From the NCBI GenBank assembly GCA_041652815.1, contig JBAZGN010000001.1, positions 381,855 to 445,854 of the forward strand: a stretch of 64,000 nucleotides of DNA, in the 5' to 3' direction. This DNA comes from Candidatus Omnitrophota bacterium (GTDB lineage Bacteria > Omnitrophota > Gorgyraeia > Duberdicusellales > 4484-171). Under the pieces are notes generated by a model. That model searched no databases. It was not told where the DNA came from and worked only from the letters and a program-made list of their open reading frames with translations. The position numbers and the translations under genes are program-made. Below, piece after piece: positions 1-64,000 of the stretch (position 1 is the first letter of the stretch; every line of letters begins with the position of its first letter).

Positions 1-908
1 GAGTTTTTATCCAGGCAGAAAGCGAGTTGGCCGCTATAAATATGGTTTTTGGCGCAGCCGCAACAGGGGCGCGCGCGCTTACTAGTTCTTCCAGCCCCGG
101 CATATCGCTTAAACAGGAAGGTATCTCCTATATTGCAGGCGCCGGCTTGCCGGCGGTTATAATAAATGTTATGCGTGGCGGGCCTGGTCTGGGAAATATC
201 ACATCCAGCCAAAGTGATTATTTTCAGTCAACCCGCGGCGGCGGCCACGGCGATTATTTTACGCCGGTACTCGCCCCTTTTTCCGCCGAAGAGGCAGCCA
301 AATTAGTTTTACTTGGTTTTGATCTGGCGGATTATTACCGGACACCGGTTTTAATTTTAGCGGATGCAATCGTCGGCCAGGCGATGGAGGGGGTAGATTT
401 TCCTTCAAAAAGCGAATTTAAGAAAAAACTTCCTCCCAAAAAGTGGGCGCTTACAGGGGCAAAGGGCCGGCCGGCGAATATAGCAAAATCTTTTTTTCTT
501 AAGGAAGGAGCGCTCGAGATTCACAATGAAAAGCTTAGAGAAAAATGGGAAAAAATAAAACAGAATGAGCAAAGAAGTTCCACATATAAAACAGAAGATG
601 CAAAATATCTTATTATAGCTTATGGCTCGCAGGCACGTATTGCCTGGGAAACAGTTGATATGCTTCGAGAACAGAAAATAAAAGCGGGGTTATTTAGGCC
701 AATAAGCCTTTGGCCGTATCCAGATGCGGGCTTACAAAAGTGCGCCAAAAATATAAAAAAAATATTTGTAATTGAACAATCTCTCGGCCAAATGCTTGAT
801 GACGTAAAACTTGCATTGCCCGGCAAAGAGGTCAAATTTCTTGGCAAAACCGGCGGTGGAATTCCATCGGTTACGGAGATTATGAAATTTGTTAAAAGTA
901 CCACGTAA
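1..908 (+). CDS. 2-oxoacid:ferredoxin oxidoreductase alpha subunit (KorA/PorA-like), 5' partial at the window edge
   Basis: The ORF runs off the window start. The translation shows pyruvate/2-oxoglutarate:ferredoxin oxidoreductase alpha-subunit C-terminal motifs (GAAATGARAL...GLPAVIINVMRGGPGLGNI). It is followed by beta and gamma subunit genes. Confidence 0.8.
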   Translation, partial: VFIQAESELAAINMVFGAAATGARALTSSSSPGISLKQEGISYIAGAGLPAVIINVMRGGPGLGNITSSQSDYFQSTRGGGHGDYFTPVLAPFSAEEAAKLVLLGFDLADYYRTPVLILADAIVGQAMEGVDFPSKSEFKKKLPPKKWALTGAKGRPANIAKSFFLKEGALEIHNEKLREKWEKIKQNEQRSSTYKTEDAKYLIIAYGSQARIAWETVDMLREQKIKAGLFRPISLWPYPDAGLQKCAKNIKKIFVIEQSLGQMLDDVKLALPGKEVKFLGKTGGGIPSVTEIMKFVKSTT

Positions 909-1020
909 CAAGTAGCACGTTTTAAAAGACGTGTTACCTCCACTCCAAGTGGACTCGCCTAAATGTTTTTATATGGTGGCGAGGATACGTGTGACGTGCT
1001 ACGTATAATTGTTGCATAAC

Positions 1021-1758
1021 ATGAAGTCAAAATTTACAAGGCCAGTTTCGTTGAGGGATGCTGCAACCCATTATTGCTCCGGTTGCGGCCACGGAATTTT
1101 GCATCGATTAGTTGCCGAAGTAATCGATGAGCTTGGGCTTCGCGAAAAGACAATAGGAGTCGCTCCGGTTGGCTGCGCGGTTGTTGCATACGATTATTGG
1201 GATTTTGATGTTTGCGAGGCCGCGCATGGAAGGGCGCTTGCGGTTGCAACCGGAATAAAAAGATGCCGGCCAGAGAACGTTGTTTTTACGTATCAGGGCG
1301 ATGGAGACCTGGTTTCCATAGGAATGGCAGAAACTTTTCATACGGCAAATAGAGGCGAGAACGTTAGCTGTATTTTTGTAAATAATGCCTGCTATGGTAT
1401 GACTGGAGGGCAAATGGCGCCAACAACGCTTACCGGCCAAATAACAATAACTACACCTTGGGGGCGAAGCCCCAAAGCTAAAGAAGGTTGGCCTATAAAA
1501 TTTAGTGAAATTTTAGCCAGCCTCGAAGGGGTTAATTTTGCAGCGCGCGCCGCGGTTTCCAGCCCAAAAGAAATAATAAAAGCGCGCTCATACATCAAAA
1601 AAGCTTTTACAAATCAATTAGAAAATAAAGGTTTTTCGATAGTTGAAGTTTTAAGCCCCTGTCCTACGGTTTGGCAGAAAAAGCCACATGATGCAATGAA
1701 GTGGATAGATGAAGAAATGGTAAAAACGTTTCCTTTGGGAGTTATTAAATCAACATGA
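1021..1758 (+). CDS. 2-oxoacid:ferredoxin oxidoreductase beta subunit (TPP-binding)
   Basis: CSGCGHG TPP/Fe-S motif. The GDG...NN region is typical of KorB/PorB. The likely ATG start is 1021 (MKSKF); the ORF track uses an upstream TTG at 1009. Confidence 0.85.
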   Translation: MKSKFTRPVSLRDAATHYCSGCGHGILHRLVAEVIDELGLREKTIGVAPVGCAVVAYDYWDFDVCEAAHGRALAVATGIKRCRPENVVFTYQGDGDLVSIGMAETFHTANRGENVSCIFVNNACYGMTGGQMAPTTLTGQITITTPWGRSPKAKEGWPIKFSEILASLEGVNFAARAAVSSPKEIIKARSYIKKAFTNQLENKGFSIVEVLSPCPTVWQKKPHDAMKWIDEEMVKTFPLGVIKST

Positions 1759-1859
1759 ATAACGATTTAGATGCTAGATGCTTGATACTAGATGCTCGTA
1801 AAAAATAAAGACAACAAGTATCTAGGATCTAGCATCGAGAATCGATGCAAATTTAAATT

Positions 1860-2402
1860 ATGAAAGTAGATATACTACTATCCGGTGCAGGCGGGCAAGG
1901 TTTAATGAGCCTTGGCAAAGTAATTGCCGCCGCAGCAATTTTAGAAAATAAATTCACAACGTATTTCCCTTCTTATGGGCCAGAAGTAAGAGGGGGGACT
2001 GCGTATTGCTATGTAAAGATTTCAGATAAGCCTATTGCATCCCCACTCGTTGAAACGCCTGACGCGGCAATAATATTAAACCAGCAATCTCTGGAGAAAT
2101 TCAAAAATCGATTGGACAAAAATTGTACCTTAATATTGAATTCAGACCTCATACAAGACAAACCAAATTTATCAGCTAAAAAGATAATTTATCTTCCGTT
2201 AAGCAAGGTTGCCCTTAAATGCGGAGATATAAGATGTGCAAATGTAGTTGCTTTAGGCGCGCTTATCCAACTAAATCCGGATATTCTTAAGCAGGAAACA
2301 ATTACCGGGATTTTAAAAAAAATCTTTAGCGCCAATAGTTCTATGCTAAATATTAACATCAAAGCATTGTCTAGGGGCCACGAAGCAGCCAAGAATCATT
2401 AA
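1860..2402 (+). CDS. 2-oxoacid:ferredoxin oxidoreductase gamma subunit
   Basis: N-terminal ILLSGAGGQGL motif characteristic of POR/KOR gamma subunits. It sits in alpha-beta-gamma operon order with the two upstream ORFs. Confidence 0.8.
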   Translation: MKVDILLSGAGGQGLMSLGKVIAAAAILENKFTTYFPSYGPEVRGGTAYCYVKISDKPIASPLVETPDAAIILNQQSLEKFKNRLDKNCTLILNSDLIQDKPNLSAKKIIYLPLSKVALKCGDIRCANVVALGALIQLNPDILKQETITGILKKIFSANSSMLNINIKALSRGHEAAKNH

Positions 2403-2431
2403 ACTTATACAAGCTTCAAAATTATCCAAAA

Positions 2432-4378
2432 ATGCAAATGGGCAATAAAGCGGTTGAATTTTTAAAATTTCCGGTTTTTTTCATCTTTTTCGCATTTTTA
2501 GTTTTATGTGTTTCCTACAACTTAAATGATGCGGATTATTTTTTTCATACCAAGTGCGGAGAATATATCGTCACGCACAAAAGTATTCCCAAGGAGGACA
2601 TATTTTCTTTTTCCAAGGCAGGCAGCCCCTGGACTAACCATGAATGGTTTTATCAGGTTTTAATTTACTCGCTCTACAAAAATTGGGGAATTGATGGGTT
2701 TTTCTTTTTACGAACCGCGGTTTTTTGCCTAGCCTTCCTGATGCTTGCGATTTTTTCGCTAAAAACTGAGTGGATGTTTAGTTTCCCGCTTATTTTTTAT
2801 GGGCTTCAGGTATCTTTCGGGCGATTTACTTTGCGGCCGGATAATTTCAGTTTTCTCTTTTTTATTTTATTCTTGACGCCCTTTGTTTTTAAGAAAAAAT
2901 GGCTGCTTTTCTTTCTTCCATTAATTCAGGTTTTTTGGGTCAATATCCACGGATTTTTCTTTTTAGGGCCGGCTGTTTTACTTATCTATCTTTTACTGGG
3001 CAAGATAAAAAATAAAGAAACTGATATAGCTTTTTATAACACAGTTAAAATAATTTTTGTATTAACTTTTCTCGCCTGTTTTTTAACTCCCCAACCCATT
3101 CAAACAATTAAGTACCCTTTAACAATTTTAAAAGATATCGCATCCGGCAACCAAAAAATATTTTATAAATACATTCAAGAGCTCCAAAGCCCCTTTTCGG
3201 ATTTTTCGCATAACCGGATTTTCTTTAATTTCATACTATTTTCTTTAGTGTGCCTTGTTTTCTTGCATAAACTAAATTTTTTCTATGTAGGCCTGATAAT
3301 AGCCTTGGCTATATTTTCTTCAAACTCTCTGCGTAATATGTATTTTTTCGTTCCAGTTGCAATAGCTGTATTCGTTGACAGGTATTCGCAGATAAAAGAT
3401 TTTTTGTTGAAAAATATTTTGAAAGAAAAAGGCTTTAAATTGCTGAAATTATTCTTTATTGTACTGGCTATCGTTTTCTCTATAAGCATGTTCCAGCAAC
3501 TTAAAAGTTTCCCCGGCCGCGGACGGGCATTAATTACCCAAAATCAGGAAATCAACGTAAAATCCGCTTTTTTAAATATAGACCCTTATGAAAATCCCAA
3601 AGATATGCTTGATTTTATAGAAAAACATAAGCTCCCCGAGCGAATGTTTAACACATTTAACATTGGCGCCCATTTAATATTTAATTTTTTCCCGCAAAGA
3701 AAGGTTTTTATCGACGGACGGGCGGATTTCTACGGGCCAGAATTTTTTGATATGTATACACAAATCATTAGAGGCAATGAAGCTGCGTTAAAATATGCAA
3801 TAAAAAAATATGATTTGGACGGGTTTATCATGTGTTATTTTGCAGATACCCCTTCATCGAGCATAAAGTATATCAACGAAAAAGGCTTTAAATGCGTATA
3901 TTTTGGCTGGGATGGAATAATTTTTGTCAAAGATGATCTTATCGAGAAAGACCCTTCGTTAAAGGCTCTTATAGTTGACTTTGGTTCTTTGAATGTCGAG
4001 AAGCTTGATTTGATTAAAAATATCAAGCTCAAAATGCCTTATGTGAAAAGTTATCTCGATAAAGCAAAAGTTTTATACTTTTTGGGTTATTACGAAAAAA
4101 GTAAAGAATATTTAAATGAAATAATAAAGATTTATCCAAACAATGACGAAGCATATCTGCTTCTTGCGAAAATTTATTACAGACAGGGCAGTTACGACAA
4201 GGCTTTTATGTATTGCCGCAACAGTTTATTTTTTAATCCCTCTTTGGAAAGCGCACATACTCTTTTAGCAAAAATATATGTAAAAACCGCAAATTTAGAA
4301 GATGCACGCAGGGAAGCAGAAAAATATAAAGTAGATTTTAACAAATTCTTAGAGGAGACCAAAAATGAAAAGTACTGA
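2432..4378 (+). CDS. polytopic membrane protein with C-terminal TPR repeats, possibly a GT-C/TMTC-like glycosyltransferase
   Basis: About 10-12 predicted hydrophobic helices in the N-terminal 400 aa, then C-terminal TPR-like repeats (YEKSKEYLNEIIKIYPNNDEAYLLLAKIYYRQGSYDKA...). The family cannot be assigned from sequence alone. Confidence 0.5.
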   Translation: MQMGNKAVEFLKFPVFFIFFAFLVLCVSYNLNDADYFFHTKCGEYIVTHKSIPKEDIFSFSKAGSPWTNHEWFYQVLIYSLYKNWGIDGFFFLRTAVFCLAFLMLAIFSLKTEWMFSFPLIFYGLQVSFGRFTLRPDNFSFLFFILFLTPFVFKKKWLLFFLPLIQVFWVNIHGFFFLGPAVLLIYLLLGKIKNKETDIAFYNTVKIIFVLTFLACFLTPQPIQTIKYPLTILKDIASGNQKIFYKYIQELQSPFSDFSHNRIFFNFILFSLVCLVFLHKLNFFYVGLIIALAIFSSNSLRNMYFFVPVAIAVFVDRYSQIKDFLLKNILKEKGFKLLKLFFIVLAIVFSISMFQQLKSFPGRGRALITQNQEINVKSAFLNIDPYENPKDMLDFIEKHKLPERMFNTFNIGAHLIFNFFPQRKVFIDGRADFYGPEFFDMYTQIIRGNEAALKYAIKKYDLDGFIMCYFADTPSSSIKYINEKGFKCVYFGWDGIIFVKDDLIEKDPSLKALIVDFGSLNVEKLDLIKNIKLKMPYVKSYLDKAKVLYFLGYYEKSKEYLNEIIKIYPNNDEAYLLLAKIYYRQGSYDKAFMYCRNSLFFNPSLESAHTLLAKIYVKTANLEDARREAEKYKVDFNKFLEETKNEKY

Positions 4379-5675
4379 TAAGACGATAGTTCGATTTGCG
4401 CCGTCGCCTACCGGATATTTGCATATCGGCGGAGCGCGAACCTGCCTTTTTAACTGGCTTTACGCGCGCCATACAAAAGGAAAATTTATTCTGCGCATTG
4501 AAGATACTGACCTTGCGCGCTCAAAGCAGGAGTATCTTGATGAGATTTTAGAAAGCATAAAGTGGCTGGGTATGGACTTCGATGAAATTTATTATCAGTC
4601 AAAAAGGTTCGGCCTTTACCGTGATTATGCACAAAAACTTATTGATTGCGGCAGGGCTTACAAGAAAGACGACGCGGTATTTTTTAAATACGATTTTGCT
4701 AATGCTAATGTAGAAATTGATGATTTAATCCGCGGTAAAATTGTTTTTAACGAATTGCCCAAAGAGGAAGAGGTTATTATTAAAAAAGACGGCACCCCCA
4801 CTTATAATTTTAGCTGTTGTATAGACGACGCGCTTATGGAAATGTCGCTTATCATAAGAGGAGAAGACCATATTTCCAATACTCCAAAACAAATATTAAT
4901 GTATAAAGCCCTGGGGTTTTCCGTGCCGCAATTTGCGCACGTTCCCCTGATCCTATCCGAGGAAGGCGGAAGAATGTCCAAACGTTATGGTGCGACTTCC
5001 ATACGCGAATACAAAGAGGATGGTTATTTATCCTGCGCAATCGCCAACTACCTTTTACTTTTAAGCTGGTCTCCCGGAGGTAACCGTGAAATAATTACCC
5101 TTTCCGAAGCCAAAGATATTTTTGAGATAAAAAAAGTGAATAAAACTGCCGCGGCCTTTTCTATGGATAAATTAAACTGGATGAATTCAGAATATATAAA
5201 GAAAAAAAGCCCAGAGGAATACTTATCGCTGGTTGAAGAGTATTTGAAAGGCAAAAACTTTTTACCGGCTAATATTGATAAAGAATATGCTAAAAAGGTA
5301 TTCCTGCTTTTTAAAGACAGGCTTTCCAAGCTGTCGGATTTGTTTACCCGCGCCAGATTTTGTTTCTATGATGATTATACTTACGATGAAGATACCAAAG
5401 AAATCCTTGCGCGGAACTTATCCAAAGAAATAAATATACTGGCGGAAAAATTTTCTGCCCTCACAAATTTTAATCACGAAGAAGTAGAACAAGAATTCCG
5501 AAAAGTTGCAACCGATTTAGGCCTTAAAACGAAAGAGCTGGTTCATCCTGTGAGAGTTGCGCTTTCCGGAAAAAAAGTAGGCCCCAGCTTATTTGAAACC
5601 ATGGAGGTCCTTGGTAAAGAAAGAGTTGTAGCCATGTTAAAACGGCTGATTGATTATTGGGGTGCTAATACATAG
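4365..5675 (+). CDS. gltX: glutamyl-tRNA synthetase
   Basis: Class I HIGH motif (PSPTGYLHIGGAR) and KMSKR motif (RMSKRYG). The start overlaps the upstream stop by 14 nt. The protein is short for a GluRS (436 aa). Confidence 0.9.
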   Translation: MKSTDKTIVRFAPSPTGYLHIGGARTCLFNWLYARHTKGKFILRIEDTDLARSKQEYLDEILESIKWLGMDFDEIYYQSKRFGLYRDYAQKLIDCGRAYKKDDAVFFKYDFANANVEIDDLIRGKIVFNELPKEEEVIIKKDGTPTYNFSCCIDDALMEMSLIIRGEDHISNTPKQILMYKALGFSVPQFAHVPLILSEEGGRMSKRYGATSIREYKEDGYLSCAIANYLLLLSWSPGGNREIITLSEAKDIFEIKKVNKTAAAFSMDKLNWMNSEYIKKKSPEEYLSLVEEYLKGKNFLPANIDKEYAKKVFLLFKDRLSKLSDLFTRARFCFYDDYTYDEDTKEILARNLSKEINILAEKFSALTNFNHEEVEQEFRKVATDLGLKTKELVHPVRVALSGKKVGPSLFETMEVLGKERVVAMLKRLIDYWGANT

Positions 5676-5789
5676 AAAGCAATAAACATAGAAGCGGATA
5701 TCCGCGGATCTATACGCGGATAAACGCAAACGAGTTTGTGTGCGGAAATCCGCGTAAGTATCCGCGGCAATCCGCATCTATTCTTCCAT

Positions 5790-7475
5790 ATGAAACCAAA
5801 TTTTGTTACCGAAATTATTGATGAGCATAATAAAACCGGCCGTTTTAACGCGAGGGTGCATACGCGTTTTCCGCCCGAGCCAAACGGTTATTTGCATATT
5901 GGCCACGCCAAGGCGATTTATCTAAATTATTCTATAGCCAAGCAATACAACGGAAAATTTAATCTGCGTTTTGACGATACCAACCCTTGCAAAGAAGAAC
6001 AAGAATACGTTGATTCAATCATTGAGGATGTGAAATGGCTTGGCGCAGATTACCAAGGCCGCCTTTTCTACGCCTCGGATTATTTTGCGCAAATGTACGA
6101 ATACGCGGTAGCTTTGATTAAAAAAGGCAAAGCTTATGTCTGCGATTTAAATGCAGACCAAATCCGCACCTCGCGCGGCACTCTAACCGCGCCGGGAAAA
6201 GATAGCCCGTTTCGAAACCGCAGCGCAGAAGAAAACCTGGATTTATTCACGCGGATGCGTAAAGGTGAATTCCCTGATGGCTCACGGACTTTACGCGCAA
6301 AAATAGATATGGCGCATCCTAATTTTAATATGCGTGATCCAATAATGTACCGTATCCTACATTCCGCTCATCATCGTACCAAGGATAATTGGTGTATATA
6401 TCCCACGTATGACTGGGCGCATGGCTTGGAAGATTCCATAGAAAACATTACCCACTCGATATGCACGCTTGAATTTGAGAACCACCGGCCTTTATACGAT
6501 TGGTTTCTTGAGCAATTAGAAATATTTCATCCGCAGCAGATTGAGTTTGCCCGCTTAAATATTACCTATACGGTATTAAGCAAGCGAAAGCTTCTTGAAT
6601 TGGTTGAAGGTAATTTTGTCAGCGGCTGGGATGACCCGCGCATGCCAACTCTCGCAGGCCTTCGGCGCCGCGGTTACCCTAAAGAAGCACTGCATAATTT
6701 CTGCGAAGAGATAGGTGTCGCCAAATTTAACAGTACAATTGATGTAGGCGTGCTTGAGGAAGCGGTACGCGGCATCTTAAATAAAACCGCCGCGCGCGTA
6801 ATGGCAGTGCTTAGGCCGCTTAAAATTATCATCAAAAATTATCCTGAAGGTAAATTCGAAGAGCTTGAAGCGGTAAATAATCCGGAAGATGCTTCTATGG
6901 GTAGCCGGAAAATATTTTTCTCCCGCGAAATTTTCATTGAACAGGATGATTTTCGCGAAAATCCGCCCAAGGAATTTTTCCGTCTTTCCCCAGGTCGTGA
7001 AGTGCGGCTGCGTTATGCCTATTTTCTTAAATGCGAAGAAGTAATTAAGGATAAAGACGGCAATATTACGCAATTAATTTGCAGTTATGACCCGCAAACC
7101 CGCGGCGGAAACGCACCAGATGGACGCAAGGTAAAAGCAACAATTCATTGGGTGTCTTGCCACGATAGTTTCAATGCGCAGGTTAACCTTTACGACAGGC
7201 TTTTTAGTAGTCCAGACCCGGAAAATGTCGCTACCGGAGGTGATTTTAAATCCAACATAAACCAGCGTTCGTTGGAAACTATTAATGATGCAAAGCTTGA
7301 ACCATCGCTTAAAAAAGCGCAACCTAACCAACGTTATCAATTTGAACGCCTTGGCTATTTTTGCCTTGATACACGAAGCTGCGGGCAAAATTTGGTTTTT
7401 AACCGTATCTCTACCTTACGGGACACTTGGGCGAAAATAAAGCAGAAGCTTGGGAAACAGCAGATTAGTCAATAG
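5790..7475 (+). CDS. glnS: glutaminyl-tRNA synthetase
   Basis: [25 protein letters not shown] and a VLSKRK-type KMSKS region are typical of GlnRS. Start chosen at MKPNF (5790), inside the longer ORF that opens at 5736. Confidence 0.9.
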
Positions 7476-7570
7476 TCCATAGTCGATAGCCCATAGTAAA
7501 AACTGTGGACTATGCCCCCCCTGCGGGGAGGCTTCGCTCTCGACAGTCGATAGTCGTTAGTATAAATAAA
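7473..7570 (+). repeat. ~95-bp repeat element that begins at the stop codon of the upstream gene; copy 1 follows glnS
   Basis: Shares aTAGtccatagtcga(t/c)ag ... cccctg(c/t)ggggaggcttcgctctc with 15014-15112, which lies after proA. In both copies the host gene's TAG stop codon is the first triplet of the element. Confidence 0.6.
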
Positions 7571-7620
7571 AATAACCTTTTCTATGAAACTATCGACTAT
7601 CGGCTAACAACTGGTTTATG

Positions 7621-7749
7621 TGTTTAGGGTTTTATGTTTACCCCTCGCGCCTGTATATCGGGTAAATTTCTCGGCCTGCGGCCAGGAAATTTACCCGAAG
7701 TGCTTCGGGGTTAATTTTCCGCCCAAGGCGGAAAATTAAGGAGGTATAA
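7621..7749 (+). promoter_or_regulatory. structured 5' leader (three hairpins) ending in an AAGGAGG RBS, upstream of the small lipoprotein gene; copy L
   Basis: Inverted copy of 8354-8480. The hairpins are gggtaaatttc...gaaatttaccc, ccgaagtgcttcgg and ttttccgcccaaggcggaaaa. The last one abuts the RBS. Confidence 0.55.
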
Positions 7750-7932
7750 ATGCGTAAGGTATTTTTGCTGGTGTTAATTCTGGTGTTTGTTTCACTTCTT
7801 AATGGCTGCGAAACGGCAAAGAATACTGCATACGGTGTGCATCGTATTGCGGCGGGCGTAGCCGATGATGTTTATAATACCGGTAGGAATTTGAAAAGAG
7901 CAGACAACTGGATGGAAGAGAATACCTGGTAA
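7750..7932 (+). CDS. small lipoprotein, entericidin-like (signal peptide plus lipobox LNGC)
   Basis: Strong RBS (taaggaggtataaATG). N-terminal signal peptide with an L-N-G-C lipobox. The GCETAKNT..G motif resembles the entericidin EcnA/B family. Confidence 0.6.
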   Translation: MRKVFLLVLILVFVSLLNGCETAKNTAYGVHRIAAGVADDVYNTGRNLKRADNWMEENTW

Positions 7933-8047
7933 ATTTTTCAGGCCTCAAGCTCCAAATTTTTTAAATTTACAGCCTAAAGCCCGAATAAGATAATCGCTTA
8001 TCACGTTAGAAAAAAAATATCTAACGGAGTGAATTTTCTAACGGGAT

Positions 8048-8353
8048 TTATCTTTCACAATACTTGAGATGCTTGCCTTCCGGGTAATATTTTGCTCTTT
8101 TTTCGAAGTGCCCAGGCACCCAAACGTAACCCCTGCGATGGTTTACATGCTGCCAATAGCCTGGTATCCAGATCAAACGCCTGTCTCTCGAAAAATCCAC
8201 CTTAATATTTAAAGCCGATAACCCCACGCTTATTTTAGGCGTGGTTTTTATTGTTACTTTTTTGTCATACCGGTTTCTATCGCGGCTGTAAGCTGGACTA
8301 GCGCACATAATAATAATAAGCCCTGCAATTAAAGCTACAAATACTTTTTTCAT
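8048..8353 (-). CDS. small secreted protein of unknown function
   Basis: N-terminal signal peptide (MKKVFVALIAGLIIIMCASPAYS). It is preceded, on the minus strand, by the same structured leader and RBS as 7750-7932. Confidence 0.55.
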   Translation of the reverse strand: MKKVFVALIAGLIIIMCASPAYSRDRNRYDKKVTIKTTPKISVGLSALNIKVDFSRDRRLIWIPGYWQHVNHRRGYVWVPGHFEKRAKYYPEGKHLKYCER

Positions 8354-8480
8354 AAACCCTCCTTAATGAGCCCCGACTTACGTCGGGGCGAATTAACCCC
8401 GCAGCGCTTCGGTTAAATTTCCTGGTTGCAGGCACAGTCTCTTACCAGGAAATTTAACCGATATACAGGCGCAAGGGGTA
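8354..8480 (-). promoter_or_regulatory. structured 5' leader, copy R; inverted duplicate of 7621-7749
   Basis: Its reverse complement aligns with 7621-7749. Several differences are compensatory within the hairpin stems. Confidence 0.55.
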
Positions 8481-9089
8481 AATTACTATAAATTTTTTGG
8501 AATAAAGCACATTATTTTTCCAAGCTGAAGATACAGGAAAAATGTTGGCCTCATTTAATTAGACGTGGCATGCCTTTAAAAAGTCTACAATCTTGATTGG
8601 TTCAAGCAGGTAAAAGGGGTTAAAAATAAAGATTCCACGGCGTTTTACCGTGGAATCTTAAGAAGAAGAGGGGGCGATATTTTACCCTAAGCACTTAACT
8701 CAGGCATTCAGGACTTGATCGCCCCCTGGGGTTAGTTTAAAACAAAACCCCAAATGTTGGCCTGGATGCCGCATTGAGAAAGTTTAGCCTTAGGGCAATT
8801 AAGATATAGCACATCAGAAAATATTTTTCAAGGTGAAAGGGCAAGTTTATTCCCTTTACCATAATACCCTGCCTGCTCGCCCGCCGTAAGGCGGGCAGGG
8901 CGGGCGAGGCTGCGCCCGTGGATGAATGTGGAGTGGGATGTCGCCCCACGGGGCGTATTGCAAGGTACCACGGGAAGCCTTCGGCGTACCCGTGGGGCTC
9001 CAGTATAGCTGTTTTACATTGAAAACAAAAAAGCTTTTGATAATAAAAACATTAGAATTGGGAATTATTTATGGTAAAATAAAACTATA

Positions 9090-9338
9090 ATGCCAATTTC
9101 TTTAATTACCATCATATTGTTTGTACTTTTAGTTGCCCCAATAGTCATAATTCTTATATTGCAATCGGGCAATCCTTTCCGGGCGGAAAAAAATACCTCA
9201 AAAAGCCATCTAAAGAAAAACGAAACCTTGCCGGTAAATGTAAAAAACGGAAGATGGTGGTGCCCTTCCTGCGGAGATAGTAACCTCGAAGCTAAAGAAG
9301 ACTGCGGCAGCTGCGGGCAAAAGGTAAAAAAAGCCTAA
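9090..9338 (+). CDS. small membrane-anchored zinc-ribbon protein
   Basis: N-terminal TM helix. C-terminal CPSCGDS...CGSCGQK four-cysteine ribbon. Confidence 0.45.
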   Translation: MPISLITIILFVLLVAPIVIILILQSGNPFRAEKNTSKSHLKKNETLPVNVKNGRWWCPSCGDSNLEAKEDCGSCGQKVKKA

Positions 9339-9418
9339 AAATCCGCATTTTGTTGGTTAAATCAAACACAAATTCTCCTTGCCATAACCTTTTATAAATA
9401 TTACAATAATTTCCAACT

Positions 9419-9490
9419 TGCCCGGTAGTGTAATTGGCAACATGACAGACTCTGGATCTGTTGTTTCTGGTTCGAGTCCAGACCGGGCAG
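9419..9490 (+). tRNA. tRNA-Gln (anticodon CUG)
   Basis: Hand-folded cloverleaf. Acceptor tgcccgg/ccgggca with a U1:A72 pair and G73 discriminator. D stem gtgt/acat. Anticodon stem acaga/tctgt with loop ctCTGga. T arm tctgg-ttcgagt-ccaga. No encoded CCA. Confidence 0.8.
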
Positions 9491-9591
9491 TTCTGCTTCG
9501 CCCCTCACTAAGTGAAACGCTGGTAGGGCTTCGCAGAAACTATTCCTTAGAAGCTCTACTAGAGTTTAATATCTTAAGGAGCGAAGAAGAA

Positions 9592-9834
9592 ATGAATATA
9601 GTATATATCCTAACAAGTAAAAATTATCCGGAGCGATATTATATAGGTTTTACTCAAGATTTAGAACGCAGAATAAAAGATCATAACAGCGGTGATTCTC
9701 TATACACAAAACGCTATATGCCTTGGGAATTACAAACTTATATTACGTTTAAAAATAAACTCCAGGCAGAGGAATTTGAGAAATATCTTAAATCAGGTTC
9801 TGGATTTGCATTTTTAAAACGAAGATTTCTATAG
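9592..9834 (+). CDS. small GIY-YIG nuclease-domain protein (UPF0213-like)
   Basis: GIY-YIG motifs: VYILTS...YYIGFTQDLERRIKDHN. Start chosen at the internal Met of the longer ORF, because the upstream part of that ORF overlaps the tRNA. Flanked by inverted repeats gttctgcttcgcc / ggcgaagcagaac. Confidence 0.6.
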   Translation: MNIVYILTSKNYPERYYIGFTQDLERRIKDHNSGDSLYTKRYMPWELQTYITFKNKLQAEEFEKYLKSGSGFAFLKRRFL

Positions 9835-10163
9835 GCGAAGCAGAACTGTCCCTGCGAAGCCTGACCCGATGTTCTATTCTCTGAAGGGCGAAGCAGGACA
9901 GCCGTTCTTAATTTCAAATCAAAATTTTCGTACTTTTAGTGCTGATTTTTATGGAAGTAAATATGACCCAAACCGAAGTATTCGAATTTTTGAATAAAAA
10001 TCCCGTAATGTATTTAGCAACCTGTTGAATAATAGAAACTAATTTTTCACCCAAAGATCATATCAAGCTTTATTGATTAAATAAGAGAACAGAGAAGAAG
10101 TAAAATATTTTCTGTTATCTGTAAACTGTACTCTGTACTCTTTCCGAGCGAAGCGAGGAAAAC

Positions 10164-11033
10164 ATGCTAACCCAAGAATTAAAAACAAAAGTTTTAAAAG
10201 CCCAGAAAAATGAGCTTACCGAACATATAATTTATAAAAATCTCGCTTCGGTTATAAAAGATAAACAACAGAGCGAAATTTTAATCAGAATATCAAACGA
10301 AGAGTTGACGCATTATGAGTTTTTTAAAAGCATAACACAAGAAGAAGTTGCACCGGATAGTTTTAAGATTTTTCTTTATGTTTTTATTTCCCGCATCTTT
10401 GGCTTAAATTTTGGCTTAAAACTTATGGAAAATGGAGAAGACCTGGCGCAAGATGCCTATGATAGATTAAAAGAAATTTCACCGCAGATAGATGATATCA
10501 TCAAGGATGAAGAAAAACACGAAACAGAATTAATTGATTTAATCAACGAAGAACGCCTGAAATATGTAAGCTCAATAGTTTTAGGCTTAAATGACGCTTT
10601 GGTAGAATTAACCGGTGCTTTAGCTGGCTTTACTCTTGCCCTGCAAAATACAAAGCTTATTGCAATTATCGGTTTAATTACAGGAATTGCCGCTTCTATG
10701 TCTATGGCCGCTTCTGAATATTTATCTACCAAACACGAAGAAACCGATAAAACGCCCCTTAAAGCATGTATTTATACCGGCATTACCTATGTAGGCACAG
10801 TAATGTTTCTGATTTTTCCTTATCTTTTGTTCAAAAATATATTCGTTTGCCTCGGTATCACAGTTACGAACGCCCTTTTATTGATTCTTATTTTTACTTT
10901 CTATACATCAGTTGCCAAAGGGCTTAGCTTTAAGAAAAGATTTTTCGAGATGGCTAGTATCAGTTTAGGCATAGCAGTAATCAACTTTTTTATAGGCTTT
11001 GCAATAAGAAAAGTGTTTGGTGTTGAAGTTTAA
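10164..11033 (+). CDS. ferritin-like/VIT1 (CCC1) family membrane iron/manganese transporter (MbfA-like)
   Basis: N-terminal ferritin-like/rubrerythrin-like domain, then C-terminal VIT-family TM helices. Architecture typical of membrane-bound ferritin-like proteins. Confidence 0.65.
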   Translation: MLTQELKTKVLKAQKNELTEHIIYKNLASVIKDKQQSEILIRISNEELTHYEFFKSITQEEVAPDSFKIFLYVFISRIFGLNFGLKLMENGEDLAQDAYDRLKEISPQIDDIIKDEEKHETELIDLINEERLKYVSSIVLGLNDALVELTGALAGFTLALQNTKLIAIIGLITGIAASMSMAASEYLSTKHEETDKTPLKACIYTGITYVGTVMFLIFPYLLFKNIFVCLGITVTNALLLILIFTFYTSVAKGLSFKKRFFEMASISLGIAVINFFIGFAIRKVFGVEV

Positions 11034-11257
11034 GAAAGAGCTTTGAAAAACTGCATTGACACCGCAAAAACGCTAAAACCCCGCAAAGACGCAAAAAGAA
11101 ACACGAAAAGAAACCCTCTGGTTTTCGGTAAAATCTTTGTATTTCTCCTTTTGCGATTTTGTGGCATTTTTGCGGCTTTGCGGGGTAAATAATAGTTTTC
11201 AGAAGCCGGTAAAATAAATGCTTGACGTAGCATAATCAATATGTTAATATTTTGCCT

Positions 11258-11566
11258 ATGTTTGCCATAGTTGAAATAGGAAAAAAACAGTATTTCGTAG
11301 AAAAAGGGCACTCTTACAAGGTAGAGAGGCTTTCTCAAAAGACCGGCGAAATTACCTTTGATAAGGTTCTTCTTGTAGCCGGCGATGACAAGGTTAGCCT
11401 TGGTATTCCTTATGTTAAGGGTGCAAAGATAACAGCGCAGATAAACGGCGAAGAAAAGGCAAGTAAAGTTTTAAGCTATAAATACCGCAGGCGCAAGAAA
11501 TCACGCCGGATACGCGGCCACAGGCAAATTCATACCCTCCTTAAAATTTCTGATATCATAGTATAA
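11258..11566 (+). CDS. rplU: 50S ribosomal protein L21
   Basis: MFAIVEIGKKQYFVEKG... L21 signature. Preceded by a TTGACG-17-TTAATAT promoter-like sequence and a long imperfect hairpin leader. Confidence 0.9.
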   Translation: MFAIVEIGKKQYFVEKGHSYKVERLSQKTGEITFDKVLLVAGDDKVSLGIPYVKGAKITAQINGEEKASKVLSYKYRRRKKSRRIRGHRQIHTLLKISDIIV

Positions 11567-11725
11567 ATAACCAATAACCAAGATACAAATTCCAAACAAA
11601 TTCCAATATTCAATGACCAATGATCAAACGGTTTATTATTTTTTGTTTGGTTATTGAATATTGATTATTGGCCATTGTTTGGTTATTGTATCTTGGAGCT
11701 TGGTTATTTATAATAGAAATAACAT

Positions 11726-12646
11726 ATGATTATCGACGAAGTAAAAGTCTATTTCAAAGCAGGTTGTGGCGGAGAAGGCTCGTTTTCTTCTATGAAGTAT
11801 TCTGCCCGCCGCGTAATCGGCGGCGGCGGCGACGGCGGCCGCGGCGGTGACGTTATTTTAAAAGTAAGCCCTCATCTTTCAGATCTGATTAAATTCAACG
11901 AAAGAAGAAAATTTGTTGCCGAAGACGGAGAAAAAGGCAAAGAGTATAACAAGAAAGGAAAACACGGGGAAAGCCTTTTTGTTTATGTCCCTAAAGGCAC
12001 GCAAATCGTTGATTTAGATGGAAATCTCATTATTGATTTAAACGAAGATAGTCAGGAATATTTAATTTGCAAGGGTGGTGCCGGCGGAAAAGGAAACTTC
12101 AAAAAACTATACAGCCTGCCAGCCCAAAGCGGAGAGGAAAAAGAAGCAATTCTTTATTACTGTATTCCCAACGATGTCGCCATAGCCGGATTTGCAAATA
12201 GCGGCAAAACTTCTCTCTTTAATAAGCTTACCGGAAAATCTTACGCAGTAGCAGATTATCCTTTTACCACCAGGGCCTGCATCTGGGCACCCGTAGAGTT
12301 TGAATCCAGGAAATTCACAATAATGGATACCCCTCCTATCAAGAAAAATTCAAAAAATATTTACCTAGAAAATAGTTTTCTTAAACACCTATTCCGTAGT
12401 AAAATAATCTTACTTGTCAGCGATAATCACTGTGAGTTTAAAAGCGAATTTTCCGCTCTCAAGAAGGAAATTTCCTCATTCGATAAACTTCTAACCAGCG
12501 GTAAAAAAATTTTTTACTTATTGAATAAAGTTGATAAAATAGATAGAAATACCATTAATTTAAAAGGAGTTATACCTGTTTCAACAATTGACGATACAGG
12601 TATTGAGGAATTGAAGAAAAAGCTAATAAAACATTTTGTAAAATAA
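11726..12646 (+). CDS. obg: Obg-family GTPase with a divergent switch II and no C-terminal extension
   Basis: Glycine-rich N-terminal Obg fold (GGGGDGGRGGDV, GGAGGKGN). G1 is GFANSGKTS and G4 is NKVD. The canonical DxxG is replaced by DTPP. The protein is 306 aa and ends after the G domain. Confidence 0.8.
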   Translation: MIIDEVKVYFKAGCGGEGSFSSMKYSARRVIGGGGDGGRGGDVILKVSPHLSDLIKFNERRKFVAEDGEKGKEYNKKGKHGESLFVYVPKGTQIVDLDGNLIIDLNEDSQEYLICKGGAGGKGNFKKLYSLPAQSGEEKEAILYYCIPNDVAIAGFANSGKTSLFNKLTGKSYAVADYPFTTRACIWAPVEFESRKFTIMDTPPIKKNSKNIYLENSFLKHLFRSKIILLVSDNHCEFKSEFSALKKEISSFDKLLTSGKKIFYLLNKVDKIDRNTINLKGVIPVSTIDDTGIEELKKKLIKHFVK

Positions 12647-12653
12647 CTGAAAA

Positions 12654-13697
12654 ATGAAAAAAATCGTCGTAAAAGTCGGTAGCAGCATAATTGCCCCATC
12701 TGGAAAGCTGAATAATTCTTTGGTTGAGGCGCTTGTAAAAGATGTTTTAGAAGCGCAAAAACTTGGGTTTAAGGTTATTCTCGTAAGTAGCGGCGCAATT
12801 GCTTGCGGCGCAGATAAGCTGGAGCTTCGCAAAAAGCCAAACGATACAGCTCATCTTATGGCGCTTGCATCCCTTGGCCAAATTATACTTATGGATGCAT
12901 ATACCGCTCAATTTAAAAAGCATACCAGGGCCTGCGCGCAGATTCTTCTTACCTGGGATGACTTTGATAACCGTAAGCGCTTTTTAAACGCACGAAACAC
13001 GATAAACAAGCTCCTTTCGCTGGATATTATTCCGATAATAAATGAAAATGATGCCATATCTTTCGATGAGATAAAATTCGGCGATAACGACAGGCTTTCG
13101 GCTCTGGTAGGGGATTTGGTTCGTGCGCAGACTTTAATTATATTATCAGACGTTCCCGGGCTTATGGATAAAGATAAAATAATAGATACAGTTACCAAAA
13201 TTGATGAAAAAATTTCCGCATTAGTGAAAACCAAAGGTAAAGCCTTTACGAGCGGTGGTATGTCTACGAAACTCGAGGCAGGAAAAATTGCCACTTGCTC
13301 AGGCATAAAGATGATTATTGCTTCCGGCCACACTGAAAGAGTTATCTCGCGCATTGTAGGCGGAGAAAATTTAGGCACAACATTTTTGGCGCAAGACGCC
13401 GTGTGCAAGGCCCGCAAGAGATGGATTGCTTTTAGTAAAAAAATAAAAGGTAAAATTTATGTAGATACTGGCGCGAAAGAAGCAGTATTGAACCACGGCA
13501 AAAGCCTTCTTTGCGTAGGCATCATCAGGACAGAGCAGGATTTTAAAAGAGGGGATTCTGTCGAGGTTTTAGACGAAAACGAAAATATCCTGGGTTGTGG
13601 TATTGTTAATTATTCTTCGGATGAATTAGCTAACTGCCGCAGCAAGAAATTCGAAAAAGAAGTTATACACAGGAATAACTTTGTAAAAAAACAATAA
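12654..13697 (+). CDS. proB: glutamate 5-kinase with C-terminal PUA domain
   Basis: N-terminal VVKVGSS motif of the amino-acid kinase family. C-terminal PUA-like region. Sits in the conserved obg-proB-proA neighbourhood. Confidence 0.9.
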   Translation: MKKIVVKVGSSIIAPSGKLNNSLVEALVKDVLEAQKLGFKVILVSSGAIACGADKLELRKKPNDTAHLMALASLGQIILMDAYTAQFKKHTRACAQILLTWDDFDNRKRFLNARNTINKLLSLDIIPIINENDAISFDEIKFGDNDRLSALVGDLVRAQTLIILSDVPGLMDKDKIIDTVTKIDEKISALVKTKGKAFTSGGMSTKLEAGKIATCSGIKMIIASGHTERVISRIVGGENLGTTFLAQDAVCKARKRWIAFSKKIKGKIYVDTGAKEAVLNHGKSLLCVGIIRTEQDFKRGDSVEVLDENENILGCGIVNYSSDELANCRSKKFEKEVIHRNNFVKKQ

Positions 13698-13765
13698 CCA
13701 GCTATCAGTCATCAGCTATCAGCTTTCGGCTGAAGACTGACGACTGAAGGCTGAAAGCTTTATCT

Positions 13766-15016
13766 ATGCAAAAATACGTAAAAAATCTAGTCAAAAAAGC
13801 GAAAGAGGCCAGCTATAAGCTATCGCAGCTCGATAGCGAAAAAAAGAACGCCATACTATTTCAAATGGCTGATTATCTCATCGCGAATAAGGATTTTATT
13901 CTTAAAGAAAACGCGAAAGATGTTAAAACCGCCATAAAAAATAAATTACAGCAAAGTTTCATCGACCGCCTTACGCTTTCCGATAAACGTTTAAATGAAA
14001 TGAGCAACTCTCTAAAAGAAATTGCAAAGCTGCCCGACCCCGTTGGAAAAGTTATCGGCGAGTGGCAACGGCCAAACGGCCTTAAGCTTAAAAAAGTAAG
14101 AATTCCTATCGGAGTTATCCTCGTAATTTTCGAAGCGCGGCCCAATGTAACGAGCGACTGCGTGGGGCTTCTTTTTAAATCTTCTAACGTTGCGATACTT
14201 CGCGGCGGAGGAGATTCTATAAATTCAAATAGAGCCATAGGAAAAATTCTTAAAAAAGCAATACAATCCAGCGGCATAAACTTCGAGCCTTTTTTTATCA
14301 TCGAGAAAACAGAACATAAAATAGTTGATTTGTTACTTTCCGAAAATGAATACATAGACCTGGTTATTCCAAGAGGCGGAGAAGCTCTCATACGTAAAGT
14401 CGTAGAAAGTTCCAAAATTCCAGTAATAAAACATTATAAAGGAGTATGCCATATATTCGTAGATAAGGCATTAGACATAGGCAAAGCCTTACGCATTTGT
14501 GTAAATGCCAAAGTGCAAAGGCCTTCAGTGTGCAATGCCGTTGAAAAAATTCTTGTGCATCAAGATGTGGCAAATAATTTCCTTCCTTTGTTAAAAAAAG
14601 AACTTGATAAATATAAAGTGGAAATAAGAGGGGATAGCAAAACCTGCCGGATATTAAAAGGCATAAAAAAAGCCAAAGATGCGGATTGGTTTGCTGAATA
14701 CCTCGATTTGATAGTTACGATAAAAGTTGTGGCAAATATCGATAGTGCAATTTCTCATATAAATTTTTACGGCTCTCACCACACAGACGCAATTGTCACG
14801 AAAGATTTAAGCAAAGCGGCAAAATTTACAAAAGAAGTTGATTCTGCCTGCTGTTTCGTAAATATTTCAACCCGTTTTAGCGACGGCTTTCAGTTTGGCC
14901 TAGGCGCTGAGATAGGCATATCTACCGATAAAATCCACGCCCGCGGCCCAATGGGGCTTACGGAGCTTACTACTTACAAATGGGTGGTTGAAGGGGACGG
15001 GCAGGTAAGGGAATAG
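13766..15016 (+). CDS. proA: gamma-glutamyl phosphate reductase
   Basis: Aldehyde dehydrogenase-like fold with a catalytic Cys context (PSVCNAVE). Follows proB. Confidence 0.9.
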   Translation: MQKYVKNLVKKAKEASYKLSQLDSEKKNAILFQMADYLIANKDFILKENAKDVKTAIKNKLQQSFIDRLTLSDKRLNEMSNSLKEIAKLPDPVGKVIGEWQRPNGLKLKKVRIPIGVILVIFEARPNVTSDCVGLLFKSSNVAILRGGGDSINSNRAIGKILKKAIQSSGINFEPFFIIEKTEHKIVDLLLSENEYIDLVIPRGGEALIRKVVESSKIPVIKHYKGVCHIFVDKALDIGKALRICVNAKVQRPSVCNAVEKILVHQDVANNFLPLLKKELDKYKVEIRGDSKTCRILKGIKKAKDADWFAEYLDLIVTIKVVANIDSAISHINFYGSHHTDAIVTKDLSKAAKFTKEVDSACCFVNISTRFSDGFQFGLGAEIGISTDKIHARGPMGLTELTTYKWVVEGDGQVRE

Positions 15017-15112
15017 TCCATAGTCGACAGTCGATAGTTCACAGATTTAAAACTATGGATTATGGTCCCCTGTGGGGAGGCTTCGCTCTCTATGGACTGT
15101 GGACTAAATTAT
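15014..15112 (+). repeat. second copy of the stop-codon-containing ~95-bp repeat element; follows proA
   Basis: See 7473-7570. The proA TAG stop codon is the first triplet of the element. Confidence 0.6.
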
Positions 15113-15117
15113 TATGA

Positions 15118-15160
15118 AAATAGGAATTTTAGGCGGAACGTTTAACCCGCCGCTTAGAGA
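15118..15160 (+). other. 43-bp perfect duplicate of the nadD 5' end (ATG plus 13 codons), left border of an insertion
   Basis: atgaaaataggaattttaggcggaacgtttaacccgccgc is identical to 15853-15895. Confidence 0.85.
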
Positions 15161-15171
15161 GTGGAAGAAAG

Positions 15172-15717
15172 ATGGATTTTAAAACAGTATTAAAAAAATT
15201 GATAGATATATTTGAAAAAAACAAGATAGATTATGCACTTATTGGCGGGTTCGCCCTGGGTGTGTATGGAGTAGTCAGGGCTACTAATGATTTAGACTTT
15301 CTTATCGACAAGAAATACAATACATTTCTTAAGAAAATGATGAAACAGAATATGTATGATATTATTTATGAATCAGAAAATGTTATACAATTTGAGCACC
15401 CTGCTGCGATATTCGGCAGTATTGATTTTTTGTATGCGTTTAGGAAACCTTCTTTAGAAATGCTAAAAAGAGCAGTTGAGAAAAATTTATTCGAAAAAAC
15501 CATAGCCATAAAAGTGCTTTTGCCGGAGGACATAATTGGTTTAAAAGTACAGGCATTTGTAAATCGCCCGGAACGCAAAGTTTTCGAATTAGAGGACATT
15601 AAAAGTTTGATAACGGCAAACTTAAGTGAGTTGGATTGGGAAATCATAAAAAAACATTTTGCTTTATTTAATTTAGCTACATTATATGAAGAATTGAAAA
15701 ATAATTATGGTAAATAA
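15172..15717 (+). CDS. nucleotidyltransferase-fold protein (minimal pol-beta type NTase; Lnu/ANT/AbiEii-like), inserted gene
   Basis: GG...G...ATNDLDFLID is a G[SG]-x(n)-DhD nucleotidyltransferase signature. The gene lies between the two copies of the nadD 5' end. Confidence 0.55.
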   Translation: MDFKTVLKKLIDIFEKNKIDYALIGGFALGVYGVVRATNDLDFLIDKKYNTFLKKMMKQNMYDIIYESENVIQFEHPAAIFGSIDFLYAFRKPSLEMLKRAVEKNLFEKTIAIKVLLPEDIIGLKVQAFVNRPERKVFELEDIKSLITANLSELDWEIIKKHFALFNLATLYEELKNNYGK

Positions 15718-15852
15718 ACATAAAATTATACCGAATACTGTTAGCGAAAAAAAACGCATAGAAACATATTTACGTTTTGTTATATTTTTTAATAAATTTA
15801 TCAATCATAAAAAAAAGATTCACCGGCAGTTTGTCGAACGCGAAATGAAAAT

Positions 15853-16413
15853 ATGAAAATAGGAATTTTAGGCGGAACGTTTAACCCGCCGCACGTCGGA
15901 CATTTAATACTTGCTCAGGAAGTAGCGCAAAAGCTTTCTCTGGATAAGATTTTTTTTATTCCTACCAATATCCCGCCGCACAAAGAAAGCCACAATGTAA
16001 AAGGCCGCGACAGGCTTAATATGGTTAAGCTTGCGGTAAAAGGAGACAGCCGTTTTGAGGCGCTTGATTTAGAAATAAAACGCGGCGGCGTTTCTTACAC
16101 GATAGATACTGTACGCGAGCTTAAAAATAAATTTAAACGCGCGCAATTTATCCTTATAGTTGGTTCCGACCTGGCTAATGATTTTCCTACCTGGAAATAT
16201 TTTGAAAGCTTAAAAAAAGCAGTAAAAATTGTCGTTGCCAAGCGCCGGGCATATCCCTTGGAAACAAAAAACAGATTCATAATCGCGCAGATTGTGCAGA
16301 TGGGAATTTCTTCTTCTTACATAAGAGGGTTGATAAAAAAAGGATTTTCTGTAAAATACCTTGTTACTGATAGCGTGGCGGGGTACATAGAAAAGCATAA
16401 ATTATATAAATAA
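15853..16413 (+). CDS. nadD: nicotinate-nucleotide adenylyltransferase
   Basis: GGTFNPPHVGH (H/T)xGH motif. Size and overall sequence are typical of NadD. Confidence 0.9.
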   Translation: MKIGILGGTFNPPHVGHLILAQEVAQKLSLDKIFFIPTNIPPHKESHNVKGRDRLNMVKLAVKGDSRFEALDLEIKRGGVSYTIDTVRELKNKFKRAQFILIVGSDLANDFPTWKYFESLKKAVKIVVAKRRAYPLETKNRFIIAQIVQMGISSSYIRGLIKKGFSVKYLVTDSVAGYIEKHKLYK

Positions 16414-16486
16414 AGCTTTCAGCCATCAGCTTTCAGCTGAGGACTGACGACTGAGAGCTGACAGCTTTTAGAAAGGAGTTAACCAA

Positions 16487-17878
16487 ATGATTAAATTCGG
16501 TACAGACGGCTGGCGCGGTGTAATTGCTGATAATTTTACTTTTGATAATGTCCGGATAGTTTCCCAGGCAATTGCCGATTATCTGCATAAACAGGGTAAA
16601 GGCAATAAGAAGGTGATAATTGGTTATGATTGCAGATTCTTGTCAGCTGAGTTTGCCAAAACCGTTGCTTTGGTTCTTGCGGCAAACAAAATAAAAGCAG
16701 TTTTGTCCAATCGCGCGGTTCCTACTCCCGCAGTAAGCCTGCATGCTTTAGCCGGCAAATACGATTTAGGCGTGATGATTACAGCTTCTCATAACGGCGC
16801 TGAGTTTAACGGCCTTAAAATCAAGACTAAAGACGGCGCAGCAGCGGATAAGACGATTACCGATCGTGTCGAAAGCCTTCTTTATAAAACAAAACCTAAG
16901 TCGCTTGAGCTGGAATCCGCAAAAGCCAAAAAGCTTTTGGAAATGAAGGATTTAACTTGTGCTTATATCGATTTTCTGAAAAAATTCGTGAGCCTTCCCA
17001 AAATTCGTAAATTGAAACTTAATATTTTAGTCGATGTGATGTATGGCGCGGGAGATAATTTCATCGAGCATGTTCTGGGTAAATGCAACATAAAGGTAAA
17101 TTATCTGCACAATGAATTTAACCCTTCGTTTGGCGGATTTCATCCTGAGCCGATTGAGGAAAACTTAAGAGAAATGGAAAAAAGGATGAAGTCAGGTGAA
17201 TATGATTTAGGTGTCGTGCTTGACGGAGATGCAGACAGGATTGCAACCTTTGACAGCCAGGGAAATTACGTAAACGCGCAGGTGATACTCCCGCTTTTAA
17301 GTATCCATATGGCTAAAAACAGAAATGAACAAGGCGGTATCGGCAAAACCGTGGTTGGAAGCAATATCATAGACGATGTAGCTATGTCGCTTGGGGTAGC
17401 TTGCTACGAAACGCCGGTCGGTTTTAAATATATTTCAAGCTTGTTTAAGGAAAATCTTATTTCAATCGGCGGAGAAGAAGCCGGCGGTATAGGTTTTAAA
17501 GGCTACATTCCCGAAAGAGATGGTTCTGCCGCGGCGCTTTTATTGCTTGAAATGATGGCCATCGAAAAAAAGAGTTACGATAAACTCTTAGCTGGTTTGT
17601 ATAAAACTTACGGAAGATGGTTTTACAGCAGGACGGCAATTCCCGTAAAAAGCCTTAAAAAAAGTGTAAACGGCTTAAAATTGCCTACTTCACTTTTCGG
17701 AAAAAAGATAGAAAGGATAAATAGGTTAGACGGTATTAAGCTGATTACAAAAGATAACTGGCTTATGTTTCGCCAGTCAGGAACAGAGCCGATTGTCAGA
17801 GTATATGCTGAAAGCAAATCTAAACAAGAAGCAGACAGGTTGCTTTCTCTAGGCAAGAAAATGATCTATGACTTATGA
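16487..17878 (+). CDS. phosphoglucomutase/phosphomannomutase family protein
   Basis: GTDGWRG N-terminus, TASHN active-site serine loop, and a GEEAGG sugar-binding loop. Confidence 0.85.
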   Translation: MIKFGTDGWRGVIADNFTFDNVRIVSQAIADYLHKQGKGNKKVIIGYDCRFLSAEFAKTVALVLAANKIKAVLSNRAVPTPAVSLHALAGKYDLGVMITASHNGAEFNGLKIKTKDGAAADKTITDRVESLLYKTKPKSLELESAKAKKLLEMKDLTCAYIDFLKKFVSLPKIRKLKLNILVDVMYGAGDNFIEHVLGKCNIKVNYLHNEFNPSFGGFHPEPIEENLREMEKRMKSGEYDLGVVLDGDADRIATFDSQGNYVNAQVILPLLSIHMAKNRNEQGGIGKTVVGSNIIDDVAMSLGVACYETPVGFKYISSLFKENLISIGGEEAGGIGFKGYIPERDGSAAALLLLEMMAIEKKSYDKLLAGLYKTYGRWFYSRTAIPVKSLKKSVNGLKLPTSLFGKKIERINRLDGIKLITKDNWLMFRQSGTEPIVRVYAESKSKQEADRLLSLGKKMIYDL

Positions 17879-18437
17879 AATCTGTAAGGGGCTTTGTTTC
17901 CTGATTGTAAGTTTGTTCTGTAAAATAGAGGTAAAAGGAAAAGACGTATTTCCGAAAGCCGGGCCTTTTATTTTGGCATCAAACCACATAAGCTACCTTG
18001 ACCCGGAAATTGTCGGCATGGTCTGCCCAAGGCAATTAAATTATCTTGCCAAGGAAGAATTATTCCAAAATAAATTATTTGCAGCATTTCTTAAAAAAAT
18101 AAATGTAATACCCATTAAAAGAGGGCAGGCGGATTTACATGTTTTACGCTTGAGCTTAAAAATACTGGAAGATAGGCCTTTGCTGATTTTCCCGCAGGGC
18201 ACACGCGCAACTAATTATGATTCTTTTAAGGAAGGCGTAGGTTTTCTTTACAAAAATTCCCAAGCGCCGGTGATTGCGGCTAAAGTTTACGGAACGGACA
18301 AAGTTCTTCCCAAAGGCGCTAAGTTCTTAAGATTCGGTAAAATAAAGGTCATTTTTGCCAAAGTAGAGGGCTTAGAAGGCCAGAATACCCGCCACCAGGT
18401 GACGGCAAAGGTCGTCGAAACCATAAAAAGCCTTTAA
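17868..18437 (+). CDS. plsC: 1-acyl-sn-glycerol-3-phosphate acyltransferase
   Basis: NHISYLD (HX4D) acyltransferase motif and a PQGTR motif. Confidence 0.8.
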   Translation: MTYEICKGLCFLIVSLFCKIEVKGKDVFPKAGPFILASNHISYLDPEIVGMVCPRQLNYLAKEELFQNKLFAAFLKKINVIPIKRGQADLHVLRLSLKILEDRPLLIFPQGTRATNYDSFKEGVGFLYKNSQAPVIAAKVYGTDKVLPKGAKFLRFGKIKVIFAKVEGLEGQNTRHQVTAKVVETIKSL

Positions 18438-18660
18438 AATAGCCATCAGCCATCAGCTTTCAGTCTTCAGCAGCTGACAGCTGATGCCTGAACGCTGAAA
18501 GCTGATAGTTATTGACAAAAATAATTCTTTAAGAGATAATTGTTGCCCTGTAAACGCCTTGATTGTTATCAGATATCGCATATCTAGCAAGGCAACTTCA
18601 GGGAAAAAATTAGATATTTAATTCTGGGTTAACCTGGGATAAATTGGAGGTTTAAAGCTA

Positions 18661-29400: not shown

Positions 29401-32400
29401 AACAATTACCTACTCTCAAGCCTTTGAAGCTTTTAACCGGCCAATTGAGTCGCTTCTTAAAGACAAAGACGGCAACGTCATTACCAAAAAAACCGCTGAA
29501 TACGACGATAGAGGAAATCTTTCCAAAGAAACTATCTTTATTCTTAATCCATTATCGGGCATCAGCCTCGCGCCATCAACTCTTTATAGCTATGACTCGT
29601 TTGGTAATTTAATTTCTACAACCGACACACTTGGCCGTTCAGTTACAACCGAATACGATACAGATTTCTACGCGTATCCTCTAAAAGTAATTAATAACTT
29701 AGGCCACACCGTAACCCAAACCTATAACTATAAATTCGGAGTAGTTACATCTGTAACCGATACAAATGGACATACCTCGCAAACTTTCTATGATTCATTA
29801 GCCAGGGTTACCAGTGCCAAGAATGCTTACAATGAAACAGTTATTACGTATTCATATCCTGATTTTAACACCAAAATAACAACTAATGCTTTGGGGCATT
29901 CCAAGACCGAATACATTGATGGTTTAGGAAGGGCGTATAAGGCAGTTTCAGTGGGAGAAGATGGCGCATCAGCTCGGCAAGTCTCATCGGAAACTTATTA
30001 CAATAATCGCGGCGCTGTAAGCAGCGAATCACTGCCTCATTATATTGACGAAGACGCCTCGCAAATTTCCTATGTCCGCTATGAATACGATATAAGAGGC
30101 AGAGTAAAGAAAACTATTTCGGACTTCCCCGGAACCCTAAAAGATGCGCAAGCTTCAATAAGTTATATAAACCCTCTCTACATCGAAACAACTGATCCTG
30201 AAGGCCATAAGAAAGGAACGCTTAAAGATGTCTACGGTAACAACATTGAAATAACCGAATTTACCCAGGGCGGGGTCTATAAAACTAATTACGAATACGA
30301 TATCCAAAATAACCTTGTTAAGTTAATTGACAGCAAAGGCAATATTACCCAGATTTTCTACGACTCTATCGGCCGCAAACTAAAAATGATAGACCCCGAT
30401 ATGGGAACTTGGCTTTATGAATATGACATATTAGGTAATCTTACCAAACAAACCGATGCTAAAAACCAAATCATTACTTTTGCTTATGATGAGCTGAACC
30501 GCTTAACTAAGAAGACGAAGGACAACGGAGCAGGGACAGTAGACGAAATTAATTATTTATATGATGACAATTTGAAAGAAAACTGCATAGGAAGATTATC
30601 TAAAGTAACCGATACAAGCGGCTCAACCGAATTTTTCTACGACAAATTAGGTCGTGAAATTAAATCTATTAAACGAGTATCTGGCATCGAGTATCAAGTA
30701 TCAAGAACTTATGACATTTTAGACCGCTTATCCAGCCTAACTTACCCCGATAACACAGTTATAAATTATTCTTATGACGCAAATTCAGGGCTTTTGGAAA
30801 AAGTTTCTAACTCAACGAACACGATAAATTATGTAAACTCAATAAACTATAATGCCAAAGGCCAAATTCGCGACATAATTTACGGCAACAATACCAAAAC
30901 AGATTATACTTACGGCCAAGACTTAAGGTTATCCAATATACTAACTACTAACTACCAACTACAAACTACCCTTCAGGATTTAAATTATATTTTCGACAAA
31001 AACGGCAACATCACAACTCTAACTGATAACAAGCGAAGCAATATCCGTACCTACACTTACGATGAGCTAAACCGTTTAACCCAGGCAAGCAATGTGCCGG
31101 CAGTTGGCGGTGGTTACACCACCTTCAATTACCAATACGATTCAATCGGCAATATGACCTATAAGTCAGACCTTGGCGTAATGGCTTATGGTCAAAATGC
31201 CGGTCCGCATGCCGTAACATCTGCCGGAGGCTACACTTATCAGTATGACGCAAATGGCAATATGACTGTCGGCAAAAACAAAACCCTTGAATACGATGCT
31301 GAAAACCGTCTTACCAAAGTAATCGAATCAACTTCTACCTCTACATTTACCTATGATGGAGATGGAGGCAGAGTCAAGAAGGCCGTCAGCTCTCAGACAT
31401 CAGGCGACAGCGAAACAATTTATATTGGAAGCCTTTATGAGCTGACGACTGAAAGCGGACAGCAGAAAGCTGTTAAACATATTTTTGCAGGGTCTACAAG
31501 AGTTTGCAGTCTCGAACTAGACGCTACCCGCTCTACGCTAAACACTAATTATTATCACGGCGACCATCTTGGTTCATCAAATGTTATTACTGATGCCAAC
31601 GGCCAGCTTGTCCAATACTGCGAATACACGCCTTACGGCACATTAGCTCGTAACGAAGGCGCAAACATTACCAACTATAAATTTACTGGCAAAGAACTCG
31701 ACTCAACCGGTCTCTACTTCTACGGCGCCCGCTACTACGACCCGGAGATTGGGAGATTTATAACGGCGGATACAATAACTCAAGCGCCTTTTAATCCGCA
31801 AACGCTCAACAGATACTCTTATTGTGGTAATAACCCTATTAATTATATTGATCCCACAGGGCATTGGTTTTGGTTTGCTATTGCAGCTGTATTTATTGGT
31901 GCAGCAAGTGGCGCTGCAATATCCGCTATAACTGGGGGAGATATTGGAGCAGGAGCTATCTGTGGTGCGATTAGTGGAGCGTTATTCTTTGCGGCTGGTA
32001 GCGCGATCGGCGGGCTAGCAACAGCCTTAGCAATTCAAGAAGGAACTGCAGCTATGACTATGCTTACAGCAGGGATTCATACCATAGCCGGTGCTATGTC
32101 AGGTGCTTTAGGTGCAGTTGCCACAGGTGGAAACCCAGGGATGTCGGCTGTAATAGGTGGACTTAGCGCTGGAGTTAGTGCGGGTGTTTCAGGTATTTTT
32201 CCTATACAAGGTAAAGGCTTTGATGCTTTTGTCGGTGAAGGGTTGCAAAGAACAACAGTTGGTGCTATTCTTGGTGGAGGCATTTCTTTGGCAATGGGCG
32301 GGACTTTTGGTGCAGGTGCAGCTCAAGGCGCAATGACTTCATCAATCGCATATATTGCAAATTGCACCTTGCATAAGGTTGAAACAAAGGTACGTAATGC

Positions 32401-32818
32401 ATTAAATACAAAAAAACCAATTGTTCTTGCCAGCGCTCTTTATAATGATGATGATCAACTGCCCATTGGCGGTCCGCCTTTAATGCCCGCAGCCGGATAT
32501 CCTGCAGGCGGCGGAAGCAGCGGTTTGGGTGGGGCAAAAGTTTATCGGGTGTGGGGTGGCGGATCTGGATCACAAGGAAGATCTTGGACAACAGTAAACC
32601 CCCAAACGGTACCAAATTTTCGAGGACAAGCAGGCTTACCGCCACAAAATACTGGACGCTTTGTTAGTGAAGGTACCATAACCAATTCCTCTGGGGTTAC
32701 GGTGAAATCAGCAGAGCCTATTTATGGTAATCCGGGAGGTTTAACTGAAGTTGTTATTCCTGATTCTAGCACCCAAGTAAGGTTAGAAAGGGTTTCTGGG
32801 GCTAATCCAGAATATTAA
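26486..32818 (+). CDS. giant secreted RHS/YD-repeat protein (TcB/TcC-like): cadherin-like repeats, FG-GAP beta-propeller, RHS repeats and RHS core (DPTGHW), then a C-terminal glycine-zipper-rich polymorphic toxin domain
   Basis: Signal peptide. Three or four NPPVLD.IPDITVNE cadherin-like repeats. About seven GDFNGDG FG-GAP repeats. Many YD repeats (YDxxGN...). RHS core ending in PINYIDPTGHW. About 320 aa of GxxxG-rich hydrophobic and unknown sequence follow. In the same frame as the upstream ORF, separated from it by TGA and TAA stops. Confidence 0.8.
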   Translation: MNYFCNKDNLLYKTCVIFLIFLHLFAFGPIRDALAYNAQSASYQLSSGALTQGGKAAVGVSAKIWQATLSEPVSGKSQSQSYILNAGFIPTIASNPPAQIQIIPNFAWQQNESKTNIIDLDDYFTSPDGYPLIYTVTGNSNINVVIDVATNQVTFSQSVGWSGTEKIKFKATDSEGSFAESNEITLQVVGVNNPPVLDYIPDITVNENELIKIIPHATDADGDVITYTFSAPLNSDGQWQTDYASSGIYTITVTAADPENLTDTQEVKITVKNVNRPPVLNPISDITVNEGQTAVIAPTVSDPDNDAISLYYSAPFDSQGKWITGYNDSGTYNITVTASDGIDTVTQNAKVIVTSTNRIPQVTLTLSKYTVTPNEQFNVVLSATDPDGDAMTFSLKKDGVEIASGNFNSSYTTTISFADVGDHEISGRITDSGNLTVLQTKGVDVAVADSSVNPVMGDFNGDALTDLGLHNSSTGKWEICLSDKGVFRNAVDWLTGFGNSSEWLPLSGDFNGDAKSDVAAYNFTTGELKVALSNSSGFSASGTWFTVPSPTYQKEECRSYEVCSGFLWFEECEQKQECYNIPVYPLQPFTGNFNADKYTDFGIYNKETGEVKIALGTGSGFGPLTVWLASSSANTEYITLGGDFNGDSLGDLCLFKKSTGEFKIAFSNSASFVDETSWISGYAANQDVTISDFNNDGLADIGYWDKPASKWYYAISTGNKFVDKGVWLSNFGSSGDDSATTGDFNGDGITDAACFDKEKIGIDRWLTQLSTNKPADLLTEIDNGIGGKTEVVYTYASQYDNDLLPFPVYVASSISLINTVRDNTPVSVTLPETYTQNFNYAGGYFDAIEREFRGFARITVTDPITNNYSETYFYQGKSGQDGALKGQIEKIIAYDGNGKLISQSLNTYEVKKATAGENCLGFPALIEQTATVYEENATSLSTKNLLTYDNIGNVIETKNEGDISKTGDEKIATITYSQAFEAFNRPIESLLKDKDGNVITKKTAEYDDRGNLSKETIFILNPLSGISLAPSTLYSYDSFGNLISTTDTLGRSVTTEYDTDFYAYPLKVINNLGHTVTQTYNYKFGVVTSVTDTNGHTSQTFYDSLARVTSAKNAYNETVITYSYPDFNTKITTNALGHSKTEYIDGLGRAYKAVSVGEDGASARQVSSETYYNNRGAVSSESLPHYIDEDASQISYVRYEYDIRGRVKKTISDFPGTLKDAQASISYINPLYIETTDPEGHKKGTLKDVYGNNIEITEFTQGGVYKTNYEYDIQNNLVKLIDSKGNITQIFYDSIGRKLKMIDPDMGTWLYEYDILGNLTKQTDAKNQIITFAYDELNRLTKKTKDNGAGTVDEINYLYDDNLKENCIGRLSKVTDTSGSTEFFYDKLGREIKSIKRVSGIEYQVSRTYDILDRLSSLTYPDNTVINYSYDANSGLLEKVSNSTNTINYVNSINYNAKGQIRDIIYGNNTKTDYTYGQDLRLSNILTTNYQLQTTLQDLNYIFDKNGNITTLTDNKRSNIRTYTYDELNRLTQASNVPAVGGGYTTFNYQYDSIGNMTYKSDLGVMAYGQNAGPHAVTSAGGYTYQYDANGNMTVGKNKTLEYDAENRLTKVIESTSTSTFTYDGDGGRVKKAVSSQTSGDSETIYIGSLYELTTESGQQKAVKHIFAGSTRVCSLELDATRSTLNTNYYHGDHLGSSNVITDANGQLVQYCEYTPYGTLARNEGANITNYKFTGKELDSTGLYFYGARYYDPEIGRFITADTITQAPFNPQTLNRYSYCGNNPINYIDPTGHWFWFAIAAVFIGAASGAAISAITGGDIGAGAICGAISGALFFAAGSAIGGLATALAIQEGTAAMTMLTAGIHTIAGAMSGALGAVATGGNPGMSAVIGGLSAGVSAGVSGIFPIQGKGFDAFVGEGLQRTTVGAILGGGISLAMGGTFGAGAAQGAMTSSIAYIANCTLHKVETKVRNALNTKKPIVLASALYNDDDQLPIGGPPLMPAAGYPAGGGSSGLGGAKVYRVWGGGSGSQGRSWTTVNPQTVPNFRGQAGLPPQNTGRFVSEGTITNSSGVTVKSAEPIYGNPGGLTEVVIPDSSTQVRLERVSGANPEY

Positions 32819-32835
32819 TTAAAGGAGATAGCAAA

Positions 32836-33087
32836 ATGGCTAATGGCAAGCATGGGGATCACCCCCTCACTGATATTTTAATTCATAAGGTTCCGGTTTT
32901 TTCTACTTCCATAGATAAGCTTATTACAGAAATTGCAAGATTTATTCCTAACTATAAGTTAAGAGAAATGTTTAATTGGTTTTCTCCCCCTCCTTTACCA
33001 GAATTTGAAAAACAATTGAAAGAAGTTCTTGATAAGGCTAGGCAAGAAGCAAAGGAAAAAGGTTGGGAGTTAAATCACGATAAATAA
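32836..33087 (+). CDS. putative cognate immunity protein for the RHS C-terminal toxin
   Basis: Small ORF with no signal peptide, 17 nt downstream of the toxin gene and with its own RBS (aaggagatagcaaaATG). The assignment is by position only. Confidence 0.4.
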   Translation: MANGKHGDHPLTDILIHKVPVFSTSIDKLITEIARFIPNYKLREMFNWFSPPPLPEFEKQLKEVLDKARQEAKEKGWELNHDK

Positions 33088-33204
33088 TCTAAATTAAGAA
33101 AAATAAAGTATAAAGATAACAGGGTCAAACCTTCAGATGCCAGATCAAAAATAATAGGGTCAGACCTCAACATTAGAAAGTAAGTTACACTTAATAAATT
33201 ATTT

Positions 33205-33558
33205 ATGGAGTTCAAAAAAAGTAAAATTATCGCAGTATGTTTTATGTTGTTGGTGCTTACTGCGTGTATTACTGTGCGTACTGGTCAGGATGCCTGGCAG
33301 GCTATGAATCAGCAAGAGAAACAATATATAGAAACTAAACTTTCTAAGGTTAAAATAGGCATGACGGAACAGGAAGTGATTGATATTTTAGGACCTAATT
33401 ATTACATGAAGCCAATGGTGTTATTATGGTATCCGGAATTTGGTTCAAAATCGCAGGTTAGAGCTTATTTCTTTAAAGGCAAAGTTTTTCAGGTCAGATG
33501 GCTGATAGCAAGAGATGGTTTTATTTGCTATGAGATTAAACATGATGATAGTAAGTAA
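33205..33558 (+). CDS. small secreted protein or lipoprotein (signal peptide ending in TAC)
   Basis: N-terminal signal peptide with an L-T-A-C lipobox-like site. Confidence 0.5.
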   Translation: MEFKKSKIIAVCFMLLVLTACITVRTGQDAWQAMNQQEKQYIETKLSKVKIGMTEQEVIDILGPNYYMKPMVLLWYPEFGSKSQVRAYFFKGKVFQVRWLIARDGFICYEIKHDDSK

Positions 33559-33724
33559 TTCTGGGGACACAATATTTAATTATTAGTATTTTTATCTCAT
33601 CCTATTTCCACCCCGGGGGTGGAAATAAGTAAGTTTTGTGCTTGATGAATTATAAAATATTCCGGTTTACAATTTTATTTTATAGCGTAAAATTTAAACA
33701 CAAAAAGCCAAAAGGAGGCCTGAA

Positions 33725-34141
33725 ATGAGAAGAAAATATATACTTTCAATGGTTTTAATTGCATTTATTGGGTGTGCTTCTGCTAATGTTCACAGGAAAA
33801 ATGTTCAGGATGATACAGGAGATAGGCTTACTGTAGGAACGGTTCAGCGAAATATTAAGGTAGGAATGACGTCAGCGCAAGTAATAGAAGCTTTAGGCTC
33901 GCCCAATGTAGTTACTACTGATGAGGAAAGAAGAGAAGTTTGGGTTTACGATAAAATTGCTACAGATGTTACATATTCACAGAGTGAAGGTGAAAGCGGG
34001 CTGTTTTTAATACTTGCCGGCGTGGGCGGCAGTGGAAGTTCCGGGTCTAAGTCTACGTCACAAAGAACCCTTACTGTAGTTGTAAAATTTGATAAAGAGA
34101 ATAAAGTAAGAGATTTTGCTTATCATTCTTCAAAATTTTAA
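33725..34141 (+). CDS. lipoprotein
   Basis: Signal peptide with an FIGC lipobox. Preceded by an aaaggagg RBS. Contains a Gly/Ser-rich segment. Confidence 0.55.
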   Translation: MRRKYILSMVLIAFIGCASANVHRKNVQDDTGDRLTVGTVQRNIKVGMTSAQVIEALGSPNVVTTDEERREVWVYDKIATDVTYSQSEGESGLFLILAGVGGSGSSGSKSTSQRTLTVVVKFDKENKVRDFAYHSSKF

Positions 34142-34148
34142 TTTCTAA

Positions 34149-34703
34149 ATGAGAAAGTACCTAGTAAAAATATTTTTGGTTTTATCGTTAATGGGTATTT
34201 TTTCCGGCTGTGCTACTATACCAAAAGGTTTCTTGAAGCCATCAGAAAATTATCTAGCGCATCGCCAATTACAGATGCGGCAGTATGATACAAAAGATGA
34301 GAAAGCAATCATTACATCTGTAGCCGGAGTTTTGCAGGATTTAGGTTTTACTTTAAGCGAAAGCGAAACTGACCTAGGTTTGGTAAGCGCATACAAAAAT
34401 GCTGATGCGACAAATCCGGCTCAAATAACCGGGGCTGTAATGCTTGACCTTGTTTCTGCTTTCTTTGGTTCTTATGCTAACGCAACAGCTGGTTGCGATA
34501 AGACGCAACAAGTAAAAGCTTCTGTGGTGGTTAAACCTTCCCTTGATGGCCCTAAAGTTACGGTGCGAGTTACATTTCAAAGAATAGTTTGGAATTTAAG
34601 CAATCAAATCAGCAGATTGGAAACAATCAAAGAGCCGCAGATATATCAAAAGTTTTATGAGAGTTTGTCCAAGTCAATATTCTTGGAGGCCCAACAAATA
34701 TGA
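34149..34703 (+). CDS. lipoprotein; paralogue of 34700-35134
   Basis: Lipobox FSGC. Shares the motifs GCAT, R/Q..DT.D and F...L.K..FL.AQQ(I/V) with the next ORF. Confidence 0.55.
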   Translation: MRKYLVKIFLVLSLMGIFSGCATIPKGFLKPSENYLAHRQLQMRQYDTKDEKAIITSVAGVLQDLGFTLSESETDLGLVSAYKNADATNPAQITGAVMLDLVSAFFGSYANATAGCDKTQQVKASVVVKPSLDGPKVTVRVTFQRIVWNLSNQISRLETIKEPQIYQKFYESLSKSIFLEAQQI

Positions 34704-35134
34704 AACAAATGCAAAAAGCAAAATGGCTATTATTGGTTTTAATTATACCTATAATTTTTTCCGGCTGCGCAACTACCGCCGGTAAAGCTTTTGAAATGAG
34801 CGAAAGCCAGGTTAAGTTAAGAGCCATTCAGACCAGGGCGTTTGATACAACAGACAAAAAGAAGATGATGCAAACCGTAATTAGCGCAATGCAAGATTTG
34901 GATTTCATACTTGATAAGGCTGATTTTGATTTAGGAACTATTACCGGCACAAAATTTATTGGCATAGGTGTTATTACCATGACTGTAAGCGTTCGGCCGA
35001 GAGGTGAAAAACAATTACTAGTTAGGGCAAACGCACAATACGGCACTCAGTCTGTAGATGATCCGGCGACTTATCAGGATTTTTTCAATACTTTGGAAAA
35101 AGCCCTGTTTCTTACCGCGCAGCAAGTTGACTAG
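34700..35134 (+). CDS. lipoprotein; paralogue of 34149-34703
   Basis: Lipobox FSGC. Start overlaps the upstream stop by 4 nt (ATGA). Confidence 0.55.
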   Translation: MKQMQKAKWLLLVLIIPIIFSGCATTAGKAFEMSESQVKLRAIQTRAFDTTDKKKMMQTVISAMQDLDFILDKADFDLGTITGTKFIGIGVITMTVSVRPRGEKQLLVRANAQYGTQSVDDPATYQDFFNTLEKALFLTAQQVD

Positions 35135-35185
35135 ATATTTCCCATTTTTCAAATATTATTAAATTCGTAAACGGAGGGTTTTGAA

Positions 35186-35377
35186 ATGAAAAAGAAACTA
35201 TTTTCTATTCTTGCGATGCTCGTTCTCATCTGCACTTTATCACCTGTCTCCTGCGTTCTGGCTGAAGTTCCTCACTTAATCAACTACCAAGGCAGGCTCA
35301 CCGATACCGGGGGAGCGCCTCTAAACGGCTCATATAACTTAACCTTTTATGCATTAGCATTTATTATGAAGTTGTAA
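35186..35377 (+). pseudogene. N-terminal fragment (about 55 codons) of a paralogue of the Gly-rich secreted protein gene at 37180
   Basis: About 80% nucleotide identity to 37180-37345, including the upstream caaatattattaaa(t/c)t(c/t)gtaaacggagggttt RBS region. Premature stop after ...NLTFYALAFIMKL. Confidence 0.7.
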
Positions 35378-35392
35378 GAATTTAGAAAACAT

Positions 35393-37114
35393 ATGCAAAA
35401 AAAGGAAGCAATAATTTTAGGGTTTTTCCTTGCATTTATTCTATTGAGCGGTATTTATTACGCAATTACTAATTCTGTTACTTCTGACGAAAAAACCCAT
35501 ATTGCCACAGGCTATATAAATGTTAAATTTAGCGATTACCGTTTTAATATCGAGCATCCACCTTTTGTAAAACAATTAGCAGCTTTACCGCTTATATTTT
35601 TAAATCTCAATTTTCCTACTGATATTTTTAAAGTTTCAAATACGGGAATGGATATAGTAAAGATACAAGATGCCTTTCTGTATAAGGTGGGTAACGATCT
35701 AGATCTGATGCTTTTCTTGAGCCGTTTACCCAATATACTCATTTCTTTAATCCTCGCTATTTTTATATATCTTTATTCGCGTAAATTAAACGGAAAATCT
35801 GCTGGTTTTTTATCACTGCTATTTTTTGCTTTTTCTCCAACATTTTTGGCGCATACTCCATTAGTAACCATGGACACCGCCGTTAGCTGTTTTTATTTCA
35901 TTACGATTTATTTTTTTATGCGTTTTGCGGAAACAAAAAAATACCTTTTTGTCGCACTAACAGGATTGTTTTTAGGATTAAGCTTAATTTCTAAATTTAG
36001 CGCCTTAATCCTTATCCCCGTAATGTATTTTTTGTCAGTCATTTTGTATTTTAATATCGAGATGCCCAAAGATTATGCAACGGTTAAAAATAAAATTTGG
36101 AAAATAATATTTTTTATGCCTTTTTTGATTCTTGTGATGTCTTATAAAAAATCCGTTACGATTATCGCTCCATTACTTTTTGTCTACCTACTTTCATCAG
36201 TGTTATCAAAAAAATTAAAAATAGCGATGAAAGTCAATTGGGCAAGCGCAATATTGCTTGTTGTCCTAGTTATTGCTTTTAGCATAGTTATTGCGGACTA
36301 CACCAATTATGAATGGTTCCCTTTTCATAGCGCCACAAAAGCTTACTTCAAGGGATTTGATTACTTTACGGGCCATGCAGCAGATGGCCAGGATTCCTAT
36401 CTTTTAGGAAAATTTTCTCACACCGGCTGGTGGTATTATTTTCCCTTAGCTATATTTTTTAAAGAGCCCTTTGTCGCTATTTTATTTATCATACTAGGTT
36501 TTATAGGTTTTTGCATAAAGAAAGAAAAATTATGGGCGAAACTCATACTTTTTATTCCAATGTTTGCTTATCTTTTTGTCGCCTGTTTTATAAATAAAGT
36601 TAACATCGGTGTTCGTCATATTCTGCCAATATATCCATTTCTTTATGTTATAGTCGGATACAGTATTTTTGTCTTCAAGCGTTTCCGTTTCGCTCCCGCA
36701 ATCTTTTATGTCCTAATTTCTGTCTTAATTATAGATGTGGTTTCCGCGTATCCAGGCCATTTGGCGTATTTTAATAGAATTGTCGGCGGTTCTGCTAATG
36801 GATATAAATTATTAGACGATTCCAATATAGCCTGGGGGCAAGATTGGAAAAGATTTAAAAAATATAGCAAAGCTAATAATATTAATAAGGTGAAAGTTGC
36901 ATCTCGTTTTGGTTATTACGCTGACGATGTAAAACGGATTAGTTATGAGGCGCTAACTCCGGAAGATAAAATCATCCCAAGTGAAGGATGGTATGTTATC
37001 GAAACAACACAGTTGCGGTCTAAAGACATACAATGGTTAGATAAGATTAAGCCTGTTACTAAAATCGGCGGTTCGCTTTTGGTGTATAGAATTAATAAGG
37101 CAAAAAAACCTTAA
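35393..37114 (+). CDS. GT-C superfamily glycosyltransferase (ArnT/PMT-like, GT39/GT83-type)
   Basis: About 13 TM helices. N-terminal loop with a DE..H motif (SDEKTHIATGY). Overall architecture of undecaprenyl/dolichyl-phosphate sugar transferases. Confidence 0.65.
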   Translation: MQKKEAIILGFFLAFILLSGIYYAITNSVTSDEKTHIATGYINVKFSDYRFNIEHPPFVKQLAALPLIFLNLNFPTDIFKVSNTGMDIVKIQDAFLYKVGNDLDLMLFLSRLPNILISLILAIFIYLYSRKLNGKSAGFLSLLFFAFSPTFLAHTPLVTMDTAVSCFYFITIYFFMRFAETKKYLFVALTGLFLGLSLISKFSALILIPVMYFLSVILYFNIEMPKDYATVKNKIWKIIFFMPFLILVMSYKKSVTIIAPLLFVYLLSSVLSKKLKIAMKVNWASAILLVVLVIAFSIVIADYTNYEWFPFHSATKAYFKGFDYFTGHAADGQDSYLLGKFSHTGWWYYFPLAIFFKEPFVAILFIILGFIGFCIKKEKLWAKLILFIPMFAYLFVACFINKVNIGVRHILPIYPFLYVIVGYSIFVFKRFRFAPAIFYVLISVLIIDVVSAYPGHLAYFNRIVGGSANGYKLLDDSNIAWGQDWKRFKKYSKANNINKVKVASRFGYYADDVKRISYEALTPEDKIIPSEGWYVIETTQLRSKDIQWLDKIKPVTKIGGSLLVYRINKAKKP

Positions 37115-37179
37115 AAAATAGCCCATTAAAAATTACTATTTTTCAAATATTATTAAACTTGTAAACGGAGGGTTTAAAA

Positions 37180-38292
37180 ATGAAAAAGAAACTATTTCCC
37201 ATTCTTGTATCGCTTGTCCTTGTTTGCGTTTTATTACCTGTGCATTGCACCATGGCAGAGGTTCCTCATCTCATTAACTATCAAGGCCGCCTCACTGATA
37301 CAGGAGGGGTACCTCTAAACGGCTCATATAACCTTACCTTTAGGATATATGATGCAGAAACTGCTGGCAATTTACTCTGGGAAGAAACACAAACCGGAGT
37401 TATAATCAACAAAGGCATATTCGCTGTTCTCCTGGGCTCAGTTGCAAATCTTAACGTTGCTTTCGATAAACCCTACTTTTTAGAAATCAAAGTCGGCAAT
37501 GAAGTAATGACGCCAAGGCAGAAGATGGCTTCAGCCGGATATGCAATAAGGGCGGATAGTGCGGAAAAGATTAAAGCTTCCGATAATGATGCTGTCCCTG
37601 GGACGTTAGCCGCAAAGGCAAAGAATAGTATTGTAGTTGATAACAATCAATTACAACTTTCCGGCGATGTTGTTTCTCCCGGGAATGATAAAGTTTATGG
37701 AACAAACAGCAGTGGCGTAAAAGGTTGGCACGAAAGACCAAGTTTTCAGGGAATGCAAGTTTTTACTTCTTCGGGAACTTGGGTTAAACCCACAGGTGTA
37801 AATAAAGTATATGTTAAGGTTTGGGGTGCCGGCGGTGGTGGGAGCGGGGGCCATCATCCCGCATATGGAAGCGGTGGTGGATCGGGTGGTTATTCAGAAG
37901 GAGTAGTCAATGTTGTTGGTGATATTTCTGTCACTATAGGCTCAGGAGGCAGCGGTGGTCGCATTGGACAGAATGGTTCTGCTGGGAGCAACAGTAGTTT
38001 CGGTTCCGACATAACCGCTACTGGCGGCAGTGGTGGTAGCATATCATGTGGTATCCAGAGTTGTTCTACCAATGGGGGTGCTGGCGGTAACTCTAACGGC
38101 GGAAATTTAAACTTAACTGGTTCTGCGGGTAGTCGACGTTCTCAGGAGAACCCAGGGCAAGGAATAGCGCCAATTAAGCTAGGCTCCTATGGTAATGGAG
38201 GCTCAGGCGGTTGGGGCGGTACGCAGGATAGTAATCAAGACCTTTATACCGGCGACGGCGGCCAAAATGGCTTAGTAATAGTTTATTGGTAA
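37180..38292 (+). CDS. secreted protein with a conserved N-terminal domain and a Gly/Ser-rich C-terminal region
   Basis: Signal peptide. The N-terminal domain is shared with the fragment at 35186. The C-terminal GGxGG / SGGxG repeats form a low-complexity region. Confidence 0.55.
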   Translation: MKKKLFPILVSLVLVCVLLPVHCTMAEVPHLINYQGRLTDTGGVPLNGSYNLTFRIYDAETAGNLLWEETQTGVIINKGIFAVLLGSVANLNVAFDKPYFLEIKVGNEVMTPRQKMASAGYAIRADSAEKIKASDNDAVPGTLAAKAKNSIVVDNNQLQLSGDVVSPGNDKVYGTNSSGVKGWHERPSFQGMQVFTSSGTWVKPTGVNKVYVKVWGAGGGGSGGHHPAYGSGGGSGGYSEGVVNVVGDISVTIGSGGSGGRIGQNGSAGSNSSFGSDITATGGSGGSISCGIQSCSTNGGAGGNSNGGNLNLTGSAGSRRSQENPGQGIAPIKLGSYGNGGSGGWGGTQDSNQDLYTGDGGQNGLVIVYW

Positions 38293-38356
38293 CATATATA
38301 ATTTTTCAATATTAATATATTAATAGAAATATCGACATAAAAAGGAAAGGATATTA

Positions 38357-39085
38357 ATGAAACAGAAGAAAAATTTTTTATTAGAAAGTACTAAAAATAT
38401 TTTAGCAGAAGAACAGAAGAAAACTTTCCTTTTAGATATCGGCTGTGGCGATGGAGATTATTCACAAATGGCTAGCGATTTAGGGTTTCGTACTGTTGCG
38501 GCTGATATAGATGAAAAACGGTTTCGTTATAAAAATAAGATTGAGTTTCGACATTGCGACGTGACTAAAGAAATGCCTTTCCCTGATAAATATTGTGACT
38601 ACGTTCTATTTATGGAAATAGTAGAACACTTACGCAATCCTTATACAGTTATGGCAGAAGTAAATCGTATCCTAAAAGATGAAGGCACTCTGATATTGTC
38701 AACGCCTAATATATTAAATCTTAAATCCAGATTTCGTTTTATTTTTGAAGGCGCTTATGAATATTTTAGAGAGCCACCATTAGACCAGGCCAAAAATCCA
38801 AAGGAAATTATTTTTAATTTACACTTGGTTCCATACCGCTATCATGAGTTAGAATATCTATTATCGGTGGCCGGGTTTAAGGTAGAAAATATTTTTACAA
38901 GTGTATACGAAGGGTTTGGTTACTCGGTTGTATCGCCGCTAATAATGTTTCAAGCTTGGCAAAAAGAACGGCGATCTTTAAAGAAAGGTGGCATAGACTA
39001 TCGAAGAATTAACAAAATCCTTTTCTCAAAAGAATTATTGTTTGGCCGTCATTTGATTATCAAGGCAAAGAAAATTAAACAATGA
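38357..39085 (+). CDS. class I SAM-dependent methyltransferase
   Basis: Motif I LLDIGCGDGDYS. Post-I acidic residue (AADID). Confidence 0.75.
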   Translation: MKQKKNFLLESTKNILAEEQKKTFLLDIGCGDGDYSQMASDLGFRTVAADIDEKRFRYKNKIEFRHCDVTKEMPFPDKYCDYVLFMEIVEHLRNPYTVMAEVNRILKDEGTLILSTPNILNLKSRFRFIFEGAYEYFREPPLDQAKNPKEIIFNLHLVPYRYHELEYLLSVAGFKVENIFTSVYEGFGYSVVSPLIMFQAWQKERRSLKKGGIDYRRINKILFSKELLFGRHLIIKAKKIKQ

Positions 39086-39297
39086 ACCATACAAAATAAT
39101 AAATCAGCCTTTAAAGTTAATAATCCTAAACAATTAGCTTAACATGCCAGTGAAAGACGAAGTTATTTTCGCAATTGTTCCTCTGAGATTGCCCAAAATG
39201 CAGAAAATCGCACTTAAAAAACAGTCATACCAGTTTTTATATTTCCTGCCGCAACTATAAAAAGACCATAGCAACGCCTCAAAAGGGAAGAAGCTCA

Positions 39298-39372
39298 ATC
39301 TTCTAATTTGATAAAAGGCAAAAATAAATTTGACAAATCATCAAATTTATGCTATACCAAAATTGTTAGCGT
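39298..39372 (+). promoter_or_regulatory. second copy of the conserved promoter element; TTGACA (39329-39334), 17 nt, TGcTATACC; upstream of the T2SS cluster with a ~200-nt 5' UTR
   Basis: About 85% identical to 23371-23445. Confidence 0.7.
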
Positions 39373-39577
39373 TTTCAATGATTGTTATGGGTCCCCGGAA
39401 TTGATAACAAGCTCTTGCCGAGTATCATTTTGCGGATAATGAGGAAGCCACGGAATCCGGGATAAAAGGGCAAAGAGTAATTTCGGGGACACATTAACCA
39501 ATTACCAAGGTATTTATACTGTTTCCCTTCCTGGGCGGTGAAAAGAGGAAATAGCAAGTTCAAACGTTTAGATTAAT

Positions 39578-41287
39578 ATGCCAGTAAAAGACGAAGTTCT
39601 TGTCGGAAAAGTTCTTATCGAGAAAGGTATAATTTCGCTTGAACAGCTTGAGATGGGCCTTGCAGAGCAGAAAAAGTGTGGGGGACTTATCTGCGCAATC
39701 TTGGTAAAGTTAGGTTTTGCTTCGCAGGAGAAAATTTTTGAAATATTAGCCGAACAATTAGGTGTAGCTTATATTGAATTAAAAGATAAACATATAGACC
39801 CCCTTGTTATAGGTAAAGTGCCTGCCAAATTCGCAAGCCACTATAAAATAATTCCCATAGAATTTGAAAATCAGACTATCACCATAGCCATGGCCAACCC
39901 TTTGGATATACGTACCATAGATGACATAAGGCTTTTGGTTGGGCTTGAAGTAAAAGCTGCGCTTTCCAGCGAGCCGGAAATAGAAGAAGCTATAAGGAAA
40001 TATTATGGTGTAGGCGCAGATACTTTGGAAAAAATTATTGCCGAGAAGCCGTCAGGTAGAATTATCGAGGAAAAAGCGGGAATAGAAGATGTTGCAGCTT
40101 TTGCACAAGATGCGTCCATAGTTAAATTTGTAAACCAGATACTTTCAGAAGCTGTTAAAGACAGAGCTACTGACATACATATCGAACCATTTCAGGATGA
40201 ATTACGCGTGCGTTTTAGAATTGACGGCGTGCTGTATAACATAAATATACCTGAAGCGATAAAACATTTTCATCACGCAATAGTTTCGCGTATCAAAGTT
40301 ATGGCGCAAATGAATATTGCCGAGCGCCGCCTGCCGCAGGATGGCCGTATCAAGATAAAAATCAAAGAGGAAGAGCTGGATTTACGTATATCAACAATAC
40401 CTACAACATTCGGCGAAGCAGTGCACATGAGGATATTGGGTTCAAAGCTCTTTCTTGATTTGGAAAGTCTGGGATTGCTCGATAAAGATTTAAAAATTAT
40501 GGAAGAAATGATAAAGAAGCCGCACGGCATAGTTTTTGTAACCGGTCCTACAGGAAGCGGAAAGTCTACGACTCTGTATGCAGCGTTATCGCACATAAAT
40601 TCTGAAAATGTAAAAATAATTACTATTGAAGACCCCGTAGAGTATCAATTAAAAGGAGTAAACCAAATCCAGATTTTTCCAAAAATAGGGCTTACCTTCG
40701 CAACCGCCCTTAGGCATATGTTGCGGCACGATCCTGATGCAATGATGGTAGGTGAAGTAAGAGATTATGAGACTGCGGAAATTGCAATACGCGCAGCTTT
40801 AACAGGCCATCTTGTATTTTCAACCCTGCATACAAATGATGCAGCAGGAGCAGTGACCAGGTTGTTAGATATGGGTATTGAGCCTTTCCTGGTTTCTTCA
40901 AGCCTTGAATGCCTGATTGCACAAAGACTGGTCAGGGTTATTTGTCCAAGCTGTAAATGTAAGCTTGATGAACATAAAAGAAAAGCGATAACCGGACAAA
41001 TAGGCAACAGCGAAATTATCAAAAAAGATGTGCAATTGTATGAAGGAAAAGGCTGCGCCGAGTGCAGGTTTACCGGTTATAAAGGCAGGACTGCTATTTA
41101 TGAAATATTAGTCATGACGGAATCAATCCGGGAGATGGTTTTAAAAAGAGGATCAGCTCAGGCAATAAAACAAAAAGCAATATCTTGCGGTATGCATACG
41201 CTTCGTCAGGATGGATTAAGAAAGGTTTGGCAGGGTGTTACTACCTTTGCTGAGGTTTTTAGGGTAACGCAGAAGGACGGCGCATAG
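39578..41287 (+). CDS. gspE: type II secretion / type IV pilus assembly ATPase GspE/PilB
   Basis: N-terminal GSPII_E_N-like domain. Walker A GPTGSGKST. Asp box, His box and a C-terminal tetracysteine motif (CPSCKC...CAEC). Confidence 0.9.
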   Translation: MPVKDEVLVGKVLIEKGIISLEQLEMGLAEQKKCGGLICAILVKLGFASQEKIFEILAEQLGVAYIELKDKHIDPLVIGKVPAKFASHYKIIPIEFENQTITIAMANPLDIRTIDDIRLLVGLEVKAALSSEPEIEEAIRKYYGVGADTLEKIIAEKPSGRIIEEKAGIEDVAAFAQDASIVKFVNQILSEAVKDRATDIHIEPFQDELRVRFRIDGVLYNINIPEAIKHFHHAIVSRIKVMAQMNIAERRLPQDGRIKIKIKEEELDLRISTIPTTFGEAVHMRILGSKLFLDLESLGLLDKDLKIMEEMIKKPHGIVFVTGPTGSGKSTTLYAALSHINSENVKIITIEDPVEYQLKGVNQIQIFPKIGLTFATALRHMLRHDPDAMMVGEVRDYETAEIAIRAALTGHLVFSTLHTNDAAGAVTRLLDMGIEPFLVSSSLECLIAQRLVRVICPSCKCKLDEHKRKAITGQIGNSEIIKKDVQLYEGKGCAECRFTGYKGRTAIYEILVMTESIREMVLKRGSAQAIKQKAISCGMHTLRQDGLRKVWQGVTTFAEVFRVTQKDGA

Positions 41288-41349
41288 CGCATGGCACAAA
41301 GCGCATAGCGTAAAAAATGATTCTTATGCTATGCGCTATGCGAATAAAT

Positions 41350-42555
41350 ATGCCTAAATACATCTACACTGCAAAGTCAAATCCGGGAGAATTAATGCAG
41401 TCGGTTATAGATGTTGAATCAGAGCAAGCAGCTATAAATAAGCTGCTTGAAATGGGCTATTTTCCCGTATCTGTCAAACCGGAAAATAGTTATCTGGATA
41501 AACAAAAGAGTTATTTTAAAAAAGTTTCAAGAAAGGATTTGGTTATTTTTACCCGCCAGCTCTCAAGCCTTATAGAATCAGGAGTAAATATTCTTGATAG
41601 TTTAAATATAGTAACCAATCAGACTTCGAATAAATATTTTAAAGCTGTCCTTACGGATGTAAGCGTCAAAATAAAAGACGGAAAATCTCTTTCCGAAAGT
41701 CTTAATCTTTACGACAATATTTTCTCAAATCTCTATACTTCAATCATCCATTCAGGTGAAGCCAGCGGAAATTTAGAAAAAGTCATAAAAAGCCTTGCGG
41801 AATTTTTCGAAAAGGACGAAGAATTTAGAGCGTCACTTCGCGCAAGCCTTACTTACCCTCTTTTTATTGCTGTTGTGGGCGTTTTAACTGTGTCAGTCTT
41901 AATGGGCTTTGTTATTCCTAAGCTGGTTACTATGTTTGAAGATTTGGGGCAAGCCTTGCCTATACCTACAAAAATCCTCATAAATGTTTCAGTATTTTTC
42001 ACTCATTACTGGTGGATAATTTTTGCCGTAATTTTTTTGGTTATATTTTCCCTGCAGCGTGCGGTTAAAACTAACCAGGGAAAGCTTTTTATCGATAGAT
42101 TTAAATTGAAAATTCCAATGGCCGGAGAAATTGTCTTAAAAAGCGAAATCGCAAGGCTGTCGCGCACGCTTTCCCTTCTTATTTCAAGCGGCTTGGCTGT
42201 TGTTTCAGCTTTAAACGTTACAATTGCCATTATAGGGAATCAAATCTTAAAAAACGAACTCGAAAAGTTTAAAAAACAGATAACTGACGGTTTAAGCTTT
42301 TCAAAATGCTTAAACGGTTCAAAACTTTTTCCTTCTTTTGTAACGAACATAGTAGCGGTAGGTGAAGAAGGAGGAAGTTTGGAAAAATCCCTTATGCGTG
42401 TTGCCGATGAATACGAAAGAGATGTTGACCGGTCGCTTAAGGCTATAAGCAGGCTGATTGAGCCGGTTATTATTTTAGTTATGGGTGTAGTCGTAGGTTT
42501 TATTGTCCTGGCTATGTTGCTGCCGATATTCCAGATTAATCTGACAGCGAGGTAA
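41350..42555 (+). CDS. gspF: type II secretion inner-membrane platform protein GspF/PilC
   Basis: Duplicated GspF domain architecture with three TM helices. Start chosen at MPKYIY. Confidence 0.85.
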   Translation: MPKYIYTAKSNPGELMQSVIDVESEQAAINKLLEMGYFPVSVKPENSYLDKQKSYFKKVSRKDLVIFTRQLSSLIESGVNILDSLNIVTNQTSNKYFKAVLTDVSVKIKDGKSLSESLNLYDNIFSNLYTSIIHSGEASGNLEKVIKSLAEFFEKDEEFRASLRASLTYPLFIAVVGVLTVSVLMGFVIPKLVTMFEDLGQALPIPTKILINVSVFFTHYWWIIFAVIFLVIFSLQRAVKTNQGKLFIDRFKLKIPMAGEIVLKSEIARLSRTLSLLISSGLAVVSALNVTIAIIGNQILKNELEKFKKQITDGLSFSKCLNGSKLFPSFVTNIVAVGEEGGSLEKSLMRVADEYERDVDRSLKAISRLIEPVIILVMGVVVGFIVLAMLLPIFQINLTAR

Positions 42556-42639
42556 AAACCTTAAAAAGCCCGGTGAATGTTTTGAATATTATATTATTTG
42601 TTTATTAACAAATTTTACTCTCTACTTGGATAGCGATAG

Positions 42640-42735
42640 CAGAAACACAGATGATCACAGATGGCAAATCGCAGATGATCGCAGATGAATTTATCTGTGA
42701 TCATCTGCTTACGAATCTGTGATTATCTGCGTAAC
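42640..42735 (+). repeat. word-based hairpin repeat of the cacagatgatc family, between gspF and gspG
   Basis: cacagatgatcacagat...atctgtgatcatctg is a perfect inverted repeat. Related copies lie at 47425-47510 and 53028-53125. Confidence 0.7.
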
Positions 42736-42750
42736 AAAAAAAGGAGTCTT

Positions 42751-43179
42751 ATGAGAAGGTATAAATTTTCGCAAAGCCGCTTAAAATTTCTTAATCGTAG
42801 CCGTACCCGTGGGTTTACATTAATAGAGCTGATGCTTGTTGTGATCATAATCGGTGTGCTTGCGGCAATGGTAATGCCGCGGCTTGTAGGCCGTTCAGAG
42901 CAGGCAAGAATTGTCGCTGCCAAAGCAGATGTAGACGCTAACCTGGCAACTGTTTTAGATTTATATGAAATGGATATCGGCCATTACCCAAATACTTTAA
43001 GCGAACTAAAAACTGACCCGGGCGCAACCGGCTGGAAAGGGCCTTATTTAAAAAAAGAAGCCAAAGACCCTTGGGGAAGAGAGTATGAGTATAGCCTTGA
43101 AGCTACTGAAGATAAAGATTATAAGCTCTGCAGTAAAGGCCCGGATGAGGTGAAGACCGAAGATGATATTTGTAATTAA
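42751..43179 (+). CDS. gspG: major pseudopilin GspG
   Basis: Prepilin processing site and N-terminal helix GFTLIELMLVVIIIGVLAA. GspG-type globular domain (YPNTL...GPYL...DPWG..Y). aaggag RBS. Confidence 0.85.
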   Translation: MRRYKFSQSRLKFLNRSRTRGFTLIELMLVVIIIGVLAAMVMPRLVGRSEQARIVAAKADVDANLATVLDLYEMDIGHYPNTLSELKTDPGATGWKGPYLKKEAKDPWGREYEYSLEATEDKDYKLCSKGPDEVKTEDDICN

Positions 43180-43366
43180 CAGAGAACAGATAACAGAGGA
43201 CAGAGAACATAAAGAAGTTAAACAGTTGCGATTACGCCGCTCGTATCGGTTGCGTTAAGTGTAAGTCGTCATTAAGACGCAACCGATAAACGAGAAACGA
43301 AACGAGCTCGCCCGCCTGTGGCGGGCAGGCAACCGATAGACGTAAAACGTAACCGCAGTATATTTT

Positions 43367-43858
43367 ATGCAAAGCATACAAAAAATTAACTATAGTAGAT
43401 GCAAGGGGTTTACGTTCATAGAATTGCTTATTGTCATCGTAATCATCGGTATATTGTCCGGTGCAGTTATGCCCAACTTGAAAATTGCCTACAGCAATTT
43501 TCAGCTGGATAGTTTTGCTAAAGATATTTACTATCTTGCAAAGTATTTGCAGATAAGCGCAATATGCTATCGCCGGATATATCGCCTGGATATCGTGCAA
43601 GAGCAGGGTGATAATACGGTCTTTTTAGTCAAATATAAAAACAAAAACGGAGAATTCGTGCCTGTAGAAAAAAGATTTGCCAAGGCATATAAACTGCCGT
43701 TGGATGCAGAAGTTTATTCTGAACCGGCAGATAGGACGAATATATTTTTTTATCCAGATGCAAGTTTAGACAATACAACAATAGTTTTTAAAAATCAATT
43801 CGGCAAAGAAATGACGTTAATATTTAAAGGAACAGGTACGGCAATACAGATAAAGTGA
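43367..43858 (+). CDS. minor pseudopilin (GspH-like)
   Basis: Prepilin N-terminus KGFTFIELLIVIVIIGILSG. Confidence 0.65.
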   Translation: MQSIQKINYSRCKGFTFIELLIVIVIIGILSGAVMPNLKIAYSNFQLDSFAKDIYYLAKYLQISAICYRRIYRLDIVQEQGDNTVFLVKYKNKNGEFVPVEKRFAKAYKLPLDAEVYSEPADRTNIFFYPDASLDNTTIVFKNQFGKEMTLIFKGTGTAIQIK

Positions 43859-43955
43859 GGAAAGATGATAATCCGTACCACGTATCAGGTAACAGGTATC
43901 GCGTCTCTAAAAACGTGTTACATGTTACGTACGACGCGATACATATTGGCTAGAT

Positions 43956-44333
43956 ATGAAAAAAAATAAAGCTATCTCGTTGATTGAAGTGCTGGTTACG
44001 GTTGCAATTCTCACAGGAGGAATTGTTTTTGTCTTCCGTGGCTTTATGACTTCACTTTCTGCGGCAAATTTAAGCCAGAATATTATGCTGGCTTCTTTTT
44101 TAGTAGAAGATAAGTTTTGGCAAATAGAAGAAATGCAAAAACAAAAAATACTTCCGGAAAATTCAGGCCTTGAAACAATAAAGGTGCAAAATAGAGAATT
44201 TAATGTCAAATACGAAATTTCACGAACAGGCATAGAAGGCCTCAGCAAATTAAATGTTTCTGTTTCCTGGCCGAAAGATAGAAAGAATTCTCATAGCGTT
44301 GATTTTGTAACTTATCTTACGCCAGAAGGCTGA
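43956..44333 (+). CDS. minor pseudopilin (GspI-like)
   Basis: Prepilin-like N-terminus AISLIEVLVTVAIL. Size typical of GspI. Confidence 0.6.
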   Translation: MKKNKAISLIEVLVTVAILTGGIVFVFRGFMTSLSAANLSQNIMLASFLVEDKFWQIEEMQKQKILPENSGLETIKVQNREFNVKYEISRTGIEGLSKLNVSVSWPKDRKNSHSVDFVTYLTPEG

Positions 44334-44339
44334 TTATCA

Positions 44340-44981
44340 ATGAGCACTATAAACAAGAAAAGTTTTACCCTTATTGAGCTTCTAATTGCAGTTACGATTA
44401 TTACGCTGGTTATCTTAAGCGTATACTCTGCATTTAATACCGGAATCCTGGCTTATAAAAAAATAGATTCTGTTTTTGATACTTATCAAGAAGCGCGCAT
44501 AATCTTAAACCGGATTGAGGCAGATTTAAGAAACTCTTTTGCTTACTCGGAAGAATCAAGTTTTTTTAAGGGCAGTTCGTCGACTTTGGATTTTTTTAAT
44601 ATATCGGAAATTTACGATAAAGATAAGCAGTATAGCGATTTATGCCGGATAAAATATTATCTGGAGGGCAGTACGCTTAAGCGTAGAACATATAACGGAT
44701 TAGCCGCGATGACCGATGACGAAAATATAGAAGCGCAGGATTTTTCAAGTAGCGTTAAGAATATAGATTTCGAATATGCATACCTGAGCGATGACGACCG
44801 AGCAAATATTGTATGGCAGAATGTCTGGCCTCAAAAAGATGAACAAGCCCAAGGCCTACCGCTTGCGGTTAAGATTAAATTGTTGCTGATAGATAGAGGG
44901 GCAAAGCAGCAAGGATTGTTGGAGTTTACAAAAACAATAGCTTTAGCGCAAGGGAATGTGTTTGCCGCCGAAGAAAAATAG
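44340..44981 (+). CDS. minor pseudopilin (GspJ-like)
   Basis: Prepilin N-terminus KSFTLIELLIAVTIITLV. Confidence 0.6.
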   Translation: MSTINKKSFTLIELLIAVTIITLVILSVYSAFNTGILAYKKIDSVFDTYQEARIILNRIEADLRNSFAYSEESSFFKGSSSTLDFFNISEIYDKDKQYSDLCRIKYYLEGSTLKRRTYNGLAAMTDDENIEAQDFSSSVKNIDFEYAYLSDDDRANIVWQNVWPQKDEQAQGLPLAVKIKLLLIDRGAKQQGLLEFTKTIALAQGNVFAAEEK

Positions 44982-44986
44982 GATTT

Positions 44987-45940
44987 ATGCGTAAGAAAGG
45001 TTCAATTTTGCTGGTAAGCTCATGGATTTTGGCAATACTTGTCATATTCGCATTAAGCTTAGGTTTTCGTGCCCAAATAGTGTTAAGGCTTTCGCGATAT
45101 CAAAAAGACGGTCTTGAGGCTTCCTGCCTTACAAATGCCGGCATAAATCGTGCATTGCATGAGCTTACGGGAGATACAAATGATTATGATGCACTTTCCG
45201 AGAGCTGGTCTGATAATGAACAAATATTTGGCAAAATTTCTCCAAATGAAGACAAAAAAGAATTCTGCACAATAGGTTATACGAATACTGAAGGCAAAGA
45301 GGTATTCGGTGTAATGGATGAGCAAAGCAAAATCGACATAAATAATTCCGGTATCAGAGTGGTAGAGGAATTGTTTAATTCAAAGGGATTTGATACGGAT
45401 GCAAAAGATTTTTCTAAATTATTTAGAGAGTGGATTAGTTCAAATGTAGAATCCGGCGAGGAGAAAAAAATATTTAAAAACGCGCCTTTGTCGGCCAAAG
45501 AAGAGCTTCTCCTGGTATTAGAGTATTTTTATAAAGACAGGCAAAAAGCCCATGAAGTATACGATACCATAGAAGATTTAATAACTGTTTATAGCGATGG
45601 AAAATTAAATATCAATACGGCACAAGAAGAAGCCTTACTTATTCTTGCAAAGGCTAATGCAGAAACCGGGGAAGAAAAATTAACGGCCGAGCGCCTTACC
45701 GAAAAGATTATAAAATTGCGCGAAGAAAAAAGCTTTTTTAAAGACATAATTAGCATTAGCTTCGATGCTGGTTTTGATACTAATGAGCTTTCTCTTTGGA
45801 ATAAAATAAGTGCGTTTTTGGATGTAAAATCCGATTATTTTAGAATTAACGCACAGGCAGTTACAAAAGATACCTTAAAGCAGGTAAGCACTGTTTTTAA
45901 TCGTGACGCAAAAAAAATTATATATTGGCACCAGAATTGA
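44987..45940 (+). CDS. minor pseudopilin GspK-like protein
   Basis: N-terminal TM helix without the conserved Glu5. Size and position match GspK. Confidence 0.55.
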   Translation: MRKKGSILLVSSWILAILVIFALSLGFRAQIVLRLSRYQKDGLEASCLTNAGINRALHELTGDTNDYDALSESWSDNEQIFGKISPNEDKKEFCTIGYTNTEGKEVFGVMDEQSKIDINNSGIRVVEELFNSKGFDTDAKDFSKLFREWISSNVESGEEKKIFKNAPLSAKEELLLVLEYFYKDRQKAHEVYDTIEDLITVYSDGKLNINTAQEEALLILAKANAETGEEKLTAERLTEKIIKLREEKSFFKDIISISFDAGFDTNELSLWNKISAFLDVKSDYFRINAQAVTKDTLKQVSTVFNRDAKKIIYWHQN

Positions 45941-45990
45941 GTTGGCACAAATTTCCACGAATTAGGGACGAATTACCACGAATAAAAATT

Positions 45991-47427
45991 ATGGCAAAGC
46001 AAATTAGACAAAAGAAAAGCAAAAAAGACATTTTTATAATCCAGGTTACCGAAGATTATTTAAAGATTATCAAAAGCCGGCAAGGGCCTTTGAATAAAAG
46101 GGAATTTATCGATTTTGAATTTGTGCGGCTTGCGGATGGAATTAATGATAAGGAATTGGCTGAAAAAACAAAATCGCTTCTTAAAAAATTAAATTATAAC
46201 AACAATCAAGTAATACTTTCTTTACCCAGGCACCAGGCAACCTGCAGATATATAAAAGTGCCTGCTAAATTTCCAGCGGAAATAGACAAAATAATACCTT
46301 TTCAGGCTTCTAAATATCTTCCATATCCGATCCAGGAATTAATTACCGGTTATCAGATTATTTCAACCGACAAGGAGGGGTATTCCTACATTAATTTAAA
46401 TATTGTTCATAAAGATATTGTTTTGGGTTATCTTTCATTCTTGAATCCGTTGGGGATAAAAAATTTTTCTATTATTCTAAGCTCGTATGGGCTGTGTAAC
46501 CTGTACAGTGAAATAGCCCCGCTTTCAAACGTAAGTATGGTTGTCGACATAGATGATAACTACGTAGAGTTAATTGTGGTATCGCAGAAGAAACTTTCCT
46601 TCAGCCGGTCCCTTAAGATATCCCAACAACAGAATCTAGAAAATATATTGTCCGAAGAAATAAAAAAGACAAACAACGCTTATGTAAAAGAAACAGGCCA
46701 AGCGTCCGCACCAGGCGCGATTATATTTACAAGCAAAAATATTTCCGCGCAGGATTTATCCGTAAAAATATCTATGCCTGTGGAAGTATCTGATTATTGC
46801 AGCAAAGTCTGTCCACAGTCTGCGCAAGCAGTATGCGAAAAAATAAAAGCAACAGGCTTGTCAGTTGCAGGCCTGATAGGCCTTGGCTTGAAAGAAATAA
46901 GCGCCGAATTAAATATCCTTCCCGAAAATATAAAACAACTGCGCATACGCGCATTCAAGAAAAAAGAATTAATAAAATCAGCGGTTACCATATTACTCAC
47001 CGCCCTAATGTTTACATTTGCCGTAATGAAAGATTTGGACAACAAAAGGCATTACAGGGATAAGCTCAAAATAGAATTGGATAAAATATCGAAAGAAGCA
47101 AAAACCCTCGAGGAGATAGAGAGGCGTTTTGTTCTTCTTGAATCTGAGGCAAAATACAGGCTTATGGCTTTGGAAGTGCTTTATGAACTGCATAAAATAA
47201 TGCCCAAAGATATTCATCTTAGCAGTTTTATCTACGAAGATGATAAACAGATTGCTTTGCGGGGGCAGACTCCTGAGCTGAATTATGTGCTTGAGTTGGT
47301 TTCCGGAATCGAAAAATCCAAAGCCTTCAGTAATTTTACATGTAAGTTGCGCTATGCTACAAAAAAGAAAACACAAATGGGTGAGATTATTGACTTTGAG
47401 ACGATTTGTTTAAAAAAACACAGATGA
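45991..47427 (+). CDS. GspL/PilM-PilN-like bitopic assembly protein
   Basis: Cytoplasmic actin-like domain, one central TM helix (ILLTALMFTFAV), and a periplasmic coiled-coil/ferredoxin-like region. The position after gspK is canonical for gspL. Confidence 0.55.
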   Translation: MAKQIRQKKSKKDIFIIQVTEDYLKIIKSRQGPLNKREFIDFEFVRLADGINDKELAEKTKSLLKKLNYNNNQVILSLPRHQATCRYIKVPAKFPAEIDKIIPFQASKYLPYPIQELITGYQIISTDKEGYSYINLNIVHKDIVLGYLSFLNPLGIKNFSIILSSYGLCNLYSEIAPLSNVSMVVDIDDNYVELIVVSQKKLSFSRSLKISQQQNLENILSEEIKKTNNAYVKETGQASAPGAIIFTSKNISAQDLSVKISMPVEVSDYCSKVCPQSAQAVCEKIKATGLSVAGLIGLGLKEISAELNILPENIKQLRIRAFKKKELIKSAVTILLTALMFTFAVMKDLDNKRHYRDKLKIELDKISKEAKTLEEIERRFVLLESEAKYRLMALEVLYELHKIMPKDIHLSSFIYEDDKQIALRGQTPELNYVLELVSGIEKSKAFSNFTCKLRYATKKKTQMGEIIDFETICLKKHR

Positions 47428-47519
47428 TCACAGATAATAAATCACAGATGACCACAGATAAAATCATCTGTGATCATCCGCTTACAAATCTGTGCTGATC
47501 TGTGTGGAGCGAAGCGACT

Positions 47520-48041
47520 ATGCACAACGTACTGAAAAAACGAGAAAAAATAATCTTGTACGTAACGATAGGAATAATATTTTTCAGCATAGCCTTTAAT
47601 TTTTTAATTGCTCCTGTTTTGGATAAATACGATACGCTTAATAAAGAAGTAAATTTAAACAAAACCAAACTAAAAAAATACTTAAAGCTTTTAGGCCAGA
47701 AAACCGAAATACAAAACGAATATAACAAATTTTCTTCAAGCCTTGCGCTTCCTGTGGACACAAAAGATACCTTAGTAGTTGCTATGACTACTCTTGAGAA
47801 TCTTGCAAAAGGGGCAAGCGTTAGGATCGTTGACATAAGGCCGCAGGCATCCCCCAAAGACGATAAAATTATTATAGAGCTGCGCATGGAAGGCTCAATT
47901 GAGGGGTATAGCAAATTTATCTATGATGTTGAGACTTCTTTGCTTTTACTAAAAGTAAAACGTTTCCAGCTTGCGGCAAAATCAAATATGATAGGCCTAG
48001 AAGGGGTATTTACGATTATTCAGCCGGTTGTTTTAAAATAG
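47520..48041 (+). CDS. GspM/PilO-like protein
   Basis: N-terminal TM helix, a coiled-coil, then a C-terminal domain. Position matches gspM. Confidence 0.5.
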   Translation: MHNVLKKREKIILYVTIGIIFFSIAFNFLIAPVLDKYDTLNKEVNLNKTKLKKYLKLLGQKTEIQNEYNKFSSSLALPVDTKDTLVVAMTTLENLAKGASVRIVDIRPQASPKDDKIIIELRMEGSIEGYSKFIYDVETSLLLLKVKRFQLAAKSNMIGLEGVFTIIQPVVLK

Positions 48042-48048
48042 GTTACAT

Positions 48049-48279
48049 ATGGAAAAAATGAATCAAATTTATCTTATAAAAGATTTAGCAAGAATAACGG
48101 GTTACTCAATACATACGCTTAAATACTATCTTAAAATAGCTCTTATCAAAGAGATAAGCAGGAGCCCTGAAACGCGTTTCAGGTATTTTGACGATTCTAC
48201 CGTGCAAATGCTCAAAAAAATCAGAAGCCTGCGTAGGGCAGGAAAATCCATAAAGGAAATAAAAAATGAGCTACTTTAA
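48049..48279 (+). CDS. small MerR-family HTH protein lacking an effector domain
   Basis: IKDLARITGYSIHTLKYY is a MerR-type helix-turn-helix. Translationally coupled to the exeA-like gene by an ATGA overlap. Confidence 0.55.
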   Translation: MEKMNQIYLIKDLARITGYSIHTLKYYLKIALIKEISRSPETRFRYFDDSTVQMLKKIRSLRRAGKSIKEIKNELL

Positions 48280-59239: not shown

Positions 59240-61732
59240 ATGCCGCAGGATACTATTTATTTAATTGACGGCACGTCCATATGCTACCGTTCTTTTTACG
59301 CAATTTCGCTCTCTAATTCAAAAGGCCTGCCAACGGGTGCTGTATATGGTTTTTATCAGACGCTTAAGAGGATTATTTCGAAATATAACCCTGTATATAT
59401 AGGTATATGTTTCGATGTTTCACGTAAAACTTTTCGCCAGGAAAAATTCAAAGAATACAAAATCCAACGTCCGCCAACGCCCGATGGCTTAAAACAACAG
59501 ATACCGGTTATAAAGAAATTGATAAATTTATTAGGGATAACCTTGATAGAGAAAGAGGGTTTTGAAGCAGACGACATTATCGCAACTATTTCAAGAAAAG
59601 CCGCCTCAGAGAACTTACCTGCTATTATTGTAAGTTCGGATAAGGATATGTATCAGCTGCTTGATAATGACAGGGTAAAAGTTTACGAGCCGGTTAACGA
59701 CGAATTATTAGATGAAAATAGTTTTAAGAAAGAATTTGGTTTCGCCCCGCAGCTTATAATCGACTATCTTTCTTTGGTCGGTGATAGTGTTGATAATGTT
59801 CCGGGAGCAAAAGGAATAGGCAAGGTTGGCGCTTCAAAGCTTATTGCTCAATTTGGTACGGTTGAAGAAATATTCGATAACATAGATAAAGTTTCTCCAA
59901 AAATGAAGGACATACTTTTAAGAGAAAAGGAAAACATTTTTTTAAGCAAAGACCTGGTTACCTTGCGTGATTGCAATATCGATTTAAGCTGGCAGGATTT
60001 AAAAATTAAAGAACGCAATGCCCGCGAGCTTTATGGTTTATTTAAGGAGCTTGAATTTAAGAGCCTGCTTAAAGATATACCGGCGCCTTCTATTAACATA
60101 AAAATTGATATTAAAGAAAAAATTCCCGATGATTTTGAAAAAATTGCGGTTCGTGATAATTTATTTTTTTATGCAGACGGAACAACAGCTTATATTTTAA
60201 GCCCGGATAGAAATTGTACCTACAAAACAGAGATAAATAGCATCAAAAATATAATTTCATCCGAGAATATCAAAAAAATTTCGTATGATTTTAAATCGCA
60301 GCTGCATAATCTTAATTCAATTGAAGACTTATGGTTTGATGTAAAAATAGCAGCCTATCTGCTTGATTCTGCCCTTGCTGACTATGAATTGAGCAGCTTA
60401 GTTTCGCATTACTTGGGCGAATTAGTACCTGAAGTACCGGCTCAAGCCATTCCCCATTTTGTCAGTAAGCTTTATGAGATATTCAATAAACAACTTAAAG
60501 ATACCGGCCTGGATAAGCTTTTTTTTGAAGTTGAGATGCCGCTTGTGCGGGTTTTGTATGACATGGAGCGTTGCGGAATAAAGATTAATACGGAAGCCCT
60601 TTATGAGCTGGGCAAGGAAGTCGATGCTAAATTAGAGAATTCAAAAAAAGCTATATTCAAAATTACAGGCAAGGAATTTAACCTTAATTCACCAAAACAG
60701 CTAAGCGAAGTGCTCTTTAAGGACCTAAAAATTGCCCCGGTTAAAAAAACAAAAACAGGTTTCTCTACCGGGGAAGAAGTTTTAGAAAAATTATCCGTAA
60801 GCCATGAAATAGCAAAGTTTATTTTAGAATACAGGGAATTAAATAAATTGAGAACAACCTATATAACTCCGTTGATTGAAACGGTAAATCTTAACGCAGG
60901 CATACTTTACGCGCAATTTAATCAAACCGCAACCGCAACCGGCAGGCTTTCAGGTTCATCTCCTAATTTGCAAAGCATTCCGGCAAAGGGCGAATTTTCT
61001 ACGAAACTTCGAAGCGCATTTGTCTCTTCGTTTGAAGATGGCTTCATAGTTTGTGCTGATTATTCGCAAATTGAGCTGCGTATACTCGCGCATTTTTCGC
61101 AGGATGAGAAACTTAAAGAAGCGTTTAACAAAAATACAGACGTTCATCGCTATACCGCAAGCCTTCTTTTTGGTAAGCCTGAGGCTGATATAAACGAACA
61201 TGAGCGTAATGCGGCAAAAACGGTAAACTTTGGAATAACTTACGGAATGAGCGCTTACGGCCTTTCCCGGGAGTTGAATGTAGGTATTACTGAAGCGGAT
61301 AATTTTATTACAGATTATTTCAATAGGTATCCAAAAGTAAAAGGCTATATACAGGCAGTTTGTACGCAAGCACAAACAGAAGGATACGTTAAAACAATTT
61401 TAGGTAGGCGCAGGTATCTTCCTGATTTTAAAAGTAATAACCCTCAAGCAAGAGAATTTGCCCAGCGCCAGGCAGTAAATTCTCCTATCCAGGGTTCAAG
61501 CGCTGACCTTATTAAATTGGCGATGGTGAAAATACATGAAGAATTTAGGAAGAATAATCTAAAGTCCAGATTAATAATGCAGATTCATGATGAACTTGTA
61601 TTTGATGTGCATCCCGATGAAGTAGATAAGCTTAAGGAAATCGTTAAGCGCGACATGGAACAAAGCATAAAATTAAGTATCCCTGTAGAAGTTAAGATAA
61701 AAGTTGGGAAAAATTGGGGAGAGGTCCAATAA
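59240..61732 (+). CDS. polA: DNA polymerase I (5'-3' exonuclease plus polymerase; 830 aa, Taq-like size)
   Basis: N-terminal 5' nuclease domain. Polymerase motif A (DYSQIELRILAH), motif B (RRxAKxxNFGxxYG) and motif C (QIHDELVF). Confidence 0.95.
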   Translation: MPQDTIYLIDGTSICYRSFYAISLSNSKGLPTGAVYGFYQTLKRIISKYNPVYIGICFDVSRKTFRQEKFKEYKIQRPPTPDGLKQQIPVIKKLINLLGITLIEKEGFEADDIIATISRKAASENLPAIIVSSDKDMYQLLDNDRVKVYEPVNDELLDENSFKKEFGFAPQLIIDYLSLVGDSVDNVPGAKGIGKVGASKLIAQFGTVEEIFDNIDKVSPKMKDILLREKENIFLSKDLVTLRDCNIDLSWQDLKIKERNARELYGLFKELEFKSLLKDIPAPSINIKIDIKEKIPDDFEKIAVRDNLFFYADGTTAYILSPDRNCTYKTEINSIKNIISSENIKKISYDFKSQLHNLNSIEDLWFDVKIAAYLLDSALADYELSSLVSHYLGELVPEVPAQAIPHFVSKLYEIFNKQLKDTGLDKLFFEVEMPLVRVLYDMERCGIKINTEALYELGKEVDAKLENSKKAIFKITGKEFNLNSPKQLSEVLFKDLKIAPVKKTKTGFSTGEEVLEKLSVSHEIAKFILEYRELNKLRTTYITPLIETVNLNAGILYAQFNQTATATGRLSGSSPNLQSIPAKGEFSTKLRSAFVSSFEDGFIVCADYSQIELRILAHFSQDEKLKEAFNKNTDVHRYTASLLFGKPEADINEHERNAAKTVNFGITYGMSAYGLSRELNVGITEADNFITDYFNRYPKVKGYIQAVCTQAQTEGYVKTILGRRRYLPDFKSNNPQAREFAQRQAVNSPIQGSSADLIKLAMVKIHEEFRKNNLKSRLIMQIHDELVFDVHPDEVDKLKEIVKRDMEQSIKLSIPVEVKIKVGKNWGEVQ

Positions 61733-61839
61733 AAGGTTGCTCGCCTGCCGTAGACAGGCAGGTTACGTAGGTTACGAACGTTACAATAAATCAAGTGATT
61801 TAAGTGTAACCTTCGTAACATATAATATAAGGAGGTTCA

Positions 61840-63222
61840 ATGAAAATAGCTTTGTGTTCGTCAGAAGTTTTTCCGTATGCTAAAACAGGAGGCCTTGCGG
61901 ACGTAACAGGTGCGCTTCCCCTTGCTTTAGCTAAAAATGATTGCGAAGTAAAAGTATTCATGCCTCTTTATAAAAAAATAAAACCGCAAAAAATGTTCAG
62001 TGATTACGGCCTTACAAAAGAAGGAAATGTAGAATTTTATTTTATAAAAAATGATAATTACTTTATGCGTGATGCGTTATACGGAACTGCGCAGGGCGAT
62101 TACGGTGATAATCTTGAAAGATTTTCTTTTTACAGCAGAAAGGTTTTGGAACTGCTTAAGCAGTTAAACTTTAAGCCGGATGTAATACACAGTAATGACT
62201 GGCAGTCCTCCTTGGTAAATATTTATCTTAGGACTATTTATAGCAGCGATGATTTCTTTCGTAAGACGGCAACTATCCTTACTATACATAATCTCGCGTA
62301 TCAGGGTTTATTTGGCCGGGATAAATATCCGGTTCTTGGCTTATCTTGGGATTATTTCAATATGCATTGCCTTGAATTTTATGAAAAAATAAATCTTCTT
62401 AAGGGCGGCATTGTATTTTCTGATATTGTAAGCACAGTAAGCCCTACTTACGCAAAACAGATACAGACCACTGATTATGGCTGTGGGCTTGACGGGGTAT
62501 TAAGGGAAAAAAGAGATAAGCTGACAGGCATACTTAATGCGATTGATTATGACGTTTGGAATCCGGCAAACGATAGTTTGATTTATAAGAATTATTCTCC
62601 TAAAAACCTTGAGGATAAGGCTATCAATAAAAAAATGTTTCAAAAAGAATTAGGCCTTAAGGTTTCCGAAGATACTCTTCTATTGGGAATGGTCAGCCGC
62701 CTGGCAGAGCAAAAAGGCGTAGATATACTTTCGGGTTCCCTCGATTATCTTTTAAAGAAATATCAAATAGTAATACTAGGTTTAGGAGATGAAAAATATC
62801 ATAAGATTCTTAAGAAGAAAGCTGAGAAGTTTAAAAAATCATTTTCACTAAACTTAATGTTTGATGAAAAAATCGCTCACCGTATATATGCGGCCTGTGA
62901 TGGATTCCTTATGCCTTCAAGGTTTGAACCCTGCGGGCTATCTCAAATGATAAGTTATAAATATGCAACTGTGCCTATAGTGCACCGTACTGGAGGCCTC
63001 GCCGATACCGTTATCGATGTGAAAAACCAAGGCGGAGGGTTTGTGATTGATAAGTATACAAGCGATGATTTAAGTTCCGCGATAGACAGGGCAGCCAAGC
63101 TTTTCAAGGATAAAAAAAGTTGGCCTAAGCTGCTTAAAAAAATATCACAATATAATTTTTCCTGGGCGCAGGCAGCAAAGCATTACGTTGATATGTACAA
63201 AAGAGCAAAAAATTCTAGGTAG
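61840..63222 (+). CDS. glgA: glycogen synthase (GT5)
   Basis: N-terminal KTGGLADV motif. Lys-x-Gly-Gly family signature. Length 460 aa. Confidence 0.9.
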   Translation: MKIALCSSEVFPYAKTGGLADVTGALPLALAKNDCEVKVFMPLYKKIKPQKMFSDYGLTKEGNVEFYFIKNDNYFMRDALYGTAQGDYGDNLERFSFYSRKVLELLKQLNFKPDVIHSNDWQSSLVNIYLRTIYSSDDFFRKTATILTIHNLAYQGLFGRDKYPVLGLSWDYFNMHCLEFYEKINLLKGGIVFSDIVSTVSPTYAKQIQTTDYGCGLDGVLREKRDKLTGILNAIDYDVWNPANDSLIYKNYSPKNLEDKAINKKMFQKELGLKVSEDTLLLGMVSRLAEQKGVDILSGSLDYLLKKYQIVILGLGDEKYHKILKKKAEKFKKSFSLNLMFDEKIAHRIYAACDGFLMPSRFEPCGLSQMISYKYATVPIVHRTGGLADTVIDVKNQGGGFVIDKYTSDDLSSAIDRAAKLFKDKKSWPKLLKKISQYNFSWAQAAKHYVDMYKRAKNSR

Positions 63223-63335
63223 ATTCAGAGGACAGATGACAGAGCACAGAGAACAGAGAAAAAGTAAAAAAATATTCTGTACTCTGTTTTCTGTAATCTG
63301 TACTCTGTAAACTAACCGAGCGAAGCGAGGTTAAC

Positions 63336-63935
63336 GTGCCTGTATTTGGTTTAACGGGAAATTTAAACTGCGGGAAAAGCACCGCCCTTAGGTTACTTAA
63401 AAAAAAGGGTGCTTGTATTTTTGACGTCGATAGTAAGATTCACGAATATTATAAAAACAAAAAAGGCTCAATTTACAAGAAAATATCTGCGCTCTTTCCG
63501 CAAGCAATTTTCGATGGGCTAATTGACCGGCGAGAACTTGGAAAAATAGTTTTTTCAGACAGGAAAAGCCTCTTAAGGCTTGAGGCAATCGTGCATCCGG
63601 CTGCCGTGAGAGATTTAAAATCATGGGTAAAAAACGCCAGGCAATCCGGCAGGGTTTGTGTGACAGAAGTCCCGTTACTTTTTGAAAAAAATCTCGAAGG
63701 TATCTTTGACGGAATAATCTTGGTTTATGTAAAAAGAGATGTCTTCTTAAAGAGAATAAAAAAGAATCTTAAACTTTCCGCAGCCACAGCTTCCGCGCGC
63801 TTAAGATGCTTTAATCCGGTTGAAAAGAAGATGAAAAAGGCAGATTTTATTATAAACAACAGTTTCGATATGGAAACTTTAAAAAGGGAAATAGATATTT
63901 TGTGGGGTAGATTGAAACAATATAAACACGAATGA
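63336..63935 (+). CDS. coaE: dephospho-CoA kinase
   Basis: P-loop GLTGNLNCGKST. Size matches CoaE. GTG start with an upstream gagg RBS inside a conserved ccgagcgaagcgagg motif. Confidence 0.8.
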   Translation: MPVFGLTGNLNCGKSTALRLLKKKGACIFDVDSKIHEYYKNKKGSIYKKISALFPQAIFDGLIDRRELGKIVFSDRKSLLRLEAIVHPAAVRDLKSWVKNARQSGRVCVTEVPLLFEKNLEGIFDGIILVYVKRDVFLKRIKKNLKLSAATASARLRCFNPVEKKMKKADFIINNSFDMETLKREIDILWGRLKQYKHE

Positions 63936-64000
63936 TCACGAATGCAAGACGAATTCCCACGAATTTATTCGTGGAAATTCGTTCCAAATTTGTGGATATT

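Follow-up and report, generated by a model that had tools for sequence, protein, structure and literature searches.

TAGTCNA heptamer-repeat hairpins carrying stop codons lie at gene 3' ends in an Omnitrophota genome and in other bacterial phyla

The repeat that follows glnS and proA in this Omnitrophota genome is probably a member of the TAGTCNA family of palindromic heptamer-repeat hairpins, non-autonomous repeats of STRR- and MITE-like character that lie at gene 3' ends; in this species the hairpin appears to have since picked up a GC-rich core, and the composite to have been copied to at least three sites. Similar hairpins without the core occur in at least five bacterial phyla. Open reading frames (ORFs) end at the array or read a few codons into it. 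We propose that the elements spread as DNA without an enzyme of their own, possibly with TA as the target, as in one sister family, and that they survive at stop codons, where, by closing every reading frame on their own, they would do no harm. A transcript of the element would then carry a strong hairpin right at the stop codon. If REP and Correia sequences are a guide, this hairpin could shield or process the 3' end of the mRNA or delay ribosomes as they terminate.

In the window, by which we mean the whole 64,000-nt stretch of DNA analyzed, the core CCCCTG(C/T)GGGGAGGCTTCGCTCTC matches at 7518-7541 and 15067-15090, both on the forward strand. These are the only two matches even at up to three mismatches, a search for which 100 shuffles give an expectation of 0. 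Pfam and homologues identify the preceding ORFs as GlnRS (glnS, 5736/5790-7475) and ProA (proA, 13766-15016), and the first triplet of TAGTCCATAGTCGA is the TAG stop codon of both genes, as the initial annotation described. The block common to the two copies runs from this TAG through the end of the core (7473-7541 and 15014-15090; 60 of 78 aligned columns identical). Copies 1 and 2 diverge 3' of the core, so the length of ~95 bp first given to the element is approximate; the repeat is real, but it is a composite of a heptamer-repeat hairpin and a nested core rather than a single unit. A count of further copies turned up a third outside the window on the same contig, 3.7 kb upstream (L086 5278-5355, window -3702 to -3625). 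It is inverted and immediately follows the RNase Y gene (rny), whose TAG stop is its first triplet; aligned with copy 2, it differs by an indel of 14 nt (two units) and by a small number of substitutions. The first TAG is therefore the stop of the host gene in all three copies in the ~75 kb of host genome covered. The elements measure 78-136 nt, contain no ORF and stand at unrelated genes. The exact core 21-mer had no match in GTDB species genomes or in JGI metagenomes, which indicates that the core is private to this Omnitrophota species, and scans for the core and the terminal inverted repeats (TIRs) with mismatches in all relatives examined returned copies solely in the window genome. Other assemblies of the same species (L001 and L214) are identical at the element, with no strain polymorphism there.

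Degenerate heptamers in tandem, (TAGTCNA)n and (TNGACTA)n, make up the arms of the palindrome, and the right arm carries the core, a nested 24-27-nt GC-rich double mini-hairpin. On the forward strand, the left arm of copy 1 (7466-7497) reads TAGTCAA TAGTCCA TAGTCGA TAGCCCA TAGT, with TAGs at 7466, 7473, 7480, 7487 and 7494 that fall in glnS frames 2, 0, 1, 2 and 0, respectively. Of these, the one at 7473-7475 ends glnS, whose final two sense codons (AGT CAA) lie within the array. At 7498-7514 come an A-rich loop (AAAAA) and then CTGTGGACTATG, the inner right arm that base-pairs with the left one. The core then occupies 7515-7541 as CCCC-TGC-GGGG followed by GAGGC-TTC-GC(T)CTC; its conserved 24-mer is 7518-7541, with GCGAAGC on the opposite strand. 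Next to it, a second hairpin built from the same type of heptamer (7542-7608; GACAGTCGATAGTCGTTAG, loop, CTATCGACTATCGGCTAAC) stands in place of the simple outer right arm of copies 2 and 3. In copy 2, also on the forward strand, the left arm (15014-15044; TAGTCCA TAGTCGA CAGTCGA TAGTTCA CAG) opens with the proA stop at 15014-15016 and is followed by the loop ATTTAAAA and the inner right arm CTATGGATTATGG (15045-15065). The core of this copy (15066-15090; T, then CCCCTGTGGGGAGGCTTCGCTCTC) has TATGG on both sides and differs from that of copies 1 and 3 once, in the TGY loop, and the outer right arm TATGGACTGTGGACTA (15091-15106) is the reverse complement of the TAGTCCAYAGTCCATA-type left end. 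AATTATT and the ATG of a duplicated nadD 5' end come next. Copies 2 and 3 are terminated by the inverted repeats TAGTCCAYAGTC...GACTRTRGACTA.

Two properties follow from this anatomy. Since 7 equals 1 modulo 3, three TAG-bearing units put a TAG in all three reading frames, and because the element is palindromic, this all-frame stop works for genes entering from either side. In addition, the core sits between two copies of TATGG, and removal of the core together with one TATGG leaves a perfect heptamer register, which argues that the core is a secondary insertion. The initial annotation, which had noted the TAG at the start of the element, missed that it is a property of every 7-nt unit. Tandem heptamer arrays are present at 7464-7496 and at 10 other places.

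Orthologous gene ends give a divided answer on whether the element supplies the stop codon. GlnRS of relatives, which have no element, ends in ...KLKK* or ...KLKR*, whereas the protein encoded in the window ends in ...KLGKQQISQ*: the stop of the relatives has been lost, and reading runs five codons further, to the first in-frame TAG of the array. The glnS site is empty in five relatives, which shows that the element was gained there recently; it is the sole empty site for this family, and its junctions are blurred. ProA, in contrast, has 416 aa in nearly all orthologues, so its stop position is native and its C terminus ancestral. Three relatives keep TAG at the proA end but have different hairpins after it, a homologous TAGTCC hairpin without the core in L093 and other heptamer flavours in L091 and L090. 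Both proA and rny have kept their native ends and use the first TAG of the array. The proA TAG is thus older than the present element, and only in cases of the glnS type does the element literally supply the stop. A 9/13 similarity upstream of the two stops (GCAGATTAGTCAA and GCAGGTAAGGGAA) was considered as a part of the element, but in proA that stretch encodes the conserved, native ...GQVRE end, and it was therefore not accepted there. Comparison of orthologous sites shows gain, loss and replacement of the element, with arms that vary by whole 7-nt units.

The core-less TAGTCNA hairpin is found at no fewer than 119 metagenome loci with GC contents from 0.28 to 0.70, and nine sampled loci belong to Omnitrophota, Bacteroidota, Planctomycetota, Nostocales (a Hassallia genome) and Myxococcota. 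Of the 119 loci listed, 70 have an ORF of 80 aa or more whose end lies inside the array or at most 6 nt before it, compared with 11.3 ± 2.9 for random positions, and 19 have such ends on both sides of the array. Stops associated with the arrays of these loci are TAG in 71 of 89 cases, at positions 0, 7, 14 and 21, and 53 of 126 nearby ORF ends fall inside the array. Six of the ORFs that end in an array are real genes by Pfam. All-versus-all clustering of 1,474 ORFs from the listed loci revealed no neighbouring protein family common to them.

The small Omnitrophota genome is itself rich in similar heptamer hairpins of other sequence flavours; at least eight different flavours of arm are present. 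Autocorrelation peaks at lags 7 and 14 occur in its intergenic DNA alone; the lag-7 match frequency is 0.263 in coding DNA, 0.333 in intergenic DNA and 0.377 just after stops. Of 46 spacers, 30 are structured over the initial 110 nt or less that follow the stop (z<-2; median z -3.65), compared with 1 of 36 coding controls. Elements of the sister families rewrite the ends of ymdB, porA and rplU.

Taken as a class assignment, the suggestion of a mobile MITE-like 3' module was partly borne out. The element is small (<~300 bp), non-coding, palindromic, multi-copy and dispersed, with TIRs in copies 2 and 3, but the proA stop did not come from an insertion. It equally shows the STRR-type combination of degenerate head-to-tail heptamers in non-coding DNA with copy number changing in unit steps. 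As to a mobilizing enzyme, Pfam finds no transposase among the 28 window ORFs, there is none in 75 kb of this genome, and the window has no Y1_Tnp-like ORF; no autonomous IS or transposase with matching TIRs was found in the window, and no protein family recurs near the 119 listed loci. A RAYT-like gene near metagenome locus L209 was considered as a partner and rejected, as it is flanked by its own unrelated REPs.

It is possible, if doubtful, that the element is a classical TIR MITE, moved in trans by a transposase of the IS630/Tc1-mariner type that inserts at and duplicates TA. A stop codon, TAA or TAG, that received the element in its TA would in that case be restored as TAG, since the element proper begins with G both ways. 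Copies 2 and 3 are indeed bounded as TA[GTCC...GGAC]TA, flanks that are compatible with TA duplication, and taking out the element and one TA leaves GAA TAA ATTATT ATG at proA-nadD and AAA TAA AAT at rny. A clean, unambiguous TA duplication is seen in the sister AATAACC family only, at rplU-obg in comparison with the empty site of L093, and the known bacterial MITEs RUP and Correia use TA targets (PMC2229807). Against such an origin, no transposase recurs near the 119 listed loci, as none was found in the 75 kb, and the eight or more arm flavours of this one genome would call for many cognate transposases. Heptamer slippage, moreover, varies the arms and blurs any fixed TIR. A relative with 86% ProA identity already has the TAG and a homologous hairpin, whose right flank is TG and not TA. 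Among the metagenome loci listed, TAG opens only 53% of the outermost units, and the boundaries are often not TA; TA at the array boundary is not supported there as a general rule.

Somewhat less probable still, in our estimation, is that we are looking at a selected RNA element, the stop-codon hairpin acting as a factor-dependent or U-tract-less terminator, an RNase III site, a block to 3' exonucleases or a ribosome-pausing signal, with the conserved core as a protein- or RNA-binding module. Folding of the elements is strong (z -3.4 to -7.0), as it is in the structured spacers of this genome, and hairpins persist at rny-ymdB, proA-nadD, nadD-pgm and plsC-rpsA despite replacement of one flavour by another between species. 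There are precedents as well: RNase III cuts Correia hairpins (PMC2229807), and E. coli REPs no more than 15 nt from the stop stall ribosomes, according to Liang 2015 as cited in PMC12306157. On the other hand, the element lacks a U-tract, and terminator-like sites are not in excess (19 found in 1-20000 compared with 22.8 ± 5.7 expected). Many orthologous spacers have no hairpin, and the core is found in both orientations and belongs to no Rfam family: the whole window at the gathering threshold gave tRNA-Gln only, and 7400-7760 at E<=1 gave no match. The three copies are near-identical and so offer no covariation. Nor is an RNA-level function supported by mismatches in the stems, which could reveal selection for RNA pairing: their asymmetry is not significant and trends in opposite directions in the two data sets. 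In this genome, there is no excess of G.U-type over A.C-type mismatches (36 versus 51, p=0.13), whereas ORF-oriented metagenome hairpins, among the loci listed, have a weak one (60 versus 40, p=0.057).

We regard it as unlikely that the arrays originated where they stand, through slippage during replication and template switching that the stop region seeded, and that the copies came to resemble each other by gene conversion between arrays instead of transposition. Slippage would fit the different unit numbers of the copies, as in the 14-nt indel, and the range of arm lengths among the metagenome loci listed (2 to 15 units). It would also fit flavours that are kept at orthologous sites with changes in length, for example at fer4-porA, where 30 nt are matched by 102 nt. 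It has been proposed as the cause of the over-representation of heptanucleotide SSRs, the most over-represented long SSRs in prokaryotes (Mrazek 2007, from the summary in PMC4679880). However, glnS, porA-porB and rplU-obg go from no array to complete elements, and what is gained at each of them has a loop, a core and both arms. The copies also have the order of unit variants, the loops and the nested core in common, and identical 36-nt palindromes occur in different contexts among the metagenome loci (L154 and L210).

The remaining reading of the initial annotation takes the GGAGG-containing core as the mark of a terminator/RBS cassette or of a dedicated gene for a small RNA derived from the 3' UTR; this is highly improbable and largely refuted. 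The core does contain GGGGAGG and sits between co-oriented genes, and a different SD-containing hairpin module, CCGARCGAAGYGAGG, occurs 5-8 nt before start codons elsewhere in the genome; the GGAGG of the element, however, is separated from the nadD-type ATG by 35 nt in copy 2 and from the following ORF by ~220 nt in copy 1, and copy 3 has it on the antisense strand. The promoter and terminator scan of the region gave nothing above chance and nothing flanking the element, none of the terminator-like sites lies at an element, and one of the copies runs opposite to its host gene, which, with the lack of an Rfam match, speaks against an sRNA processed from mRNA 3' ends. The core is missing from all relatives and both public collections, so it cannot be needed to express these conserved genes. 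The element is neither an RBS cassette nor a canonical terminator nor an Rfam RNA.

The short tandemly repeated repetitive (STRR) heptanucleotides of Calothrix PCC 7601, reportedly described by Mazel et al. in 1990, are a close parallel to the arms. Heptanucleotide repeats have been known in cyanobacteria since 1990 and, to our knowledge, are still without an accepted function. Like the cyanobacterial STRRs, the present arrays are tandem, degenerate, intergenic heptamers with many flavours per genome and no established function, and one TAGTCNA match is in Nostocales, the Hassallia genome. In this Omnitrophota lineage, moreover, an array of CCCCAGT type lies 3' of rho. They differ from STRRs in forming the inverted arms of one hairpin, in abutting or containing a stop codon, in carrying a nested core and in occurring also in Omnitrophota, Bacteroidota, Planctomycetota and Myxococcota. 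Three Calothrix heptanucleotides are cited in PMC4692102, and in 2015 detailed literature on heptameric repeats was said there to be absent (PMC4692102). The TAACTGA direct repeats of Beggiatoaceae, Cyanobacteria and Bacteroidetes overlap an upstream stop codon in 13 cases (MacGregor 2015, PMC4679880). They too are stop-containing heptamers whose forward arrays stop all frames and overlap ORF ends only, with a patchy cross-phylum distribution and indels in 7-nt steps (PMC4679880). Most of the TAACTGA sets consist of direct repeats that lie immediately 5' of start codons and have no predicted structure (PMC4679880), whereas the present arrays are inverted pairs of another unit that form long hairpins at gene 3' ends and are usable from both strands. 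The GGGAATC/GGGGAYT heptamers of Xanthomonas and Nostoc share the occurrence of some inverted pairs (Rehm et al. 2015, PMC4692102); unlike the present arrays, their units are G-rich, form G-quadruplexes, lack stop codons and have no regular hairpin architecture.

Among mobile repeats, Correia/NEMIS of Neisseria and RUP of S. pneumoniae (IS630-Spn1) resemble the element in having TIRs, no ORF, many copies and TA flanks (PMC2229807), as well as a length of 80-160 bp, stop codons in all frames and one long hairpin (PMC2229807). Their TIRs are fixed and related to known IS, whereas the arms described here are slippage-prone heptamer arrays in a mixture of many unrelated flavours, and the window, the ~75 kb and the loci listed gave no cognate transposase. 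REP/BIME and REPIN sequences are likewise short extragenic palindromes at gene ends, in nested or clustered arrangements (PMC3116915), and REPs within 15 nt of the stop affect translation of the upstream gene (PMC12306157). Unlike REP/REPIN, which are mobilized by RAYT (Y1), the element has no RAYT associated with it, and REPs are 20-40-nt GC-rich palindromes without heptamer periodicity.

For the core, a close parallel is the small dispersed repeats (SDRs) of Nostoc, 21-27-nt hairpin-forming mini-elements that Elhai et al. (2008, Genome Res 18:1484) reportedly found nested inside tandem heptamer repeats. The 24-27-nt core likewise lies inside a heptamer arm with a short flanking duplication (TATGG). 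It has no sequence similarity to SDRs, its host belongs to a different phylum, and it is known only inside one composite, in three copies. Other GC-rich mini-hairpins inside other heptamer hairpins vary between strains.

We speculate, on a reading that we hold to be improbable, that the TAGTCNA arrays and their sister flavours constitute a horizontally spreading, cross-phylum gene-end module that is kept for its usefulness. The module would combine a two-way, frame-independent stop with a hairpin that forms once the terminating ribosome is gone, coupling termination to protection or processing of the mRNA 3' end or to insulation of cistrons, and the core would be the first SDR-like nano-mobile element outside cyanobacteria, one that targets heptamer hairpins. 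Inverted TAGTCNA arrays that lie on gene ends and act as the stop codon give heptamer repeats a concrete and countable behaviour. Such arrays rewrite the last 1-7 residues of housekeeping proteins, with tails such as ...VDSR*, ...VHSP* and ...ISQ*, and can part genes that once overlapped, which bears on operon evolution in streamlined genomes, in lineages such as Omnitrophota. For annotation, it follows that C-terminal tails and stop positions may be element-derived and that contigs break at the hairpins. Cultivable hosts (Runella, Sediminibacterium and Nostocales) make the effects of a stop-codon hairpin on termination, mRNA stability and translation testable.

The block that follows glnS and proA is a composite in which a GC-rich core is nested within a hairpin of heptamer repeats, and we hold with moderate confidence that it is a non-autonomous palindromic heptamer-repeat element of gene ends carrying a secondary core insertion. 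The initial annotation had described two copies, each opening with the TAG stop codon of its host gene, and this description was borne out. The glutaminyl-tRNA synthetase (GlnRS) ORF, which ends at 7475, lies 5' of copy 1, and the gamma-glutamyl-phosphate reductase (ProA) ORF (13766-15016) lies 5' of copy 2; the TAG stop of both genes is the opening of a common block, TAGTCCATAGTCGA. The 24-mer core, CCCCTG(C/T)GGGGAGGCTTCGCTCTC, is located at 7518-7541 and 15067-15090, with no further match in the window at up to three mismatches (chance expectation, 0). From the TAG through the end of the core, the copies are identical at 60 of 78 aligned columns, and 3' of the core they diverge. The host is a Candidatus Omnitrophota MAG, and the window is identical in sequence to contig JALOCC010000004.1 of GCA_023227945.1. 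Reading 9 kb more upstream on that contig (extension L086), which brings the scope of the copy count to ~75 kb of host-genome sequence, revealed a third copy at L086 5278-5355, after the RNase Y gene (rny); it is oriented opposite to copies 1 and 2, and its opening triplet, TAG, is again the stop codon.

The left arm of copy 1 consists of degenerate heptamers (TAGTCAA TAGTCCA TAGTCGA TAGCCCA TAGT) and is followed by an A-rich loop and then by complementary units (CTRTGGA and similar). The core sits within the right arm and comprises two mini-hairpins, CCCC-TGY-GGGG and GAGGC-TTC-GC(T)CTC, with the sole core substitution between copies falling in the TGY loop. A TATGG flanks the core on each side in copies 2 and 3, and removal of the core together with one TATGG restores the perfect register CTGTGGA CTATGGA CTGTAGA CTA, which argues that the heptamer hairpin came first and the core was inserted into it later. 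The main difference between copies 2 and 3 is a left-arm indel of 14 nt, or two units, and in copy 1 a second hairpin with the same unit type (7542-7608) replaces the simple outer right arm. Strong folding is predicted for every copy, at -52.8 and -36.5 kcal/mol for the two in the window (z, -7.0 and -3.4, respectively) and at -31.7 kcal/mol for copy 3; three near-identical copies allow no covariation to be obtained. Because 7 equals 1 modulo 3, the TAGs at 7466, 7473, 7480, 7487, and 7494 are spread over frames 2, 0, 1, 2, and 0, so that three units suffice to close any reading frame; the inverted repeats at the ends (TAGTC...GACTA) make this true of the opposite strand as well.

The proposal that the element supplies the stop codon held for glnS; at proA and rny the native stop instead coincides with the first heptamer unit. 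ProA is 416 amino acids long in nearly all orthologues, and three relatives with 86 to 93% ProA identity have TAG at the same position with a hairpin after it, which is a homologous TAGTCC hairpin without the core in L093 and a hairpin of another heptamer flavor in L091 and L090. The RNase Y C terminus is ...YAK* in all three relatives examined. GlnRS ends at AAGCTTAAGAAG-TAA or AAGAGG-TAG, without the element, in five relatives. The window gene ends AAGCTT GGG AAA CAG CAG ATT AGT CAA TAG, giving a tail five residues longer than in the relatives, with its last codons within the array, and a TAG-to-CAG change is a plausible route by which the old stop was lost.

Sister families in the same genome likewise rewrite gene ends, at ymdB, porA, and rplU. 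The ymdB gene reads KQD|TDDHR* into a CACAGATGA-type element, where a relative has KQDA*. The pyruvate:ferredoxin oxidoreductase genes porA and porB overlap by ATGA in relatives L082 and L083; in the window they are split by a 112-nt ACGTG-type heptamer hairpin with GC-rich inserts (spacer 903-1020), which encodes new terminal residues of both proteins, including a new ...STT* end. The rplU stop codon is now composed of TA and the initial A of an AATAACC-type element, which is flanked by a clean TA duplication when set against the vacant site of L093. At least eight hairpin flavors occur in this genome, the TAGTCC family among them (others include CAGCTATCAG, CACAGATGA, ACGTGTTAC, GGTTACGAA, CAGAGAA/TTCTCTG, TAGATGC, and AATAACCAA). 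Flavors are gained, lost, and swapped between species at orthologous spacers, one flavor can occupy different loci in different species, and GC-rich mini-hairpin inserts in hairpin loops or arms vary in presence between strains. A strain with 95% identity carries a heptamer hairpin 3' of rho, immediately beyond the right edge of the window (L087 10171-10270); the unit of this hairpin, CCCCAGT/GTCCCAG, is that of cyanobacterial STRR1. Among spacers of at least 40 nt, 30 of 46 folded with z below -2 over up to 110 nt directly 3' of the stop (median z, -3.65), compared with 1 of 36 coding controls, and the structured domain of the minimum-free-energy folds usually starts at a distance of 0 to 11 nt, counted from the stop codon's first base. 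Matches at lag 7 are more frequent in intergenic (0.333) than in coding (0.263) DNA and reach 0.377 in the 45 nt after stops; lag 14 gives 0.367.

Exact matches to the core were absent from 185,579 species genomes and from the JGI metagenome collection. The core-less TAGTCNA hairpin, searched as TAGTCNAYAGTC N{10,40} GACTRTNGACTA, was found at at least 119 metagenome loci. Among the matches listed, GC content ranges from 0.28 to 0.70, arrays are often longer than the pattern match, and arms have 2 to 15 units (mean, 4.5). Exact-protein look-ups assigned nine loci to Omnitrophota, Bacteroidota (Runella limosa, Sediminibacterium, and Chitinophagaceae), Planctomycetota (Gemmataceae), Cyanobacteria (Hassallia and Nostocales), and Myxococcota (Polyangia). 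At 70 of the 119 listed loci, one or both strands carry an ORF of at least 80 amino acids that ends within the array or no more than 6 nt short of it, compared with 11.3 ± 2.9 for random positions in the same loci, a control that shares the spurious long ORFs by which high-GC loci inflate such counts somewhat. At 19 of these loci ORFs end at the array on both strands, as convergent genes with one common hairpin. Among the matches listed, TAG accounts for 71 of 89 stops, at array positions 0, 7, 14, and 21. For the 126 arms in this set with an ORF of at least 100 amino acids ending within -200 to +35 nt, the ORF end falls inside the array in 53, 1 to 6 nt before it in 19, 7 to 20 nt before it in 24, and farther away in 30. 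Six array-ending ORFs that were checked are ordinary genes (NAD synthase, SdhA, histidine kinase, IMPase, AMP-ligase, and Leu/Phe-tRNA transferase), with tails such as VDSR*, VDGR*, and VYSP* beginning right after the end of the Pfam domain.

These observations favor a model in which a non-autonomous, STRR/MITE-like palindromic heptamer repeat would spread to new gene ends and then breathe in 7-nt steps. Its position at stop codons would be tolerated, and effectively favored by selection, because the element closes all frames entered from either side, and host genes could therefore lose their own stop and terminate within it. The core would be an SDR-like insertion of secondary origin, incidentally marking a single recent lineage of copies. 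The flanks of copies 2 and 3 fit TA-targeted transposition as a possible mode of DNA movement; TA-targeted insertion is demonstrated for one sister family and is not general among the metagenome matches listed. The analogy of REP and Correia elements makes it plausible that the transcript hairpin has a role in protecting the 3' end, in RNase III processing, or in pausing ribosomes at the stop codon. A wobble-asymmetry test gave no support for an RNA role, either in this genome (36 G·U-type versus 51 A·C-type mismatches; P = 0.13) or in the ORF-oriented metagenome hairpins among the matches listed (60 versus 40; P = 0.057). The suggestion of a terminator was not upheld, since the element lacks a U-tract and terminator-like sites are not in excess (19 observed; 22.8 expected), which rules out a canonical intrinsic terminator. 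An RBS cassette fails because GGAGG lies 35 nt and ~220 nt from the next starts and is antisense in copy 3. The element matched no Rfam family, the window encodes no transposase, and no protein family recurs beside the 119 listed metagenome hairpins. A RAYT-like gene in L209, an unrelated metagenome contig, was rejected as a mobilizer since it has its own unrelated REPs: at 3990-4720 this Y1 transposase gene lies between GGTGTCCTACACC...GGTGTAGGACACC palindromes as a classical REPtron, unrelated to the TAGTCNA hairpin 1.8 kb away.

Cyanobacterial STRRs provide a precedent for tandem heptamers and Nostoc SDRs one for nested mini-elements. In arrays of the TAACTGA heptamer all three frames are closed and overlap with ORFs is possible only at ORF ends; 13 overlaps with upstream stop codons were listed (MacGregor 2015, PMC4679880). 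GGGAATC heptameric repeats lie within 50 bp of stops, some overlapping them, and no detailed literature on heptameric repeats was available in 2015 (Rehm et al. 2015, PMC4692102). Our element differs from these in its regular inverted-pair (hairpin) architecture, usable from both strands, its TAGTCNA unit with quantified stop-codon coupling, its span of five phyla including Omnitrophota, and its composite form with a nested core; we therefore regard it as a variant of an already known repeat type.

Several other features of the window were recorded. The heptanucleotide d(GCGAAGC) forms an unusually stable DNA mini-hairpin. GCGAAGC and GCTTCGC together occur 21 times in the whole window (expected, 8.1 ± 2.8), and 10 of the 21 are intergenic, in 11% of the sequence (intergenic sites include 7531, 9495, 9528, 9854, 9888, 10148, 15080, 21626, 49812, and 63320). 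Metagenome locus L144, which shares its sample of origin with the locus assigned to Gemmataceae (L104), has the motif at the apex of a TAGTCNA hairpin. A GIY-YIG nuclease-family ORF (9603-9845) directly 3' of tRNA-Gln is bracketed by inverted sequences rich in GCTTCGC/GCGAAGC (9492-9540 and 9850-9910), and relatives have a GIY-YIG gene at a similar place (L091). The ORF and its flanks may be a mobile or homing-type cassette. The motif CCGARCRAAGYGAGG occurs 5 to 8 nt before start codons at 10140-10154, 63313-63327, and L086 ~6267-6281, and upstream of pilZ in L082 and L083. It forms a GC-GAA-GC mini-hairpin with a Shine-Dalgarno-like GAGG as its 3' side. Before pilZ it is conserved in three species, including cases in which the heptamer element upstream is different or missing; we regard it as a structured RBS module.

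Two inserts lie at housekeeping genes. An exact 41-nt direct repeat (15113-15153 and 15852-15892) duplicates the first codons of nadD and brackets a ~700-nt insert with an AbiEii/DUF2204-like nucleotidyltransferase ORF (15172-15717); in L091 and L093 nadD directly follows proA without it. The insert resembles a small integrative cassette by which the 5' end of the target gene is regenerated. A 63-nt direct repeat (21506-21568 and 23211-23273; 92% identical) copies the 3' end of tyrS and brackets a Fic/DOC-domain gene (ORF 21814-23148) preceded by three 61-nt tandem repeats (21643-21825), forming a second toxin-like cassette, inserted at the end of a housekeeping gene and duplicating that end.

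Long inverted repeats at 7637-7716 and 8391-8482 (56 nt at 80% and 34 nt at 94% complementarity), composed of several GC-rich mini-hairpins, bracket a conserved 60-amino-acid lipoprotein-like ORF and a 101-amino-acid ORF on the minus strand; relatives have a much shorter spacer at the corresponding place. At ~8625-8850 on the minus strand, a ~200-nt noncoding stretch shows 89 to 91% BLAST identity in Omnitrophota relatives, above that of the flanking genes. A promoter-like TTGAAA-N17-TGTGCTATATC is present, and a hairpin with a T-run, resembling an intrinsic terminator (8659-8629), closes the stretch. Its 5' GCCCUAAG is predicted to pair with its 3' CUUAGGGU, and no Rfam family matched at an E value of ≤1; we consider the stretch a candidate for a novel small RNA gene. 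At 23370-23447 and 39305-39382 lies a repeat of 78 nt (86% identity) that contains TTGACA-N17-TGTGCTATATC; it probably represents a strong promoter that was duplicated and now precedes two large gene clusters.

Follow-up and report, generated by a model that had tools for sequence, protein, structure and literature searches.

Introduction

Among small GIY-YIG proteins, those of the Ssn type are flanked by hairpin repeats and have been shown to be hairpin-directed endonucleases acting on single-stranded DNA (Chenal et al. 2025, Nat Commun, PMC11893778). These nucleases neither bind nor cut RNA, and their discoverers note the IS-like 'repeat-gene-repeat' layout of the loci (PMC11893778). A comparable arrangement is seen directly downstream of a tRNA-Gln(CUG) gene in a 64-kb stretch of DNA from a Candidatus Omnitrophota bacterium, the whole of which is referred to here as the window. 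As in the Ssn systems, a single-domain GIY-YIG protein of fewer than 100 residues, without a DNA-binding domain and of a kind widespread in Gram-negative phyla, is encoded between oriented hairpin repeats of 20–50 nucleotides on both sides (here 9491–9590 and 9834–9901), and the repeats contain mini-hairpin cores of the GNA type (GCGAAAGC in NTS, GCGAAGC here). The hairpins in the window differ, however, in that two 5-nucleotide boxes (CTTCG or CGAAG) are opposed in an internal loop, and the cassettes described below are tied to the 3′ ends of tRNA and tmRNA genes, with duplications of the tRNA 3′ end in several copies, whereas the word tRNA has 0 occurrences in the Ssn paper (PMC11893778). 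The published SRM motif was rejected as the cassette repeat: its consensus, HGTCWYN(0-2)YYVSBRHN(0-5)WNVSBRGN(0-2)RNCYNB, is not enriched as a regular expression; it matches 3 times in the 514 kb of loci (0–6 times in shuffles) and never at the modules.

Elements of the IS200/IS605 and REP/RAYT families offer a second parallel. They too are small, with a single gene and gene-less hairpin derivatives; their imperfect subterminal hairpins are recognised as single-stranded DNA, as those of the cassette may be; and their flanking target pairs with element-internal bases, a guide-target pairing that the CCA–TGG pairing of the cassette resembles. Their HUH/Y1 transposases form covalent intermediates and leave no target duplication, whereas the cassette has a hydrolytic GIY-YIG enzyme, terminal inverted repeats, 13–17-nt duplications in several copies and a tRNA 3′-end target. 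Casposons and integrase-borne islands and prophages likewise insert at tRNA or tmRNA 3′ ends and duplicate a tRNA 3′ segment (∼14–15 bp in casposons), but they are 5–100 kb long and carry Cas1 or a tyrosine or serine recombinase. The cassette measures ∼0.4 kb and holds one open reading frame, that of the 80-residue nuclease; no recombinase gene, and no DDE, HUH, serine or tyrosine transposase, is present in it. Selfish GIY-YIG genes that spread by target cutting, as we suppose this one to do, include I-TevI and T4 SegB, the latter in a phage tRNA cluster (PMC2330249). Those homing enzymes exceed 200 residues, have separate DNA-binding domains and belong mostly to phages or introns, whereas the cassette nuclease is a bare catalytic domain with its own hairpin modules and is almost absent from viral contigs.

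We conclude that positions 9491 to c. 9901 are probably one copy of a ∼0.4-kb cassette, mobile now or in the past, whose insertion sites are precisely the 3′ ends of tRNA and tmRNA genes. It is made up of 13-nt terminal inverted repeats, the gene for the 80-residue nuclease and a hairpin module on either side of that gene, the left one with two CTTCG boxes and the right one with CGAAG boxes. On the best explanation it was inserted here between the discriminator G73 of tRNA-Gln and what was formerly the CCA of this tRNA. A search of the openly searchable literature, module sequence strings included, returned no description of tRNA-linked GIY-YIG cassettes.

Results

The tRNA-Gln gene and its neighbourhood

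The tRNA-Gln(CUG) gene reported in the initial annotation is confirmed by ARAGORN and Rfam, and occupies 9419–9490 on the forward strand. Rfam RF00005 matches exactly this span with 60.7 bits, and ARAGORN, which calls tRNA-Gln(ctg) at 9418–9491, includes one extra nucleotide at each side. Read from the sequence, the 7-bp acceptor stem is formed by 9419–9425 and 9483–9489, with U1 at 9419, A72 at 9489 and the discriminator G73 at 9490; CCA is not encoded. The GlnRS gene said to lie upstream is indeed there, as a 579-aa reading frame (5736–7475) with domains PF00749, PF03950 and PF20974, called as a 556-aa gene in L001. With U1:A72, G73, a CUG anticodon and a GlnRS gene in the same genome, the tRNA carries the identity set predicted for recognition by GlnRS.

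A promoter-like site, TTGCCA-17-TACAAT (9379–9407, forward strand), lies directly upstream of the tRNA and is the only one found by a promoter scan of the interval 9379–9910 that holds tRNA and cassette; the same scan places a second at 9133–9160, further upstream and within an 82-aa reading frame (9090–9338). The TTGCCA and TACAAT hexamers are also present in a relative, L096. Scanning of the gap between the tRNA and the GIY-YIG reading frame gave neither a promoter-like nor a terminator-like site, from which we infer co-transcription: the nuclease gene would have no promoter of its own and would be transcribed by read-through from that of the tRNA. The neighbours of the cassette in the window, which are housekeeping genes, include the 82-aa zinc-ribbon-like reading frame and VIT1.

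In the relative L096 the tRNA-Gln gene encodes ...GGGCAG-CCA, so that the cassette in the window splits tRNA-Gln from its CCA. The empty tRNA-Gln 3′ end reads ...GGTTCGAGTCCAGACCGGGCAG-CCA-flank.

The GIY-YIG nuclease

The nuclease gene runs on the forward strand from ATG 9592 to TAG 9834 and is intact, encoding 80 residues that form a single domain without a DNA-binding extension; the GIY-YIG frame of about 80 residues proposed initially is thus borne out. Pfam PF01541 (GIY-YIG) covers residues 2–68 with E=2.3e-15 and no other Pfam domain is found. Neither Pfam nor the AlphaFold2 model gives a second domain such as a NUMOD, zinc finger or helix-turn-helix, and NCBIfam has no family match for the protein. 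A longer N-terminal form of the frame had been doubted from the outset, rightly so: homologues have 80 residues and the same start Met, which rules out the 138-aa form that would begin at TTG 9418. Across the family, lengths range from 77 to 90 residues.

Residues Y5, Y17, G19, R27, H31 and E63 are invariant among 44 homologues. The AlphaFold2 model (pLDDT 95.4) has the order β-β-α-α-β-α-α, and Foldseek matches it to SLX1, UPF0213, UvrC and I-TevI. By sequence and fold, the best matches among solved structures are SLX1/HIGLE (TM ∼0.7) and the UPF0213 protein BH0048 (1zg2, E=1.2e-12). From sequence and model the protein is assigned to the GIY-YIG nuclease superfamily, and its predicted fold is, with confidence, Slx1-like. 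The Slx1/UPF0213 group (YazA, BH0048) provides the best sequence and fold matches, shares the catalytic residues and, like the cassette nuclease, is without the C-terminal Asn region of UvrC-type enzymes. The cassette family differs from it in a specific C-terminal motif, E[KR]YLKSGSG-AF-K, in its tRNA-linked setting and in the absence of any evident partner such as Slx4. Judged by analogy, the best reading is that the nuclease resembles the Ssn hairpin-guided enzymes, and in the explanation we favour it would be a stand-alone GIY-YIG enzyme of the Slx1/UPF0213/Ssn type. A profile search of protein databases finds at least 7910 homologous clusters at 90% identity, of which the best 120 carry generic names only.

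Inverted repeats and hairpin modules

The inverted repeats first noted at 9491 and 9835 are real and exact, but those positions are 1 nt too high. The exact pair is GTTCTGCTTCGCC at 9490–9502 and GGCGAAGCAGAAC at 9834–9846, complementary at 13/13 positions, and longer arms can be drawn between 9485–9502 and 9834–9851 (18 nt, 94%), 9486–9507 and 9882–9903 (22 nt, 86%), and 9522–9545 and 9843–9866 (24 nt, 75%). The left terminal inverted repeat, seg1 (TTCTGCTTCGCCC; TTCTG-CTTCG-CCC), occupies 9491–9503 on the forward strand and begins at the first base after the discriminator. The right one, GGGCGAAGCAGGA (9886–9898, forward strand), equals the left at 12/13 positions. Both ends are set by the loss of similarity among relatives, and in relatives with differing downstream genes similarity stops a few nucleotides past the right repeat, after ...CAGC(C). 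Terminal inverted repeats at defined ends, as expected of an insertion sequence, are thus present in the window cassette.

On the left, a leader stem-loop extends over 9491–9590 on the forward strand, in which seg1 is paired with seg3a (GGAGCGAAGAAGA, 9578–9590) and which encloses seg2 (GGG-CTTCG-CAGAA, 9526–9538) and an inner hairpin. The Shine-Dalgarno sequence AAGGAG (9576–9581, forward strand), 10 nt before the ATG, is base-paired in this fold, buried in the leader helix by the pairing of seg1 with seg3a. The leader RNA (9492–9606) folds with −40.4 kcal/mol and z=−4.93, none of 200 shuffles being as good, and its two-stem layout recurs in other phyla. The helix would thus hold the ribosome-binding site, and may pair with the last nucleotides of the tRNA as well.

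On the right, seg3b (9834–9851, forward strand) is the reverse complement of a stretch made up of the final 6 nt of the tRNA and seg1, and in RNA would form an 18-bp helix with one G·U pair. It is followed by a two-box hairpin (TGTCCCTG-CGAAG...CGAAG-CAGGACA; 9847–9901, forward strand), an inverted copy of the left module, which appears in the centroid structure; the 429-nt unit as a whole folds as a panhandle with z=−4.7. The secondary repeats of the initial annotation prove to be parts of this conserved two-box module. The heptamer GCGAAGC is found 21 times in the window, where 8.05 occurrences would be expected, and 0 of 100 shuffles reach that count. This excess, the panhandle fold and the recurrence of the arrangement in independent loci show that the repeats are not chance. 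The cassette is present in a single copy within the 64 kb, over which its hairpin repeats are not scattered in hundreds of copies. A second inverted pair, at 39714/40412, was rejected as another copy; it lies inside a T2SS/T4P ATPase gene and is due to chance.

The cassette ends in GGACAG-CC (9896–9903, forward strand), a displaced or duplicated tRNA 3′ end (GGGCAG-CCA) that is now degenerate. The window's own flanking direct repeat is therefore only GGGCAG at 9485–9490 (forward strand; tRNA positions 68–73) and GGACAG at 9896–9901, a degeneracy that makes this copy look old. Its counterparts in relatives are CAGCCA in L003 and L088 and GGGCAGC in L085, where the flanking repeat is an exact GGGCAG.

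The same architecture is conserved across the loci, and its arms covary. Box counts reach 149 and 189, where shuffled sequence gives ∼18 and ∼20, and the boxes follow one another as sense...sense and then as antisense...antisense. A downstream reverse complement of seg1 is found in 28 of 60 loci (4.9 in permutations). The hairpin arms prove complementary in 35 of 54 loci on one count and 37 of 53 on the other, where permutation gives 15 and 12. The helix extends into the CCA of the tRNA, with TGG after seg2 in 24/47 loci and TG after seg3 in 39/46. Of 57 loci, 43 have a sense strand that is the better folder of the two strands, with more G·U pairs; in L013, CUUCG pairs with CGGGG through G·U pairs. 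The strand bias points to a role of the module at the RNA level, possibly regulatory and not necessarily tied to mobility. Rfam searches of the window, 18 loci and L013, at gathering and at permissive thresholds, returned only tRNA, tmRNA, one ALIL pseudoknot (an IS-associated frameshift element, in L042) and chance matches, mostly to microRNA precursors, so the module is not a known ribozyme or motif. Box hairpins of one type are seen in both orientations, which suits the recognition of DNA on either strand.

Association with tRNA and tmRNA 3′ ends

GIY-YIG cassettes are associated with the 3′ ends of tRNA and tmRNA genes across phyla. The sample comprised 86 gene copies: those of 80 homologous genome loci, which span more than 10 phyla, that of the window, and those in two further assemblies of the same locus. 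Sixty-nine of the 86 lie no more than 404 nt (median 124) downstream of a tRNA or tmRNA on the same strand, of at least 17 kinds, compared with 1 of 80 for the unrelated control gene VIT1. Most loci without a complete upstream tRNA or tmRNA have a 3′ fragment of one, ending in CCA, directly before the module; one such locus is the end of a predicted provirus. A CT[TA]CG box begins 1–5 nt past the tRNA end in 60 of 71 loci and in 0 of ∼32 unrelated control tRNAs. At least 579 genome loci match one peptide pattern and encode a relative, and carriers in culture include Rhizobium tropici, Bradyrhizobium, Mesorhizobium, Sneathiella and Reyranella. Neither this breadth of spread nor the binding to tRNA and tmRNA 3′ ends could be seen from the window, on which the initial annotation was based.

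Evidence for movement

The initial proposal of a mobile or homing-type cassette that uses a tRNA as target is supported by changed contexts, flanking duplications and an empty site; its extension to a chemistry of transposition or homing is conjecture. Among Omnitrophota copies with 81–89% identity, tRNA-Gln(CUG) is the host in four gene contexts and tRNA-Gln(UUG) is a further host, and one site has no tRNA (at least five genomic contexts), so that the cassette is not fixed at one position in the lineage. All seven distinct tRNA-adjacent copies at this level of identity are at tRNA-Gln, however, and the pattern could therefore reflect in part vertical descent with rearrangement. Copies at 63–76% identity lie at tRNA-Tyr, Met and Ser, each with a 13–14-nt flanking duplication of the tRNA 3′ end. 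Among protein pairs at least 70% identical, 36 of 61 sit at different tRNA species, such as Ile and Arg at 82%. In L175, L176, L177, L049, L014, L056 and L070 a unit of 360–426 nt lies between 13–17-nt direct repeats of the tRNA 3′ end; in the first two an exact 13-nt repeat is followed by CCA. A flanking repeat was not detected in most loci from other phyla.

Comparison of the tRNA-Gln neighbourhood, as the initial annotation had suggested, is most direct in L096, which has the same upstream gene (79% amino acid identity) and the same tRNA-Gln without the cassette, homology breaking exactly at G73. With VIT1 as anchor, synteny around tRNA-Gln is hardly kept among metagenome contigs, even at 85–90% identity, and only L096 was informative. 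It carries a separate 1.15-kb insertion at the same tRNA-Gln, with a repeat of roughly 32 nt. On its right side L171 is flanked by a sequence that agrees at 23/23 positions with the flank native to L096. Since these are not orthologous loci, and since L096 itself carries a duplicate of this flank, they were rejected as a clean filled/empty pair and the 23-nt match is taken as support only.

Modules without the gene are found in the same genomes at the 3′ ends of other tRNAs. Two copies are found in each of L012, L061 and L079, one Doudnabacteria genome carries both L041 and L073, and tandem stacks of modules at one tRNA are seen in L083, L075 and L034. A phage origin of the cassette was rejected; the sole match among 2.9 million viral contigs comes from a chromosome, where the locus lies at a prophage end.

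Discussion

A mechanism can be proposed by analogy with Ssn/NTS: in single-stranded DNA the two-box hairpins would serve as recognition sites for the nuclease, which would cut beside them. A target tRNA gene might then be cut in a staggered manner, one strand near the boundary of T-loop and T-stem and the opposite strand past position 73 or 76, and host repair or ligation would give an insertion flanked by a 13–17-nt duplication. GIY-YIG enzymes hydrolyse DNA and are not known to carry out strand transfer, so that integration would need other factors. The copy in the window is probably an old, vertically inherited insertion, in which the gene is intact and the flanking repeat has decayed to a degenerate 6-nt form.

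Several features of this copy would also suit a nuclease that does not move. A stationary, domesticated Ssn-like enzyme, whose leader is a cis-regulatory or processing element, which is co-transcribed with a tRNA for strong expression and whose positions date from ancient events or rearrangement, would account for the degenerate repeat, the sole copy in 64 kb, the housekeeping neighbours, the restriction of the closest copies to tRNA-Gln, the structural bias to the sense strand and the sequestered Shine-Dalgarno site; domestication is in fact proposed in the Ssn paper itself (PMC11893778). We consider it unlikely, though the most credible of the alternatives, in the face of tRNA 3′-end duplications of 13–17 nt flanking units at seven different tRNAs, proteins 82% identical at different tRNA species, gene-less modules at other tRNAs of the same genome, tandem stacks and an empty tRNA-Gln in a relative. 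Those duplications might instead be the attL/attR identity blocks of a miniature integrative island whose movement depends on a tyrosine recombinase supplied in trans (a Xer protein or an integrase encoded elsewhere), with the GIY-YIG gene as cargo or as an addiction-type gene. tRNA and tmRNA genes are classic integrase targets, the direct repeats span the region from the T-loop/T-stem boundary to the 3′ end as tyrosine integrases leave it (a block from T-loop to 3′ end is reportedly the classic integrase-site identity block in tRNA genes), and the other insertion in L096 also has a repeat at tRNA-Gln. We nevertheless regard this as improbable, for neither in the window nor at loci with called genes is there an integrase in or beside the cassette; such an element would have to carry a copy of its specific tRNA 3′ end, yet close homologues lie at many tRNAs; on the left, the element begins past position 73 or 76 and not within the T-loop; and the conserved terminal inverted repeats and box hairpins would go unexplained.

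Duplicated flanking DNA and the change of host tRNA would also be left unexplained were the module mainly an RNA element, whether a signal for tRNA 3′-trailer processing or termination, a new ribozyme or a riboregulator, with a protein that acts on RNA or tRNA. Its start exactly at the mature tRNA 3′ end, the pairing with CCA, the more stable sense strand with its G·U pairs, the CUUCG–CGGGG pairing of L013 and a noted fusion of GIY-YIG to a tRNA methyltransferase (PMC1564403) all speak for such an element. Set against these are the lack of any Rfam family match even at permissive thresholds, the occurrence of same-type hairpins in both orientations, in keeping with recognition of DNA on either strand, and the inability of Ssn nucleases to bind or cut RNA, and we think it very improbable. 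The idea that chance, or an ordinary terminator beside an unrelated small gene, accounts for the inverted repeats has in its favour only the short length of each repeat. An exact 13/13 pair that extends to 18 and 22 nt, a layout that recurs in independent loci, the statistics of boxes, seg1 and arms, and the absence of a terminator-like site leave it a negligible probability, and we take it as refuted by the recurring layout and the permutation statistics.

A broader reading, which we put forward tentatively and as somewhat short of an even chance, is that these cassettes form a previously unrecognised class of minimal autonomous bacterial mobile element, in which an 80-residue hairpin-guided GIY-YIG nuclease, instead of a transposase or integrase, drives insertion specifically at the 3′ end of any tRNA or tmRNA gene. 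Such a nuclease might recognise the T-arm/acceptor structure, or CCA through pairing with an element-internal TGG; insertion would leave a 13–17-nt duplication from T-stem to discriminator, and the class would include the gene-less derivatives. If the mobile cassette is the correct reading, very many bacterial genomes would carry 0.4-kb parasites docked on tRNA and tmRNA genes, which would explain the thousands of 'GIY-YIG nuclease family protein' annotations beside tRNAs and account for the conserved 'CTTCG...CGAAG' sequences in tRNA 3′ trailers. For tRNA maturation, a cassette of the Omnitrophota type cuts the tRNA off from its encoded CCA. Ssn-type nucleases would be placed in a biological context that goes beyond transformation in Neisseria, and on the broader reading the hairpin and box code would be a natural, compact DNA-guided system for targeting single-stranded DNA; an 80-residue nuclease guided by structure or base pairing, with a defined natural target, would be of interest for single-stranded DNA tools. 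How a hydrolytic nuclease alone could sustain an IS-like element would thereby become a testable question.

The tRNA-Gln gene and the GIY-YIG ORF

The tRNA-Gln(CUG) gene described in the initial annotation is real: ARAGORN places a tRNA-Gln(ctg) at 9418–9491, and Rfam family RF00005 matches 9419–9490 with 60.7 bits. Since the acceptor stem, read from the sequence, pairs U1 (9419) with A72 (9489) and places G73 at 9490, we take the gene to be 9419–9490, with no CCA encoded. The Rfam span agrees with this 7-bp stem, and ARAGORN includes one surplus base on each side. The putative identity set proposed for this tRNA, U1:A72 with G73, agrees with the sequence, and a predicted GlnRS-type gene (PF00749, PF03950 and PF20974) is found at 5736–7475. 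Within the interval comprising the tRNA and the adjoining cassette (positions 9491 to about 9901), promoter-like hexamers occur solely upstream of the tRNA, the other promoter-like site of the scan lying further upstream at 9133–9160, inside an 82-aa ORF. The same scan gave no terminator-like site after tRNA-Gln, and from this distribution we infer that tRNA and cassette are co-transcribed.

The GIY-YIG ORF of the cassette runs from ATG 9592 to TAG 9834 and encodes 80 residues (Pfam GIY-YIG, E = 2.3e-15), with an AAGGAG site 10 nt upstream. A 138-aa reading from TTG 9418 is an artefact, because the close homologues are all 80 residues long and begin at the same Met; the longer N-terminal extension had already been judged unlikely to be real, and we agree. 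Homologues share the catalytic residues (Tyr, Tyr, Arg, His and Glu) without exception. The AlphaFold2 model of the protein is confident (pLDDT 95.4), and the nearest solved structures are those of SLX1/HIGLE and UPF0213 proteins, which are minimal structure-specific GIY-YIG nucleases. The family is very large: a profile search (E ≤ 1e-5) gave no fewer than 7910 clusters, defined at 90% identity. When contigs from one genome per species were scanned with just one peptide pattern, E[KR]YLKSGSG, genes for a relative were present at no fewer than 579 loci, which belong to Omnitrophota, Planctomycetota, Verrucomicrobiota, Alpha- and Gammaproteobacteria, Acidobacteriota, Dependentiae, Elusimicrobia, Lentisphaerota, Armatimonadota and the candidate phyla radiation.

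Association with tRNA and tmRNA genes

The cassette, a unit of ∼0.4 kb bounded by terminal inverted repeats, sits exactly at the 3' ends of tRNA and tmRNA genes. The sample examined for this linkage contained 86 gene copies, drawn from 80 retained loci, the window, and the window locus as it appears in two further assemblies. In 69 of these a same-strand tRNA or tmRNA ends no more than 404 nt upstream (median 124 nt), the hosts being at least 17 tRNA species plus tmRNA; for VIT1, the unrelated gene beside the window cassette, which served as control, the figure is 1 in 80. Where a copy has no complete tRNA or tmRNA immediately before it, a 3' fragment of one, ending in CCA, takes that place in most cases; one such copy is located at the distal end of a predicted provirus. 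At L003 (L-numbers denote the relatives' loci compared with the window), the nearest of the full-length homologues in the genome collection, the tRNA-Gln remnant is just GGGGCAG. In our reading, subsequent integrations at the tRNA gene have moved these fragment-preceded cassettes away from it.

A conserved box-hairpin module

The exact inverted repeats first seen around the window gene are real but lie at 9490–9502 and 9834–9846, one nucleotide lower than originally placed. They extend to 18 nt (94%; 9485–9502 with 9834–9851) and are accompanied by a second pair of 22 nt (86%; 9486–9507 with 9882–9903), while the 'secondary repeats' noted with them are 9522–9545 with 9843–9866. These repeats belong to hairpins carrying CTTCG (sense) or CGAAG (antisense) boxes, which are conserved between loci, covary, and also pair with the tRNA terminus.

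The loci share a polar architecture in the spacer that separates tRNA from gene. The first box-bearing segment, seg1 (x-CTTCG-y, where x, y and z are hairpin arms), begins 1–5 nt past the tRNA end in 60 of 71 loci, compared with none of ∼32 unrelated control tRNAs. Seg2 (y'-CTTCG-x') is able to pair with seg1, the two boxes being opposed in an internal loop, and seg3 (y'-CGAAG-x'), the exact reverse complement of seg1, recurs in 28 of 60 loci, where permutations give 4.9. The start codon is immediately preceded by a second hairpin, z-CGAAG...CGAAG-z', in which the Shine-Dalgarno sequence is often included. Boxes come in the order sense...sense, then antisense...antisense, and number 149 and 189 where shuffles give ∼18 and 20, an 8–10-fold excess. 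The arms x, y and z vary between loci yet covary, with complementary hairpin arms in 35/54 and 37/53 loci as compared with 15 and 12. The helices run on into the tRNA: TGG, which pairs with CCA, follows seg2 in 24/47 loci, and TG follows seg3 in 39/46. Fold predictions agree across phyla; the sense strand is more stable than the antisense in 43 of 57 loci (p = 5e-6), and G.U pairs are more frequent. The module matches no Rfam family, even at permissive thresholds.

In the Omnitrophota type, to which the window belongs, the gene sits within the module. The left part reads tRNA G73, TTCTG-CTTCG-CCC ... GGG-CTTCG-CAGAA, leader and ORF; after the ORF come GG-CGAAG-CAGAAC, TGTCCCTG-CGAAG ... CGAAG-CAGGACA and then GCC. 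In its predicted fold (9492–9606), which is stable at z = −4.9, the leader pairs seg1 with AAGGAG; the whole unit folds as a panhandle (z = −4.7).

Evidence for insertion and mobility

The host tRNA changes between relatives, an empty site exists, and so do target duplications; together these support the original reading of the window unit as a mobile GIY-YIG cassette. The empty site is L096, which has the upstream 82-aa gene (79% aa identity), the promoter region and tRNA-Gln(CUG) without the cassette. Its likeness to the window ends exactly past G73, where L096 goes on with CCA. At the right end, copies with differing downstream genes are alike up to ...CGAAGCAGGACAGC(C). The right flank of L171 equals the native tRNA-Gln flank of L096 at 23/23 positions, a match that we count as support only, because the flank is itself repeated in L096.

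Copies 81–89% identical to the window protein are found at tRNA-Gln(CUG) beside VIT1 (the window), after GltX with an HNH gene downstream, after a STAS gene and after a LysM amidase gene; at tRNA-Gln(UUG) between spoVG and glmU; and, without a tRNA, upstream of tRNA-Leu. Homologues at 63–76% identity lie at tRNA-Tyr, tRNA-Met and tRNA-Ser, and here the unit edges are an exact 13–14-nt direct repeat of the tRNA 3' end. After the right-hand repeat, the tRNA-Tyr and tRNA-Met copies have the displaced CCA and the tRNA-Ser copy a second, gene-less module. Planctomycetia, Pseudomonadota and two Verrucomicrobiota loci show this arrangement as well, there with 14–17-nt repeats. Over seven loci the repeats are 360–426 nt apart; they reach from the T-loop/T-stem boundary, near position 61, to position 73 or 76. 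In the window only GGGCAG (9485–9490) and GGACAG-CC (9896–9903) remain of the flanking repeat, so that this copy is probably, on its sequence, an old insertion.

Among protein pairs at least 70% identical, 36 of 61 sit at different tRNA species (Ile and Arg at 82%, for example), and several contigs or genomes hold two gene copies. Gene-less modules occur at the 3' ends of other tRNAs in the same genomes, with the gene at a neighbouring tRNA (L037 3328–3596; L024 2578–2785 and 3415–3700; L049 2783–2849; L053 2406–2654). Tandem module stacks at some tRNAs (L083, L075, L034) suggest insertion more than once at one tRNA end.

Several loci have further structures. L083 carries four left hairpins at 3790–4000, and non-coding stacks also occupy the tRNA-to-gene spacers of L075, L034, L015 and L053. 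In L088/L089 a gene-less second module of another subfamily directly follows the cassette (2172–3060), and an HNH endonuclease gene comes next. L096 has a different 1.15-kb insertion at the same tRNA-Gln (548–1725), with two small ORFs and no integrase, bounded by a ∼32-nt direct repeat of tRNA 3' end, CCA and flank; a UPF0213-type GIY-YIG ORF of a different subfamily (2158–2490) lies directly upstream of its VIT1.

Other repeats and structures in the window

Tandem octamers of the CTGTNNAC / CCATAGTC type, followed by GAGCGAAGC, form intergenic repeats at 7480–7560, 15050–15110, 10118–10160 and 63290–63335. Start codons at 10164 and about 63335 come directly after two of them, and the remaining two follow stop codons, beside a CCCC...GGGG hairpin. 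GCGAAGC occurs six times at the tRNA-Gln locus and 15 times elsewhere in the window, 8.05 copies being expected for the whole. The nuclease may have additional targets in these intergenic octamer and GCGAAGC repeats, or the repeats may form a family with no relation to it. Two similar structured leaders, at 7640–7745 (+) and 8360–8470 (−), contain GGTAAATTTCC...GGAAATTTACC and CCCCGAAGCACTTCGGGG-type hairpins; each precedes a small lipoprotein-like ORF, the two ORFs lying on opposite strands, and neither leader has a match in Rfam. An island at 8860–9000 (57% G+C against about 38%) has strong hairpins, GCCCGCCGTAAGGCGGGC and CCACGGG...CCCGTGG, with neither a convincing ORF nor an Rfam match.

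Proposed mechanism and relation to known systems

Expression would come from read-through transcription starting at the tRNA promoter, with translation held low by occlusion of the Shine-Dalgarno sequence. Insertion would involve staggered cuts at the target tRNA gene, followed by host repair that leaves the duplication. This is the weakest step, since GIY-YIG enzymes are hydrolytic and a recombinase working in trans may perform the insertion instead. For recognition, the nuclease might bind its own hairpins in single-stranded DNA and cut beside them, by analogy with the Ssn enzymes, small GIY-YIG ssDNA nucleases associated with NTS hairpin repeats. Experimentally, SsnA and three homologues bind the flanking NTS hairpins and cut ssDNA just upstream, ignoring dsDNA and RNA (PMC11893778).

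Ssn/NTS, for which its authors suggest an IS-like origin (PMC11893778), is the closest known system, sharing the kind of protein and the repeat-gene-repeat layout. It differs in that its published consensus, SRM, is not found at the cassette modules, whose hairpins are of a separate, two-box type, and in that tRNA is nowhere mentioned in the Ssn paper (PMC11893778), whereas the cassettes are tied to tRNA and tmRNA ends. Partial analogues are IS200/IS605 and REP/RAYT, with hairpin recognition and gene-less derivatives; casposons and integrase-borne islands, with tRNA 3' targets and a duplicated tRNA segment; and homing GIY-YIG enzymes such as SegB. The openly searchable literature, queried also with module sequence strings, yielded no description of tRNA-linked GIY-YIG cassettes.

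The Omnitrophota-type copies (L175, L176, L177) and L049 are inserted past the discriminator, parting the tRNA from its encoded CCA, and copies in several other phyla (L014, L070) past the CCA; the two positions imply differing demands on 3' processing of the host tRNA. We conclude that the finding is real and its initial interpretation supported, and that the window copy belongs to a family of cassettes that is widespread and tied to the 3' ends of tRNAs and tmRNAs. This family is, to the extent of our search, undescribed. We rate it as akin both to Ssn-like hairpin-and-nuclease elements and to tRNA-targeting mobile elements, and there is a substantial chance that it represents a new class of minimal mobile element.

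Follow-up and report, generated by a model that had tools for sequence, protein, structure and literature searches.

The window analyzed here is a 64,000-nt stretch of DNA, read on one strand, from a Candidatus Omnitrophota bacterium, in which the neighboring genes proA and nadD are separated by a cassette of two small genes bracketed by a direct repeat of the nadD 5′ end (Table 1). The gene order proB-proA-(cassette)-nadD-pgm is kept in all relatives. The repeat is perfect (41/41 nt), has a start-to-start spacing of 739 nt, and consists of a T, the nadD ATG, 12 more nadD codons, and 1 nt, with the upstream copy departing from the nadD sequence after CCGCCGC. Exactly two copies of this 41-mer occur in the window even when three mismatches are allowed, such a repeat appeared in 0 of 100 dinucleotide-preserving shuffles, and a whole-window scan returned it as the sole perfect repeat pair of at least 28 nt among the 20 largest of 26 repeat families. 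A perfect nadD repeat had also been reported in a preliminary description of this DNA, and its existence stands, while the length and position given there (43 nt, 15118–15160 and 15853–15895) are replaced by those in Table 1; similarly, the DNA between the copies measures 698 nt (15154–15851) rather than 692.

Table 1 Features of the proA-nadD region, with positions counted from the first nucleotide of the window
Feature	Position	Strand	Basis
proA, gamma-glutamyl phosphate reductase, upstream flank	13766..15016	+	416-aa ORF, Aldedh Pfam match
Native proA-nadD intergenic region, upstream of the displaced nadD′ copy	15017..15112	+	Sequence
Upstream 41-nt copy, a displaced nadD start without the remainder of the gene	15113..15153	+	41/41 match to 15852–15892
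22-aa leader ORF MKIGILGGTFNPPLREWKKDGF, opened by the displaced nadD start codon	15114..15182	+	Translation, coordinates
Left junction and purine-rich spacer TTAGAGAGTGGAAGAAAG, 5′ end of the inserted DNA	15154..15171	+	Sequence
181-aa MenT1-like (DUF1814/AbiEii superfamily) nucleotidyltransferase (NTase), putative toxin	15172..15717	+	Pfam, PADLOC, fold, motifs
49-aa partner ORF, putative antitoxin	15707..15856	+	Conservation, coding signal
Downstream 41-nt copy, 5′ end of the functional nadD	15852..15892	+	41/41 repeat match
Intact nadD, nicotinate-nucleotide adenylyltransferase, target gene	15853..16413	+	186 aa; TIGR00482

The flanks and the cassette differ in composition, and the genes of the cassette are packed tightly. 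Downstream, nadD is intact (TIGR00482, 184 bits vs. a cut-off of 112, full length) and 95% identical to the nadD of the relative L019. Upstream, the intergenic region holds GTCCATAGTCGA-type short palindromic repeats, a motif family that is also found at 7460–7497, and it is not alignable with the intergenic region of L019. The GC content of the cassette is 29.6%, compared to ~39% in the flanks, which places it within the lowest 0.6% of windows. No recombinase, integrase, or transposase gene was found by ORF and profile searches within or beside the 698-nt insert, whose neighbors are proA and nadD, and no inverted repeats were found at its ends. The NTase ATG follows the duplication after only 18 nt, with the spacer TTAGAGAG 5′ of the NTase, so that there is no room for a promoter ahead of this gene; scans for promoter and terminator consensus sites around the insert returned no more sites than in shuffled sequence. 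The stop codon of the 22-aa leader overlaps the NTase start, the start of the 49-aa ORF overlaps the NTase stop (ATGGTAAATAA), and the stop of the 49-aa ORF overlaps the nadD ATG (ATGA). Counterparts of the leader exist in L004, where it has 18 aa and stops 5 nt before the NTase ATG, and in L121, where it runs across the NTase ATG. This arrangement suggests that the leader is translated and that cassette expression may ride the host operon, with a chain leading from the displaced nadD start over the leader, the NTase, and its partner to the nadD ATG. Through these overlaps, translation of the essential nadD would be chained, and presumably coupled, to that of the cassette.

The window derives from a metagenome-assembled genome, and a 41-nt exact repeat is within k-mer range, so a chimeric join or a collapsed repeat could have made the duplicated 41-mer; the JGI contig L099 could in principle be a strain chimera as well. 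However, both 41-mers recur in L179, an ENA assembly made independently from a different sample, which matches the window at 99.88% identity over 12.5 kb. The JGI contig (L099/L180) likewise covers both repeats, and k-mer effects cannot explain the versions of the duplication in L004-9 and L014, whose copies are not identical. Given the reproduction of the structure in L179, an assembly artefact was rejected, and the chance that one underlies the repeat is negligible.

The 181-aa NTase ORF was found where it had first been described, and both its profile matches and its fold agree with the minimal, toxin-type NTase suggested there. The Pfam match to AbiEii (PF08843) scored 24.9 bits, just above the cut-off of 22.5, and covered 36 residues, i.e., the N-terminal motif only; PADLOC AbiEii models and AbiEii/DUF2204/NTP_transf_5 profiles matched as well. 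With an AF2 model (pLDDT 89.6), the best Foldseek matches in the PDB were structures of MenT1 (8an5/8an4/8rr5), which aligned over the full length (TM 0.70–0.78). The RxTxDxD, K, and D motifs of the NTase align with T39, D41, K137, and D152 of MenT1 (RfTrDvD in MenT1), and among 25 homologues R36, T38, D40, K125, and D142 are invariant and D42 nearly so. In MenT-type toxins, the DxD forms the metal site, the Ser or Thr two positions ahead of it accepts the phosphate, and the Lys and Asp are catalytic. Database searches (E ≤ 0.001) gave roughly 400 matches for each of the NTase and its partner, and a literature search on DUF2204 plus nucleotidyltransferase found nothing. By analogy to MenT1, the protein may be a toxin that modifies tRNA 3′ ends. 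Alternatively, it could be a stand-alone small-molecule (antibiotic) enzyme of the Lnu/ANT(2″) type or a housekeeping enzyme, with the downstream ORF unrelated to it. ANT(2″)-Ia and LnuA are indeed among the weaker fold matches (TM about 0.54–0.64), the Pfam model Aminoglyc_resit (PF10706) gave 16.7 bits, below its cut-off of 21, and the gene has been kept long-term under purifying selection in several lineages. We nevertheless consider a non-toxin enzyme very improbable, since MenT1 is the clearly better, full-length match (TM 0.74–0.78, E = 1e-9), the R-x-T-x-D-x-D motif is invariant including the MenT phospho-acceptor Thr, an overlapping and strictly co-occurring small partner is typical of toxin-antitoxin pairs, and the distribution is patchy across many contexts; no match above threshold was obtained with the Lnu/ANT(2″) antibiotic nucleotidyltransferase HMM.

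What had been taken for an AT-rich tail behind a solo NTase is a conserved 49-aa coding ORF, a small partner gene that overlaps the NTase stop. A partner ORF lies directly 3′ of the NTase in essentially all loci with downstream sequence (about 70 distinct loci), and it evolves as coding sequence (third-codon-position excess of 475 vs. 236/205). The family has an invariant F..N.F.NH motif and 433 database matches, every one annotated as hypothetical; the partner of the nadD clade is without the N-terminal third seen in the wider family. There was no credible match in Pfam, NCBIfam, PADLOC, or PDB sequence searches, nor could any similarity to MenA1 or AbiEi be detected. The AF2 model of the partner is a single helix at low confidence (pLDDT 67), and no fold search was based on it. 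An antitoxin of a known family (COG5340 AbiEi/MenA3-like or MenA1-like) is absent upstream of the NTase, the partner being downstream. This would be a new partner family for DUF1814-type toxins, and its overlap and co-occurrence with the NTase suggest it as the putative antitoxin.

The closest known counterpart is MenAT1 of Mycobacterium tuberculosis (Rv0078B-Rv0078A; PMC10435456, PMC11375011), an NTase toxin with a 68-aa antitoxin (PMC10435456). In both systems, a tight operon encodes an NTase of about 180–195 aa together with a very small protein (about 50–75 aa in the family studied here). The two NTases share their fold, and their catalytic R-x-T-x-D-x-D, Lys, and Asp residues correspond, the phospho-acceptor Thr among them. 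In contrast, the sequence similarity of this NTase to MenT1 is marginal (E = 0.076), and its partner is unrelated to MenA1 in sequence and lies downstream, whereas menA1 is usually upstream (15 of 21 menA1 homologues; PMC10435456). Overall, the cassette probably consists of a tRNA-modifying toxin and a small partner.

Comparison with related genomes revealed both filled and empty sites. In L019, L020, L021, L022, L024-26, and L028, proA and nadD are contiguous with a single 41-mer and no cassette, in support of the proposed insertion into the nadD 5′ end, and the duplicated structure is thus not carried by all relatives. In L001, L004, L010, L012, and L014, a cassette occupies the same proA-nadD junction. 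These filled relatives are deep-branching, with cassette identities of about 64–78% (66–82% for the NTase alone), and cassette identity tracks flank identity across the filled lineages. The junction position (± 1 nt), the orientation, and the right-hand ATGA overlap are common to the window, L004, L014, and L001. Of the upstream nadD′ copies, that of the window is perfect, that of L004 a mosaic, and that of L014 decayed, and no copy is left in the remaining filled lineages. The L004 copy matches at 36 of 41 positions, with all five differences in the first 18 nt and none in the last 23 nt, and its 3′ half bears L004-specific substitutions, which argues that the copies of L004 underwent conversion. 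The L014 copy has eight differences, including a 1-nt deletion, and shares with L004 the same end-point and a common “fossil” 5′ half, with the codons ATC, ATA, and CTT. Since the upstream copies of L004 and L014 are partly converted or decayed, the duplication predates these lineages.

Other observations point to more recent events in the lineage of the window. Three empty-site lineages (L019, L020, and L022) successively enclose the window in the tree, with 100% bootstrap support, which favors a recent arrival of the cassette in this lineage, and L099, from another lineage, is 100% identical to the window over 950 nt (15075–16024) within flanks that are 5–9% diverged. Taken with the identical copy in L099, the nesting makes a recent event likely, either re-integration or gene conversion. 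In addition, a nadD-clade cassette is present in L100, at an unrelated location. The divergence between the window and L019 does not rise beside the cassette, i.e., the flanks are L019-like up to it, and on this ground import of a long tract by homologous recombination from a distant lineage was rejected. Low GC was rejected as a sign of recent arrival because it is constant across lineages: relative to its flanks, the cassette is lower by 5–12 GC points in every lineage at nadD and at three other targets, with the exception of L100, whose cassette matches the GC of its upstream gene. The NTase had no match in viral contigs, PLSDB plasmids, or INPHARED phages, and no transfer vehicle was therefore identified.

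The reading that we favor, at a probability of about 0.62, is that of a promoterless two-gene cassette which was inserted into nadD long ago with a 41-nt target duplication, was repeatedly lost and exchanged, and had its repeat recently homogenized in the window. Mechanistically, the cassette would have entered the conserved obg-proB-proA-nadD operon within the first 14 codons of nadD, and duplication of 41 nt of the target would have rebuilt a full nadD downstream and left the displaced start upstream. The insertion would then be old in this Omnitrophota clade, with repeated losses that most simply occurred by recombination between the repeats, and the cassette would still be exchanged between lineages by recombination. 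The perfect copies in the window would reflect a recent homogenizing event, i.e., gene conversion or re-integration via the 41-nt homology. Strict vertical retention, however, needs more events than loss plus re-gain, which favors a recent arrival in this lineage, and L019 does not derive from a window-like allele by simple deletion through the repeats, because the intergenic regions of the two are unrelated.

A perfect repeat had initially been taken to imply a very recent insertion, and a corresponding history can be formulated in which an empty nadD site received the cassette once the lineage had separated from L019, the 41-nt duplication arising in that very event and its copies still being identical because the event was recent. 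The copies of the window are identical at 41/41 positions while the window and L019 differ at 4 of 41 positions in this segment of nadD, the window is nested among empty sites, only the cassette is foreign within L019-like flanks, its GC content is among the lowest 0.6%, and the L100 and L099 copies indicate that it has moved elsewhere and been shared unchanged. Nonetheless, we consider such a de novo insertion unlikely. It would have had to reproduce the junction, orientation, and ATGA overlap of L004, L014, and L001, whose cassettes are strongly diverged, and independent events would require a site-specific mechanism, of which none is evident. Moreover, no close donor has been sampled (the nearest cassette is about 83% identical), the cassette is GC-poor relative to its flanks in all lineages outside L100, and L004 demonstrates that the copies do convert one another. 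With the same junction in deep-branching relatives, a converted copy in L004, and a decayed one in L014, the perfect identity of the copies in the window does not date the original insertion.

Duplications of target sequence also flank distant relatives of the cassette at other genes. For example, the 5′ end of lysA is duplicated in L121 (43/44 nt), the corresponding sites of L197 and L198 being empty, the 3′ end of ftsK is duplicated in L127 and L181-188 (94/101 nt), the 3′ end of comM is duplicated over about 1 kb with tandem amplification in L105, and L178 has a 34/35-nt duplication. Flanking duplications were found at 5 or more of 23 cassette loci compared to 1 of 486 control intervals; a “repeat” in L126 was left out of this count, as it consists of simple intergenic repeat units. 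The duplications across the family range from 35 nt to about 1 kb, and the targets nadD, lysA, ftsK, and comM have no common core. At many cassette loci a flanking repeat is not detectable, and the signature is not universal, since the P0059 loci (argH-cassette-97 aa-lysA) are without a detectable repeat.

Insertion with long target duplication has been described for restriction-modification (RM) gene units (Nobusato et al. 2000, Gene 259:99; Furuta et al. 2010, NAR 38:2428, PMC2853133), where a target duplication of >30 bp flanking the insert served as the criterion and the repeats measured 46–423 bp (PMC2853133). A cycle of insertion, amplification, and release via the repeats was proposed for these units, as was DNA double-strand breakage as a common property, and the mechanism that makes long target duplications is not known even for RM systems (PMC2853133). 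At nadD, the duplication (41/41 nt) exceeds 30 bp, the target is single-copy at the empty sites of L019, L020, L021, and L022 (likewise at lysA in L197/L198 vs. L121), and the insert is smaller than 20 kb and without mobility genes, its 698 nt containing only the NTase and the 49-aa ORF; the cargo, an NTase and a small protein, is not an RM system. The nadD insertion is thus the same type of rearrangement with another class of cargo. As with RM units, a small selfish or addictive unit without transposase or integrase lies between direct repeats that vary in length from case to case and often overlap gene ends, and tandem amplification occurs through the repeats, here in L105. Unlike RM units, the cargo is a two-gene NTase cassette with no obvious counterpart to the proposed double-strand breakage, one cassette family bears the signature repeatedly at different genes, and at nadD and lysA the duplication begins at the start codon, with the cassette apparently threaded into operon translation.

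A further possibility is that the cassette excises and re-integrates in a Campbell-type manner via the repeat, or by site-specific recombination supplied in trans, with the 41-mers as attL/attR. A released circle (cassette plus one repeat) would then re-enter similar nadD 5′ ends and regenerate the same junction. Such behavior would explain why a single exact site is filled in some genomes and empty in others and why every filled lineage has the same junction, and it would account for the native flanks of the window up to the repeats and for the L004 mosaic, whose distribution of differences is expected of a crossover within the repeat; the amplification in L105 shows that the repeats recombine, and the cycle proposed for RM units offers a precedent. 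On the other hand, there is no integrase or recombinase gene in or next to the insert, and a homology of 41 nt is close to the minimum length for RecA-dependent exchange. The identity tract shared with L099 runs 38 nt and 132 nt past the repeats, which points to an ordinary double crossover rather than to a single crossover within the repeat. The model leaves the first origin of duplications at new targets (lysA, ftsK, and comM) unexplained. A circular form was not observed, and searches of the viral, plasmid, and phage collections did not return the cassette. We regard this route as possible but doubtful, and the attL/attR-like mechanism put forward in the preliminary description is not borne out, given the missing recombinase and the duplication by relatives of unrelated targets over widely differing lengths.

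Better-known integrative elements share some of these traits. Lambdoid phage 21 and e14 reside in the 3′ end of Escherichia coli icd and carry a substitute gene end; these elements are tens of kb long and have their own integrase acting at a defined core. As at icd, the target nadD stays functional, a duplicate gene end flanks the insert, and synonymous differences between the copies can occur (L004 being an example), but the insert here is only 698 nt, is without a recombinase, and belongs to a family with many different targets, and neither a recombinase gene nor a conserved junction core was found. Transposons carry a transposase and terminal inverted repeats, and the target-site duplications that they make have a short, fixed length. 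The cassette resembles them in that a direct target duplication flanks the inserted DNA, whereas it has no terminal inverted repeats or transposase, and its duplications are neither short nor of fixed length.

We also considered whether the cassette could be an autonomous minimal mobile element whose product(s) aid its own integration, or whether an undescribed pathway of these host bacteria integrates foreign cassettes in this manner, two such events lying within the one 64-kb window. For example, a transferase with a polymerase-beta fold might act at staggered breaks or prime fill-in, leading to long, variable duplications at gene ends. We view this as quite improbable; if true, it would supply the missing mechanism of insertion with long target duplication.

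The favored reading, an old, repeatedly lost and exchanged insertion, bears on a phenomenon that has been known for restriction-modification genes since 2000 from scattered examples and an unexplained mechanism. Here, the signature recurs at different genes within one cassette family that is compact and widespread, and its filled, empty, decaying, converted, and amplified states can be compared as a natural series on how such insertions form, persist, and vanish. Because the toxin-antitoxin-like cassette appears to be tied into translation of the essential nadD, it could be hard to lose except by precise recombination between the repeats, and the new partner family of DUF1814-type toxins is directly testable. 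In the same window, a Fic gene after tyrS is accompanied by a 58/63-nt duplication.

The insertion at the start of nadD is a real, well-supported structure whose cargo is a new two-gene cassette of MenT1-like type. The cassette lies between perfect 41-nt direct repeats, TATGAAAATAGGAATTTTAGGCGGAACGTTTAACCCGCCGC, 698 nt apart, and this 41-mer occurred exactly twice in the window with 3 mismatches permitted and was absent from 100 shuffles of the window. Of the 20 largest repeat families listed in a whole-window scan, no other contains a perfect repeat pair of such size. The downstream copy is the beginning of an intact nadD (186 aa; TIGR00482, 184 bits vs a cut-off of 112), and the upstream one, nadD', is the displaced nadD start; the 22-aa ORF it opens runs to 15182, overlapping the NTase ATG at 15172. 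The preliminary description had placed a 43-nt repeat at 15118-15160, with 692 nt between copies, both slightly off. Since an independent ENA assembly (L179; L-numbers denote loci or contigs from other genomes or assemblies) contains both copies, with 99.88% identity across 12.5 kb, an assembly artefact was ruled out as the source of the repeat.

Empty sites, located by a nadD scan of species-representative genomes followed by gene mapping, were found in eight relatives (L019, L020, L021, L022, L024, L025, L026, and L028), in which proA and nadD are contiguous and the 41-mer segment is single-copy. The closest relative of the window, L019, has amino acid identities of 94% (proA), 95% (nadD), and 94% (pgm), and nucleotide identities of 85-90%. 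These comparisons bear out both the earlier claim of an insertion and, as a structure (a 41/41 repeat that is single-copy in empty relatives), that of an attL/attR-like duplication flanking it. The GC content of the cassette is 29.6%, compared to ~39% in the flanks, which places it in the lowest 0.6% of windows. However, in all lineages with the cassette at nadD, and at three other targets too, its GC content is 5-12 points lower than that of its flanks; low GC is thus a constant trait that does not date the insertion, and we rejected it as a sign of recent arrival.

The cassette was also found between proA and nadD in five further lineages, where its identity follows that of the flanks, and L012 and L014 are sisters in both cassette and flank trees; the lower similarity of the L001 and L010 cassettes (76%) than of their flanks (85%) hints at some exchange. 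In three deep lineages, nadD' ends at a common position (+/- 1 nt) and is preserved in three states: perfect in the window, 36/41 identical in L004-9 (five differences, all synonymous and all within the first 18 nt), and with 8 differences, one a 1-nt deletion, in L014. The L004 and L014 copies have a common 5' half (ATGAAAATCGGAATAYT), unlike their own nadD genes and equal to L001 nadD, which we read from sequence comparison as a probable fossil of the ancestral target. In the L004 copy, the 3' half carries L004-specific substitutions (GGG, CCA) that also occur in L004 nadD, indicating gene conversion between the two, and nadD' has been lost in L001, L010, and L012. Most simply, these states go back to a single ancestral insertion that duplicated 41 nt, after which the displaced copy decayed, was converted, or was lost. 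At L001, a repeat-protein gene with TPR-like sequence and a hydrophobic N-terminal segment replaces nadD' between proA and the cassette. In an L004-lineage variant (L008), a G-to-T change in nadD' makes a stop at codon 4 (ATC TGA), and therefore the leader peptide sequence is seemingly not strongly constrained.

Given the cassette in five other lineages and the converted (L004) or decayed (L014) nadD' copies in two of them, the perfect repeat does not establish the very recent insertion proposed previously, though some recent event at the window locus is likely. In the bootstrapped flank tree, the filled window is nested among three empty relatives, (L022-,(L020-,(L019-,window+))), with each node at 100%; vertical retention in this subclade implies three losses vs two events for loss and re-gain. 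A JGI contig from another lineage (L099, the same as L180; positions 1-1380 compared with window 15012-16391) shows no mismatches to the window across 950 nt (15075-16024), a stretch that takes in the upstream repeat, the cassette, and the initial 172 nt of nadD. Beyond this tract, 3/63 nt differ in the left flank and 33/367 nt in the remaining nadD, about as far as L019. Unless L099 is a strain chimera, recombination has recently carried the filled allele between lineages that are ~9% diverged. The window and L019 are no more divergent beside the cassette than elsewhere (8% over the final 200 nt of proA and 9% over the initial 172 nt of nadD, with a background of 11-12%), which rules out import of a long tract into the window from a distant lineage. 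How the repeat came to be perfect can be explained in three ways. An old duplication held identical by gene conversion is slightly favored because such conversion is visible in L004; in a second reading, a cassette circle that had been excised re-entered by way of the 41-nt homology; a new long-target-duplication event at the identical nadD position is the least likely, as it needs site specificity.

The NTase matched the Pfam AbiEii model barely over threshold, DUF2204 and NTP_transf_5 below threshold, and several PADLOC AbiEii models; an antibiotic NTase identity was rejected on HMM threshold. Its AlphaFold model, which drew on 25 homologues, was confident (pLDDT 89.6), and its top PDB matches were structures of the Mycobacterium tuberculosis toxin MenT1, alone or complexed as MenAT1 (TM 0.70-0.78, E ~1e-9, full length), with ANT(2'')-Ia, LnuA, and TM1012 clearly weaker. 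Within the family, R36-x-T38-x-D40, K125, and D142 are invariant and D42 nearly so, and these residues align to the RfTrDvD motif and K137/D152 region of MenT1, where they are reported as the phospho-acceptor Thr, metal-binding Asp, and catalytic Lys/Asp (PMC10435456, PMC11375011). The AbiEii and MenT1 matches thus agree with the earlier suggestion of a toxin-type NTase.

The earlier suggestion that this NTase is solo was wrong, and what had been called an AT-rich tail is a partner ORF, which overlaps the NTase stop (ATGGTAAATAA) and, with its own stop, the nadD start (ATGA). An ORF occupies this position in essentially all loci with sequence downstream of the NTase (~70 distinct loci), usually overlapping the NTase stop by 4-17 nt. 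Among seven nadD-clade sequences, substitutions fell at third codon positions 475 times vs 236 and 205, and therefore the ORF is protein-coding and subject to purifying selection. Partners in the wider family are 73-75 aa long; their F..N.F.NH motif is invariant and their C-terminus (...DMKL/DMRL) is conserved. The form in the nadD-associated clade is N-terminally shortened. A profile search recovered 433 relatives, all annotated as hypothetical and none with a Pfam domain, and the partner had no match in NCBIfam, PADLOC, or a PDB sequence search; modelling gave one helix, at modest confidence. In architecture, a ~180-aa NTase with a tightly coupled 50-75-aa partner, the closest parallel is MenAT1 with its 68-aa antitoxin MenA1, which is usually encoded upstream of its toxin gene (PMC10435456), whereas the partner lies downstream and is unrelated to MenA1 in sequence. 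On this resemblance, we read the cassette as a DUF1814 superfamily member with a new partner family, putatively working like a MenAT-type toxin-antitoxin pair.

The displaced nadD start with its 22-aa leader, the NTase, the partner, and nadD form a chain of ORFs in which every boundary overlaps or abuts, with only 18 nt from the end of the duplication to the NTase ATG. Probably lacking a promoter of its own, the cassette would share a transcript with proBA-nadD; the displaced nadD initiation region would drive NTase translation through coupling, and nadD translation would rely on ribosomes completing the partner ORF. The NTase may arrest growth by modifying tRNA 3' ends and be neutralized by its partner. 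The duplication may have originated through staggered-break repair or template switching, and precise cassette loss through recombination between the repeats.

Similar signatures were found by searching all fetched cassette loci for direct repeats pairing the region upstream of the NTase with that downstream of the partner: at least 5/23 evaluable loci scored >=25, vs 1/486 control intervals of identical geometry. At L121, the lysA copies match at 43/44 positions, the single difference being synonymous, the upstream copy retains the native argH-stop/lysA-start overlap (ATGCATGA), and in the nearest relatives (L197 and L198-200) the site is empty and single-copy. The ftsK fragment downstream of the cassette (L127 and L181-188, the latter NTase read on 23 contigs) matches a piece of Pfam FtsK_gamma. 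In L105, a 1813-nt unit that joins the cassette to 0.9 kb from the 3' end of a comM/yifB-type gene occurs at least three times in tandem at 99% identity, an amplification by way of long flanking repeats of the kind proposed for restriction-modification (RM) units. L100 holds a nadD-clade cassette in an unrelated context, and thus the cassette has changed site. Cassettes point the same way as their neighbors at ~two-thirds of loci, and the gaps are often very short; no copy was found among the viral contigs, plasmids, or phages searched. A minimal NTase (NTP_transf_2) and NTase_sub_bind (HEPN-like) pair lies directly upstream of a distant cassette copy (L016/L017) within a sugar and sulfate metabolism cluster, so TA-type modules cluster there.

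An IS or transposon was excluded, as the insert lacks terminal inverted repeats and its family's duplications are both long and variable, and so was a recognizable site-specific element, as there is no recombinase or common core. The closest described phenomenon is the "insertion with long target duplication" of RM units, which have no mobility genes and are flanked by direct repeats >30 bp (46-423 bp) that are single-copy in a related genome, and for which a cycle was proposed in which units insert, amplify through the repeats, and are released (PMC2853133). The nadD cassette shares each structural feature but differs in cargo class, having no RM genes. New relative to the RM cases are the recurrence of such events in one cassette family, and a duplication that starts at the target's start codon, with the cassette putatively threaded into operon translation.

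Features of the window and of compared loci (NTase identities of the proA-nadD cassettes are amino acid identities to the window)
Feature	Locus	Position	Identity	Remark
Upstream repeat (nadD')	window	15113-15153		41 nt
Downstream repeat (nadD)	window	15852-15892		41 nt
NTase	window	15172-15717		181 aa; first gene between repeats
Partner ORF	window	15707-15856		49 aa; second gene between repeats
proA-nadD cassette	L001-3		NTase 82%	
proA-nadD cassette	L004-9		NTase 75%	
proA-nadD cassette	L010-11		NTase 75%	
proA-nadD cassette	L012-13		NTase 71%	
proA-nadD cassette	L014-15/L029		NTase 66%	
Repeat-protein gene	L001 (also L002, L003)	4396-4974		192 aa
nadD' with stop	L008	45-85		
argH-lysA cassette	L121		NTase 50%	first 44 nt of lysA duplicated
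ftsK cassette	L127, L181-188		NTase 49% / 47%	last 101 nt of ftsK repeated downstream, 94/101
comM/yifB-type cassette	L105	1-5349	NTase 50%	~0.9-1 kb of gene 3' end flanks cassette
Hairpin cassette	L178		NTase 49%	35-nt hairpin duplicated, 34/35
Short-repeat cassette	L132		NTase 48%	26-nt segment duplicated, 24/26
NTase/HEPN-like pair	L016/L017	2131-2806		
Second insertion	window	21506-23273		
tyrS 3' duplication	window	21506-21568, 23211-23273	58/63	last 63 nt of tyrS
Insert between tyrS repeats	window			1.64 kb, 30% GC; encodes Fic/DOC-family protein
Fic/DOC-family protein	window	21814-23148		444 aa; PF02661 61 bits; motif HPFTNGNGRLAR
61-nt tandem units	window	21643-21825		three units
Intergenic repeats, first group	window	13698-13761, 16409-16468, 18436-18512, 55457-55491		
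Intergenic repeats, second group	window	42643-42732, 47416-47505, 53029-53118		
Intergenic repeats, third group	window	10088-10167, 63260-63339		
Intergenic repeats, fourth group	window	7460-7497, 15001-15038		
Tandem paralogues, pair 1	window	52020-52970 / 53136-54083		
Tandem paralogues, pair 2	window	35139-35347 / 37133-37341		
78-nt promoter-like segment	window	23370-23447, 39305-39382	86%	16 kb apart

A second insertion accompanied by a long target duplication occurs in the window at tyrS, and within it, just upstream of the Fic gene, each tandem unit contains a TTGACA-type element, so that the array may be a reiterated promoter or operator. In many intergenic regions of the window there are repeat families of short period that are partly palindromic (CAGCTATCAGC..., CACAGATGATCACAGAT..., CTGTACTCTGTA..., GTCCATAGTCGATAG...), and relatives have other versions at the same positions (GCATAGCGC in L001/L010/L012, CATTACAC in L022, and CTGTGCTAATCTGT in L014). 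Turnover of these REP-like elements is fast, and some lineages have them inserted between cassette and nadD. The window also contains two pairs of diverged tandem paralogues (74-83% identity over 42-209-nt segments, spaced ~1.1 kb and 2.0 kb) and two copies of a promoter-like segment (TTGACAAATCATCAAA...TGCTATA), one of them upstream of a 980-aa surface-protein-like ORF at 23522.

Follow-up and report, generated by a model that had tools for sequence, protein, structure and literature searches.

The gaps between co-directional genes in this part of a Candidatus Omnitrophota genome hold a real and well-defined feature, imperfect palindromes that are neither ordinary terminators nor locus-specific, and that are best described as heptamer-repeat hairpins or REP-like elements. 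In the explanation that we favor, and that we consider moderately probable, they belong to several families of dispersed REP/REPIN- or MITE-like imperfect palindromes whose arms are arrays of units grown by slippage, and which are co-transcribed and would be probably intercistronic stem-loops or else near-neutral passengers. The architecture as such has already been described for Xanthomonas and for cyanobacteria; what is encountered here is many families that are not G-rich, stems of six pairs plus one free position, dispersed homologous copies, nesting, and a very high density.

The hairpins and their anatomy

The window, by which we mean the whole 64,000-nt stretch that was analysed, carries all of its genes on the + strand, the majority of them housekeeping: porABG, gltX, glnS, tRNA-Gln, rplU, obg, proBA, pgm, plsC, rpsA and tyrS, together with a type II secretion/pilus cluster, two galT paralogues, gap-pgk-tpi-secG and polA. 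An island at 21.8-39.5 kb encodes Fic and SpvB-like proteins, a protein of 2110 aa, and glycosyltransferases. The phosphoglycerate kinase (PGK) of the window shares 80-92% identity with its counterparts in Candidatus Omnitrophota MAGs. A contig that is 100% identical to the window (JALOCC010000004.1, GCA_023227945.1, locus L090) supplied a further 8.1 kb upstream, which brings the stretch examined to about 72 kb, and another 2.3 kb downstream came from the same genome (locus L084).

The first-pass annotation had reported that nearly every intergenic spacer carries a palindrome made of 6-11-nt words, repeated directly and then as reverse complements. The words are indeed present in all 20 of the intervals for which they were listed, and 18 of these intervals form strong hairpins with folding energies of -12.6 to -53 kcal/mol; the remaining two, 43175-43215 (dG 0) and 45940-45990 (dG -4.1), hold direct arrays only. 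At the focal locus, 42640-42735, two 21-nt direct blocks are followed by two inverted blocks, each block containing two 10-nt words, and none of 200 shuffles folded as well as the native sequence (dG -51.4 kcal/mol, z -9.57). When the minimum free energy (MFE) z-score was computed over the first 110 nt past the stop codon, 18 of the 38 spacers of at least 40 nt fell below -3, as against 4 of 150 coding windows, and 22 of the 38 fell below -2. The enrichment is real, but hairpins of this kind occur in roughly 50-60% of the longer spacers, and 'nearly every spacer' was too strong a phrase because of these 18 in 38 and because the 21.8-39.5 kb island contains no such hairpin at all. Beyond the window, five more lie in the 8.1 kb upstream, belonging to the same families, and three in the 2.3 kb downstream. 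A search of the whole window against Rfam at gathering score matched tRNA-Gln as its sole hit and none of the palindromic elements.

The elements of the window are listed below, the hairpins and the paired or core-flanking arrays without strand and the two direct-only arrays on the + strand.

42645-42732: focal element, cacagatgatc family (10-nt unit); 34-bp two-tier hairpin; gspG starts 19 nt further on, at 42752
47429-47504: cacagatgatc family copy, beginning 1 nt past the stop of a PilM-like gene
53028-53118: cacagatgatc family copy between the two galT paralogues, beginning directly at the end of the stop codon
13699-13753: cagct family (7-nt unit), proB/proA gap; stem of a repeated 6 bp plus 1 mismatch
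16414-16468: cagct family copy, gap between a nadD-like gene and pgm
18438-18513: cagct family copy, 3' of plsC; adjoins a sigma-70-like promoter match (11/12) at 18512-18540, upstream of rpsA
55461-55518: cagct family copy, gap/pgk junction
912-1002: acgtg/gttac family (unit GTAWCAC), porA/porB gap; apex with two nested GC hairpins
43874-43955: acgtg/gttac family copy between two pseudopilin genes
56728-56799: acgtg/gttac family copy, pgk/tpi gap; orthologous copies in L083, L003 and L004
20222-20353: gttacgaa family (9-nt unit), rpsA/tyrS gap; right arm with nested hairpin
61768-61817: gttacgaa family copy, 3' of polA; preceded by a GC hairpin at 61740-61762
10084-10157: acagag family hairpin with the module ccgagcgaagcgagg, the module just upstream of a start codon
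63226-63329: acagag family hairpin with the module ccgagcgaagcgagg; 28 bp, strict 6+1 pattern
43180-43215, + strand: acagag heptamers, direct array only; first unit includes the stop codon
43240-43294: ggttgcg-type hairpin, its words also found in L004 and L083; overlooked earlier
45954-45986, + strand: cacgaat 10-nt words, direct array only, without hairpin
63936-64000: cacgaat family hairpin, cut at the window end and complete in L084
5688-5781: atccgcgga family (10-nt unit); 37-bp hairpin, gltX/glnS gap
1763-1844: ctagatg family (7-nt unit), porB/porG gap
41288-41342: gcatagcgc hairpin, gspE/gspF gap
11564-11710: ataacca/tggttat heptamer hairpin, 3' of rplU; 56-bp stem; overlooked earlier
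7476-7600: ccatagtc heptamer arrays flanking the conserved core cccctgcggggaggcttcgctctc; overlooked earlier
15014-15106: second copy of the ccatagtc plus GC-core element, 3' of proA; overlooked earlier

The position of the elements between co-directional genes, as first described, is borne out: each fills the gap from a stop codon to the ribosome-binding region of the gene that follows. Stems typically begin ~0-4 nt past the stop codon. Of 20 elements that were measured, 16 have their 5' foot -3 to +7 nt from the stop codon, which sometimes falls within the first unit, and the 3' foot lies a median of ~15 nt (in most cases 0-28 nt) from the next start, leaving room for a ribosome-binding site only. 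Most elements are found inside conserved operons (porABG, proBA, gap-pgk-tpi, gspEFG). They measure ~55-150 nt with stems of 20-56 bp, the whole element being an inverted repeat, and at least nine different words are in use (cagctat, gtaacac, acagag, ctagatg, ccatagt, ataacca and others), few of them with G-tracts.

Words of 6-11 nt proved an imprecise description, as the spacers are periodic at 7 nt and some families at 9 or 10 nt. At lags 7, 14 and 21 the spacer autocorrelation rises to 0.329, 0.314 and 0.291 over a baseline of ~0.27, with values of 0.374 and 0.38 in the first 60 nt past stop codons, and the 7-nt period is confined to spacers, the genes showing a 3-nt period only. Taken one by one, 14 elements have a best period of 7, six of 10 and two of 9. 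In the stems, the commonest distance between interior loops is 7 nt (30 of 120), the commonest helix block is 6 bp long (43 of 196), and A·A, A·C or C·A account for most of the single mismatches. One functional idea that the periods invite, that units of 7 or 10 nt (both 1 modulo 3) provide backup stops in all three reading frames, was rejected, since such stops occur within 30 nt about as often in spacers with a hairpin (5%) as in the remainder (5.6%).

The pairing pattern also bears on how the arms were made, for which both slippage and templated copying had been proposed. In period-7 elements six phases pair at frequencies of 0.77-0.94 and the seventh at 0.39, close to a random expectation of ~0.38 (a back-of-envelope estimate); the seventh position is usually A·A or A·C, and this speaks against the copying of one arm from the other as its reverse complement. 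Slippage fits better, both with the 7-nt periodicity and with arms that have identical units yet mismatch at a fixed phase. The latter are seen in an Elusimicrobiota locus (L007), where the units of some arms are all alike and each fails to pair with the other arm at one fixed phase, which is expected from unit-wise amplification within arms and not from arm-to-arm copying. The arms would then lengthen through slippage of whole units inside each arm.

Dispersed families and their turnover among relatives

The first-pass annotation regarded the elements as locus-specific, a description that had to be abandoned: copies can be aligned over their whole length, are found in either orientation and belong to families that recur in other species, and by sequence comparison the elements are dispersed repeats and not locus-specific constructions. 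There are 2-5 copies per family in the 72 kb, and copies of one family are 82-89% identical over 50-70 nt, with the linkers that do not belong to any word included. Five copies of the cacagatgatc element, one of them inverted, align over their full length, again with linkers, to a ~95-nt consensus at a mean column identity of 75%. The ccatagtc element has a conserved GC core and is also present as a flipped copy, and a ccgaRcgaagYgagg module placed directly upstream of a start codon trails hairpins of two different families. Elements are in some places nested within one another (window 912-1002 and 20222-20353, and the gap/pgk gap of L083). A fixed polarity relative to gene direction, which had first been inferred from the words, was given up when the alignment revealed both orientations. 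In a metagenome scan meant to estimate copy number, an exact 22-nt apex matched two contigs only and so told little. The copies are fairly diverged, and the elements are not high-copy, near-identical repeats.

Whole elements may spread by DNA-level copy-and-paste or by recombination that leaves no visible target duplication. No consistent target-site duplication was found at the flanks of the five aligned copies, filled and empty sites being too diverged to compare, and no common end tag was seen, the feet differing between families. No transposase or RAYT-like (IS200/IS605-like Y1) gene was present among ~40 window proteins searched with Pfam and the Pfam labels of the upstream region; the only nuclease among the proteins scanned is a small GIY-YIG gene, which carries inverted repeats of its own. 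For the explanation we favor, the lack of a transposase or RAYT among the proteins scanned in 72 kb, of a target-site duplication and of an end tag are points against, as are the fair divergence of the copies, the absence of unit-number polymorphism and the absence of a G·U excess on the sense strand.

Comparison of orthologous spacers, which had been proposed as a way to see whether hairpins turn over, does reveal presence, absence and replacement at individual junctions across related species. Synteny is conserved in these relatives while the content of the spacers varies (junctions across L001-L006, L081 and L083), as at three junctions:

galT1/galT2: cacagatgatc element in the window; 25-nt spacer with no hairpin in L001 and L081; direct attag heptamers in L004; aaactct hairpin in L006
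gap/pgk: cagct in the window and in L083; acgtg in L003, the sister of L083; other words in L002, L004 and L006
pgk/tpi: acgtg in the window, L083, L003 and L004; absent in L001, L002 and L081

The PGK tree places L001, L002 and L081 amid lineages that carry the pgk/tpi element, so that loss is the simplest reading. As relatives lack elements at equivalent junctions, the elements can be dispensed with and may for the most part be selfish or neutral. The species compared are distant, with synonymous sites near saturation: 4-fold degenerate sites are 0.36-0.56 identical between them, and still the word families and their register persist. The orthologous pgk/tpi hairpins are 65-80% identical, a figure inflated by the periodic frame, since paralogues score about as high as orthologues. 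Covariation at these hairpins carries little weight in either direction, double changes being counted in only 2 of 24 pairs from four sequences.

Within the species, contigs from three samples have identical hairpins with no unit-number polymorphism, which rules out hypervariable, contingency-type repeats at the strain level and indicates that slippage is not frequent today. At greater distance, loci of Elusimicrobiota and Acidobacteriota have an equivalent heptamer-hairpin architecture, with elements between tRNA genes as well in the Elusimicrobiota locus L007. Period-7 segments number 23 per 100 kb here and 30 in Elusimicrobiota loci, compared with 2.3 in Acidobacteriota and none in Halanaerobium, and wherever a group has two or more periodic segments, lag 7 is the commonest in the range 5-12.

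It could be argued, along the generative, locus-specific lines of the first-pass annotation, that no dispersal is needed, and that the elements are functionless by-products which slippage during replication and template switching at hairpins produced separately in every spacer, with shared words arising by convergence. The heptamer period does match a known excess of heptanucleotides that is ascribed to polymerase slippage (Mrazek 2007, cited through PMC4692102 and PMC4679880), and arms with identical units but a fixed mismatch between them, the absence of a strand-specific RNA signal and the dispensability of the elements in relatives would all be accommodated. What such a process would not be expected to yield is copies that align end to end through their non-word linkers, some of them inverted, families held in common by species with near-saturated synonymous sites, or composite modules that recur (hairpin with ccgaRcgaagYgagg; ccatagtc with its GC core), and length polymorphism is absent within the species. 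We therefore consider an origin in place unlikely.

Termination, transcript stability and binding at the DNA level

The first-pass annotation held that the elements are mostly without U-tracts and hence not classic intrinsic terminators, and on both counts our results agree. The 8 nt past the stem average 1.7 T and 4.5 A, and none of 19 tails has five or more T; most of the elements lie inside operons, and the ~5-28 nt left before the next start give no room for a promoter. A terminator scan of the window called no hairpin element on the + strand. The U run that should follow a terminator stem is lacking, and most elements do not stand at the end of a transcription unit, an exception being the element at 18438-18513, which does precede the promoter-like site of rpsA.

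There remains the proposal that they are intrinsic terminators or attenuators of the U-tract-less ('I-shaped') kind, in which the long hairpin alone would pause or release RNA polymerase, or would act with Rho, and so set the ratio of neighboring genes. It gains something from elements that begin right at stop codons, from the strong promoter-like site for rpsA directly after 18438-18513, from the Rho gene located just downstream of the window in the same genome (L084), and from the lack, in any part of the window, of an excess of canonical sites of hairpin plus T-tract (19 against an expected 22.8, and 27 against 18.7). Yet the tails are A-rich and never T-rich (0 of 19), and most elements separate operon partners (porA, porB and porG; proB and proA; gap, pgk and tpi; gspE, gspF and gspG) with 0-28 nt to the next start; moreover, relatives dispense with hairpins at equivalent junctions, both orientations occur without strand asymmetry, and the stems far exceed those of terminators in length. 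The terminator reading is weakened by these observations, and its U-tract-less version must be rated as rather unlikely.

Since most elements leave no room for a promoter, and since many of them stand between subunits or successive enzymes of one operon, RNA polymerase must read through them. In the explanation that we favor, that of dispersed palindromes, they would be transcribed within polycistronic mRNAs and would fold into stable stem-loops that do not efficiently stop the polymerase. By analogy with known repeats, a role at the RNA level is suggested, and the most likely effect would be that of an intercistronic or 3' barrier to exonucleolytic decay after endonuclease cleavage. It is also possible, as has been proposed for REP and STRR hairpins, that the fold brings a stop codon and the next start site together. 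A gene for RNase Y is located just upstream of the window and, with that for Rho downstream, forms a context that fits a decay-barrier role. A sense-strand RNA signature was not detected: G·U pairs number 42 on one strand and 41 on the other, and summed folding energies are -723.8 and -731.8 (Wilcoxon p 0.63). With equal folding of the two strands and elements in both orientations, there is no sign of selection on the sense RNA, and any effect should be independent of orientation.

Gyrase and IHF bind BIMEs in E. coli, and it is conceivable that the elements offer serial binding sites, with one unit read every 7 nt, for cold-shock or S1-type single-strand binders or for DNA partners such as gyrase and IHF, the word cores being the recognition sites. 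Units, copies and species agree in their word cores while one position per unit is free, solo direct arrays without a hairpin partner do exist (43180-43215 and 45954-45986), and CspB binds heptamer repeats with one protein per heptamer (cited in PMC4679880). But at least nine unrelated word families would each demand a specificity of their own, units spaced by 7 nt do not keep in phase for binding to duplex DNA, and no candidate factor was identified, so that we regard binding arrays as improbable, more so than termination. For the explanation that we favor, a further point against is that the word cores themselves are conserved and not pairing alone, which a role in stability would not by itself account for.

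Imperfect palindromes of variable sequence, situated directly past the stop codons of co-directional genes, also bring to mind the attC sites that trail each gene cassette of an integron. The genes here are housekeeping genes whose order is conserved across species, no integrase is nearby, the ends of the elements as read directly from the sequences do not match RYYYAAC/GTTRRRY boxes, and in L007 elements also lie between tRNA genes; conserved synteny effectively refutes attC-like recombination sites, to which we attach almost no probability.

Known repeats and the meaning of the finding

The comparison with REP/BIME elements made in the first-pass annotation was apt as to where the elements lie, how large they are and that they come in several copies. 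A REP measures 20-40 nt, is present in many almost identical copies that carry a GTAG/CGTC tag, and has a RAYT transposase of its own; REPINs are long hairpins formed from two inverted repeats, and the roles known for REPs include protection against 3' exonucleases and effects on translation when they lie near a stop codon. Like REP, BIME and REPIN sequences, the elements described here are multi-copy imperfect palindromes, extragenic or intercistronic, without a U-tract, in either orientation, and clustered or nested. They differ in that their copies are 75-89% alike and so fall short of near-identity, in that no common end tag of the GTAG/CGTC type is found, and in the internal 7-nt periodicity of their arms. 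With intrinsic terminators they share a stem-loop shortly past the stop codon, but not the U-tract, and they differ further in their 20-56-bp stems with periodic mismatches and in being internal to operons.

A close architectural match is in Xanthomonas, which has ~70-75 convergent inverted pairs of GGGAATC repeats per genome. These are transcribed and occupy gaps between genes of one direction, where they either overlap the stop codon or lie no more than 50 bp from it; related species differ in the length and sequence of the repeats but retain the type (Rehm et al. 2015, PMC4692102). Here too, tandem heptamers followed by inverted copies, that is, convergent paired arrays of 7-nt units in intergenic DNA, lie near the stop codon between co-directional genes. 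In Xanthomonas a single G-rich word is involved and is read as forming G-quadruplexes, whereas here no one quadruplex-capable word dominates: there are at least nine families, mostly not G-rich and with few G-tracts. Units of 9 and 10 nt, nesting and dispersed copies that are homologous from end to end are further differences, as are the phyla concerned (Omnitrophota and Elusimicrobiota).

The heptanucleotide STRR repeats of cyanobacteria form a hairpin between hupS and hupL whose role is unsettled, with transcript stability or translational coupling proposed (PMC2670836), and in Nostoc few STRRs form inverted pairs (PMC4692102). These are likewise 7-bp intergenic or intercistronic repeats able to fold into a hairpin, but mostly direct arrays of a few fixed heptamers, whereas here the inverted form dominates and there are many families. 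More broadly, of all long simple repeats it is heptanucleotides that many bacteria have in greatest excess, for which polymerase slippage has been proposed (Mrazek 2007, cited through PMC4692102 and PMC4679880), and TAACTGA repeats of Beggiatoaceae are direct and mostly upstream of start codons (PMC4679880). The 7-nt excess in intergenic DNA, slippage as its proposed source and the overlap with stop codons are shared with such repeats; these are direct, and the elements here are inverted pairs that form hairpins. As stated in PMC4692102, heptameric repeats had no detailed literature, and our search found no publication linking Omnitrophota with hairpins of this kind.

The over-representation of heptanucleotides between bacterial genes has been a standing question since the cyanobacterial STRRs, and the genome studied here is a dense, multi-family example. 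As a G-quadruplex explanation cannot apply to it, and as the hairpin with its 6+1 pattern dominates, a general cause that does not depend on the word is indicated. It is tempting to go further and to envisage a 'heptad-zipper' class that spans phyla (Omnitrophota, Elusimicrobiota and Acidobacteriota here, Xanthomonas and cyanobacteria earlier), in which helices of 6 bp with one free base per 7 nt would be made and maintained by a dedicated mechanism, either unit-wise copying or slippage on both arms or a heptad-reading factor, and would serve as a general intercistronic module for RNA processing or stability, the word families being a heritable repertoire and not debris; we put this forward as speculation that is unlikely to hold. 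In practical terms the elements inflate intergenic length in the small genomes of Omnitrophota, can mislead predictors of terminators and sRNAs, and may fragment or mis-join metagenome assemblies, among which one chimeric contig was encountered. If it is true that they modulate mRNA decay inside operons, they would constitute a widespread and unannotated layer of expression control in uncultured phyla.

A mini-hairpin sequence and a start-codon module beside the word hairpins

The heptamer GCGAAGC is the sequence of a GNA mini-hairpin of very high stability. The window contains 21 copies against an expectation of 8, a count reached in none of 100 shuffles; examples lie at 7531, 9835, 9854, 9888, 10148, 15080 and 63320. 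Roughly half of the copies fall within the intergenic 12% of the window, often adjoining the word hairpins, the imperfect palindromes of tandem short units found in gene spacers. A conserved module, ccgaRcgaagYgagg, is followed after 5-6 nt by a start codon and comes after hairpins belonging to two distinct families. The gene downstream seems to take its GAGG ribosome-binding site from this module. Its copies are:

Window 10143-10166: module copy
Window 63313-63338: module copy
L090 (contig JALOCC010000004.1, 100% identical to the window) 5430-5451: module copy

Heptamer and octamer word hairpins are also seen at 16320-16700 of L007, a locus from an Elusimicrobiota MAG, where they lie between putative tRNA genes recognized by eye; the architecture therefore probably does not depend on the stop codons of protein-coding genes.

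Small genes bracketed by inverted repeats

Immediately after tRNA-Gln lies a small nuclease gene, flanked on both sides by a 13-bp inverted repeat, gttctgcttcgcc / ggcgaagcagaac (9481-9847):

9595-9834: GIY-YIG nuclease gene, 79 aa (Pfam E 4.7e-15)

The arrangement resembles that of a small mobile element of the GIY-YIG type that has inserted at a tRNA gene.

Elsewhere, a pair of inverted-repeat arms (7637-7716 and 8391-8482) encloses ~700 bp, the arms totaling ~90 nt: 34 nt with 94% complementarity and 56 nt with 80%. The features of this region, two convergent small ORFs among them, are:

7750-7932, + strand: small ORF between the arms
8048-8353, - strand: small ORF with a weak WXXGXW match
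8224-8244, + strand: hairpin and T-tract site
8659-8629, - strand: hairpin and T-tract site

The arms and the ORFs that they enclose might together form a small cassette, either invertible or mobile.

Relatives' loci

In L083, a locus from a different species (90% PGK identity), galT1 follows tyrS within ~2.5 kb, so that the segment at 21.8-52 kb of the window, with its Fic, giant-protein and type II secretion cluster genes, is elsewhere or absent there. L084 (ENA ERZ27247363 k141_2442605) is 99-100% identical to L083 over its first ~2.4 kb, through pgk and tpi; beginning with the spacer that precedes polA (~3857), the four spacers that were read match window spacers at 59008-64000. L084 is a recombinant, or else its assembly is chimeric. 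In the contigs L085 and L087, strain mismatches are likewise clustered at contig ends.

Repeated upstream stretches, some of them candidate promoters or operators

Three sets of repeated sequence lie upstream of genes:

21575-21813: tandem copies of a ~70-nt unit, upstream of the Fic-domain gene
35144-35181 and 37138-37175: 38-nt stretch, 95% identical, upstream of two adjacent genes (one for a PMT-family glycosyltransferase, the other the ORF that follows it)
23370-23442 and 39305-39377: 73-nt stretch, 88% identical, upstream of the SpvB/giant-protein genes and of gspE

The ~70-nt units contain ttgaca and catatatg palindromes and may be a repeated promoter or operator. TTGACA is also present in the 73-nt stretch, which may serve as a common promoter or operator, co-regulating the secretion system with the giant proteins that are its putative substrates.
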